From assembly GCA_002269645.1 (NCBI GenBank), contig NIVC01000038.1, positions 806,001-870,000 on the forward strand: a DNA stretch of 64,000 nt, written 5' to 3'. Below, piece after piece: positions 1-64,000 of the stretch. Source of the DNA: Macrostomum lignano. Its lineage: Eukaryota. The notes under the pieces were generated by a model that saw nothing but the letters and a program-made list of their open reading frames with translations, ran no database searches and had not been told where the DNA came from. Every line of letters starts with the position of its first letter. Positions within the stretch are counted from its first letter, which is position 1. Made by a program: the position numbers and the translations under genes.

Positions 1-15519: not shown

Positions 15520-17380
15520 CTGTTAAGCTCTCGGCGAAGCTCCTGCATCTTGTGAAACGACTCGGCGTGGTACTGCATCTGAGCCTCGGTAAAGTCTTTC
15601 AGAGCGCGCAGATGATTGGCCTAAAATATTTATTATACACAGTTTTAATTAATATTAAACAGGACAGCATCAGCTAATGTTCATCCAATATATTAAAGAC
15701 GACTCACATGAGCACCCTTGATGCCCTCAAGCAGCAGTCGGGTTACCTCAAGCTGCCGCTCGTACTGTTGCTGCTCCTTGGCGTAATCAGACTCCGACTG
15801 GGGAATGAGAGACCGGACAAGAGGGGATAACAGCGTAACTTTCAATTCAAGAGCCGGAGAAACCGTACTTTTCAAAATTACAGATCCCATCTTCCCTTCA
15901 GGAACCTCCGATCCCATCTTCCCTTCAGGAACCTCCGATCCCATCTCCCCTTCAGGAACCTCAGATCCCATCTCTCCCCATCAAGAATCCCAGATCCCAT
16001 CTCTCCCCTTCAGGAACCTCCGATCCCATCGCTCCCCTTCAGGAACCTACGATCCCATCTCTCCCCTTCAGGAACCTCCGATCCCATCTCTCCCCACCAA
16101 GAATCCCAGATCCCATCTCTCCCCTTCAGGAACCTCAGATGCCATCTCTCTCCATCAATAATCCCAGATGCCATCTCTCTCCATCAATAATCCCAGATGC
16201 CATCTCTCTCCATCAATAATCCCAGATGCCATCTCTCCCCATCAATAATCCCAGATTCCATCACTCCCGATCAATAATCTCAGATTCCATCGCTCCCGAT
16301 CAATAATCCCAGATTCCATCGCTCCCCCCAATAGAAATCCCAGATCCCATCTCTCCCCCAATAGAATCCCAGATCCCATCTCTTTTAACAGAATCCCAGA
16401 TCCTATCTCTTTTAACAGAATCCCAGATCCCATCCCCCCAATAGAATCCTAGATCCCATCTTTCCCCCAATAGAATCCCAGATCCCATTTCTTTTAACAG
16501 AATTCCTGATCCCATCTCTTCCCCCAATAGAATCCCAGATCCCATCTCTGTCCCAACAGAATCGCAGATCCCATCTCTCCCCAATAGAATCCCAGATCCC
16601 ATCTCTCCCCCCGGATAGAATCCCAGATCCGTCTCTCCTTTTGATGAATTCCAGATCCCGTCTCTCATTTTGATGAATCCCAGATCCCGTCTCTCCCTTT
16701 GATGAATTCCAGATCCCATCTCTCCCAATAGACTCCCAGATCCTATGTCTCTCCCTATCAAGAATTCCAGATATCAATCTCCCCATCAAATCCCAGAACC
16801 TATTTATCTAGGTGTAAAAATGATAAGATTTCATTTCTGCAATGTAAATACATTTTACAACTCTAAAGGGCCATAGTACAAAACCCACCACCGAGTCTGC
16901 GTCCCGTCCCCTCTTGGCCCGAGCCTTAGCCGAGTCCAAGTCCAACCGCGCATTGTCCAACTCGCGCTTCTCCTTAGCGGCCGCTTTCACGTCCGTCTCC
17001 AGAAATTCTCTCAATGGTCGAAGAAACGACAGAGTAGACGTTTTAATAAAGTCCCTCTCCAGTTCGGCTAGCTCCTTCTCTACCTGACCTACTCGGGCCA
17101 GGGCGCCGCCGTAGTCGGTGGTGGAGCCCAGCTCAGCGCCGGCCGTGGCCATCATGCAGCCGAGATCTTCCAACGGGCTTAGCCGGTCTCGTTTCTCCCG
17201 TTCGAATTTCTCGCACATGAGATCTTCGACGCGATGAGCGGGGTTGGGCTGCAGCACAGCTTCGGTGCTTTTAAGGATCCGCTCAGTCCACTGCTGGGTG
17301 GCGTCGGATACGCGGACCAGCTCCTCGAACTCGGGAGGGAACGCGGTACGCTCCGCCTGACCCAGCTTCTCCTCGGTTAA
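15520..17380 (-). CDS. SH3GLB: Endophilin-B family N-BAR protein (SH3GLB1/Bif-1-like); three internal exons
   Basis: Exons 17380-16892 (or 16889), 15797-15708 and 15620-15520, all AG/GT bounded. Translation LTEEKLGQAERT...WTERILKSTEAVLQPNP...RLDLDSAKAR / ERQLEVTRLLLEGIKGAH / ANHLRALKDFTEAQMQYH matches endophilin B1 motifs (FTEEKLGQAEKT, LLQPNP, RLDLDAAK, RQAEITRLLLEGISSTH, HLRCLNDFVEAQ). First exon and SH3 exon not found. Confidence 0.9.
15880..16800. repeat. 28-30-bp minisatellite (cagatcccatctctccccttcaggaacct and variants) in endophilin intron
   Basis: About 30 units whose sequence drifts along the array. Confidence 0.93.
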
Positions 17381-17559
17381 CTGTTTGTTGTTAGAAGGCA
17401 ACAACGCGTGATAGTGTAAATTAATTACATAAATTTGCAAACTTGTGAGTTTCTTAAAGTCAGGTCACCCCACATCAGCTAGTAACGAGTAGATGGCGCT
17501 CAACTCTCTTGCAGTATGTTTTACTTTTTGGCATTTCTGGTGCTAAAGCCCCTGGTGCT

Positions 17560-19350
17560 AGTCCATACCCCCAAATATAATTAAATAAAGTTTTATTGGA
17601 CTAATTGAAAGTCAAGTTAGACAAGCTATATAACTTTGAAGATTTAATCAATAGAGAAAATTAAACTGTCAATGCTTAATCAAATGCTTCTTTATTTAAT
17701 GGATTATTTTTTTATATTGTAAAACCTTAAGTATTGCATTTTAAAAAGGAGAAATTATATTGATATCTTTAAGCATATGGTTTAATTTTACAAAGTAATG
17801 GAGTATATATTCTAAATAAAATTAATATAAAATAAATAGAACAAATATTTTAAATATTTTAAATATTGTTATGCAAGATTTTTATAGTAATATTTTATAC
17901 AGAATAATAAAAAGAAGTATTATTGAACAAAGGCCTTGGCTTGCATTTATATTTATAAAAAAACCTTTTTCAAAAATGGTTTAAAATAACAAAAGATTTT
18001 TGTATATAGGAAGTTGTATTATTAAACTTGTTCTTATACACACTTCCTAAGGCTATAGATATAAATCCAAGGCCTTAGGTATTTATTTTTTAATAAAATA
18101 TTACAAATAAAAAACTTGCACAACAATATTCAAAATGTCATATTTGTTACATGACATATAACAAATTTCTTTAAGTTAGGAGTATAGTCTAAAGTATTTA
18201 TAAAGAAGTATACTATACTATACTATACTATATATATATATATTTATATATTAATAATAAAACTAACATTTTGAACCCTTTTTGCAAGGTTTTATTTATA
18301 ATTTTTATTATATAATATCAATATCATGGTGCTATGGGCCTAATTAAGACCCTCGTACTAGAGCCCCTGGTGCTAAAGACCTTGGTACTTTTAGAAATTT
18401 GTGGTATATTCTAGCAAAACTGTATATAATATACATATATGTATATGGCTAATAACTAATGATCTCTAGCCAGCCCATAGTACTCTATATTAAAATATAA
18501 TAAAGTACAAAAACTTTGTACTATTTGTTGAAATGTTGATTTTTAAATAGATCTAAAAATTGTAATATAATTGCATACTAATTTATCTATTTATCTATTT
18601 TATATACGTAATTACCTTATGCTGCAGTATATTGCATTACATTATTTAAATATACCATATTATATTTTCTAATTGAAATAATTATTAAATATAATTTTAT
18701 ACTTATATATTAGGGCTATACATAAAATTACTTTCTTGTTGCTATATTGTTCATTTTAAAAAGGATTTCCTGATTTCATCAAACTTACTATGAATAGATA
18801 ATATAAATATAAATAAGTAGCTAAATCATTTGTAAATTGGTCCTATAATATGGGGAATTGTAAAATAATGAATAAGTAATATAAATTATTGTAGTTTACC
18901 TGAACTGCCCTATTAAAGGTCGAGGATATGCCACTACTCAATTTCTTGAAATCCATTTTAAGTTGTCTTTTATTGTAAAAACCTATGAATGCCCAAGGAT
19001 TTAAATTTTGTCCAAGTTAAATTCTTTATTTGATAATATTAATGCTATGAAGTGGATTATTAGGAAAAGAATAAAAACTTTTTTGTGAATACTATTACAC
19101 TGGGATAAAGCACTTATTGATAGATTAATCCTTAGCTTTAGTTTTGGCACAGAATTTATTTGAAACTTTAGATTTCGAAGTCGAACGACGGCGAACGCGA
19201 TAAATAAATAATTATTTAATTTTTAGTAAACATATCTATGTTTGGAAGCTTTATTTAAAAGATAATAAATTTAATAAATCTAATTTAGTAGAAAATTGTA
19301 TTAAGGCTTTAATTCTATATGAAAATCAAAAATACTACGTTAAGTATTTG
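17560..19350. other. Strongly AT-rich non-coding island
   Basis: Visibly much more A/T-rich than the flanking exons; no ORF of 60 aa or more in the track. Confidence 0.7.
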
Positions 19351-19439
19351 TGCTTTGTTATACTTTTTAGCATAGGCCTCTTCAGTTATCGAAAAACTTT
19401 AACGAAGCGAATTTATTGAACTGATGCTTTTCAGCAATA

Positions 19440-20742
19440 CTGGGGGTCTTCCTCACAATTAACTTAAGTTGTTTTTTCACTCGTTTGCCCCGTCAGGTCT
19501 GAGATGCAGTGCTCTAAATGAAGAGCAGCGGCGTAAAATTTAAGCCATTAATAAACAACCATTAATGGTTGTACAATATAAAATTGAGCACCCTGGGCTG
19601 AGCAACAATGCAATCGCAAAATATTTTTCTGAGCTTGGTGTCCCTAGATCAACCATTTATGGAATTCTGGATTGCTACTCAGCAACTGGAGAATTGATTC
19701 CGTGCTACTCAAGGAGGGGTCAGGACGACCAGCTACCAAGGTCACTGCCATGCACTTGATGAAGAAGATGTCAAATGATGCCAGGATGGGTCTGTCCCAG
19801 CGCGAAATTGCACGCAAATATGACATCAGCCAGCCGTACGTCAACGTGATTCTCAAGAAGCAGGGACTGAGTGCATACAAGAAAGAAAAAGTACGTGACA
19901 TTTGTGTCGGAGCAGAAAGAGCGTCAGCGTGTGAGGATTGACAGGCTCTACCGTGCATGCTATATGCTGGCCGGAGCTAATGACGGCGGACTGGACATTG
20001 TCATGGACGATGAATCGTACTTAGCTATCTGTCATCCAATGTCATCCCTGGTAACAGGTTCTATCATATGCAGCAGCTCGAGGTGATGCACCTGATGAGG
20101 TCAGGTGTTCACCCAGCAAGAAATTTGAGGCCAAAGTCTTGGTCTGGCTGGCCACCAGCAAGAAGGGCATGTCCAAGGTCTTCTTCTGCCACGGCAGCTC
20201 AATGAAGAAAGAGATCTACATAAGAGAGTGCATTCACAAGCGTCTATTGCCATTTATTAAGGAGCAGCATGCTGACGTCAACTACCTGTTCTGGCCTGAC
20301 CTGGCGAGCTGTCACTATGCTCGTGACGTCATTGACACATTTGAAGAGGAAGGTGTCAATTTTGTCAGCACGGAGCTCAATCCTCCCAATGTACCACAGC
20401 TGCGACCAATTGAGAACTTCTGGGGGATGTTGAAGCAAAAGGTTTTAAACCATCACAGTTGGACGGCAGACAGTCTGGAACAGCTGGAAAATCGCATTCG
20501 CTAGTACTGCCTCCGCCAGGTGGATCTGCACTGTGTACAGGAGATGATGACCAATGTCAAGTCCCGGATTCGCCGAGCTCGGGCTAATCGTGTCGGAGCC
20601 GTTTGGCAATGAGCCAGACAATCCCTTATACATTGTACATTGTATTTTGAACTAAATCAAAGTTAAAAGACATGCGTTTAATTTTTTAATTGTTGTCTTA
20701 CTAAAACAAATAAAAATGTCCAGATTTTTACCAATCACCCAG
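19440..20742 (+). mobile_element. IS630-Tc1-mariner DD37E (ITmD37E-type) transposon with degenerate transposase
   Basis: Frameshifted ORF pieces: HTH (LSQREIARKYDISQPYV), IVMDDESY, FWPDLASCHYA and NPPNVPQLRPIENFW, with 37 residues between the second D and the E. Ends are TA|CTGGG (19438-19444) and CCCAG|TA (20738-20744), about 1.3 kb apart; terminal match is only 5-7 bp. Confidence 0.85.
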
Positions 20743-21344
20743 TAATACCATATATATAAGTGCAGCAAAAAAGCCTCAGATATCATGTTACGGTAATATT
20801 ATTTAATAAAACAGTTATATTTTCTACGTTTAAAAAGATAATTTGAAATTTAGCTAAGCGTACGTGCGTTACCTAAATGATTTTTGCGTGTATTTACATT
20901 TTTGTGTAAGTTAAGAATATTTGGGATATTGGATCAGGCGTCACGCTAGCTCAAGACCTGCAGAGAAACTTTTACGTACGATTACAGCTCGAACAACATT
21001 TAAATGGATCGAGAATACACCTTGAAAGGTAACTATTCTTAATCCAAAAGGGATGGATGTTTACTAGTAGCTCTTGTGTGTATCCTTACTAGATGTGTTG
21101 GATTTCCATGCATCCTCCAAATATTTGTACTTTCTGTATTGCAACACAGCCTCGTACTTTTCAGTTAGCAGACTCCCTAATAAGAGTTAAAAACGGAATT
21201 AAGGAGAATTAGAGAGCTCCGACATGACCAGAGCCCACTAGAAAAATGAGCGATCGGTGAGGGAGAGAATTAGCTAGTGCAAACAGACGCCAGCAAAAGC
21301 TGACAAGACGCGCCCCTGCCCCGCCCCTATCATTTTAGCCAGCC

Positions 21345-21435
21345 AGAGCGACCTGGAAAAGAAATTAAAGCCAGAACTGGGTCAGAGGGCCCGAAAAAAG
21401 CCACGGATGAAAAGCAGGTCTGGACAAGCGAGAAT
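21345..21435 (-). pseudogene. Short inverted degenerate DEG/ENaC fragment
   Basis: The reverse complement contains ttctcgcttgtccagacc, identical to 22255-22272 (FSLVQT), followed by a deleted tgc..tttcatccg (C..FHP) match. Confidence 0.45.
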
Positions 21436-21726
21436 TGCCTGATTGCAAGTTGCCATAGACAACTTGCAATCTAGTTACCATAGACAACTTGCAACCTGCG
21501 TGCAATGATGCTAAACTTGGAAGTAGCAATCGTTCTATGGTCGAAATTGTCGCCTTAATTTACTCGTATGGTACAAAGCATCATGCGTGAGATACAGAAG
21601 TTTTTCTTTCATTATTTAAAAAAGCTGCACTTTCTCAGTCAGATCTAAGCTTTGAAACATCGAATCACTCGTACCCATTCTTTCTGTAACATACGAAACG
21701 AACTCATAACTTTCACAAAGTCGAAA

Positions 21727-23174
21727 ATGCGAGCCCGACTCAGCACGGTGACCGGTGCCGCCCAGGAGGTGGCTGGCATCACGAGAACCCACGGCTTGCT
21801 GCACATCTTCCTGTCCAGAGGCACAGCTCGACGGCTCTTCTGGCTGCTTCTGTTCGTAGCTGCCCTGATCGGCTGCACCGTCCACCTGGCCAAGTTGGTG
21901 CAGAAGTTCACCGAGCACTCCGTTGAGTCGCAGCTGAAGCTGAGGAGCGAACGAGCCCAGTTTCCCGACGTCACAATTTGCAACTTCAAGCCCGCTTCTG
22001 CTAGCTTAAAAAGGTCGAAGCTTTATCACGACTACCTGAATGAATCTTGGGGCAACTTCGACAACTGGTTCCAGGAGGACACCAAGAAGCGCCCTCATGA
22101 ATCGGCTGAAAGTTACGAAAACCGACTTGAGAAGGTGTGTAAGAAGCTCCTGGACGTGATGTGGGTGTCGGGCGACACCAGAGACATCTCCCACCTCGAT
22201 GAGACCATGCTGCTGAGCTGCCGCTACAACAGCGAGCCCTGCAGTCACAAGAACTTCTCGCTTGTCCAGACCAGCCGGTTCTGGAGCTGCTACACGTTCC
22301 ACCCGGACCCGGGGCAGTCGTCCAGCGGTTCTGGGGGCAGAGGAGCCGAGCTGAACATGGTGCTCTTCACCGATGGCTACACTGGGGCTTCTGTCCATTA
22401 TAGTGAATTCTTACATTCCGATTCTGTGGGAGTCTGCAACAAGCGACTAATTTTGGGTCAGGCTGCGACGAACACCTTGCTGGGAGGCAGTGATCCTCAG
22501 TCGACTGGACTGCGAGTTTTTATTCACGCGGCGAGCAGCTACCCCATGAGCCGTACGTATCATTTCATTGAGGTCTTATCTGAGTTATATTCATTTGAGC
22601 ATTTATGAAATAATAGTTACAAGATCACGGACACATGAAAACCCCATGCAAAACTGCAGAGACCGAGTTCGTGGACGTGGCCTCAGCCAGCAGCACCTCC
22701 ATCAAACTCAGGCCGATCCACAACCGACTCAAGTCGACGCCGAGCCGCAGATGCTCCGAGCCTCCAATCGAAACCATCAACTATGTCAGGCACTTCTCCA
22801 ACGCCTCGCTGAACGTGGTCACCAAGGCCTACTCAAAGTCCGTCTCCGATTTCGTAGTCGAGGCACAGCAGAGCATCCTGCACAGCAACTGCGGCTGCTA
22901 CTCGCACCTGCTCCCGTTCTCGGTAAATACGAGCGACCTTTGCTACTTCGCTCCACCGCAGGAGTGGATCACCCCATCGGATGCTGTGCTGAAGAGAATT
23001 GACTGCCATGATCACTGGTTTCAGCACGCAAAGAGGAAAAGCGAGGAGCTAACGAAGGAATTCCAGCACCGGATGTGGTGCCAGTTCACTCAGCAACGGC
23101 CTTGGCAGCAGAGCCGCGGGTGGCCCCCGTTCAGCGCCGTTCAAGAGATCTGGGAGAACCTGATGGTGCCGCAA
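21727..23174 (+). CDS. DEG/ENaC/ASIC-family sodium channel subunit, partial (TM1 and ectodomain; TM2 not found)
   Basis: Exon 21727-22552 has the THGL (HG) motif, TM1 RRLFWLLLFVAALIG, FPDVTICNFKP, MLLSCRYNSEPC, CYTF and GLRVFIH. Phase-1 intron 22553-22659 (gtacgt..ctgcag). Exon 22660-23174 has NCGC and GWP, then donor CAA|gtgag. Confidence 0.85.
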
Positions 23175-23395
23175 GTGAGACATGGAGTCGAGTTCCTGCC
23201 CGAGGATGGCAAAGAGCATCACATATTCAGGAATATGAATCAATCTCGACAATTGAATCATTTTTATTTATTTCTTACGCAAGACGATAACTGCTTAAGC
23301 TTCTTCTGCAGAAAATCCTTTATGAAATATTTCAAATGCAATTCTTCACTGAAACAAAGTACACGAGCATGGGTGACAACTTGCCCAGAACAGGG

Positions 23396-23590
23396 TCAGT
23401 AACGCGTATAGCAGCCACGTGCGTGTAGCAGAGCGCTCACCCTCCGGGGCATCCCTAGAACCTGCAGTTTGCGGATTGCTGTGTGCGACCGCCCAATTTG
23501 GCGAGCAACAGCTCGGATGGACATCCCAGCGTCCAGCATGCCAATGGCGCGCGCTCGTTCCAGGTCGGTCATTTGGCGAATCATTGCGTT
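23396..23590 (-). mobile_element. Tc1-like transposase N-terminal HTH remnant
   Basis: MTDLERARAIGMLDAGMSIRAVARQIGRSHTAIRKL resembles the Tc1 N-terminal DNA-binding domain; no DDE domain follows. Confidence 0.7.
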
Positions 23591-24439
23591 CGGTTGCGAA
23601 CGTGGATTTTGGAACGTGGATGGAGCTGCTGCTGCATGTCTGCTCCATTTGACTGTTTCCTTCGACCTGTCTGGCGTCTATGACCCAAGTTTTTGTCTAT
23701 GGCCCAAGTGCGTGTTGACGAAATCATCAATCGTCTATGGCACAAGTCTGGTGACAAAAACCAGTTTTGAAACTTTAAATATACACGGCTGACGCGAGGG
23801 TGAAAACTTGTTTGTATATAACGTTAGATTTAAGCCGTGCCTTTCTGGTTAAATAGTCGGATCGCCTTCACGAGACCGAAACTACATAAGACCGAATTTC
23901 AAATCGCAGAAAACTTATTATAACAGGGACCATGCAGAATTTTTGATTGTGTGAAACGTCGGTCTTATAAAGTACCCTGGAGTAGCCCGAGTGATCATTG
24001 CACTTTTCTTTCTCTTCAAGGCATACATAAATTTGATAATGCAATAGTGCATTTCCAGTTGGCAGGTTTTTTCTTATTTTATTCGGGAATCCGGTTTCAA
24101 ATTCATGTTTTAAATTGAAAAAAAGAGCTAGCTGTCCTCACTGTGGATTCTCTAGCACTAGTAAGTAGGTTTTAACCATAGACGATTATTTCACAGATAG
24201 GTAAAGAGCCTACAGGGAGTTTTTTATATAGCTCCCATTTGGCTTATTGTCATCATCTCTCCCGTTCCAGTCTGCTGGCCGCTTCGTGCCATAGACAAAA
24301 TAAGTCCTTTACTGTCCATGTCAAGACTAACCAAGTTTAAAAAGAAAGCAGCATATCGATTTAGCTCTTTTAGTTGAGTTTTGTTTAGATTATTTGAATA
24401 TGTTGAATTGTCATTCGAAGCCATCAAATTAGACGGTAG

Positions 24440-24770
24440 CCGGTGCTGGAGCTTCTTCGCTAGCGCCTGGCTTCGCGTCTCTGCGTGCTCAAACCAGATG
24501 TCGTGGCAGCTGATTCTTTTCAGCACAACACCCGATGGTGTTATCCAGTCCTGCGGTGGTGCAAAGTAGCACAGTTCGCTCGTGTTCACTGAAAACCGGA
24601 GGAGGTGCGAGTAGCATGCAGTCTTAGTCCTTTGGCAGCAACATTCAGTGAGGCGTTCAAGAAGTACCTGACGCAGCCTACAGTCTCTATTGGAGGTTTG
24701 GAGCACCGGTGTCGACATGAGCTTAAGCTGCTGGCCGATGCCACGTCCACGAACTCTGTCTCTGCCATTT
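24440..24770 (-). pseudogene. Inverted, internally deleted copy of DEG/ENaC exon 2
   Basis: AETEFVDVASASS and CYSHLLRFSVNTSELCYFAPPQDWITPSGVVLKRISCHD align with 22660-23070, with deletions and frameshifts. Confidence 0.9.
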
Positions 24771-25529
24771 AGACAGACGTACGATCTTGTGAACTTTGCT
24801 GTAAAATTGTGTGCAAAGATTAGAGTTACCTAGCAAGCATTTTTACTCGTATGACTGCTATTATTATTATTTATATTATCTAAAAAGCTTTCATCAAATC
24901 AAACACCCACTTGATTAAATATAAGAAAAGAGTAACTATCGCAGTTTTTTATCGTTTTGCTCTTTTATAACGAGTTCGATATTATTATTCGAATTAAAAC
25001 AAAGTTTTGGTCACTACAAGTAAAGCCGATCAATGTTTTTTTTCCAAGCAGAAAATGTCTCTATTATAGTATGCTACCTCGTAATATGGTTTTGCAAAGC
25101 AGCTTTGAATTAGAAACTAAAAACTTTCCATAAAAGGCTAGAATTTGAGCATTGCATTTGAAACTCATTCTTTATTGTAGAAAAATTTTCAAACCATTCA
25201 ACCCTGTAGTGAAGGTCTCAGCTATAGGCCGCTTGCCTATAGGTAGCTGCATGGCCTTTGCTTTTCAAAATTGAACTTTGAAACTTCTATTCGTAGCCCA
25301 CTGTATACCATCGCTAACACGGCCTCGAGCAGGCTAAGTAGAGCAGCTCTTGACCCTAACGATCTCTGCCCTCGCAAGGTGTCAATCTCGCATGCCTTTT
25401 TCTGTACAGAGTTCTGCCCCTAAAATTTGAGCAAATTTGTTGCTAATTAAGCTTAGCTTATTCAATATGGCCAAAAACTAAAGCCTAAATTTTGTTGTGT
25501 CTTGTTCTTTGAAAAGTTGTTTGCTGGAT

Positions 25530-25618
25530 AACTGTCTGCCTGCCTGTCTATCTGTCTGTCTGTCTGTCTGTCTGTCTGCCTGCCTGTCTATCTGTCTGTC
25601 TGTCTGTCTGTCTGTCTT

Positions 25619-25675
<57 letters not shown>

Positions 25676-25722
25676 ATGTCTGTCTGTCTGTCTGTCTCTC
25701 TGTCTGTCTGTCTGTCTGTCTC

Positions 25723-25789
<67 letters not shown>

Positions 25790-25790
25790 T

Positions 25791-25843
<53 letters not shown>

Positions 25844-25880
25844 TTTAGTCTCTGTGTCTGTCTGTCTGTCTGTCTGTTCT

Positions 25881-25961
<81 letters not shown>

Positions 25962-26026
25962 GTGTCTGTCTGTCTGTGTGTCTGTTTGTCTGTCTCAGTG
26001 TCTGTCTGTCTGTCTGTCTGTCTGTG

Positions 26027-26057
<31 letters not shown>

Positions 26058-26062
26058 CTGTG

Positions 26063-26093
<31 letters not shown>

Positions 26094-26146
26094 TTTAGTC
26101 TCTGTGTCTGTCTGTCTGTCTGTCTGTTCTTCTGTCTGTCTGTCTC

Positions 26147-26243
<97 letters not shown>

Positions 26244-26264
26244 GTGTCTGTTTGTCTGTCTCAG

Positions 26265-26347
<83 letters not shown>

Positions 26348-26368
26348 GTGTCTGTCTGTCTGTCTCAG

Positions 26369-26412
<44 letters not shown>
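25530..26412. repeat. (CTGT)n microsatellite, ~880 bp
   Basis: Near-pure GTCT run with recurring interruption blocks. Confidence 0.98.
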
Positions 26413-26415
<3 letters not shown>

Positions 26416-27389
26416 ATCGGAATTCATCTAGTAAGAGTATGGCACCAAATTTCTGTCTGTAGTATGTATATCAAGGCAGATCCAGGCGGTGCCACATTCA
26501 ATCCGGCTTTTGTGCGCAGTAAACAGTGACCGAAGAGGTGCAAAAAGGGTCTACCCTCAAATAAAAAACGCCATTTTTCACCTTTGGTGGCGCCGATTTC
26601 AAATCCGACGAAGCAGGAATTTAGGGGTCAATTTATCGGAGCCCAAGAGGCATGATGAGTATATATAGTTCAGCCAGGTGCGCAGTGACTGTGAAATTGG
26701 GCAGGTACCTGATCGCAGTTTTACACTCACCTCTGCTACGGAGTTTCCAAAGTTAGCTCCCCCCAGGCAATTTTGCCTTAAAATTGGATATGCCACCCAT
26801 ATAGATGGCAAACAATATTCCTGGGTCTGGTTTAGGTGGCATTTATTAATTCAAAGGTAAGTGCAGTGGAGTTAATAAACACACTTGACTTGAGCTGAAG
26901 TGACTTTCTACACGTTGCTTATCTCTATTTATTCTAGCACAGAAAGCATTAAAACGCAATATTTTATGATTATTTTTTTATAGACGCGTTCACTGATGAG
27001 CTGCTCCCCCCTCCAGTTCCTGAGACCTTCCTATTAGTAGCAAAATCTTTAACTTAAAAACTCAATCCGTGGACCGAATTCATAGAAACAAATGCAAGAC
27101 AGACAGACTCCTGTTGAGCAGGGCCAAGTCAGTACAATTTATTTGTGTCGCATTACTTTTCTGAGCTGGTTTAGTTTTAAAACAGGAAACTCTTGTCAAT
27201 TGTGGAGCTAGATAAGAATCTCAATGCTGAGTTGAGTTTACTTGCAGCTTTACAGCCGGCCCATATAGATAAGGCACAGCTGTAAACTGCTCAAAATGCT
27301 GACTGTACATGTAATTCTGCAGATATTCCTTCAAGCCGGTTGTGGTTCATTTAAACAAATGTTTTACTTACGTAGTACATCAATATTTT

Positions 27390-27775
<386 letters not shown>

Positions 27776-28141
27776 GGTGGGTCAGATAAAAATAGTAATA
27801 CTATAATGCTATATTGGTTGCAGACAAATTTTTCACCAAGATGTGTTTGTCAACACCTGGTGCCGAAAAAGCAGGACAAGTGTATTTTACCCATGTCTAC
27901 GATTCGCTACTTGAATAAGGGATGAAGCTTGACTGGTTGATAAAATGCAGGGAAGTCGGCAATTTTAGTGAGTCTGCAGTGATTTGAGTTCAGCTTTAGT
28001 TATAAATCTAATGTTACAATTGCCCAGCTAGCACTGGAAATCAAAGCGACAAGGATCAATCAATAAAAATGGCTGTACAAGCGACTATATGCACTTTGGT
28101 GTAAAAGTTCTCCCGACTACTTCGGAGGTCATTCGAGGTCA

Positions 28142-30484
28142 TCAACGACTGGCCGCTTCGTCCCGCGTTCCGGTGAGCTGGTGAAACCGCTGCTCGTCCA
28201 GGCGCTGGCTTTTGTCCGACTGGCGAAGTCGGAGGAAAGCGGCGCCCCCCAGAAACTCGACCAGAGTTTTGCACAGGCCCAACCTCGAAGCCGCCCTGGC
28301 GACGTCATGCGGCTGCGGCACCAGCAGCAACTCGTGGGGCGGCCGGGCCAGCCTCACCTGCACGCTGAGCAGCTCCCAGTTGATGGTCCACGAGCAAATC
28401 TCTTCCAGTCGCCAAGCGCCAATCACCTGGCCTGTCGACGAATCCAGACGCATCAGCCGATTTGACGCCACGCCAATCAGCTCGACTTTGCCAGCAGTTT
28501 TCTCTCGTTTGAAGTCACTGAAGCTCACTACTGCCGGCCTCTCTGGCTGCGGTCCTACCGTGCATTGGACCAGGAAGTGGGCCACTCCGTGCATCGGCAA
28601 GCGTTGGCAGATGCTGATGTAGTCCAGTTTTGCGTCCAGCAGACCTCTGTCACGCACGTTGTCCAACCGGATCAGAATCTGCTCGCGCAGCCAGCTCTGC
28701 TTCCGGGCTTTCAGATGACGCTGGGCCAAGAAGTTCTCCGGATCGAAATCGATTGAAGGCTGGCCGTTTCTTTCTCGACTTCGCTGCTGCGGCTTCGGAG
28801 TTTGCAGCTCCATCTGGGCCAGCGTGGCGGACAACTCAGCCTCGAAGGCCGACCTGCTAGCTAGAGTTTTGCCGCTAGCCACCAGGGTTATGCCCGCGAT
28901 CCACTCGGCGTACTGATCTTTACCTTCGCAGCGTAGTAGGAGCTCCTGCATCGGGGCATCCAGTTCTTGACTGCCGGCGTCGCTAACAAACAAGTGAATG
29001 CCGAACTTCTGAGTAGTTGTGCTCACGTTAGCGTTCACCTCGGCGCTTCTTAGATTAAAGACTTCTTCTAGACGATTCCTGGCCTGATCAGAGTACATTT
29101 CCAGCGTTGTCTCGCCCAGAACAAAGTACTTCCGACGGTAGCCGCGTAGAGTGCTCTTTCGGGGCTTTAAGAACTTCAGGTAGCCAGCTAGTTCGGGCAT
29201 TTTGTCCAGACTCTGCTGCTGCTTCACCGGTTTAGACTTCTCCGGCTGTTCTTCAGGCACTGAGCTCAGTCTAGCGGGCGAAGCCAGGGTGAGAAAGTTG
29301 TCGGACATCAGCGAGGCTTCGAGTTCAGCGAGGGCGGCGTCGATTTCATCGTCATTGGAGCCGCTAGCATCGACACTTGGCGAAGCCTGTTTCGCTTTGC
29401 TGTCAGCTTCGTCCAGCAAGACACTGCCGCTTTTCGAAACGGGCGACTCGGCATGCGGCGATGCTGGCAGATCTGCTTGCAAGTAAATTTGAAGCTGAAG
29501 GGCAGCTAGAAGCAGGGCTTCTTCTTCGCTGCTCTCCAGTTCCTCAGATAGCAGCGACCATTTAGTCTGCTCGTAGATCTGGTTGATTCTCACCGAGTCG
29601 TACTTCACATTTAAATCGTAGAAGACGTGAAACTTGTAGCGCAACTGCAGCGAGTTGAGCTCGTTGGAGTTCGGCCGGACGCCCTGTTCCATCAGGGAGC
29701 GAGACGAGTCGAACCAGGCCTCGCTGGCAGCGGAAAGATTGGCCAGAGATTTTGACCGAATGACGCCTTTTTCGAGCAGAGCAGTTTGCAGCGGTATCCA
29801 AGGACTGTTGGCCAAGCTTGCCAGCTCGTCTCTCTGGAACCGCAGAGAGTTGAACGATGTTGGCGAGGCTTCGGGCGGGCCCAGGGAGCTGGGTGTCCGC
29901 GGAGACGAGCTGGTCCGACTTGTTTCGCTGAACTGGCGCGGCATTAGCGGATTGAAGTTGCCACTCCCGCTGCCGCCGTTCGACAGTTCCGGTTTGTCCG
30001 CCGACTTCCGGTTAGATCGTCGGAAGCTGCCGAATCGACTGCCGAGGGTGCCGTTGGATCCGGCAGAGCTTGCCATCAACAGATGCAGCGGACGCCGCAG
30101 CGACAGCTCTTCTGGGTGCCGGATGCCGAGCTCGCGGCACAGTCCGACTACGACGCCGAACACTGATTGAGAATAGTTTATTGTCATCTCGAGCTCCTGG
30201 AGGTCGGGCAGCTGCACTTTGGTCACATTGTGCATCCGGAGGAACTCCAGTCTGGAATCCGACTGCACGCCGATTTGATCCAAAGTTCGACGCGTCTTCA
30301 GCAGCCAGCGGTTTTCGTCTGGCCACCAGATCGCGTGGTCGGACCAGTCCATGCGAACCTCGATACTCTCGATCAGCTTCAGCATGACGCCGCCGATGTG
30401 CGTGTCGCCGCGGACTCGAATCCGCCGGGTTAGTTGCAGATCCTCGACAAGGATGCAGAGCTCCCAGCCTTCTTCCATTGCCAA
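28142..30484 (-). CDS. FERMT: Kindlin / fermitin family protein (780 aa, intronless)
   Basis: F0 WELCILV...HIGGVMLKLIE...DWSDHAIWW...WLLKTRRTLD; F1 ELGIRHPEELSL; F2 WFDSSRSLMEQGV, YDSVRINQIYEQ, DEIDAALAELE; inserted PH domain (KPRKSTLRGY); F3 ELIGVASNRLMRLD, INWE. Confidence 0.97.
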   Translation of the reverse strand: MAMEEGWELCILVEDLQLTRRIRVRGDTHIGGVMLKLIESIEVRMDWSDHAIWWPDENRWLLKTRRTLDQIGVQSDSRLEFLRMHNVTKVQLPDLQELEMTINYSQSVFGVVVGLCRELGIRHPEELSLRRPLHLLMASSAGSNGTLGSRFGSFRRSNRKSADKPELSNGGSGSGNFNPLMPRQFSETSRTSSSPRTPSSLGPPEASPTSFNSLRFQRDELASLANSPWIPLQTALLEKGVIRSKSLANLSAASEAWFDSSRSLMEQGVRPNSNELNSLQLRYKFHVFYDLNVKYDSVRINQIYEQTKWSLLSEELESSEEEALLLAALQLQIYLQADLPASPHAESPVSKSGSVLLDEADSKAKQASPSVDASGSNDDEIDAALAELEASLMSDNFLTLASPARLSSVPEEQPEKSKPVKQQQSLDKMPELAGYLKFLKPRKSTLRGYRRKYFVLGETTLEMYSDQARNRLEEVFNLRSAEVNANVSTTTQKFGIHLFVSDAGSQELDAPMQELLLRCEGKDQYAEWIAGITLVASGKTLASRSAFEAELSATLAQMELQTPKPQQRSRERNGQPSIDFDPENFLAQRHLKARKQSWLREQILIRLDNVRDRGLLDAKLDYISICQRLPMHGVAHFLVQCTVGPQPERPAVVSFSDFKREKTAGKVELIGVASNRLMRLDSSTGQVIGAWRLEEICSWTINWELLSVQVRLARPPHELLLVPQPHDVARAASRLGLCKTLVEFLGGAAFLRLRQSDKSQRLDEQRFHQLTGTRDEAASR

Positions 30485-31219
30485 TGGTGTAACAATAGTT
30501 CTTCCTTTGACTCAAGTTGAGAAGACCAGCGCTTTTATCAAACCTTAGAGTTTCATGCCAGTACGTGAGCTTATTATTGACGTTAAACGCGAGGTGCCTT
30601 TTTTATTAGAATTCCTTTAATGGCTTTATGCTAATAGCCACTCTGAGCAGTTGCCCTTCAACTCCGAGCAGACCTTTATATTGCGAAACAAAACAATGAA
30701 TGGAGCAGCGCGTGGGCAGCTGACTGGTTTGCTAGCCAAATAAATACGATTCTTCTGCCCTGGTACTAAAGCAAGACGAGTCTATTGCCACTCTCCTTTC
30801 TGCTCTCCCCGTCTATATCTGTTCTGTCGCAAAAGCTATTCACCTCCATTGCATTGCTGCCCAAAATGTGCGCTCTGCGGAGACCGCGGAGTGGCCCAAG
30901 TGCGCAGTGGAAACACAAACTAACCAATCCCAGAGGCTCTTGACACTTTTTTATCTCGCCCTGCCTGTCTGCTTCTCTCTTCCATGGTTTCCACTGGCCA
31001 GTGTGTCGGGTCTCTTATTAGTCTCGATATATTCTGGCGTCAATCCCGAGTCACTTCATGGGCGGCTTGCGTTCGATTGTATAATTTTTGCAACGAATCT
31101 CTGAAAAGCAGCTCGTGTCGTAAAAAATGTGGCCAATATTTTTAACCCACAAAATGCGCTCGTAGATTTGCATGTATAAAAAAACTGTACCATCGATAAG
31201 TGATGATATACGCTCGTAC

Positions 31220-32230
31220 GGGTCGCCATCACAAGCTCGAAAAATCACATCGTCGAAACAGGGCTCCATCACAAGCTCGAAAAGTCATAAGCTCGAAAAG
31301 TCACATCGTCGAAAACTGATTTAGCAACCACCATCACAAGCTCGAAAACTCACATCGTCGAAAAGTTTAGCAACCACCATCACAAGCTCGAAAACTCACA
31401 AGCTCGAAAAATCACATCGTCGAAAACTGATTTAGCAGCCGACATCACAAGCTCGAAAAGTCATAAGCTCGAAAAATCATATCGTCCAAGAGTTTAGCAA
31501 CCACCATCACAAGCTCGAAAAGTCACAAGCTCGAAAAATCACATCGTTGAAAACTGATTTAGCAGCCACCATCACAAGCTCGAAAAGTCATAAGCTCGAA
31601 AAATCATATCGTCGAAAAGTTTATCAAACATCATCACAAGCTCGAAAAGGCACAAGCTCTAACCCTAACCCTAACCCCAAGGCACTAACCCTAACCCTAA
31701 GGCACCAGTACCCTAGCCTAACCCTGAACCATAACCCTAACCCCAACCCTAACCTAACCCTAAACCCTAACTTAAAGGCACTAGTTCTAACCCCGACCCT
31801 AACCATAAACCCTAACCCTAAGGCACAAGTTCAACCCCAACCCTAAACTTAACCCTAAGCCCTAACCCTAAGGCACAAGCTCTAAACCCTAACCCTATTC
31901 AAGCTTGTGATGGTGGTTGCTAACCTTTTCGACGAGGTGATTTTTCGAGCTTATGACTTTTGGAGCTTGTGATGGTGGCTGCTAAATCAGTTTTCGACGA
32001 TGTGAGTTTTCGAGCTTGTGAGTTTTCGAGCTTGTGAGTTTTCGAGCTTGTGATGGTGGTTGCTAAATCAGTTTTCGACGATGTGAGTTTTCGAGCTTGT
32101 GAGTTTTCGAGCTTGTAATGGTGGTTGCTAAACTTTTCGACGATATGATTTTTCGAGCTTATGACTTTTCGAGCTTGTGACGGTGGATGCTTTTCGACGA
32201 TGTGATTTTTCGAGCTTGTGATGGGCCCCC
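31220..32230. mobile_element. Foldback (Mutator-like?) non-autonomous element with repeat-built inverted arms and a telomere-like core
   Basis: 33-bp perfect subterminal IR ccatcacaagctcgaaaaatcacatcgtcgaaa; GGG..CCC ends; flanks gctcgtac (31212-31219) and gctcttac (32231-32238) form an 8-bp TSD with 1 mismatch. Confidence 0.8.
31659..31896. repeat. Degenerate (TAACCC)n interstitial telomere-like repeat
   Basis: Multiple ctaacc(c) units at the centre of the foldback element. Confidence 0.9.
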
Positions 32231-33072
32231 GCTCTTACAAGCTACTAATACACTATTATACTATCTTGAAATTAAACAGAATTGCTCTGCTATTAACTAT
32301 ACTCTCTACTTAGAGTAGAAATACAACAGAGAACGTTAAATAAAAAAATCTTTAGGGAGTTCGAATAATTGCTATGTGGAACAATGGACACTGGAAAACA
32401 ATGGAAATTGACTCCGATTTTGTGTCCATGTGTCGGTGTTCAGATCCTTCTGCACTTAATTTGCTGTAATATCATTTTTTACAAATCAAATATTTTGTAT
32501 TTTTCAGTCACGAGGTCAATGTGCAACTCTCCAATTTAACATGGTGCAAAAGCATTGTATAATATGCAGACATGCCTGGTTTGGTACCTTGACAGGAAAA
32601 TCACGATGTTGGGGTGCCAGCTCGTCAGGCCCGCGTGGTGGCACTCCGTTGAAGGTCCCGAAGGTCGCTTGTATGTCTACAGGTCAACCTGGAGGGTCGC
32701 CATCGTCCATTTCATTCACCGATTATGTCTACTGACTGAATGCTGCATGCAGAAGAGGATTCTTTCATTTCAGTTTTGGAAACGCATGAGCCATCTCTGA
32801 GATGCCGATCGGGTGCTTTTGTTGAAGGTCCTGACGGTCGCCGCCGATGCTCCAGACAGTGATGAAAGGGACCCTGGTGCCTGGGATGCTGAGAAAAAGG
32901 CCTCTACGACTGATATGCATAGTTTGTTGAGCCGACGTGGTTTTATGATGGATTTTATCAGCAGAAAAAATTTGCCAATGTTGGTGGTTTTTTTCACCGG
33001 ACACCCCGAGAAGAATCGTTGAATATCTGGACGATGCCGATTTTTCGTGATTCTCAAAGTTGCTCTATCTCT

Positions 33073-33590
33073 AGGCAGATCCAGTGTTCATCTTTGATAT
33101 GTTGTGCCTTTCGTATTGCTCTATCGATATTCATAGAGCTTTTCGTTTAGAAAATTAGGATTCTCTGTTAATTTTTTATTCTACGAGTACGTACATTTCC
33201 TGTACCAAAAAATCATAAAAATGCAGGACACAACTCTAATCTCTCTTACAAATATTTGTTACACAGTCAGCTAAGAATGATAAAATAGACACAAAACCAA
33301 AGAGCCGAGCCGTGCCATTTCAATGTTTTTTAGGCACAAGACACGTGCAAATGTACGTAGAATAAAAAATCCACATAGACTCTAATTTTTTGAACGGAGA
33401 GCTTTATGAACATCGATAGAGCACTAAGAAAGGCACACCATATCAAAAAATGAAACACTGGATCTTCCTCCTATCAAAAGCAATAACAATTTTTGTGCTG
33501 AAAAAATGAAAACTTCCTATCTCCGTAGTGTATTTTTTCGGGAAAACCTAGCTGCCTTTTAAAATTTTCAAAGAAACCAGGTTTCCCCTC
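33073..33590. mobile_element. Second member of the 13.7-kb foldback MITE family (left arm truncated)
   Basis: Shares aaacactggatct.cctcctatc.aaagcaataacaatttt.gtgctg.aaaaatgaaaacttcctatctccgtagtgtatt with 13910-13990; 33075-33200 is inverted relative to 33352-33470. Confidence 0.8.
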
Positions 33591-33858
33591 CTTCTACTTT
33601 AAGTCGTCCTTGGCCACGACACATACATGTATAGCACGACAAAATTTATAATAAAATCGGCAAGATTCTGTTAACAATAAAATACCTACAGTATAACTAT
33701 TAATAGCTTTTAGTAACCTATACTTTTGAAAGCTTTAGTCTGTGTCATAATCCGTCTAAAATGGTGTCTAAATCTACTAAAAACTGACTGACGAACTCGT
33801 TAAAAGATATTCATTCTCAGCTTCATCAAGTTATAACTCAACAGTCGCACAAACCACA

Positions 33859-34290
33859 ATGAAGCAGCAGCAGCAGCAGCAGAAAAACAGCCCAAAAGAT
33901 GAGGCAGACCAGACTCTCGATCTGGTCTGCCTGCTCGACGCCCACCTACGAGCTAGCGGTCTGAAACGAGAGGTGAGTAGGTACATAGTCAGCGAGCTGA
34001 ACAACTGCTCCGAGCTGAAGGCGCGGATTCACGAGCAGACCAAGTTGCGCATGCAGATGCTGGACGTTGAGTCAGACTCAGCAGCCGAGAGGAACCACCT
34101 GGTGCGGGATATCTTTGAGGCTGTGCGGCCCCTGGTGCCCGATAGAATTCAGCTGCACGCGGCCGAGATGGTGAAGCCGGCGGCGACCGAGCTGCTGAAG
34201 AAGCGGAGGCTGGGAGCCGAAACTGGGCTGCAACGCGTCATCGATCAGAGGCTGAGTTCGACAAGGAGCAATTCGTTCCCTGAATTTTGA
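33859..34290 (+). CDS. Small alpha-helical protein (143 aa) of unknown function; weak ENY2/Sus1-like or BOD1/Shg1-like resemblance
   Basis: GC-rich single-exon ORF in AT-rich flanks; LRASGL and RPLVPDRIQ (cf. ENY2 RALVPDSVK); ETGLQRVIDQ (cf. BOD1 EAGVDRIISQ). Confidence 0.6.
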   Translation: MKQQQQQQKNSPKDEADQTLDLVCLLDAHLRASGLKREVSRYIVSELNNCSELKARIHEQTKLRMQMLDVESDSAAERNHLVRDIFEAVRPLVPDRIQLHAAEMVKPAATELLKKRRLGAETGLQRVIDQRLSSTRSNSFPEF

Positions 34291-34649
34291 ATCTCTTTGA
34301 GACGGAGTTTTTAGTCAGAAAAAAGACGTACAATTCTTCATTTTTTTAACTCAAATCTGAGCATATGGGCGACATTTCTATTTATTTAAACTGCACTGCA
34401 ATTTGAAAAAATAAATTTCTTTGACTATGCCTTTTTATTGTTTTTTTGCAAGGCATTTTTATTTTCATTGTTTGTCATTTATTAGAAAAACCCGTTTAAT
34501 TCTCAATCGAACGAGACTGAACCACTGCACAAGATGTAAACTTCTTATATATCTTAAATATCATGTGGTTTATTGATGAAAAAAGTAATACGCTGCAATC
34601 AGTGAGTTTAAAGGTATAAATCAACGTTCGCTTCACGTTACTTTTTTAG

Positions 34650-34960
34650 TTTAACTTTACTTTAACCAGTACCCCCCAGTTCTGCTCATTTCAGAAAGAC
34701 ACCTCAGCTCAGCCGCAGCCATTGCGCGGCGCATCTGAAGGCTGCGTACGGCTGTTCAGTCCAAGGACTGGGGGGTCGCCACACACACCCTCAATCATCC
34801 CAGCTAATGCTGGCACCCATTTTACAACTGGGTGAATTGAAGCAATGCATGAAATAAGTGTCCTGCTCAAGGACACAAATCGTTCTCATTGAGTCGAGAA
34901 TCGAACCCCCGACCTTTCAGTCGTAAGTCCGACGCTCTGACCACTAGGCTACAATCCACT
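34650..34960 (-). mobile_element. tRNA-derived SINE
   Basis: Minus-strand head gtagcctagtggtcagagc...gggttcgattc (A and B boxes), then the gtgtccttgagcaggacactt central motif and a short-repeat 3' tail (taaagtaaag). Confidence 0.75.
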
Positions 34961-35306
34961 TATAGGATGAATAAAGAAAACTAACAAAAACAGGTATCAG
35001 GTGCTATAAAAACAGCATCTCAGGTCTGCAGCAGCACCTCCCGCACCCGATGAGGGCAGTACGTACTGTACGTTGTTAACTGCATGCTTTACTGAAAGTA
35101 TAGCGACGGACAAACTATGATGTAGAAAGACAACATAGTGAAAAGACGTGTTACCTTTTTGAGTGGAAAAATTTCTAGACGAATCAGAGCAGCCCTCAAA
35201 AAGCTCCGCTTACAAAACTGACGCACAACAGCGAGAGCAGCTAACAAAACACAGAAGCGCTCCAGCTTCGGTGATTGCGATTTTTGAAAACTGGTGTTTT
35301 GAAAGC

Positions 35307-36309
35307 ATGAAGCAGGAATTTTTATTCGTTGCGCTAATGTGCGCCACAATTCACGGCTGCGATGCTCAAGAGAAAACAAAAGTGACGACGTTCAAACTAA
35401 TGAAAGAACGCTGCCTGAACTTTTCTTTGTCTGCTTGGCAGAAGTCTTCGCCCTCCGCCTCCCTGCTCGACTGCTTCGTGTCGAGTCGGTCGTTCCGTCT
35501 CGGCAGCGTCGGCGTGGTGCAGCGGAACAAGCGAGACGCCTCGTGCGCGCTGTTCCGCTTCGGTGAGGTGTGCCGCCTGCTCAACTTGACCTCCACGACA
35601 TCGACTTCGGGAGTGGCCGCTGAGAGCAGCTGCGAAACCCTGGTGGACTCGGAGTACGACGCGATCGCTGCGAACGAGCACTTCAGCGCTGTGTGGGTCG
35701 GAGACAGGGGACCGGCGCTGGAGAACCTGGTGTGCGGCTCCGAGGGACAGAGGAACCCCGTGAAGTCGCTCAATGTGACCTGGACGAGTGAGGGCGCTCG
35801 CATGGACGGAGTCTCGTCTCGGCTGTGGGTGGACGACCCCACAGGTCTGGACTTCACGGCGTCCTACACCTGGGTGCTGCACCTGAAGAGGACTCCCAAG
35901 AAGCAATGCTATTTGGAGTTGAGCAGCTGCAGCAATTTGGGCGGCAGCTTCGAGTACCGTGATCATTTCTGGGAGCTCAGCATGCTCTCGAACATCACGC
36001 GGTCCCTGAATCTGATGCCGGGCCAGCCACGCCGATTCCAAACCGGCTCTGTGCTGCCCATCGACCCGCAGCAATTTTTAATTTTAGGCGTTGTCTTTGA
36101 CCGAACGGCGAGTCAGTGCAGATTTTTCAGTGCACTCCATCGATTCGGAATTTGTCACCTATAATTTGTCCAGCTACAATACCACTGGTGCCTGCATTAA
36201 GATCGGCTGGCGCTACCCAAACTACGGCCTACTCGATGGGGTCATCAGGGCTGTGGCCGTGGCCAACACGGCTCTGGACGATGAGGCCGTTCGAAAGCTT
36301 TTTAATTAG
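35307..36309 (+). CDS. Secreted protein with an N-terminal Cys-containing PAN/apple-like region and a C-terminal LamG/concanavalin-A-like domain; one frameshift at the T-run 36123-36127
   Basis: Signal peptide MKQEFLFVALMCATIHGCDA; DFTASYTWVLHLK and FLILGVVFD; in the shifted frame IKIGW...LLDGVIRAVAVANTALDDEAVRKLF resembles the LamG_3 C-terminus (IG..F.G.ID.V.I...AL...EI..LY). Confidence 0.65.
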
Positions 36310-37509
36310 GCAGTCGATTTAAAAATACTTTGATTCAGACGAATGTGACCTTTGGCAAGTGAAAATTTGGAAATTTGTCTGGAATTCTGGCAAAGGCTCG
36401 GTCAATGCTCTTGATAAAAATATGTAATGCAGATTCTTTTTTGTGAACGTGCATGTATTAATGACCAAATATCTGGTTGAAAAGAACTTAATGTCCTATA
36501 TACTAAAAATGGTCTTTTGATCTAAATATATTCTAAGAGTACTTAAAGTGATATAAGGAATTCCCTTCTTATTTCTTTAAATTGTTTCGGTTTTGCATGC
36601 TTAAATTAGCTTAAATAAGAATAAGCAATAAATTGATAATAGTCTCTCACGCACGACAGGGGTCCTATCGAGAATGTTAATGGCATGAACAATTAAAAAT
36701 TCAATCTTATATACTTTACAAAACACATTTACAGCACACAAACTGTAAAATTTGTTTTATTGGTCTCTTTATTCTTCTTGCAATAAATGAAAGCGCGAAA
36801 TTCGGATGGACTATCAATTGGAGACACTGTTTTCAAACATTCGCAATTGTCAACTTGAGCCACCTGTTGGAGGTCCAGAAATTTGAGAAGTCATAGCTGA
36901 TGCAGACACATGCGGTCGACGTGCTGATGAAATTGGAAGGCCTGGGAAGGCTGCACTGAGTTGTATTGAATCAATTAGCGTCCATGGGAAAATTCCGACT
37001 TTCTGGGAGAATTGGGAGAGTTTTCTGGGAGCATTCCGTTTTCGTAGCTAGCCATCCCCCACAATGCATACTGGGAACCCACGCGTATTGCTGTTTGCTT
37101 TAATTAACTCCTTAATTAATTAATGAGAGACTTTGGCAGTTGAGCCAACAAGTCCAACAAAGGAAAGAACAATAGGTACAATGAGTAGGTAAGACGGCTT
37201 GGAGCCTGCTTGAAAAATTTATTTCTATTGTCTTAGCCCAACGTTGAGTTGAGTTGAATATAATGCACTATTTGTCTCAAAAACCATTGGTAAGTTTCCA
37301 AATAAAAAATAGAAAAAAGTGGGAAGCCAAAGTGGAACACTCGTTTTGCATGCATACGTTTTTTTCTTCCCAAATTCCAGAGAGACTTGTAGCTTAGTAC
37401 AATTTAAGTTCTGCTAAGGCAAGAGAGCTAGTCGACACGCACACAGGTATATTTTTAATTGGACAGGCTGCAACCCTAAAGAGGCGCCAATATTTAGTGT
37501 CTCTTGGTG

Positions 37510-37900
37510 GGTGTCAGTCAGTTAGTCAGTTAGTCAGTCAATCAGTAGTGAGTCAGTCAGTCAAAATTGAGCGCACTCAAAACCGAAGTTGAAATCACAG
37601 AATATACACAGAATGCCGATTCGAGAATTTATGTTTAAAAAATCGGTGCAAGAATTGAAATCACATCAGCCTACTCTTGTGAAGCGTTGTTGTGAAGCGT
37701 TGATAAGTAGGGCTTGAGTTTTTGCCATAGACTATTCCAAGAGCGATTTTTATTCTTTGCTTTCAAATGAAAATTAAGTTCAGTCTGAGCTAAGTTCAGT
37801 CAGTAGTGCACACGAATTTTAATTCGGCTTCATGGAAATCGCTCGATTTGGCATTCTGTGTATATTCTGTGGTTGAAGTGGTTATAAAGGTGTGCACTGA
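37510..37900. mobile_element. Probable MITE/Helentron-derived fragment with (GTCA)n and an internal inverted repeat
   Basis: cacagaatatacacagaatgcc (37596-37617) is the reverse complement of 37850-37871; adjacent (gtca)n tract. Confidence 0.4.
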
Positions 37901-38070
37901 GATTTTTTGTCTAAAATTTTTGTTGCAGACTTTTGTTTATGGTCGAAATGTTGGATTTTTTGCCTTAAGCTTTAATAGCAATACCTATAATTATGACTAA
38001 CTATAGCAGTATTTATCTATATATCTAACTAAATGAGTAATAGCTTAAAAAAGCTTTGATATTGCCAATC

Positions 38071-39276
38071 ATGACTCACGAAGCTCCCGCATCCCAGAAT
38101 GGCGTGTCGAACGACTTTCAATCTTTTTGTCAGTCAGCACTCGGTAAGATGCTTCATTTCTCAAGAAGGCGGCTGCTGCTGCTGCTGCCGCTCGCATGCT
38201 GCCTGCTTGCCGGTCTGTTCTACCTGCATCTGCTCAGCGTGCCGGCTCTGACCCCGAGACACCAAGTTGCACAGGCCTACACTACACACCTGCAGCTGGA
38301 CTTGCAGGCTCTCAGGCAGAATTTCCCAAAGCTTAGGGATGAGGTCATCAGGCAGCACAGCGGCCCGCATAGAAACCAGCTGGACCAGATGATGCTGAGC
38401 TACCTGCCGGTGTTCAATACCAGTGCGTGGGTGCTGCACAGCCCCCGCGACAGGCGCTTCACCATAGCGGAGGTCCAGGCTGTCGCCAAGTCCACCGTTC
38501 AGCCTGGCTTCCTGGTGCCAAACGTTGCCCACTTTGTGCTACCCTTCGGCGACACCCAGCTGCAGTTTCACCACATGGTCAGCATTCTCAGCTGCCTTCA
38601 CGTGATGAAGCCGCACCGCATGATGCTGTGGTACGCTCCAGGCAGGCTGCCTACCGGACAGTGGTGGGACCGAGTGAGGAAGAACCTCACCGAGGCGGAG
38701 TGGGATGAGAAAATTATCATGGCTCAGAGACCGGTTCCCACATCGGTGTACTCGGTGCCAGTTCGTGGCAGAGAGCACCAGTCGGATGTGATGAGGCTGG
38801 AGGCTGTGCTGGTATTTGGCGGCGTGTATCTAGACATCGACGTTCTCGTGCTGAAGCCGCTGGACCCGTTGCGGAAGTTTGCCTTCACAATCGGCAGAGA
38901 GACGAGCGATGGACTGTGCAACGGCATCTTCTTGTCCGCTCCAAACTGGACATTTCTGGCCATGTGGCACACCGCATATCAGGTGTTCAATGATGACGCG
39001 TGGAATGAGCACTCGGTACGTTTGCCGCACTTGATGCAGCGCGCGTTTCCAGATCTGTGCCACGTGGAGGAAGACAGTTTGAACCGTCCGAACTGGACTC
39101 CGGACGAGGTGGCCTGGATCTACGGGATCGGACAGCAGCACCGGTGGGACTGGAGGAAGAAAAACTACGCTGTACACCTGTTTGGTACATTCGAAGATGA
39201 GAACATGTCTAGCATAAGAAGCCTGAACTCCATGTACGGAGAAATGTGCCGCAATATTCTTTTCGGGAGCGGCTGA
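38071..39276 (+). CDS. Glycosyltransferase family 32 (alpha-1,4-glycosyltransferase, A4GALT/A4GNT-like), intronless
   Basis: Type II TM (RRRLLLLLPLACCLLAGLFYL), VPNVAHF, HQSDVMRLEAV, GGVYLDIDV (DxD motif), LCNGIF, W..HSV..P. Start may be 38071 or 38150. Confidence 0.92.
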   Translation: MTHEAPASQNGVSNDFQSFCQSALGKMLHFSRRRLLLLLPLACCLLAGLFYLHLLSVPALTPRHQVAQAYTTHLQLDLQALRQNFPKLRDEVIRQHSGPHRNQLDQMMLSYLPVFNTSAWVLHSPRDRRFTIAEVQAVAKSTVQPGFLVPNVAHFVLPFGDTQLQFHHMVSILSCLHVMKPHRMMLWYAPGRLPTGQWWDRVRKNLTEAEWDEKIIMAQRPVPTSVYSVPVRGREHQSDVMRLEAVLVFGGVYLDIDVLVLKPLDPLRKFAFTIGRETSDGLCNGIFLSAPNWTFLAMWHTAYQVFNDDAWNEHSVRLPHLMQRAFPDLCHVEEDSLNRPNWTPDEVAWIYGIGQQHRWDWRKKNYAVHLFGTFEDENMSSIRSLNSMYGEMCRNILFGSG

Positions 39277-39556
39277 ATAACCCTCATTACCCTGTCATGA
39301 CGTGGTAGAAGAATTCAGATTTGGTTAAAGCAAAACATTGCTTTTAATTTCTGAAGTACATGTACAGAGAAAATCCATGGACCCATGTTGTAGAAGTACA
39401 TGTATAACGTTATTTATGTTCAGTGCTTGAAATACAATAAACTTAATTAATCCTACAACGGCTAATTTATTTTTATTATAGCTAGTACAGCATCAAATTT
39501 TAGGCGGGTACTGTGCAGAATTTTTAATTGCCTTCGGGCGTGTGACCTGCTGATAA

Positions 39557-40043
39557 TCTTTAAACTATCTTTAAATGTATGTCGAACGATGGCCAGAGAT
39601 CATATGGCATCAGACTAATTGTATACATCGTAGGCTCTCTCCATGCAGCGAGGAGCTCCTCGGGTTTCTTATAAGCAGCGGCCGGGTCAACGAGCTTTGC
39701 CAGCCGAAAGTTGCCTGCAGCCGGAAATTTGCCAGCCAAAAAATATTTGCCAGCCAAGAAAGTTACCAGCGAAAAAATACAGCAAGCTAGGATTAAAAAG
39801 AAAGGTATATACAGCTAGATTTTATTTTCAGATCGGATGTCAGCGAGATCCAAAATGCCAGCTGTTTGCCGAAAAGGGCGTCAATGATATGGTGATGACA
39901 GACTGGGACTGCGACAGCTGCAGGAATTGGTTTCACGTACCGTTGCAGGGGTGCGATACTTCAGGCATTTTTTAAATACATGTATTAAAATGTAATGCGA
40001 ATGATACATGCCAGGAGGCCGCGGCGCGGGTGCACTGCACTAG
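39557..40043 (+). mobile_element. Candidate short non-autonomous Helitron carrying a PHD-finger-like fragment
   Basis: A|TCTTTAAACTATC at 39556/7; 3' GC-rich palindrome (gccgcggc) followed by CTAG|T at 40040-40044; internal WDCDSCRNWFHV. Confidence 0.4.
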
Positions 40044-40120
40044 TTCTGAGAGATTATAACTAAAATACAATTGTACAAGTAGATTAATTAATCATTCAGT
40101 GCAGATGAACAGCTAACAGT

Positions 40121-41346
40121 TGTAATAGGGTCGATCTTTTATTCTTACTAATAGTAGTTTTAAGCGGGTTTAATGAGCTATTTTTACTCAGCCAATCAGT
40201 AAATTTCCTTGTTTAAATCCCTTAATTATTTTGTTTTAACTAACTTCAGCCAATGGAGTTTAATAATTGTTATAATTTCGTAAGCTATTTTGTTATAATT
40301 AATTTCATCCAATCAAATTAAGTTTTATCCTCTATATAAACGGAACGATTGACCAAGAATAAAATTAACTTGCTCTTCCGCGAATTTTCGCGAGCTCGCT
40401 CTCAACCGGAGAAGAAGCGTTTTTGCCATCCAAACCAAAACGTGAGTTAAAACTTGCGAGTCTTAGTTCTTTGTAGGAATAGGGAGAAATCAGAGGTCGT
40501 GGAGACCCAGAACTAAGGATCTGAATAGGGAGAAATCAGAGGTCGTGGAGACCCAGAACTAGGGATCTGAATAGGGAGAAATCAGAGGTCGTGGAGACCC
40601 AGAACTAGGGATCTAAATAGGGAGAAATCAGAGGTCGTGGAGACCCAGAACTAAGGATCTGAATAGGGAGAAATCAGAGGTCGTGGAGACCCAGAACTAG
40701 GGATCTGAATAGGGAGAAATCAGAGGTCGTGGAGACCCAGAACTAGGGATCTGAATAGGGAGAAACCAGAGGTCGTGGAGACCCAGAACTAGGATCTAAA
40801 TAGGGAGAAATCAGAGGTCGTGGAGACCCAGAACTAGGATCTAAATAGGGAGAAATCAGAGGTCGTGGAGACCCAGAACTAGGATCTAAATAGGGGGAAA
40901 TCAGAGGTCGTGGAGACCCAAGACAGAGGTCTAAAATTAAGGAGAAATTTAAGGTCGTGCAGACTCTAAGGAAGCCGTACTGGCTAATAATAGGTATTAG
41001 GCGCTAGGAAATTAGGCATTAGAGGAGTGAATTAGCTACTGCTGGACACCCTTGATCCTCGGAAAACGCTAGACTTTCGGACTAAAATTAGGAAATTAGA
41101 CAGTGTCTTACCGCTCGGGCACTACACGCTATCACAAGGTTTCCAAGAAATCGTGTGAAATTAGAGAAGGGTCATAGTTCAGAGGCAGCCAATACTACTA
41201 GAAGTAGACAGCTTAGGGACAGGAACCAGAAAGTCTGTGAAAGGCTCAGTAGCTTTAAGGTGGAATTGCAGTTAGAACGAGTACGTCTGCGACAACTTGG
41301 TGACATCTAGTGGGATCTAGAAGAAGGAGGAAACAAATCTGTAACA
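40121..41346 (+). repeat. 5' LTR of Gypsy-1 (3 CCAAT boxes, TATA at ~40333, 46-bp tandem array)
   Basis: Direct repeat of 48908-50133 at a constant offset of 8787. Confidence 0.97.
40478..40925. repeat. 46-bp tandem repeat (~10 copies) inside the LTR; also at 49265-49712
   Basis: Unit aatagggagaaatcagaggtcgtggagacccagaactagggatctg. Confidence 0.95.
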
Positions 41347-41349
41347 ACT

Positions 41350-41360
41350 TGGTGGCAGCG
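41350..41360 (+). promoter_or_regulatory. Primer binding site, tRNA-Leu type
   Basis: TGGTGGCAGCG, 3 nt after the LTR end, is complementary to the ...CGCUGCCACCA 3' end of eukaryotic tRNA-Leu(AAG/TAG). Confidence 0.75.
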
Positions 41361-41406
41361 TTAAGGGATCAAGAAACCAGCGGAAAGCTAACTAGATCAG
41401 TGAAAA

Positions 41407-42351
41407 ATGGCAGGAATTAATGACGCATTAGCGCTACTAGCTGAAGAGCTTAGGAATCGTTTAGAAATAGGACCAGCAAGGCATGTGAGAATTCAGAAGT
41501 ACACGCCAAGCCAAGACATTAGGATCTGGTTGACAGCTTTTGATCAGAGGTGTGAATCAGAAGGAATCGAGGAGAATCATAGGAAAACTGAGCTATTAGC
41601 TAATCTAGACCTAGCAACAGCGTTCGCCGCTGTACAGCGACTTAATCTGCCAGAAGATCTAGGGTATGAAGAATTCAAGGAGCACTTGATCGAGAGATTT
41701 GGTAGGATAGGAAACGCGTCAGAGTTTAGGGAAGAGTTTAGAGGCAGAATGCAAGGAAGGAATGAGACGAAGGACGCTTATGCTGATGCGCTGATTGAGC
41801 TATCAGATAGAGCCTTCCCGAACATGAATGCAGAACAGCGAGAGGAAGAGATAGTTGAGCAGTTTATCAAAGGAGTTAGGATTCCGCCAGATACTAGGGA
41901 GAAGTTGATCTTTGCTCAGCCAGCGAATTTGCAGGAAGCTAGGCGAATGCTAAGGCGAATTGAAGCCGCATGGCAACTATCGCACAAAGGAGGTGTTAGG
42001 ATGATGAAAGAGGGAGAAGGAGAGCAAGAGAAGAAGCTCCAAGATTTAGTTCAGCAGCAGAAGAATGAGTTAGAGCAACAGAAAAAGCTGATTCAGGAGC
42101 TGATGGCGCACAAGCCACCACCTATGGCTAGACCGCAGCCATGCCCAGCTCAGATGCCGCGACAGAATTATCAGCAGCAACCGGCATTTCAGCCGAGAGT
42201 TTCGGCATATTATCAGCCTAGACCTAGGAGAGAGTTTCCGATTCGCTCTTATTCGCCGCAGCCAGGAAGGTGTGCAATTTGCCAGCAACCCGGCTCAATA
42301 AGGCCTGGTATAGGTCACCAGTGCCGCGTGAATCGCAAACAGGGAAACTAG
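41407..42351 (+). CDS. gag: Gag (314 aa) of Gypsy-1
   Basis: Capsid-like (IRIWLTAFDQRC, FRGRMQGRNET..AYADAL, IVEQFIKG), non-canonical CAICQQPG knuckle, ends QGN-stop. Confidence 0.92.
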   Translation: MAGINDALALLAEELRNRLEIGPARHVRIQKYTPSQDIRIWLTAFDQRCESEGIEENHRKTELLANLDLATAFAAVQRLNLPEDLGYEEFKEHLIERFGRIGNASEFREEFRGRMQGRNETKDAYADALIELSDRAFPNMNAEQREEEIVEQFIKGVRIPPDTREKLIFAQPANLQEARRMLRRIEAAWQLSHKGGVRMMKEGEGEQEKKLQDLVQQQKNELEQQKKLIQELMAHKPPPMARPQPCPAQMPRQNYQQQPAFQPRVSAYYQPRPRREFPIRSYSPQPGRCAICQQPGSIRPGIGHQCRVNRKQGN

Positions 42352-45300
42352 AATACAGAGGGTGGCATGAGAGGCCACGACCCTCTAGGAGAAATGAGTA
42401 CAAAATGAAGGCCTCTAATTGTAAATATAGTGTAGATAGTGAAGGTTGGCGAACTGTCCCAATGCGAAAAAGACACATAGGTGGTGTGCATGTAAATAAT
42501 GCGTTTGCACCAGCACCAATTTCCACTTATTCTGCGTCAGCACCTCATGCGTATGCACCAGCCGCATCATCATGTGTCAATCCTGCTTATGCTACTGAAA
42601 ATTTAGCACCAGTAGTAGAAAAAGAGTCCGAATCCGATTTTCGCCAACCAAAGCCTAAGAAAATAGTTAAGCAAAAGGTTTTTCCGAAACCAAAAGTTGA
42701 ATTAGTAAACCAGACAGGCTATGAAGCAATAGTAGTAGGCAGTATCGATAATCAAGAAGTAGACTTTCTAATAGACACAGGCGCTCAAAATAATTTTCTA
42801 AGTAGATCAGTTTGGTCAAAAGTATTCGAGCCGAGTCAGATTAGAGAAACAAGTAGGAGAGTTTCCACATTTGATGGAACTACAGTGAAATTAGAAGGAG
42901 AAGCGAGTACTTTAGTGCAGTTCGGAGATTTAGAATTAGAAATAGAATTCCTACTCTGCAGCCACGATTGTGACAACATACTAGGCATGGAATTCTTTAA
43001 AAATCGCTGTGAAAGCATTCAATTAGCAAAAGGCATGTTAATTTTAAAAGAGGGGACTTGTATTCCCATGCAGTATACTCATTTGCCAGTAAAAGTTTGC
43101 CGAGTATATACCCAGGAGAGGGCAGTAGTTCCGCCTAATAGCGCACTGCGAATCCCAGTGAGATTAGCCAAAAATTCAGAAGCCAATTATGGCACGCCAA
43201 TGACTATTGAGACTATTGGAAATAGTATTAGAACTAAGACAGAGACAGTAGAAATGAATCCGACTTTAGTTACTATGCGCGATGGCGTAGCCATAGTAGA
43301 AGTAGTGAATCAAAGCACGGTAGAAGTGAAATTGCCGAAATCAACCTTAGTAGGTTTAGCTAAGCCAATCAGGGCTAGAGAGCTCACTTACATGAATAAT
43401 GAAGTAGATCAAACCGTGCCGTCAGATCAGCCAATCACCGGACGTGTCAATCAAACGCAATCTACAAGTGAAACTTGGATTAGCGAAATAGATATTAGTG
43501 AAGATTTGACAGCCGAACAGAGAGATAGGGTGATTCAGCTCGTAAAAGAGCATAGAGAGGCCTTTTCTCAACATGATCTAGATATGGGCTTAACATCATT
43601 AGTCACGCATGAGATCTCGCTAAGGGATGAGACACCTGTTAGGATTCCGACTAGAAGGATTCCCCCTCATCTGCAGAAACAGGTAGATGCTCAGCTAGAT
43701 GACATGTTAGCTAAGAACTTAATTAGGCCATGCTATTCGACTTATTCAACACCTCTAGTGATCGTACCAAAGAAAGATGGTACTATTCGAATAGTTAGTG
43801 AATTTAGAGTGCTGAATTCACGAGTGAACTACTTTCCGTATCCGCTGCCAAATATTCAGGAGACATTTTCAAACTTAACAGGCAGTCAGTATTTTAGTAG
43901 CCTTGACCTGAATTCTGGTTATTGGCAAGTTCCGATAAAAGAGGAACACAAGTTTATGACTGCATTTTCAACATTAACAAGAGGTCAGTTTGAGTATCAA
44001 GTTATGGCTCAGGGCTTATCTAATGCCCCAGGTACTTTTCAAAGGCTTATGAATCTAGTGTTAGCAGGCATTCAGCATAAATATGCCATGTCATACATAG
44101 ATGATATAGTGACCTATTCTAAGCAGTTTGAAGATCATTTAGAACACCTTAGAGAGGTATTTAAAAGACTAATTAGTGCAGGACTAAAACTAAGAGCTAA
44201 AAAGTGCAACCTATTTCATAGCGAACTAAAATATTTAGGCCATGTAATCGGAAGAGAAGGAATTAGGACTGATGAAGCTAAGATAGAAGCCATTAGGAGC
44301 TGGCCCAAAGCCAAAGGATGTAAAAGAGCTAAGAAGTTTCTTAGGATTATGCAATTATTATAGTCGCTTTGTTAAGAATTATGCTGAGGCTGCACATCCG
44401 TTATTTCAACTAACTAGGAAAGGAGTGCAGAACTTTCAGGCAAAGTGGACTAGAGCTCATGATGAAGCATTTGAAGAGCTTAAGAAAAGAATGATGTCAA
44501 CAGAAGTGTTAGCCTATCCAGAGTTTGTAGACGATGAGAATGTTAGAATGGTCTTAGACACTGATGCTAGTGATGGACGCATAGGGGCCTGCCTAGGCCA
44601 AATCCAGTCAGATGGCATCGAGAGGCCTATAGCATATTTCAGTCGGGCTATGAAAGAAACAGAGAAGCGCTATCCAATAACTAGAAAAGAGTTGCTAGCG
44701 TTAGTAGATGCAATGAAGCATTTTAGATTTTATCTGATAGGAAAGCGATTTTTAGCGCGCACAGATCATAAGGCGATTTTATGGTTGTTAAGGCAAACAG
44801 AGGCCCAAGGGATTCTAGGACGTTGGGTGGAACGCTTAAATGAATTTCAATTCGATATTAAGCATAGAAGCGGTGCCAAACATTCCAACGCGGACAGTTT
44901 GTCCAGAAGACCGGCAGAAGTAGCTGAGGCAACCGAAATTGAGCAAGGCGTGAAAGCCTATGAAAGCGAATTTGAGCAAGGCGTGAAAGCCTATGACAGT
45001 GAGATTAAGCAAGGCGTGAAAGCCTATGAAAGTGAAATTAAGCAAGGCGTGAAAGCCTGTGAAAGTGAAAAGGGCGTGAAGCCGAGAGACAGCGTGAATG
45101 CTGCAGTAAGCGAGACAGTAGAAGAAGGAGAAAGAGAGATGCAGACTTCGCATCCCGAGGACTCAGAGTCTAGGATCAAGTCATTAGTCATTTCAGGAGT
45201 AGAAGGTGCGAAGGTAGAAGATGTGTCAGCACCGAGTTCAAGCTTAACGCAACAGAACAGAGACACTGAACCTGATCACAGAGAGAGTGAGATACCTAAA

Positions 45301-47217
45301 GTTACAAAATTACTAACTGACTACTTGCAAGTACCGTTGAAGAAGGAGCAAATTGTTAAAGCTCAGAGGGAAGACACAGCAATCTGCACACTAATAGAGT
45401 GGAAGCAAGAAAATCTGTCAGTCCCGCCAATTCAGAAAAATGAGTCAGTCGAACTGAAGCAGTTAAGACGAAAATATGAGAAAATGAAGTTAGAGAGAAA
45501 TCTGTTGACTATAGAAGAAGAAAGAATCTGGAAAATAATTTTGCCTAAATCTTTAGATAAGCTAGTGTTTAGCGATCTGCATGATAGCCCGCTAGCAGGA
45601 CATTTAGGTAGAGACAAAACAGTTCAGCGAGTTAGAGAGAGATTTTGGAGACCAGGCTTAGTAGCCGCAGTAGAAAAGCATGTGGCAGAATGCATCCCAT
45701 GCTTAGAGAGCAAAAGAGGCCATAAAGTGCAAGCTCCGATTCAGTCATTTCCAATTAGTGAGCCATTTCACCGATTACACATAGATGTGATAGGGCCAAT
45801 TTCAAAAATTAGCAAAAGAGGCCATCAGTATGTGTTGACAATAGTAGACAGCAATACTCGCTATCCGTTTGCATTTCCAATGCGCAATCAAAAAGCTGAC
45901 ACAATTATTAAGCTATTGCAAGAAAGAGTATTTAGTGAATATGGCCAATGCCAATGGATTCACACAGATAATGGCAAGGCATTCACTAGCAAACAATTTA
46001 GTGCATTCTGTGAGTTGTACAATGTGAAGCATACTTTCACAACTCCATATCACGCACAGAGCAATGGTTTAGTTGAGAGATTTAACAAGCAGGTCAAATC
46101 AATAGTCACATGCCTGATTGAGAAAGATCATAGCAATTGGGATCTATTAATTCCAGCAGCCTTAGTCGCAGTTAGAACTAGCGTTAATCAGACTACAGGC
46201 TATTCGCCGCATTTCTTATTGTTTGGCAGAGAGGCAGTTTTGCCCATAGACAGCGAACTTAGAGAGCCAAACCAATACGCTAACTATCCGACCTATGTAG
46301 CCGAACATGCCGAGAGATTAGAGAGTGCTAGAAAAATAGTTAAGGAAAAGTTTGAGAAAGTGCATGACAAAAGGCAGACAGACGCCGAGAATCAGAAAAA
46401 GCCAAAGGTTATTGAAGTAGGAAGCTTAGTGCTAATTAATAATCCACAACTTAACATTGACGAATCTAATAAGTTTCATAGGAAAAAGCGAGCCGCCTTT
46501 CGAGTGCTTAAGCAAATCTCAGAAGTAGTTTTTAAGATTCAGAAAGAAGAAGAAGGCGAGTTAGTAGGCAACAAGTTATTAGTACATAGGGATAACATGG
46601 CCCCAGTGCCAAACTCTGTGAAAGAGCCAATAGATAAGGGAAGCCAGGAGAGCGCTGAGACAGTAGAAATTATTAATAAGGAGAGCCAGACGAAAGCTAA
46701 GCATTCAAATAAAAGAAATCAGCAGGAGTTAGGACAATCAAGCAAGGGAAGCCACGCCAGAAAGAATAGACTAGAGGAACCAGTTATCGAATTAGAAGAA
46801 GAAAGCTCTGATGAGGAACAGCCGAAGTGGTTTTGCAAGATTCGTGAAAATGAACAATCGGTACATGAGAATGAATCAGAGTTGGAAGCGGAGTCAGAAG
46901 CTGAGATACAAAATAATATGCAACATGAGAGCCTAGTGGAAGAGGAGATGGAGAGGTCAGAGCGAGAGGGAGGAGAAGTAACGATCGATAACAGACGCGA
47001 AACAGAACAGGGGGAAGGAAAAGGCGCGCATGCGGGCCACACTGAGAATGGGGGTACGCCAGACAAAGAGGGTAATAAAACTAAACCATATAACACACGC
47101 AGCCGTACTAGGCCACCAGTCAAATGCCAGTGTTATCTAAAAAAGCTTGCTACTGTATGGAGACTATTAGAAAAATTAAACTTTTACCCAGCCAATAGGA
47201 ATTCAGTTGCGGTTTAA
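42342..47217 (+). CDS. pol: Pol polyprotein of Gypsy-1 (PR-RT-RNaseH-IN), entered by a -1 frameshift; one extra C at 44304-44306
   Basis: FLIDTGA (PR), FSSLDLNSGYWQ and YIDD (RT), LDTDASD (RH), HDSPLAGHLG..CIPC, IDVIGP, TDNG, NGLVER (IN). Removing one C restores WPKPKDVKELRSFLGLCNYY. Confidence 0.95.
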
Positions 47218-47390
47218 ATCAAGTGTTTATTGCGCAAGAGCCAATAAGATAATTTACAAAGATTAAAACAAGTTAGTTTGTTTAAATTAACTCAGCGGGG
47301 GGGAAGTCAATTTATATAAAAGGAGACACTTAATCAGGAAGGAGTCAGGATGGACTCTAAATCTAACAGTCAAAATTAAACTAGCTAGCT

Positions 47391-48455
47391 ATGGACGAAA
47401 TAGATCTGTTCGCAGACTTTGAAGATTTACTAGGAGATTTTACTATCCCAGTAGGGCAAGAGGCGGTAGTCGCCCAGCAGCCGCAGCAGCAAGAGGCGGT
47501 AGTCGCCCAGCAGCCGCAGCAGCAAGAGGCGGTAGTCGCCCAGCAGCCGCAGCAGCAAGAGGCGGTGGTCGCCCAGCAGCCGAAGCAGCAAGAGGCGGTA
47601 GTCGCCCAGCAGCCGCAGCAGCAAGAGGCGGTGGTCGCCCAGCAGCCGCAGCAGCAGCAGGCAGTAGTCACCCAGCAGTCAGAAACGATAGTTATTGAGG
47701 ATCAAGAAGCAGAGGCAGCCATCGACCAAGGAAGAAGCACCCGACTAAAGTCTGTGGTAATACGGCCGGCAGCACAGAAGGTGCCTGTGCCGCATAATCC
47801 GCAGGCTCGAGCGTCATTACTACGTGATCAAGCCAACAGACCAGTTGAAATAAGCGATAACATTCGCAAGCGACAGCCGCCAGGAGCGAACGCGACTCAG
47901 TTTATTACCATCAAACAGCCTAGACTCATTCTGCCGCGACAGCAGTCGAGACCGCAGCCAACAGTCATGTCATCGCAAAGTACGTCATCGGCGCAGCCTC
48001 AGGCCCCGGCCATTGGAAGGCAGGCAGCCTCAGCAGTGACACTAAGAAGCCACCGATCGCAGAACCCGATGGCCTTGGGGGCTAATTTCGCGGCCGTGCT
48101 GCAGGAAGTTCCGACTCATCTTCAAGAACCATACAAACAGGCCATCATGAAGATCAAGTCTTACCTGCTCAGCGTGGCTTTGCTCAGAATAGATGGGAGA
48201 GGCTTCTTGCCTCAAACCAAAGAGCCAGAAACGGCAATCGAGGAACTTCAGGCCAACTTTTCGCACGAGCAGTGTATAGCGGCCTGGCGAAAGGCTGTTA
48301 CGTACGCTCTACATGATCTCACCCAATCGGCTTGGTTTTACCAGCAGGCACAGCTGCGGTTCGAGGTCTGCTGGATGGCCGACAAGTTGGGATGGCCAGT
48401 CAAGAACAGCTTGCCATCAGAATTCGGTATGAATATAGGTAATAGGCGTAATTAA
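47391..48455 (+). CDS. Gypsy-1 accessory ORF3 (354 aa), unknown function, not env-like
   Basis: Intact ORF between pol and the 3' LTR: acidic N-terminus, about 6 x QEAVVAQQPQ (30-bp repeat), P/Q-rich linker and a ~130-aa apparently globular helical C-terminus; no signal peptide or TM. Confidence 0.85.
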   Translation: MDEIDLFADFEDLLGDFTIPVGQEAVVAQQPQQQEAVVAQQPQQQEAVVAQQPQQQEAVVAQQPKQQEAVVAQQPQQQEAVVAQQPQQQQAVVTQQSETIVIEDQEAEAAIDQGRSTRLKSVVIRPAAQKVPVPHNPQARASLLRDQANRPVEISDNIRKRQPPGANATQFITIKQPRLILPRQQSRPQPTVMSSQSTSSAQPQAPAIGRQAASAVTLRSHRSQNPMALGANFAAVLQEVPTHLQEPYKQAIMKIKSYLLSVALLRIDGRGFLPQTKEPETAIEELQANFSHEQCIAAWRKAVTYALHDLTQSAWFYQQAQLRFEVCWMADKLGWPVKNSLPSEFGMNIGNRRN

Positions 48456-48474
48456 CATTTTGCTGACACTCACG

Positions 48475-48725
48475 AATTGCTTAACCTGTACTTATTCATT
48501 TACTTAACCTGTGCTTATTCATTTGCTTAACCTGTGCTTATTCATTTACTTAACCTGTGCTTATTCATTTACTTAACCTGTGCTTATTCATTTGCTTAAC
48601 CTGTGCTTATTCATTTACTTAACCTGTGCTTATTCATTTACTTAACCTGTGCTTATTCATTTACTTAACCTGTGCTTATTCATTTACTTAACCTGTGCTT
48701 ATTCATTTGCTTAACCTGTACTTAT
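48475..48725. repeat. 23-bp tandem repeat (cttaacctgtgcttattcattta) in the Gypsy-1 3' UTR
   Basis: About 10 units. Confidence 0.95.
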
Positions 48726-48907
48726 CCATATTGTTTAATCGGTGCTATGATGCGATTTTCTTTTACTATTTAGCTCACTAATACTATTCACTTGCATAAT
48801 TTGTGAGTATCTGTATTGTTTTCGTATGCTACTTATAGTATTGTTCATGTAATTTGTATTTTTTCACACATATAATTAATTCAAAAATCCAATTAAGGGA
48901 AGCCAGT

Positions 48908-50133
48908 TGTAATAGGGTCGATCTTTTATTCTTACTAATAGTAGTTTTAAGCGGGTTTAATGAGCTATTTTTACTCAGCCAATCAGTAAATTTCCTTGTT
49001 TAAATCCCTTAATTATTTTGTTTTAACTAACTTCAGCCAATGGAGTTTAATAATTGTTATAATTTCGTAAGCTATTTTGTTATAATTAATTTCATCCAAT
49101 CAAATTAAGTTTTATCCTCTATATAAACGGAACGATTGACCAAGAATAAAATTAACTTGCTCTTCCGCGAATTTTCGCGAGCTCGCTCTCAACCGGAGAA
49201 GAAGCGTTTTTGCCATCCAAACCAAAACGTGAGTTAAAACTTGCGAGTCTTAGTTCTTTGTAGGAATAGGGAGAAATCAGAGGTCGTGGAGACCCAGAAC
49301 TAAGGATCTGAATAGGGAGAAATCAGAGGTCGTGGAGACCCAGAACTAGGGATCTGAATAGGGAGAAATCAGAGGTCGTGGAGACCCAGAACTAGGGATC
49401 TAAATAGGGAGAAATCAGAGGTCGTGGAGACCCAGAACTAAGGATCTGAATAGGGAGAAATCAGAGGTCGTGGAGACCCAGAACTAGGGATCTGAATAGG
49501 GAGAAATCAGAGGTCGTGGAGACCCAGAACTAGGGATCTGAATAGGGAGAAACCAGAGGTCGTGGAGACCCAGAACTAGGATCTAAATAGGGAGAAATCA
49601 GAGGTCGTGGAGACCCAGAACTAGGATCTAAATAGGGAGAAATCAGAGGTCGTGGAGACCCAGAACTAGGATCTAAATAGGGGGAAATCAGAGGTCGTGG
49701 AGACCCAAGACAGAGGTCTAAAATTAAGGAGAAATTTAAGGTCGTGCAGACTCTAAGGAAGCCGTACTGGCTAATAATAGGTATTAGGCGCTAGGAAATT
49801 AGGCATTAGAGGAGTGAATTAGCTACTGCTGGACACCCTTGATCCTCGGAAAACGCTAGACTTTCGGACTAAAATTAGGAAATTAGACAGTGTCTTACCG
49901 CTCGGGCACTACACGCTATCACAAGGTTTCCAAGAAATCGTGTGAAATTAGAGAAGGGTCATAGTTCAGAGGCAGCCAATACTACTAGAAGTAGACAGCT
50001 TAGGGACAGGAACCAGAAAGTCTGTGAAAGGCTCAGTAGCTTTAAGGTGGAATTGCAGTTAGAACGAGTACGTCTGCGACAACTTGGTGACATCTAGTGG
50101 GATCTAGAAGAAGGAGGAAACAAATCTGTAACA
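48908..50133 (+). repeat. 3' LTR of Gypsy-1
   Basis: Preceded by a purine tract (aagggaag); identical by eye to the 5' LTR; followed by the TSD. Confidence 0.97.
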
Positions 50134-51872
50134 CAGTCTAACATGACGGGTGAATAATTTTGGCTTTAATAATGAATAATGGGTGAATATAATGTCGGGT
50201 TGCTGCGCAAGTGTCTGGTTGAAAAAATACCTGTTGACAAAATAATGCGGCCGGTTGACGAAATGCCGGTTGACCAAATATCCTAGAACCGTTAATAGTA
50301 TTACCGCAAGCTAAAGTAGCTCCTTATGTGGTTTAGAGCTGCAACTTTTTGCGGTATTTCTTGTACTTTTGCGTTTTGCAATAGCTGTACGCTTATTTAG
50401 GCTAAACCGATGCTAAACCCCATATTTATATTGCTTTTATGCACATTCCTCAATTATTGATCGCACCACTTTCACTCTTTATTGATCGCCTCACCCCATA
50501 TTACGCTCACTCGTGTATGCCTTGCTTTCTCTGAACTCATAGAAATATCGAACCATACCCAAATATATCGCTCAAATACTTTTCCGTTTCCATCGTTTCT
50601 ATCATAGTAGCATTATAGTTTGTTTTTTATCTGTAGTTATATTAGAGAAAACTATGTTTAATTGCTAAAGTAATTTTGTTTTAAATGAATTTACTAAATT
50701 AGCTAAAAGGTAATTATGTATTTGTTATATTATAATAATTTTTTTAAGAAACGAACTTTCCAGAAAGTTCCTTATAAATTCGAAAAAAAATTAAATTATA
50801 CAGTTCGTGCGCGGGCACTTACGTCACATGTAATAACCCATGTTGTTGGACTCACATCTAAGGCTAAGTAAAGGCATTCAGAGTCCATACGCAGCCAGGT
50901 TTTTAATAATACAATACTCATTTATCTAAATGTGTTCCGTGTCGCTAATCACTATATATCACAATTCACAGTGCTTCTGTTTTTATTGCATTGCATTGTG
51001 ATTTAATTGATCTCTTTTTTGACAATTTTTAAGCCGACTAATTTTCTATAGTCAATATATTGGTTTTTAGTCAATATTTTATTATACGTTTTTATTTCAA
51101 AAGTAGTATATTTTGTCTAATTTTTACTCTTTTCTGTCTCAGTTCCTGTTTTTTAAAACAATAAATAGGCTAGAGATAGGGATAGGCCTAGAATAGAACT
51201 TTTGCACACAAATGAAAGTATTCCAAAACTACAAGAGAAAAAGTTTTATTTTATTTTTCCACTTTTCAGCAAACAAATAATTAGTATTCTGCAAATTTAT
51301 GCATACCTTCAGGCTTCAGCTTCAGTTACTATTTATATCTTTAAGAATCAAAACTGTCTATATAGTATATTTGTCAATGTACAATTTTGATTGCTATAGA
51401 CTCCCAAACCAAACTCCTCAACTAAATTACACCAAATTTTGTTCTTACCCTAAACTCACTACAAAGATAGTCTTAGGCTAGGCCTACCTTAAATTTTCTA
51501 AAATCTAAGTCTAGTTACTCAAACAATAAAAAAAGCAGTTTTTTTCACTAAATCCTACATAGTGCCATTCTACTTTTACTAATCCTCTTAAATTTGAGAT
51601 AGACAATCTTCAACTATGTTATGTTGAAAATTGTTATATTATTTTATTGGCTAAGATGGCTATGTTAGGCCTAGCTATAATAGTTTGGTAAAAAATTTGA
51701 ACCATTTCCCTCTATATAGGCAAACTCTATCAATTTAATAGTAAGTAGCAATTTGCAATCCAAGGCAATCTAGCATGGTTTGTAAAAGCAAAATATTTTT
51801 GAAAATGCAATACAAACCTAATTTAATCATAACAAAATTTTAATATTAAGTTTCATCTAAAGGTAACTGTAA

Positions 51873-52551
51873 TCCATAGTCAGGAAGGTGGCAAGTGCAC
51901 ATGGGAATCAATTTATGGAAAAATCCTTGGTGCATGCCAATGTACGCCAATTTTTTAAAACCCTTAACATGACGTTTCTGTTGCATGCCAAAAATCTTAA
52001 ATACCAAAAATCATGAACGCCTCATGTATATGTGATTTGAATATTAACCGTATTAGATACTATTTTTAAATAAATTTTCTACTTACATTAAACAAAGTTT
52101 ATATATAAAAAGGAAATTTGCTACAAAGAACATAGTGAGTATCAAAAACTTTTTCTTCAAATTTCAAGAAACAAATAAACTAAAAGTCTACAAGAGTCAC
52201 AAAATAAGAGCGTTTAAAAGTTATTGGATATTTTAATTTTAATGTTGGCTGTAGAGTGTAGGCCTGGCTGTAGCCTCAACTAGTTGGTTTAATCAATATT
52301 CAAATTCAATTGTTCACGTTTAACTTTATATATTGTATATATATAGTGTATACATCTATATCTGACTTGTTGATATACTGTCAGTTTGTAATTGCACGCC
52401 AAGGTTACATGCCAAGTAAAAAACTTGTACGCTGAAAATTTAGGTGTGGCTTGAGACCCCTATTTGCACGCCAACTTTGCACGCCAAAATTTTAGCGTGG
52501 CTTGTGCACGCGGGAAAATTCCCGCATGCAGGCCACCTTCCTGAGTATGGA
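51873..52551. mobile_element. MITE with 20-bp TIRs
   Basis: tccata(g/c)tcaggaaggtggc at both ends in inverted orientation; repeated gca(c/t)gccaa subterminal motifs; no clear TSD. Confidence 0.75.
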
Positions 52552-52555
52552 CTAT

Positions 52556-53463
52556 TGAAGTACTTCTCCTTCTCGGGTTCTCGAAGATGTTCCTAGAAAA
52601 TAGAACCCGCTGCTCCTGAAGAAGCTAGATAGCACCGCAGTACTACCTATCGATTTGCCTGAAAATGAACCTAAAGCGTTGCCGTTACTTGGTAGGGTTG
52701 CTGCCACCTTGGTGTGCGGACTCGACGCGTCGACAGAGTTGTCTATCCGTCACCTGAAAGAAAATTAACAAAGTCGCTCGGAGCAAAGGCAAATCTGAAA
52801 AATGTCTCGACAGTCGGTCGTCTTAGTAAATGCTGCTCGAACCTGAAAACCTGTAAAACCTGAAATGAGAGAGGAGAGCTCGGAGGCAGTGGCAGCTCCA
52901 ATCTAGGAAGCTCCCGAACGCGGCTCACGATCTGGAGAAAAACGGCTCTCAGATACTCCGTATTTATAGCCGAGCGGACCCCAAAAGTCACGTGAGTTTC
53001 ATGCGGTGAGCGCGTGAAACTTCCTTATTTGGGCATTAAAATCATGCGAACGACGCGTGATTCAAGGCCAACTTCCAAATAAGGCAACCCTGTCACGCAG
53101 CAGTGGCGTGACTCAAGGTCAGTGGCCACGCACAGCGTGCGTGCACAGTCACGTGCTTATTCTGTGCTAAAAATAGAACATGGGCGGATGAGTCATCCTG
53201 TTTACTCCCTCTAGGCAGCCATTATACTCCGCGCAGGTGATGAGTCATCCTGCAACGCCTCCTCAGCGCGAGTGGGAAGACATTGAGTGTGGCTGCCCGC
53301 GCCCGCTCAGGCGATGAGTCATCGGGCAGTAAACACTTAGGCCCAGCACAGGGTAACTCTCTCACTAGCTCAGGTGGACTGAGATACTGTGCAGCGGATC
53401 ACAGCACTCTTAAGGGAAGCTAGTGAATGCTGCTGAATAGCCAGTTAGCAGCCAGTCACTACA
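52556..53463 (-). repeat. 3' LTR of Gypsy-2 (~908 bp)
   Basis: PPT ggacggggagag (53475-53464) immediately followed by TGTAGT; TATA ctataaata at ~52965; probable end ...ACTTCA at 52556 (imperfect inverted terminus). The second LTR is not in the window, so the right boundary is inferred. Confidence 0.75.
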
Positions 53464-53883
53464 CTCTCCCCGTCCAAATTAAATTGCAGCAGCGGAACAA
53501 TGATTCAATTTTATTTGAAAACAAAAAACCGGCTCTAATAAGGCCACTGCATAGTAAGTATTTATTAGCTACAAAAGAAAAGTAAAATTTATTGCGCGCC
53601 AGTCAAAAAGATGGAAAACAAGGCCACACGAATTGCATACGGTATTGCGGATTAACCAGTGATAGTTTTTAGAGATTAGATTGATTAGCTGAGAGATGCA
53701 TTAAATTTTGAGATTAATTTGAAATGGAGATGAATTCCTGATTATTGCGTGTCAGCCTAATTGTAAAGATGTAAATGTTGTCATGTAATTTTAATTTTTG
53801 TTAATAACGAATGAATTTTTCAAAGTCCGTTGGCACGTCGGCGGTTTGACCTAGGAAGAAAAGGGCCTTTAAGATGGCCAATT

Positions 53884-54167
53884 CTAGCGTAGTTGGATGC
53901 GGCGGTTGAGTTGGTAGGGCGGCGATGGTGCGGCGGGCCACTTCCGAGATAGCCTGATTGTGGTCAGGTGGCTCACCTGTGTTGAGGCGTCAGCGTGCTG
54001 CGGCCTGGCCTTGATAGCGGCATTGATCGCTTCCACTAGCTCCGTTTTTGAAAACAACCTAGGCGGCGACGGGGCAGGCGACGGATGGCGAAAACGCGGT
54101 CTCGGCGGAGTGGGCGGCGTGGGGATATCATCTAAATTGATGGTATCTGGCTGCGGCGGCGGCGTCA
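53884..54167 (-). CDS. C-terminal half of the Gypsy-2 accessory ORF
   Basis: Joins in frame to 59256-58620 once the Helitron is removed (..YLGV|MTPPPQ..). Confidence 0.8.
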
Positions 54168-54769
54168 TCCTATATACTAAAAATGAGTTGTCTGTGGGTA
54201 GGTAGGTAGGTAGGTATGCGATAGATTTCAGAAAAAATGGCTCAACCGATTTTCTTCAAACTTGCACCATTCGATCAGAAATTTTCCTGGGACGGTACAT
54301 GCATCTTGGCTAAGAAATTGCTCAATTTTAAAGGGATTAAATATTCGAAAAACATGCTTTTTTGCAAAGGTCAAGCAGCTCTTTCGACCTGAAATGCATT
54401 GTAAAAATGCTAGAGAAAAAACTGACTGACTGAATTTCAATTCTGATAAAGATTGCATCACAACAAGTTGAAAACAGTGCCGAAGAAATGCACACACGAC
54501 TTGATTTAAATTGCGTAACCAATATTGCTAACTCAAATTGAGACTGATACTGGCTGACTGAGAAATTGATTATGTCATAACTTTTTACCCCAATTGACTT
54601 GCTGTAAGAATTGAATTATAAGTGCCACAATTCATGTACTCCAATTGAAAAGAGATAGCCTAGATACGAACAGACTGGACTGCCGACATAGCGACCTGGG
54701 TTCGAATCTTGGTAGTGCAAAATAATTTTTTTATTAAAACACCTTAAAAACACAACAAAACTGCTAAAC

Positions 54770-57700
54770 ATAAAAGAAGCGCAATGTCAAATATAAAAGA
54801 GCCACCATGCCAAACATAAAAGTGCCAACATGTCGAACACAGAAGAGACACCATGTCAAACACAAAAGAGCCACCATGTCAATCATAAAAGAGCCACCAT
54901 GTCGAACATAAAAGAGCCACCATGTAAATCATAAAAGAGCCACCATTTCAAACATAAAAGAGCCACCATTTCGAACATTAAAGAGCCACCATTTCAAATA
55001 TTAAAGAGCCACCATGTCGAACATAAAAGAGCCACTATTTTCGAACATTAAAAAGCGACCATTCGAACATTAAAGAGCGACCATGTCAAACATAAAAGAG
55101 CCAACATGTCAGACATTAAAAAGCCACCGTATCAAATATAAAAGAGTTACCATGTAGAACAAAAAAGAGCCACCATTTTGAACATTAAAGAGCCACCATG
55201 TCAAACATTAAAGAGCCACCATGTCAAACATTAAAGAGCCACCATGTCAAACATTTAAGAGCCGCCATGTCAAACATTTAAGAGCCACCATGTCAAACCT
55301 AAAACAGCCACCATGTCAAACCTAAAACAGCCACCATGTCGAACATAAAAGAGCTACCATGTTAAACATTAAAGAGCCACCATTTCGAACATTAAAGAGC
55401 CACCATGTCAAACATTAAAGAGCCACCATGTCAAACATTAAAGAGCCACCATGTAAAACAAAATAGCCACCATTTCGAACATTAAAGAGCCACCATTTCA
55501 AATATTAAAGAGCCACTATTTTGAACATTAAAGAGCCACCATGTCAAACATTAAAGAGCCACCATGTCAAACCTAAAACAGCCACCATGTCGAACATTAA
55601 AGAGCTATCATGTCAAACATTAAAGAGCCACCATTTCGAACACTTAAGAGCCACAATGTAGAATATTAAAGAGCTACCATGTCAAACATTAAAGAGCCAC
55701 CATGTAAAACAATAAAGAGCCACCATTTGAAACATTAAAGAGCCACCATTTCAAACATGTAAGAGCCACAATGTCAAACCTAAAAGAGCCACCATGTCAA
55801 ACCTAAAACAGCCACCATGTCGAACATAAAAGAGCTACCATGTCAAACATTAAAGAGCCACCATTTCGAACATTAAAGAGCCACCATGTCAAACATTAAA
55901 GAGCCACCATGTCAAACATTAAAGAGCCACCATGTCAAACATTTAAGAGCCGCCATGTCAAACATTACAGAGCCACCATGTCAAACCTAAAACAGCCACC
56001 ATGTCAAACCTAAAACAGCCACCATGTCGAACATAAAAGAGCTACCATGTTAAACATTAAAGAGCCACCATTTCGAACATTAAAGAGCCACCATGTTGAA
56101 CATTAAAGAGCCACCATGTCAAACACAAAAGAGCCACCATGTCAAACCTAAAACAGCCACCATGTCGAACATAAAAGAGCTACCATGTCGAACATTAAAG
56201 AGCCACCATTTCGAACACTTAAGAGCCACAATGTAGAATATTAAAGAGCCACCATGTCAAACATTAAAGAGCCACCATGTCGAACATCAAAGAGCCACCA
56301 TGTCGAACATTAAAGAGCCAACATGTCGAACATTAAAGAGCCACCATGTCAAACATATATGTGACTCCATGTCAAACATATACGTGACTACATGTCAAAC
56401 ATATACGTGACTCCATGTCAAACATAAAAGAGCCACCATGTCAAACATATACGTGACTACATGTCAAACATATACGTGACTCCATGTCAAACATAAAAGA
56501 GCCACCATGTAAAACATATACTTATGACTCTTTGTCGAACATAAAGAGCCACCATGTAAAGCATTTACGTGACTCCATGCCAAATATATACGTGACTCCA
56601 TGTCAAACACATACGTGACTCCATGTCAAACATTAAAGAGCCACCATGTCATATAGTAAGGAGCAACCATGTCAAACATTAAAGAGCCACCAAGTAAAAA
56701 ATTAAGAGCCACTATGTCAAACATTAAAGAGCCACCATGTCAAACATTAAAGAGCCACCATATCGAACACTAAAGAGCCACCATGTCAAACATGTATGTG
56801 ACTCCATGTCAAATATATACGTGACTCCATGTCACACATAAAAGAGCCACCATGTCAAACATTAAAGAGCCACTATGTCAAACATTAAAGAGCCACTATG
56901 TCAAACATTAAAGAGCCACCATGTCAAACATAAAAGAGCCACCATGTCAAACATTAAAGAGCCACTATGACAAACATTAAAGAGCCACTATGTCAAACAT
57001 TAAAGAGCCACCATGTCAAACATTAAAGAGCCACCATGTCAAACATTAAAGAGCCACTATGTCAAACATTAAAGAGCCACCATGTCAAACATAAAAGAGC
57101 CACCATGTCAAACATTAAAGAGCCACTATGTCAAACATTAAAGAGCCACTATGTCAAACATTAAAGAGCCACCATGTCACACATTAAAGAGCCACCATGT
57201 AAAGCATATATGTGACTCCATGCCAAATATATACATGACTCCATGTCTAACACATACGTGACTCCATGTCAAACATTAAAGAGCCACCCTGTCGAACGTT
57301 AAAGAGCCACCCTGTCGAACGTTAAAGAGCCACAATGTAGAACATTAAAGAGCCACCATTTCGAACATTAAAGAGCCATCATGTCAAACATTAAAGAGCC
57401 ACCATGTTGAACATTAAAGAGCCACCATGTCAAATATTAAAGAGCCACAATGTAGAAAATTAAAGAGCCACAATGTAGAATATTAATGAACCACCATGTC
57501 AAACATTAAAAAGCCACCATGTCAAACATTAAAGAGCAACAATGTAGAAAATTAAAGAGCCACAATGCCAAGCATTAAAGAGCCACCATGTCGAACATTA
57601 AAAAGCCACCATGTCAAACAATAAATAGCCACCATGTTGAACATTAAAGAGCCACCATGTCAAACATTAAAGAGCCACCCTGTCGAACATTAAAGAGCTA

Positions 57701-58110
57701 CCATTTCGAACATTAAAGAGCCACCATGTTGAACATTAAAGAGCCACCATGTCAAACAGTAAAGAGCCACCATGTCGAACAATAAAGCGCCACCATGTCG
57801 AACGTTAAAGAGCCACCATGTCAAACATTAAAGAGCCACCATGTCGAACATTAACGAGCCACGATGTCAAACATAAATGAGCTTCCAAGTTAGACATAGA
57901 AGAGCCACCATGTGAAACATATATGTGACTCCATGTCAAACATTAAAGAGCCACCGCTTCTAACATTAAGGAGCCACCATGACAAACATAAAACTGGCAC
58001 GATGTCAAACATTAAAGAGCCACCATGTAGAACATTAAAGAGTCACCATGCCAAACATTAAAAAGCCACCAATTCAAAAATAAAATAGCCACCATTTCAA
58101 ACACAGGAGA
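54770..58110. repeat. 23-bp minisatellite (aaagagccaccatgtcaaacatt), ~140 degenerate units with a variant subfamily (atatacgtgactccatgtcaaac)
   Basis: Directly visible inside the Helitron. Confidence 0.97.
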
Positions 58111-58204
58111 GACATTTTCAAACGTAATAAGAAGCGTCATGCCAATCATAATGCAGCCCCTAGAAAGCTAAGGAAATGTTGCACTATATACTTTTTGTCT
58201 GGTG

Positions 58205-58475
58205 GATGCTTGCTATTTAAGGATAGATACTTGCTATCAATTGGGTGCTTGCTATCTGGGGGTTCTTTCTATCTGGGGTGCTTGCTATATGAGGGATGCT
58301 TGCTATCTGGGGGTGCTTGCTATATGAGGGATGCTTGCTATCTGGGGGTGCTTGCTATATGAGGGATGCTTGCTATCTGGGGGTGCTTGCTATCTGGGGG
58401 TGCTTGCTATCTGGGGGTGCTTGCTATCTGGGGGTGCTTGCTATCTGGGGGGGGGGAGGGGGATGCTTGCTGTCT
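58205..58475. repeat. ~17-bp tandem repeat (gggggtgcttgctatct)
   Basis: About 14 units near the Helitron 3' end. Confidence 0.9.
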
Positions 58476-58619
58476 TGGGATGTTTTCTTTTTGCATTGTG
58501 CTTCATTTGAGCAGTTTTTCTGTTGTCTTTGTGAAGACTCTATTTGGCTGTCTTTTTGTTACTTGTAGAGAACAGAAGTTCTATCCAGATGTCCCCCATC
58601 GGGGGGCGAAGATTGCTAG

Positions 58620-59256
58620 TCACACCTAAATATTGAGCCGGAGGTGGCGAGTGCGGTTGCGGCGGAGTGCGCAGGATATCCATCTGCGGATCGAATAGAG
58701 CCGGTGGTTGGGCGTCTGGGGCGTCCTGTTCTCTTGGAGACAGCAGGTCCTGCAGCGGCGGCAGCAAGTCCTCGCCAGGCTCTTCTTGCAAGGAGCTGAC
58801 CGGACTCCCGAACAGCTGGAGCACCATGTCATCTTGGCGCTGGTGATCGGGCAAGCTCTGCGCCGGAGGCTCTGGTAGCGGCTGCGCCGGTGGCGATCCT
58901 GGTCGGGATGGCGAGATCAGTTTGTCAGCTGCCGGCAGCCGGGCGTTAGCTTGGATTGCGCGCGGCGGGTCTAGCCGGAGGCGGATGGCGGCTGCTTGCT
59001 CCCTGGCAATCGCGAGTGGATCGCCTTGCTGAGTTGGCTGCAACGGCGCCAGCCTGCGCACTTCCACCCGGGCCACTTGACGTGGCCGCTCGTCCCAGCG
59101 ACTTCGGCGCCTGCGGGCCGGGTCGTGCGCTGGTGTTGGAATGGTTTGAATACGGCCGGCAGATAAAGTGGGCCGCGTCCGCTTACGCCCGCTGGCCGGC
59201 GAGGGCGTCCTGGACGGCTCTCGGTCGCGCTTCTTCCGGTTTTCCTTGCCGGTCAT
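58620..59256 (-). CDS. N-terminal part of the Gypsy-2 accessory ORF (basic, then Pro/acidic-rich); ~306 aa when reconstructed
   Basis: ATG 173 nt after the pol stop; RKKRDR, RKRTR and RRRRSRWDE motifs; no signal peptide or TM. Confidence 0.8.
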
Positions 59257-59429
59257 CTTTTAGTTGTTTAATGTTGCTTTTCAGCGCTGGAACAGGCACG
59301 AGGCCGGCGGAAAAAGTTGATTAACCGGCTCAAGTAGGATTTTGACTTTGTTTTAAGAACCAAGCGGTCAGGTTCCTTTCGAGCCCTAACTGGCCTGTCA
59401 TTGACGGCCCATTCGACTTGACTGGTTGA

Positions 59430-62400
59430 TTACAAATTGGCCGACAAATCATGACTATTATTTGGCAAATTGGCCGACAAAACATGACTATTACATTGAT
59501 TATTCCTATCAGAGTCTAAGTTAATCCTATCGCTATTTCTACTTTCAGGTCGCCTCTGCGTTTCAACTGTAGGAGCGGTTGGAGCTTCGCAAGAATCATA
59601 CGGCAGTGACTCAAGCTCAACTCTGTTCTCCATAACTTCAGGTTCGTGGATGCAGACTTCAGTTGGACGCGCGCTTGGCTGAGCGGCTGATCGGAGTCGC
59701 CAGCGATAGGCGGGTCTCGTGTCCAGGTCGTCATCTTCTTCGTCGGAGTCCTCAGAGATGGCGGGGAGTGTCGCAGCTCCGGCGTCAGCCTGTCGAACTC
59801 GGCGATGCTTCTTCGGTTCAGCTGGCCCTTCGAGATCTGCAATTGGATAATCTGAAGTGGGTACAAGGAGGAGGTTCCGGCGATGAACTACCATTTCGTC
59901 CGGTCGTTCTCGAGGGTGTCGAACCTTCCGTCGAATCTTGTAGACGACTTCTCCTTTGCCTTCCACCACTTCATACAACGATCTCCTTGGCCTGTGGAAA
60001 TTCGCTGCTTCGTCTTCGTGTAGGACCGGATTGTTCAAGAAGACGAGATCTCCCGGCTGTAGCTTCTTAGCTGCTGGTCGGTTCTCGTAGTGCTCGTCTC
60101 GCGCTTGCTGATGCAGGCCTAGCCGTTCCTTTGCGAGGTCCGTGGCGTGCTTGAGGCGTTGCTGAAACTCTGCGACGTAATCAGGCAGGTTGGAATACTC
60201 CGGGAGTAGCTTTAATGAATTGTCTAGAGGCATCCTGTATTCTCGGCCATAGACTAAGAAGTAAGGCGTATAGCCTGTGACTGGATGAACGCTGGATCGA
60301 AGAGCAATCATGCACGCTGGCAGAAATGTGTCCCAATCGCGATGATCGTGCTCGAGGAGACATGTCAGAATGCTCTTGATCTGCTTGTTCAGATTTTCTA
60401 CCAGTCCGTTGGATGCTGGGTTGTACGGCGTCGTTGTCGTGTGCCTGATCGCGTAGAGATCACAGAACTTCTTGAAGGCGTTTCCTGTGAAGTTCGTGCC
60501 TTGATCCGTGTGAATCCAAGCTGAAACTCCGTATTCTGGAATAAATCGGTCCTGTAACAATCGGATAACGGTCTTAGCTTTCTGATTTCTCATCGGATAA
60601 GCTATCGGAAACTTTGATGTCGCACAGCAGAGTGTCAGGATGTACCGATGACCTCCTTTGGACGGTTGCGCAATCGGTCCGATCACATCCATGTGAAGTC
60701 TTCCTAAAACTTCGCAGACTGGAAAACTCTGCACTGGCACTTGCTGTTTTCGTCGTGACTTGCTCTCTAGGCAGGTTCGGCATTTGCTGACGTAGGTCTC
60801 AGTGGCTCGGACTAGACCTGTTCGCCAGAATCTTTCGCGCACACGTTGGGCGGTCTTTCGCTGTCCTTGGTGTCCTGCTAAAGGCGAATTGTGGAGCTCG
60901 TTAAAAACTTCGTCGTCGTCGAGTGCTTCTGGTAAGACAATCTTCGGTGGAGTGTCTTTTTCCTTCATGTTGATCATGAGTAGATCTCGCTCGAGGAATA
61001 GTAACTCGTAGTATCCTAGCAGATTCCGTTGCTCTCTGCTAAGTCGTAACGCTGGTTTCGGTTGATTCTCCTTGATCAACTTGTAAACGTAGCCAATAGC
61101 TGGGTCATCCTGTTGAGCTTTGATGAGCTTGTCGCGCGGCAACGGCGGCTTCAGATGATCCGTAAGCAATGCTCGGCAGCGCGGCAGACTTTGAGAAGTT
61201 GCGAGCTGGGGAGATGCTTCAGCTGTACGTACTCTGTTCTCCTCGTATGCAGACTTCGTCACCTCTGCATAGGAACGCGTCAGTTTCGGCGTAGGACGAA
61301 GGCGCTTCATGGCGCAAGACATATCGTCCACGCGTTGATAATGGGTGGTCGGCTGCAGGCTCATGGAAGAGCAACGAGACGGCTCGACCTGCTGAGTCTG
61401 TCGGCTCATGGAAGAGCAGCGGGACTCCTCAGCGGTAAATTTTTGACCGAGATCTGAGCAGTGGCGCTCGACTGGGAGGGCTGCTGGAGCGGTGGCCTCC
61501 GGATCTTCGTCCAAGTCAGTCTCCAAACTCTGTAGGTAGACCTGATGGCTGTCGTTGGAGAGGGCTGAGGGTACAGTGGCCTCTTGAACTTCATCCAGAT
61601 TGGTCTCCTTGAAGTGACGGCGAGCGTGGGTGGCTCGGCAGAGGGCTGCTGGTGCGGTGGCCTCTGTGTCTTCATCCAAGCTTACTGTCTCCTGGCGTTG
61701 GCGCGAGCAGTGGAGAACTCGGCAGAGGGCTGCAGGTGCGGTGGCCTCTGGTTCGTTGTCCAAGTCGGTCTCTGCCTCTGGATCGCGATTGTGGGTCTTG
61801 ATTGAGAGGGCTGCTGGTGCGGTGGCCTCTGAATCGATGCCCGGATCAATTTCCTTAATGCGGCGACACTCACGCTGAGTGGTGTCTCCTGTCTCCTCGC
61901 GGTGGCAAGCCAGGACAGCGTCGACGTCTTGGAGTACTCCGTAATCGCATTCTAACGGAGGCGTGTCCGGGCGTCTTGATAGCGCGTCGGCGTTGGTGTG
62001 GTCAGTACCCTTGCGATGGGAGATGGTGAACTGAAATTCGCAGATCCTCTGGACCCATCGACCTAGAATCCCTGTAGATTCAGTCTGACGTAACAGCCAG
62101 AGCAAGGCCTTATGGTCACTTCTTACTTCAAACTTCTTTCCTATTAAGTATTCTCGAAAGTGTCGCATGGCATCGACGATAGCCAGTAGCTCCCGCTTGG
62201 TGACCGTGTAGCGAACTTCCGGGTCACGGAGCTTGCGACTGAAAAAGGCGATCGGTCGTTCTATTCTATCGGATTGCAGTTGTCCTAGACATGCACCGAT
62301 TCGGGTGTCGGATGCGTCGGTATCCAGGATGAACTTGACCTTCGGATCCTCATTGAACTCTGGGAGGGCGAGTACTTCGGTTGAGCATAGCTTGCTCTTC

Positions 62401-63992
62401 AGAGTCTCAAAGGCAGTCTGATGCTGCTGCGTCCAATGACGCTGGAATCCTTGCAGGTCCTTGCGTGTCAATGCGTGTAACGGGGCCGCAATGCCCGAGT
62501 AATCCTCGACAAACTTCTTGTAGTAATTGGCGAGACCAAGAAAGCTTCGTAGTTGACGAACAGTCCGAGGCGTTGGCCAACTGCGTATCTGCTCAATCTT
62601 GTCTTCGCTTGTCCGTAGGCCTTCCGGCGTAATCACGTGGCCTAGATAGTGGAGCTCCTTCTTGAATAAATGGCATTTCTTCGGCTTTAGCTTCAAGTTG
62701 GCGGCTATGATTCGGTTTAGGACTTGTCGTAGACGGTCTAAGTGATCTTCGAACGTCACTGCGTGTACAACGATATCGTCCATGTAACCAAGAGCGGCCT
62801 GCGGTGCTAGTCCTTCTAGCAGTTGGTTGATACAACGCTGGAACGATCCGGGGCTGTCGGTGAGTCCCATTGGTAGCACCTTGAAGCAGAATTGTCCACG
62901 ATCGAGCACAGAGAAGGCGGTGATGTCCTGGTCTTCCTCTCGGAGAGGGATCTGGTAGAAGCCTTGTACCAGGTCGAGGCTTGAGTACCACTGCGCTCCT
63001 TTGAGTTTGGCAAAAGTTTCCTGAATGTGCGGGATCGGGTACGGATGCTTCAGCGTCACATCGTTGATCGCTCTGAAGTCGTGCACAATGCGAATCGTCT
63101 TGTCCTTCTTTGGCACTAGGATCATCGGCGAATTGTAACTGGAGTACGTTGGCCGAATGATGCCTTTCTTCAGCATATCGTCGAGCATCTGATCCAGTTG
63201 CGGTCGTAGATGCGGAGGTATCCGGCGAGGAGGAATCGCGATTGGCGTCGAGTCTGTGAGCACAATCTCATGAGTTACCAGGTGTATCAATCCGTGGTCC
63301 AGCGGAGTTAGGGAAAATGCCTTCTCGCATTCCTTGAGTACTTCCTGAACCTGGTGCTTCTGGTGGCTGTTCAGCTGGTCTCCGACGTCGACCTCGTTGA
63401 CCCAACTGTCAGTCGTTTCTTCAGTCGTTATCAGTTGACGGACTTCTGGCTCATTCGACTCGCTGAAGTACTCGAGGTCCTGGGTCTTGAGTGGCGTGGC
63501 TACTCCCATTAGCATGTTGCGACGCAAGTGACCCTCCGTGTCTGATGGGTTGAGTACTTCCATCACTCCTCGACCTTCTATCATCGTGTGCAGGACCGGG
63601 GCTGCGTCTAACTGGTGATGCTTCGCTCGCAGTCCTGATTTGAGCGGTTCGATTATCATCGGTGAACCGTAGTTCTGCTGATGACCTTCGGCTAGTTTAA
63701 TGGCGACGAGGCAGGAACATTGAGGCGGCAGAGTGCATTTTTCAGCGACGTACACTCGGCAGGCCTTCAGTTCTCTCCTTGAATAGCGTACCGGAAGTCG
63801 AGTGCCTTGTCGGAATGTGAGCATTCCTTGCTGGAAGTCCAGTCCTTGGCAGTGACTCCGCATGAAATCGATTCCTAAAAGATTTTCACAGTCTCCTTCG
63901 GCGACGAAGAATTCGGTTTCCGCGACATAGTCCCCGAATTCAATTGATAGGATAACCTTAGCGGCGAGACTTAACTCGGTCCCGTCGTACAT
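59430..63992 (-). CDS. pol: Pol polyprotein of Gypsy-2 (PR C-half, RT, RNaseH, IN); uninterrupted for at least 1520 aa, start outside the window
   Basis: LLGIDF (PR), YSSLDLVQGFYQ and YMDD (RT), LDTDASD (RH), HNSPLAGHQG..CRTC, MDVIGP, TDQG, NGLVE (IN). Confidence 0.97.
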   Translation of the reverse strand: MYDGTELSLAAKVILSIEFGDYVAETEFFVAEGDCENLLGIDFMRSHCQGLDFQQGMLTFRQGTRLPVRYSRRELKACRVYVAEKCTLPPQCSCLVAIKLAEGHQQNYGSPMIIEPLKSGLRAKHHQLDAAPVLHTMIEGRGVMEVLNPSDTEGHLRRNMLMGVATPLKTQDLEYFSESNEPEVRQLITTEETTDSWVNEVDVGDQLNSHQKHQVQEVLKECEKAFSLTPLDHGLIHLVTHEIVLTDSTPIAIPPRRIPPHLRPQLDQMLDDMLKKGIIRPTYSSYNSPMILVPKKDKTIRIVHDFRAINDVTLKHPYPIPHIQETFAKLKGAQWYSSLDLVQGFYQIPLREEDQDITAFSVLDRGQFCFKVLPMGLTDSPGSFQRCINQLLEGLAPQAALGYMDDIVVHAVTFEDHLDRLRQVLNRIIAANLKLKPKKCHLFKKELHYLGHVITPEGLRTSEDKIEQIRSWPTPRTVRQLRSFLGLANYYKKFVEDYSGIAAPLHALTRKDLQGFQRHWTQQHQTAFETLKSKLCSTEVLALPEFNEDPKVKFILDTDASDTRIGACLGQLQSDRIERPIAFFSRKLRDPEVRYTVTKRELLAIVDAMRHFREYLIGKKFEVRSDHKALLWLLRQTESTGILGRWVQRICEFQFTISHRKGTDHTNADALSRRPDTPPLECDYGVLQDVDAVLACHREETGDTTQRECRRIKEIDPGIDSEATAPAALSIKTHNRDPEAETDLDNEPEATAPAALCRVLHCSRQRQETVSLDEDTEATAPAALCRATHARRHFKETNLDEVQEATVPSALSNDSHQVYLQSLETDLDEDPEATAPAALPVERHCSDLGQKFTAEESRCSSMSRQTQQVEPSRCSSMSLQPTTHYQRVDDMSCAMKRLRPTPKLTRSYAEVTKSAYEENRVRTAEASPQLATSQSLPRCRALLTDHLKPPLPRDKLIKAQQDDPAIGYVYKLIKENQPKPALRLSREQRNLLGYYELLFLERDLLMINMKEKDTPPKIVLPEALDDDEVFNELHNSPLAGHQGQRKTAQRVRERFWRTGLVRATETYVSKCRTCLESKSRRKQQVPVQSFPVCEVLGRLHMDVIGPIAQPSKGGHRYILTLCCATSKFPIAYPMRNQKAKTVIRLLQDRFIPEYGVSAWIHTDQGTNFTGNAFKKFCDLYAIRHTTTTPYNPASNGLVENLNKQIKSILTCLLEHDHRDWDTFLPACMIALRSSVHPVTGYTPYFLVYGREYRMPLDNSLKLLPEYSNLPDYVAEFQQRLKHATDLAKERLGLHQQARDEHYENRPAAKKLQPGDLVFLNNPVLHEDEAANFHRPRRSLYEVVEGKGEVVYKIRRKVRHPRERPDEMVVHRRNLLLVPTSDYPIADLEGPAEPKKHRRVRQADAGAATLPAISEDSDEEDDDLDTRPAYRWRLRSAAQPSARPTEVCIHEPEVMENRVELESLPYDSCEAPTAPTVETQRRPESRNSDRINLDSDRNNQCNSHVLSANLPNNSHDLSANL

Positions 63993-64000
63993 AGCGACTC

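Follow-up and report, generated by a model that had tools for sequence, protein, structure and literature searches.

The position 3' of pol in a clade of Ty3/Gypsy elements of the flatworm Macrostomum lignano was found to be occupied by a conserved gene, here called ORF3, that is under purifying selection. This slot is exchangeable within pol lineages, since near-identical backbones bear ORF3s that are saturated at synonymous sites or cannot be aligned, and it is not exchangeable between the two elements described below, E1 and E2. Deep ORF3 alleles probably recombine between near-identical backbones, and the gene probably encodes a nuclear regulator countering silencing; the chances of this composite reading were judged to be evenly balanced.

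The window, a stretch of 64,000 nt (assembly GCA_002269645.1, contig NIVC01000038.1, positions 806,001-870,000, forward strand), carries E1 and E2, two complete young Ty3/Gypsy insertions, each with a third ORF in sense orientation 3' of pol. Both possess TG..CA LTR pairs, a primer-binding site (PBS), a polypurine tract, a short target duplication and gag followed by pol, with Pfam domains PR, RT, RH and IN in the Ty3/Gypsy order. Their amino acid identity reached 60% in RT-RH and 50% in IN, which bears out the relatedness claimed in the preliminary description, and the gag of E1 was 44% identical to that of the E2 family.

E1 lies on the forward strand. Its 5' LTR (40121..41346; 1,226 bp, TG..CA, with a 46-bp array inside) and 3' LTR (48908..50133) are 100% identical and are bordered by a 4-bp target duplication (40117-40120 and 50134-50137). 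The PBS was assigned from the sequence at 41350..41360; an older PBS-like copy occurs at 41298, within the 5' LTR. The gag gene (41407..42351, 314 aa) gave weak Retrotrans_gag and Ty3_capsid matches. It is followed by pol (42228..47217, PR-RT-RH-IN), whose frame is broken within 44287-44363 and is unbroken in a sibling copy, L078. A predicted internal promoter (47191..47323), with CCAAT boxes at about 47191 and 47240 and a TATA box at about 47313, near -78 relative to the ATG, precedes an intact ORF3 of 354 aa (47391..48455). Downstream are a tandem array of a 23-bp unit in the 3' UTR (48480..48729) and the polypurine tract (48896..48907).

E2 is on the reverse strand. Its 3' LTR (52556..53463, 908 bp) is 99.7% identical to the 5' LTR, which is located outside the window (L061, 1607-2514), and is adjoined by a 4-bp target duplication (52552-52555) and a polypurine tract (53464-53475). 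The pol gene (59430..64000) extends past the window, with gag and PR in L061, and stops about 55 codons earlier than in its relatives. ORF3 is broken: a 3' part (53804..54167, in two pieces with one stop) encodes a Pro-rich linker and the helical domain, and a 5' part (58620..59256) encodes a basic, NLS-like start, an Arg-rich RRRRSRW motif and an acidic stretch. The 5' frame continues to a stop at 58540, so that the ORF of the window (58540-59256) amounts to only 238 aa because a 4,452-bp insertion (54168-58619) splits the gene; unbroken ORF3s of E2 relatives have 370-378 aa. Of the non-membrane post-pol ORFs of 300-350 aa initially proposed for both elements, the position after pol and the lack of a membrane segment stood, and the length did not hold for E2.

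The paired CCAAT boxes seen at the pol end are present in both elements, but the E2 pair (59474/59441) results from a 33-bp duplication (59432..59499, reverse strand) inside the coding tail of pol, and the relative C100 has a single copy of this unit. Repeats in the RH-IN linker had been regarded as independent expansions accompanying the third ORFs. Their units do differ, 33 bp x4.1 in E1 (44935..45070, forward strand) and 84 bp x2.3 in E2 (61559..61750, reverse strand), but they vary among siblings, none being scored in L078; they thus represent a general linker trait unlinked to the cassette.

The E1 ORF3 product comprises an acidic amphipathic N-terminus, a Gln-rich repeat (47456-47678), a basic disordered middle and a helical C-terminal domain, modelled as five helices (48060..48452, forward strand; pLDDT 86) with no significant fold match. 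The earlier view of these ORFs as largely low-complexity was not upheld, as both E1 and E2 proved to have a conserved helical domain of 100-125 aa at the C-terminus. It was conserved in 141 of 150 scored matches for E1, at identities down to 23%, and in 40 of 70 for E2, and the domains of groups B and C were homologous (probability 95%, E 4e-8). Residues 1-30 carried a net charge of -7 to -11 in all 29 E1-type ORF3s, and their C-terminal 125 residues a charge of +1 to +9; unlike this acidic type, the E2-type N-terminus is basic. No membrane segment was detected, the highest 19-residue hydropathy being 1.02 in E1, 0.27-1.11 in the 29 E1-type proteins and 1.70 in two intact E2 relatives, where the maximum falls inside the predicted helical domain. 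Assignment to env-bearing Gypsy elements (errantivirus-like, Tor) was rejected on the charged N-termini, low hydropathy and lack of a Pfam match.

Whether both ORF3 types share an origin is less clear-cut than the claim of mutual unrelatedness implied. Direct profile comparison gave P=0.39 and enlarged profiles P=0.004-0.02 across 101 collinear columns; remote homology of the two types is possible. An N-terminal motif common to pool 2 and group C was only suggestive (profile P 0.004, HMM search E 0.8-17).

Pfam returned no family for the ORF3s of the window nor for any of 10 further ORF3 proteins, and members of A1 reached E 0.02-0.24 only, which is noise. This and the sense orientation argue against an identity with the known bdelloid GDSL/DEDDy ORFs or the TRP28 additional ORFs (aORFs). 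Foldseek searches with the E1 domain model yielded no match with E <0.001; its best structural match was the Gle1 CTD (Z 7.6, rmsd 3.6 A over 126 residues), and the weak E2 domain model attained a top Z of 5.3. PDB sequence searches gave no match below E 0.016, and ESM Atlas scores for the E1 and F domains were 0.78 or less. Word-indexed protein searches, which covered longer proteins only, found one protein each among 8,000 scored for queries A4 and A1; none of 10 ORF3 proteins, read from the predicted ATG, was found by exact look-up, and the searches gave no named match to the domains outside Macrostomum. A predicted two-copy complex of the E1 domain scored 0.01.

A pattern of the nuclear export signal (NES) type, defined by a regular expression, occurred in 15 of 26 E1-type N-termini versus 3.1 in shuffles, counts which, like those for promoter motifs, are non-independent as the 26 elements represent about five lineages. 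An acidic amphipathic activation helix would yield a similar pattern. An Arg-rich motif is present in E2-type ORF3s.

Selection on ORF3, which the preliminary description had suggested testing, was purifying. Omega was 0.11-0.39 for all 11 E1-type pairs with a dS of 0.10-0.19, and 0.13-0.29 for 14 E2-type pairs with a dS of 0.88-0.97; three young E2-type pairs had values of 0.20, 0.53 and 0.66. In four pairs ORF3 dN was 0.09-0.13 with saturated dS.

The third ORFs are neither sporadic nor unconserved: the slot is filled clade-wide in the genome. When ORF3 families were mapped onto an RT-RH tree, a quick tree with unnamed or other-species outgroups, the E1 type was confined to the E1 pol clade and the E2 type to the E2/B/C clade, which speaks against an ORF exchange between E1 and E2. 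The Gmr1/Osvaldo cluster comprises M. lignano families (PMC12801592); six gene ids sought in five supplements of that report were not found there.

In groups E1, E2 and E, ORF3 stands apart from pol and has promoter signals of its own. In groups B and C it shares the pol frame, and at nine loci (L131, L132, L135, L136, L137, L139, L141, L143 and L170) its domain is joined in frame to the C-terminal end of pol, a position that chromodomains occupy in other Gypsy elements. The fusions in groups B and C point toward a particle or integrase accessory, such as an integration-site tether or nuclear-entry adaptor whose alleles use different host partners or genomic niches, and against the regulator model. 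Such a protein could act in trans, which fits the loss of ORF3 from some pol-less copies. However, the typical ORF3 start is kept inside the fused frame of group C, the fold searches of ORF3 domains found no chromatin reader, and a pol-less lineage, which itself has no need of an integrase helper, carries the domain at 39 of 48 places; together with the separate ORFs, these observations make an accessory of this kind unlikely. The latter count is from gag-led sampling, with the domain absent at 9 places; ORF3-led sampling had given 12/12, and the idea that every pol-less copy retains ORF3 was abandoned after the recount. C554, a pol-less and recently mobile element with identical LTRs, and the tandem array C1833 have no ORF3, and in group D there is no more than a 144-aa ORF that lacks the domain; ORF3 is therefore not needed in cis.

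Mosaic structures were found in five separate recombining pools, in which gag-pol backbones 93-100% identical carried ORF3s saturated at synonymous sites or, in one pool, of an unalignable class. They substantiate the swappable slot that had been proposed, for which the E1/E2 contrast itself is no evidence. Among 24 E1-type elements (276 pairs), RT-RH dS was below 0.5 in 62 pairs, 59 of which had an ORF3 pS of at least 0.61; as loci were chosen for ORF3 diversity, these counts prove the existence of mosaics and not their frequency. The E1 pool pair formed by the window element and L163 had a pS of 0.03 in IN and 0.84 in ORF3, and pairs from pools B and C had 0.05 and 0.08 in RT-RH with 0.72 and 0.80 in ORF3, respectively; the E2 pool displayed the same pattern of diverged ORF3s on near-identical backbones. 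L150 and L167 had an RT-RH pS of 0.09, yet their ORF3 classes, E and F, could not be aligned (P 0.15-0.47). L076 is a reciprocal recombinant. In pool 2, dS climbed from RT through IN to ORF3, as expected near a balanced locus.

The edges of divergence coincided almost exactly with ATG and stop in several pairs. L157 and L158 were 97-100% identical in gag-pol, mostly 93-100% in the flanks and 61-73% inside ORF3, with edges about 20 nt upstream of the ATG and at the stop codon. It could be argued that ORF3 is a dispensable passenger of old lineages that merely gained new backbones, or that mosaics are artefacts of a repeat-rich assembly, in which these copies show many single-base breaks; ORF3 was also lost in group D and C554. 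Purifying selection, LTR pairs 96-100% identical in 22/22 elements, target duplications of 4 bp matching in 17/22 and codon-clean divergence beginning and ending at ORF edges all contradict this explanation, and a neutral gene would sweep along with its backbone. Already disfavoured, it appears highly improbable.

Synonymous divergence among E1-type ORF3s was bimodal: of 1,378 pairs, 34 had pS <0.3, a single one 0.3-0.6 and 1,343 at least 0.6. This distribution, and the divergent island coinciding with the predicted ORF3 transcript in several pairs, could reflect selection on the RNA itself, the mRNA evading host small RNAs so that synonymous sites are pushed apart while the protein is kept. 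The host possesses a piRNA pathway (PMC4604429). Anti-conservation and over-dispersion of synonymous differences were nevertheless not observed: four-fold sites matched at 0.32 versus 0.26 expected, and differences were not over-dispersed in 9/9 allele pairs, which kept perfect runs of 14-29 nt. Besides, the L157/L158 UTRs are identical and gag-pol shows no comparable escape, leaving this explanation little probability.

Diverged alleles were observed on near-identical LTRs and promoters in L157/L158, L089/L164, L091/L093 and the entire E2 family, which argues against a lock-and-key pairing with the element's own LTR; a search for U3 tracking ORF3 found no correlation of identities across 50 pairs (rho 0.14, P 0.34). 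The many alleles, 16-85% identical and sharply bounded at ATG and stop, are reminiscent of balanced recognition loci, and full and pol-less elements have alleles in common. ORF3 might accordingly set element-versus-element or element-versus-cell specificity (copy-number control, exclusion, poison-antidote), rare alleles gaining. Such a role is rather improbable: ORF3s of the E2 family recombine between their N-terminal and C-terminal halves (C19 against C722, and the copy in the window against C19), so that the gene need not stay whole in that family, neither a toxin-like fold nor a second start codon was seen, and copies without ORF3 persist.

A predicted TATA/CCAAT internal promoter upstream of ORF3 is supported by motif enrichment and breakpoint positions. 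TATA motifs occurred at -125..-60 from the ATG in 13 of 26 elements (1.1 in shuffles) and CCAAT upstream of ORF3 in 12 (1.5 in shuffles). Of 23 qualifying 5' change points, 13 fell at -115..-3 from the ATG and 10 at -180 to -612. Crossovers could also cluster through conserved promoter homology alone. Contigs from four runs, whose RNA status is a guess, covered 30 of 30 bins of E1 in X1, 28 in X2, 12 in X5 and 13 in X6.

According to the favoured regulator model, a separate ORF3 mRNA would be made from this promoter and alleles would change backbones by recombination during reverse transcription. Template switches would occur at or near the promoter on one side and, on the other, at the stop codon, in the 3' UTR or at the R end; the 5' switch might be imposed where a co-packaged ORF3 mRNA has its 5' end. 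Negative frequency-dependent selection would keep ORF3 alleles while backbones sweep. Action could be Tas-, VANC- or Rev-like, the acidic amphipathic N-helix serving in activation (Tas has an acidic activation segment) or in export, and the basic helical domain binding nucleic acid or a partner. Our best guess from these sequence patterns is a nuclear accessory regulator or anti-silencer with alleles under frequency-dependent selection; the host-interaction or counter-defence role initially suggested would fit the selection pattern. A bolder version, in which a multi-allelic counter-defence cassette of a new helical superfamily is under long-term balancing selection, hops between shared gag-pol backbones via subgenomic mRNA and switches off flatworm silencing, is possible but doubtful.

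Several known systems offer partial parallels. Foamy virus Tas/Bet (PMC13220597) are encoded 3' of pol, like ORF3, and have a regulatory role and an internal promoter, both of which are predicted here, but ORF3 elements lack env, have no sequence or fold match and share one LTR among alleles. VANC of the VANDAL elements is likewise an element-encoded accessory protein diverging fast between related elements, and both systems have tandem repeats in non-coding parts; however, VANDALs are plant DNA transposons in which VANC specificity tracks target repeats (PMC5735166), whereas ORF3 alleles change while LTRs stay the same, and no domain match was found. CERV of C. elegans Cer1 and Rev/Rec-type export factors (PMC10309623) provide a non-env accessory protein in an animal LTR retrotransposon, which the NES-type pattern of E1-type and the Arg-rich motif of E2-type ORF3s resemble, but CERV is made from spliced mRNA and ORF3 is a 3' ORF with promoter signals. 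LTR elements of bdelloid rotifers also have a variable third ORF at the env position, and a non-autonomous family without the gag C-terminus and most of pol retains it; these ORFs are env-like, GDSL esterases or DEDDy nucleases with neutral variation within families (PMC5408684), whereas the M. lignano ORF3 contains no known domain, evolves under purifying selection and occurs as deep alleles on backbones that are shared. Oikopleura Tor3b/4b resemble the present elements in their Gypsy-type third gene and internal promoter, which is predicted here, though that gene encodes a membrane glycoprotein (PMC4402516) and ORF3 lacks any membrane segment. The aORFs of plants, for instance Retand TRP28 (PMC7264820, PMC11963269), and sORF2 of the Drosophila MDG1 group (10.1101/2025.03.14.642691) are likewise conserved extra ORFs, of accessory or unknown function, in non-env LTR elements that have tandem repeats 3' of pol, ahead of the 3' LTR; but TRP28 ORFs run antisense, and sORF2 encodes a short protein with a transmembrane segment. 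Neither shares a Pfam match with ORF3, and their abstracts do not describe such allele exchange.

Extra ORFs in LTR retrotransposons are known, and element-encoded counter-defence is documented for few. The gene is flagged here by its selection pattern, namely a conserved protein, alleles older than their carrier backbones and divergence that can end at ORF edges, and the mosaic pattern recurs in five pools across several hundred genomic matches. Families delimited by RT identity can conceal many functionally distinct lineages. Should ORF3 be an anti-silencer or export factor, it would give direct access to the arms race between transposon and host, in a worm that is open to transgenesis and RNAi and whose stem cells depend on piRNAs.

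Finally, the insertion in E2 ORF3 (54168..58619, forward strand) is Helitron-like. Non-autonomous Helitrons have a TC start, a CTRR end after a hairpin and an A|T target without duplication. Judged on these features, the insertion conforms, with a TC start, a hairpin followed by a CTAG end and a position between A and T. The hairpin forms, yet its stability was not above that of shuffles (z -0.42). The insertion contains a 145-copy 23-bp satellite, and its end is of a high-copy type: all 40 scored matches, out of 1,727 candidates, stopped within query bases 181-184, either at the insertion end or slightly beyond it.

Judging from their sequences, both elements of the window belong to Ty3/Gypsy: Pfam recognized PR, RT, RH and IN in Ty3/Gypsy order, and their identity levels (60% over RT-RH, 50% over IN) agreed with the relatedness proposed in the preliminary description. 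E1 was complete (40121-50133, + strand), with two 1,226-bp LTRs that were 100% identical, a 4-bp target duplication and, in order, PBS, gag, pol, the third ORF (ORF3), a 23-bp array and PPT; its pol frame was broken within 44287-44363 (+). E2 (- strand) extended from 52556 past the window edge; its two LTRs, the 5' one of which lay in the adjoining DNA (L061), shared 99.7% identity, and a 4-bp target duplication was present. The expected ORF3 length of 300-350 aa was approached by E1 (354 aa, 47391-48455, +), whereas ORF3 of E2 was split by an insertion of 4,452 bp (54168-58619) whose ends were of Helitron type, which alone accounts for its length of 238 aa in the window; the 3' part, itself broken, lay at about 53804-54167 (-), and unbroken relatives had 370-378 aa. 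Of the genomic matches to the right end of this insertion, the 40 that were scored all terminated at or just beyond the same end. The Helitron-like element was high-copy and contained a 23-bp satellite in 145 copies as well as a 17/35-bp array. Stacked, older PBS-like copies preceded the true PBS in the U5 ends of LTRs (window 41298 and 50085; L098, L160, L161, L162), some elements having several, which gives the impression of an LTR end that shifted inwards time and again.

Pfam held no family for either ORF3, and by the same Pfam comparison ORF3 resembled none of the ORF3 and aORF types described so far that were tested; by its sequence it is not an env. When the same genome assembly was searched with the C-terminal domain of the E1 product, 141 of 150 scored candidates matched, many of them within open frames 280-500 aa long, and with a divergent member as query all 150 scored candidates (of 236) matched. 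Twenty-two aligned sequences, 20-59% identical to E1, shared invariant Asp, Pro, Glu, Leu and two Trp residues. Omega was 0.11-0.39 for 11 young E1-type pairs and 0.13-0.29 for 14 E2-type pairs near dS 0.9, with values of 0.20, 0.53 and 0.66 for three young E2-type pairs. ORF3 is thus a real, conserved gene under purifying selection; instead of being sporadic or unconserved, it was conserved and clade-wide, and it had no Pfam match to a known aORF family. Among 1.84 billion representatives, HMMER matched the domain to six proteins: four named M. lignano proteins, one chimeric gene model and one present only in Logan contigs. Two ORF3-type proteins found only in Logan contigs (P0003, P0007) had diverged from the genomic copies seen and possibly come from a related species. 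The literature searched gave no account of this ORF3 or of its allele pattern, although a 2020 classification cited in PMC8629357 could mention such ORFs; in the main text of PMC12801592, on M. lignano families, the word ORF was absent.

In E1-type proteins an acidic N-terminus was followed by a basic central part rich in Pro, Gln and Ala and by a helical C-terminal part, also basic. Their first 30 residues were acidic and amphipathic (charge -7 to -11 in 29/29), and none of the 29 examined contained a membrane segment, in line with the non-membrane product first described. Of 26 N-termini, 15 contained an NES-type pattern, compared with 3.1 in shuffled sequences (at most 8 in 2,000 shuffles); an acidic activation helix would, however, give a similar picture. 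E2-type N-termini displayed an NLS-like run of basic residues together with an Arg-rich motif that closes with Trp, which we take to resemble Rev ARM and ULM motifs. The E1 domain was modelled as five helices (pLDDT 86); the E2 model was weak (pLDDT 57), with a similar helix pattern, and fold searches with these two models, the latter weak, yielded no significant match. That ORF3 might be a particle or integration factor is unlikely, though the idea keeps some weight.

Further groups gathered by RH-led genome searches showed that the slot is occupied throughout the clade. Groups B and C carried a domain homologous to that of E2 (probability 95%, E 4e-8), mostly in frame with pol; group D held a 144-aa ORF lacking the domain, and group E a separate ORF3 about 1.3 kb past pol. 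Nine B/C loci had no stop between pol and ORF3 (L131, L132, L135-L137, L139, L141, L143, L170), the longest pol frame reaching 2,215 aa, and group C retained the ORF3 start codon within the fused frame. A quick RT-RH tree of 51 genomic rows, restricted to unbroken RT-RH, and 28 outside proteins placed all genomic rows on one side of a single branch (SH-aLRT 100, but flagged for long branches). E1-type ORF3 mapped to a single pol clade (support 99) and E2-type ORF3 was confined to the E2/B/C/D clade; ORF exchange between E1 and E2 was therefore ruled out, and what survived of the suggested exchange was that inside pol lineages. Direct comparison of the E1 and E2 domain profiles gave P 0.39, or 0.12 with sister groups added. 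Larger profiles gave P 0.004-0.02 over 101 collinear columns, a score matched by 0-1 of 60 column shuffles, 0/60 seven-column block shuffles and, for fourteen-column blocks, 2/60 (global) and 5/60 (local); the gag control gave P 0.076. On these values, the chances that the two domains are remote homologues appear about evenly balanced.

Among 276 pairs of 24 E1-type elements, loci picked for ORF3 diversity and forming non-independent pairs, 62 had RT-RH dS below 0.5, and in 59 of these ORF3 pS was 0.61-0.85 and protein identity 38-85%. Low pol dS reflects recent common ancestry since pol synonymous sites vary freely, L078 and L080 combining 96% pol protein identity with dS 2.1. Between loci L157 and L158 identity was 97-100% over gag-pol and for the most part 93-100% over promoter, 3' UTR and LTR, versus 61-73% inside ORF3, divergence beginning about 20 nt upstream of the ATG and ending at the stop; L091/L093, L089/L164 and L153/L162 behaved much alike. 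Further pairs had 3' UTR and U3 moving with ORF3 while R-U5 stayed closer to the backbone, and L076 joined IN from one lineage to ORF3 from another. The same mosaic pattern was found in E1's own pool (a recombining set on a shared backbone), in B, in C and in E2: compared with the E2-family copy C19, identity was mostly 91-100% in pol and mostly 90-100% in LTR, with ORF3 down to 57-85%, and E2-family ORF3s showed crossovers between N- and C-halves. A swappable slot in the strict sense was encountered in pool E, where L150 and L167 (RT-RH pS 0.09, LTR 90-100%) bore unalignable ORF3 classes, E and F; each of the seven pool-E elements examined held one class or the other, and class F returned 111 matches among 123 scored. 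That ORF3 is a passenger or an artefact is highly improbable; LTR pairs were 96-100% identical in 22/22 elements and target duplications matched in 17/22, which argues against artefact and makes assembly chimeras unlikely. An exchangeable ORF3 under purifying selection is very probable as a structural statement. Head-to-tail tandem arrays with common LTRs were also seen (L158, L163, L206-L207).

Upstream of 26 E1-type ORF3s, derived from about five lineages, a TATA box lay at -125 to -60 in 13 (1.1 in shuffles, maximum 3) and a CCAAT box occurred in 12 (1.5 in shuffles), from which we infer an internal promoter. Among 378 pairs of 28 elements, 23 combined high pol-side with low ORF-side identity, their change points falling at -115 to -3 (13 pairs), -292 to -180 (six) and -612 to -527 (four). 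An ORF3 mRNA running from the predicted promoter to R, if co-packaged, would be reverse-transcribed from R to its 5' end, forcing a template switch there, a route that fits pairs with the promoter-to-U3 stretch replaced; the data agree equally with ordinary template switching where conserved homology ends. As precedents, Tor env is made from an internal promoter (PMC4402516) and noroviruses recombine at the ORF1/ORF2 overlap (PMC3371806). Stand-alone ORF3-type proteins are present in the M. lignano annotation, and their identifiers presumably come from the published annotation, described as RNA-seq guided in PMC5730564. One of these proteins, P0001, has its start 5' of the promoter predicted here and may therefore reflect full-length RNA.

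Were the ORF3 versions equivalent, a single one would be expected to hitchhike whenever a backbone swept. Allele survival, the dS gradient of pool 2 (increasing from RT through IN to ORF3) and bimodal divergence (1,378 pairs; pS low in 34, middle in 1, saturated in 1,343) point instead to balancing or frequency-dependent selection. Escape from small RNAs is an improbable cause, tests for selection on RNA sequence being negative. Element-versus-element specificity seems rather improbable. A private ORF3-LTR pairing is an unlikely driver because U3 identity did not track ORF3 identity. To the reading that we favor we would give an even chance: the ORF3 product would act in the nucleus as an accessory regulator, sustaining element expression against host control, and host counter-selection would maintain its alleles.

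Full elements also shared ORF3 alleles with an old lineage that lacks pol and has a short, diverged gag; it may represent a parasite or an interfering Gag. Its members (L097, L098, L160-L162, L184-L190, L205-L207, L213-L215; e.g. L160:4069-4659, -) measured about 5-7 kb, with LTR pairs 94-100% identical; their gag had some 197-213 aa, the first 100 residues being some 40% identical to E1 gag, and a hydrophobic stretch in place of the second half of the capsid region. A gag-led recount (53 matches, merged into 48 places) found a match from the domain search 2-6 kb downstream in 39/48 places, some broken, whereas the sequences of the other nine, examined one by one, lacked it; ORF3 is therefore usually kept and not required in cis. 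One of the nine, a recent copy with identical LTRs (L205:807-6581), had an Ala-coding tandem repeat replacing the slot from about the promoter on.

Elsewhere, the window contained an intronless kindlin/FERM gene (789-aa frame, 28142-30511, -), ASIC/ENaC-family channel pieces with an inverted partial copy (21649-23402, +; 24224-24829, -), a 333-aa frame that lacked Pfam matches and included a stretch resembling a signal peptide (35163-36164, +), an intronless DXD glycosyltransferase (38071-39276, +) and a 273-bp unit repeated 12.5 times without a mismatch (1260-4665), with TATC microsatellites on both sides.

What the first reader, a model, noticed from the sequence alone, without database searches (positions are those of the whole stretch)
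47391..48455. Non-env third ORF in a young Gypsy element
An intact 354-aa ORF sits in the env position but has no signal peptide, TM or furin/fusion features. It has an acidic-hydrophobic N-terminus (MDEIDLFADFEDLLGDF, activation-domain-like), a 10-aa Q-rich repeat, and a ~130-aa C-terminal domain (..QCIAAWRKAVTYALHDLTQSAWF..CWMADKLGWP) that I do not recognise. Candidate transactivator or silencing suppressor.
Basis: partly seen in the sequence, partly recalled or inferred. Interest (0 to 1): 0.75.

Follow-up and report, generated by a model that had tools for sequence, protein, structure and literature searches.

The report
Swappable regulator-like gene in Gypsy retrotransposons
A group of jumping genes in one animal genome carries, where an envelope gene would sit, an unrelated and previously unrecognised protein that looks like a switch for the element's own transcription and is traded between elements as a cassette.

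Summary
The ORF is real (354 aa; the repeat is 11 aa, not 10) and is not env. It is the third gene of a 10-kb Gypsy element with identical LTRs, and one member of a large family in genome G000 (143 matches, 23-100% identity). Of 60 loci examined, 52 carry it downstream of pol or gag. All 31 full-length proteins scored have an acidic first 30 residues, a basic low-complexity middle and a C-terminal domain under purifying selection (pN/pS 0.20). AlphaFold folds that domain as five helices; no family, structure or other-organism match was found. A TATA box lies 70-110 nt before the ATG in 14 of 29 types (2.9 expected), suggesting an internal promoter. The gene is swapped between near-identical pol backbones (one breakpoint at the TATA box) and is kept by 13 mostly young pol-less elements. 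Best reading: a nuclear activator of the element's own transcription, working like foamy-virus Tas without being related to it (0.5). Rivals are an anti-silencing/host-factor adaptor and a Rev-like exporter. No function, binding or transcript was shown.

The parts
40117..40120 (+). left 4-bp target-site duplication
   Evidence: same 4 bases at 50134-50137
40121..41346 (+). 5' LTR (TG...CA), TATA box near 40333-40339, 46-bp x 9.7 array at 40477-40920, short hairpin near 41101-41122, one extra LTR-end/PBS-like unit near its 3' end
41350..41367 (+). primer-binding site (tRNA-Leu-like; tRNA identity recalled, not tested)
41407..42351 (+). gag, 314 aa
   Evidence: weak Retrotrans_gag and Ty3_capsid hits below cut-off
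42228..44363 (+). pol, first open frame: protease and RT
44287..47217 (+). pol, second open frame: RNase H, integrase; pol is broken between the two frames in this copy
47190..47321 (+). candidate internal promoter: CCAAT at 47192 and 47241, TATA box 47313-47321; also the point where similarity to L038 ends
47391..48455 (+). ORF3, 354 aa, non-env accessory gene
47391..47480 (+). acidic-hydrophobic N-terminus (aa 1-30), candidate activation or docking helix
   Evidence: net -7 to -11 in 31 of 31 proteins; pN/pS 0.17 over 10 pairs
47456..47678 (+). 33-bp (11-aa) Q-rich tandem repeat, family-specific spacer
47790..47879 (+). conserved middle motif (aa 134-163), predicted helix at aa 137-149
   Evidence: pLDDT 79-86
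48078..48425 (+). conserved five-helix C-terminal domain (about aa 230-345); D268, P274, L286, W328, W335 invariant in 31 of 31 aligned
48480..48729 (+). 23-bp x 10.9 array in the 3' UTR
48895..48907 (+). polypurine tract
   Evidence: similar tracts before the LTR in relatives
48908..50133 (+). 3' LTR, identical to 5' LTR
50134..50137 (+). right 4-bp target-site duplication

Best explanation
ORF3 is an element-encoded nuclear regulator that raises the element's own transcription, in the manner of foamy-virus Tas. Shown: the gene is selected, soluble, built as acidic helix + flexible spacers + basic middle motif + folded five-helix domain, preceded in many families by a TATA box, exchanged between backbones as a unit with the adjacent 3' UTR and often U3, and retained by pol-less elements. 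Inferred: (1) an internal promoter makes a separate ORF3 mRNA; (2) the middle motif and C-terminal domain tether the protein to the element's promoters, directly or through a host DNA-binding factor; (3) the acidic helix recruits coactivators; (4) the benefit falls mostly on elements with matching promoters, which would explain why pol-less elements keep the gene and why many alleles coexist.
For: N-terminal 30 aa net -7 to -11, middle +5 to +28, last 120 aa +1 to +9, and no transmembrane stretch (max 1.11) in 31 of 31 full-length proteins. Acidic-hydrophobic helix pattern in 21 of 31 (loose pattern, no control); acidic activation domains of this make-up are established knowledge (recalled). 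Purifying selection on N-terminus (pN/pS 0.17) and C-domain (0.20), weaker in the middle (0.36), 10 pairs. TATAWA at -130..-50 in 14 of 29 types vs 2.9 by shuffle; 8 of 13 vs 1.4 in the batch fetched after the pattern was first seen; strict splice-acceptor pattern 0 of 29. Window and L038 align continuously up to 47321, the TATA box, then fall to 48-59% over ORF3. 13 of 60 loci are elements with a short gag and ORF3 but no pol, LTR identity 93.5-100%; 5 of these 13 have a C-domain 97-100% identical to that of a pol-bearing element. Foamy internal promoter + Tas circuit: PMC7390438 passages.
Against: No known DNA-binding fold or motif; no conserved Cys/His set. The window's own C-domain is only +1 and has non-basic residues at 3 of the 4 positions that are basic in 81-94% of the family. 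15 of 29 types lack a TATAWA in the window, including nearly the whole L046-L062 clade; the types are related, so 14 of 29 overstates independence. CCAAT is as frequent in pol (1.08 per 330 nt) as upstream of ORF3. No long element-specific motif is shared by internal promoter and U3: own U3 ranked in the top 3 for 8 of 16 and below 7th for the other 8, with AT-rich words. ORF3 and U3 are not locked together: L046 and L060 share U3 (96-100%) with ORF3 at 62-78%, while L046 and L049 have similar proteins and U3 near 60%.
Confidence: 0.5

Rival explanations
1. Counter-defence adaptor: the acidic leucine-rich helix docks on a host protein (chromatin or piRNA-pathway factor, or an E3 ligase) and the C-domain picks the target, relieving silencing, like plant VANC proteins or retroviral Bet/Vif. 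The many alleles reflect an arms race with the host.
For: 34 clusters at 90% identity among 38 C-domains compared on far less diverged pol: in one clade RT dS is 0.11-0.27 while ORF3 synonymous sites are near saturation. Family-specific tandem arrays in LTRs and 3' UTRs recall VANC targets (PMC5735166 abstract). Retention by pol-less elements fits a sequence-specific version.
Against: Pairs show purifying, not diversifying, selection. A general suppressor acting in trans should be dispensable in pol-less elements, yet they keep it. Array cores are shared across quite different ORF3 types and several families have no array.
Confidence: 0.27
2. Rev/Rec-like RNA factor: the N-terminal leucine helix is a nuclear export signal and the Arg-rich parts bind a structure in the genomic RNA, promoting export or translation.
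For: An export-signal-like spacing occurs in the first 40 residues of 20 of 31 proteins, cleanly in the L046-L060 clade (loose pattern, no control). A U5 hairpin is conserved across otherwise unalignable LTRs.
Against: The surrounding residues are strongly acidic in 31 of 31; 11 of 31 lack the pattern; no splice-acceptor pattern before ORF3 (0 of 29), so the usual need for Rev is not evident; the hairpin pattern was not found in the L054-type families that keep ORF3.
Confidence: 0.12
3. Particle-associated or spread protein that replaces env (cell-to-cell transfer or capsid cofactor).
For: Env position; pol-less elements keep exactly a short gag and ORF3, both under purifying selection. Env-independent spread by sORF2 is known (PMC11952523 abstract).
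Against: No transmembrane or signal segment in 31 of 31; sORF2 is a short transmembrane protein.
Confidence: 0.07
4. A captured host-gene fragment or a chance open frame carried along passively.
For: 8 of 60 loci showed neither gag nor pol within about 7.6 kb upstream and were not all traced.
Against: pN/pS 0.17-0.36 with near-saturated synonymous sites; conserved N-terminus, middle motifs and C-terminal end across 17-100% identity; no host family matched.
Confidence: 0.04

Closest known systems
Foamy virus Tas (Bel1) and its internal promoter (PMC7390438, passages)
   Same: Accessory gene between pol/env and 3' LTR, own internal promoter (candidate here), acidic activation-type segment, soluble.
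   Different: Host element is a Ty3/Gypsy retrotransposon without env; acidic segment is N-terminal; no sequence or fold link found; activation not shown.
Oikopleura Tor3b/4b internal promoter Penv (PMC4402516, passages)
   Same: Gypsy-type element whose third gene is transcribed from a promoter in or after pol; precedent for the promoter layout.
   Different: Tor ORF3 is a transmembrane Env glycoprotein; this one has no membrane segment.
Bdelloid rotifer LTR ORF3s: DEDDy exonuclease, GDSL esterase, TM and coiled-coil types (PMC5408684, abstract and passages)
   Same: Non-env, family-specific, modular third ORFs in an invertebrate.
   Different: Those have recognisable enzyme or TM domains and are described as spliced; this domain matched no family.
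Retand TRP28 additional ORFs (PMC11963269, passages)
   Same: Conserved extra ORF in the pol-3'LTR interval, proposed DNA-binding regulator, tandem arrays nearby, non-autonomous relatives.
   Different: Plant, antisense, Pfam PF04195 (not matched); this ORF is sense.
Arabidopsis VANC anti-silencing proteins (PMC5735166, abstract)
   Same: Rapidly diversifying TE-encoded accessory protein with family-specific action as a possible model.
   Different: DNA transposons of plants; no homology; targets here unknown.

Membership tests
Ty3/Gypsy LTR retrotransposon (carrier element) | LTRs with TG...CA ends, TSD, PBS, PPT | tested here: met
Ty3/Gypsy LTR retrotransposon (carrier element) | pol order PR-RT-RH-INT | tested here: met
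Ty3/Gypsy LTR retrotransposon (carrier element) | named clade by RT phylogeny with reference elements | not tested
   no reference RT set at hand; trees hold only G000 copies
Retroviral/errantiviral Env | signal peptide and C-terminal transmembrane anchor | tested here: not met
   max 19-residue hydropathy 1.02 (window), at most 1.11 in 31 of 31; acidic N-termini
Retroviral/errantiviral Env | furin site, fusion peptide, conserved cysteines | tested here: not met
   none seen in translation; no invariant Cys in alignments
sORF2/FAST-like fusogen | short single-pass membrane protein | tested here: not met
   279-468 aa, no TM
Foamy virus Tas/Bel1 | sequence homology to Tas | tested here: not met
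   no Pfam hit near cut-off for 23 C-domains or 27 longer pieces, none for the whole ORF
Foamy virus Tas/Bel1 | shared fold | tested here: inconclusive
   no significant structural match to anything
Foamy virus Tas/Bel1 | expressed from an internal promoter | tested here: inconclusive
   TATA enrichment 14 of 29 vs 2.9; no start site mapped
Foamy virus Tas/Bel1 | binds and activates LTR and internal promoter | not testable with these tools
   needs reporter and binding assays
VANC-type anti-silencing protein | sequence-specific loss of repressive marks on own family | not testable with these tools
   arrays do not clearly track ORF3 type
DEDDy/GDSL/TRP28 additional ORFs | Pfam domain of those families | tested here: not met

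The most novel reading that the evidence does not exclude
An animal Gypsy clade independently evolved a foamy-virus-like two-promoter circuit: an internal promoter drives a sequence-selective transactivator with a new helical domain, and dozens of activator alleles are exchanged as cassettes across a shared pool of gag-pol backbones and pol-less parasites, so that regulatory identity is inherited separately from the replication machinery.
Probability: 0.3. Interest if true: 0.85.

Novelty: new variant of a known kind. Interest (0 to 1): 0.68.

Why it matters
Non-env third ORFs are known in Gypsy elements, but this is a large, selected family with an unassigned domain and a complex-retrovirus-like layout. 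If it is a self-activator, it shows that Tat/Tas-style feedback arose in Metaviridae, and gives a natural panel of more than 30 alleles and their promoters for testing how activator-promoter specificity evolves. If it is a counter-defence factor, it would be a rare animal retrotransposon-encoded suppressor and a probe of the host's silencing. Either way the cassette exchange and the short-gag + ORF3 pol-less elements mean RT-based classification misses the most variable functional part of these elements.

Tried and rejected
So 'restricted to this host' is not established: close relatives of the host may simply be missing. Pfam, NCBIfam, PDB sequence: nothing significant. Structure: best Z 7.2 (rmsd 3.4, 95 aligned) and 7.5 (rmsd 3.5, 97 aligned), no Foldseek E<=0.001; this neither names nor excludes a fold, and the middle motif was barely tested. 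ESM Atlas: unnamed, mostly fungal clusters at 0.90-0.93 for the window domain were not recovered among named clusters with a second member (best 0.83); not accepted. Expression: no RNA holder listed; contigs of three runs only guessed to be RNA cover parts of ORF3 and show no joint into it; uninformative. Homology to the neighbouring element's third ORF: hhalign probability 0.9%, score 15.9, below the best of 60 block shuffles (18.0); rejected. Promoter-U3 shared motif and array-allele matching: inconclusive. Earlier scan notes: three look-ups returned nothing. Literature: ten searches listed no paper describing this ORF; subscription papers are not covered.

Full report
Observation. The stretch 47391-48455(+) is one open frame of 354 codons. 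It follows pol and precedes the polypurine tract of an element at 40121-50133 with 100% identical 1.23-kb LTRs and a 4-bp target duplication. Pfam places protease, RT, RNase H and integrase in Gypsy order and gives no family for ORF3.

A family, not a one-off. The last 130 aa found 143 matches in G000 (150 scored of 234 candidates, 23-100% identity); a diverged member found 150 of 150 scored, many new. I fetched 60 loci of 10 kb, chosen to span the identity range and favouring long open frames, so proportions are not genome-wide. Of the 60, 29 have gag, RT, RNase H and integrase upstream on the same strand, 10 part of pol, 13 only a gag-like piece and 8 neither. 38 C-domains fall into 34 clusters at 90% identity.

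Architecture. In 31 of 31 full-length proteins scored (279-468 aa) the first 30 residues carry net charge -7 to -11, the middle +5 to +28, the last 120 residues +1 to +9, and no 19-residue window exceeds hydropathy 1.11. Between them lie unrelated P/Q/A/E-rich spacers and two short conserved motifs. Five residues are invariant in 31 C-domains. AlphaFold gives a five-helix domain (mean pLDDT 84) and, in a longer model, a confident helix at aa 137-149 in an otherwise disordered region. No sequence family or structure matched significantly (see Tried and rejected).

Selection. dN/dS of the C-domain against three relatives is 0.20-0.23 (one very close pair elsewhere, L044-L045, gave 1.23 on 5 changes, and many distant pairs were saturated). 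Over 10 non-overlapping pairs, uncorrected pN/pS is 0.17 for the first 25 codons, 0.36 for the middle and 0.20 for the last 120. The acidic N-terminus is thus as constrained as the folded domain.

Candidate internal promoter. A TATA box sits 78 nt before the ATG (47313-47321), with two CCAAT boxes upstream. TATAWA falls at -130..-50 in 14 of 29 types against 2.9 expected from shuffles; in the 13 types analysed after the pattern was first noticed (12 of them fetched later), 8 against 1.4. A strict splice-acceptor pattern was found in 0 of 29 (1.6 expected, so this says little). Against: 15 types lack the motif, the types are related, and CCAAT is no more frequent here than in pol. Internal promoters for a third gene have precedent in Tor elements (PMC4402516, passages) and foamy viruses (PMC7390438, passages).

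Cassette exchange. L038 is 96-100% identical to the window element through pol in most 200-nt bins (two bins 74%), and the alignment ends at 47321, the TATA box; ORF3 is then 48-59% identical. L038's own ORF3 has stops in the C-domain. L047 and L050 are 84-98% alike upstream and 86-94% downstream but 66-82% within ORF3. In one clade of 12 copies RT is nearly a star while the ORF3 tree has deep, supported branches. U3 often but not always travels with ORF3.

Pol-less carriers. 13 loci carry LTRs (93.5-100% identical over 365-1100 aligned bases; 12 of 13 at least 98.6%), a gag-like piece and ORF3 but no pol; 12 span about 5-6.5 kb and one is longer with an unrelated insert. In the 10 from which it was extracted, the short gag is 150-197 aa with pN/pS near 0.2-0.3 in 4 pairs; 5 of 13 share a 97-100% identical C-domain with a pol-bearing element. 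Elements that shed pol keep ORF3, which suggests a benefit that cannot simply be borrowed from any helper.

Mechanism. The polarity (acidic helix, flexible spacers, basic motif, folded domain), the promoter-like sequence and the position match a viral transactivator, so I commit to a nuclear self-activator at 0.5. Shown steps: selection, architecture, absence of membrane features, exchange, retention. Inferred steps: separate mRNA, nuclear location, promoter tethering, coactivator recruitment, specificity. Weak points: the window's C-domain is barely basic and lacks three of the four basic residues common in the family; no element-specific motif links internal promoter and U3. A counter-defence adaptor (0.27) explains the allele diversity equally well; a Rev-like factor (0.12) explains the export-signal-like spacing in 20 of 31 N-termini.

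Comparison and novelty. Non-env third ORFs are known in bdelloid LTR elements (PMC5408684, abstract and passages) and plant Retand elements (PMC11963269, passages); env-free spread by sORF2 (PMC11952523, abstract) and VANC anti-silencing (PMC5735166, abstract) are functional analogues; flatworm CsRn1-clade elements are reported with env-like third ORFs (PMC2582038, passages). This protein belongs to none of these by the tests run. A recent paper on LTR elements of the flatworm I suspected as host has no occurrence of 'ORF' in its main text and none of ORF3, extra ORF, additional ORF or transactivator in 5 supplementary files (PMC12801592, passages and term search); an earlier classification paper it cites was not seen and may mention the ORF. 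Ten searches listed no description. Verdict: new variant of a known kind; real and well supported as a gene family, function inferred; interest 0.68.

Noticed in passing
window 41290-41346; L047, L049, L056, L062, L064, L100 (3' LTR ends): The U5 end of these LTRs holds one to several degenerate copies of an 'LTR end + primer-binding site' unit, up to four near-identical ones in L056; possibly relics of primer-site shifts or decoys for tRNA fragments.
   Followed up: partly
window 41101-41122 and 50 kb-side copy; L038-L066: A short hairpin in U5 is conserved across families whose LTRs otherwise do not align (pattern found in 24 of 61 downstream regions); candidate packaging or dimerisation signal.
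   Followed up: partly
L054-L056, L085, L086, L088, L090, L092, L093, L097, L100-L102: Young pol-less elements with a conserved shortened gag (about 190 aa, keeps the N-terminal part and the Cys/His knuckle region) plus ORF3; the short gag is itself under purifying selection.
   Followed up: partly
window 59430-63992(-), 58540-59256(-), about 53800-54080(-): A second Gypsy family has a different non-env third ORF (about 375 aa in L104, L105, L109, L111: basic N-terminus, proline-rich middle, helical C-terminus; 41 matches). In the window it is split by a 4.4-kb insertion rich in a 23-bp satellite. Not shown homologous to ORF3.
   Followed up: partly
LTR arrays of L054, L056, L085, L087-L089, L091-L093, L101: Tandem arrays in R/U5 share a short core that is complementary to the start of the primer-binding site, suggesting leader RNA pairing rather than protein targets.
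   Followed up: no
window 47350-47379: A nine-codon upstream ORF lies in the ORF3 leader of this copy; no upstream ATG within 60 nt in the other 28 types checked.
   Followed up: partly
window 28142-30478(-) and 38071-39276(+): Intronless kindlin-like gene (778 aa) and a DXD glycosyltransferase ORF (401 aa) about 0.85 kb upstream of the insertion.
   Followed up: no
L092: A 701-aa ORF of another kind is inserted inside a pol-less element.
   Followed up: no
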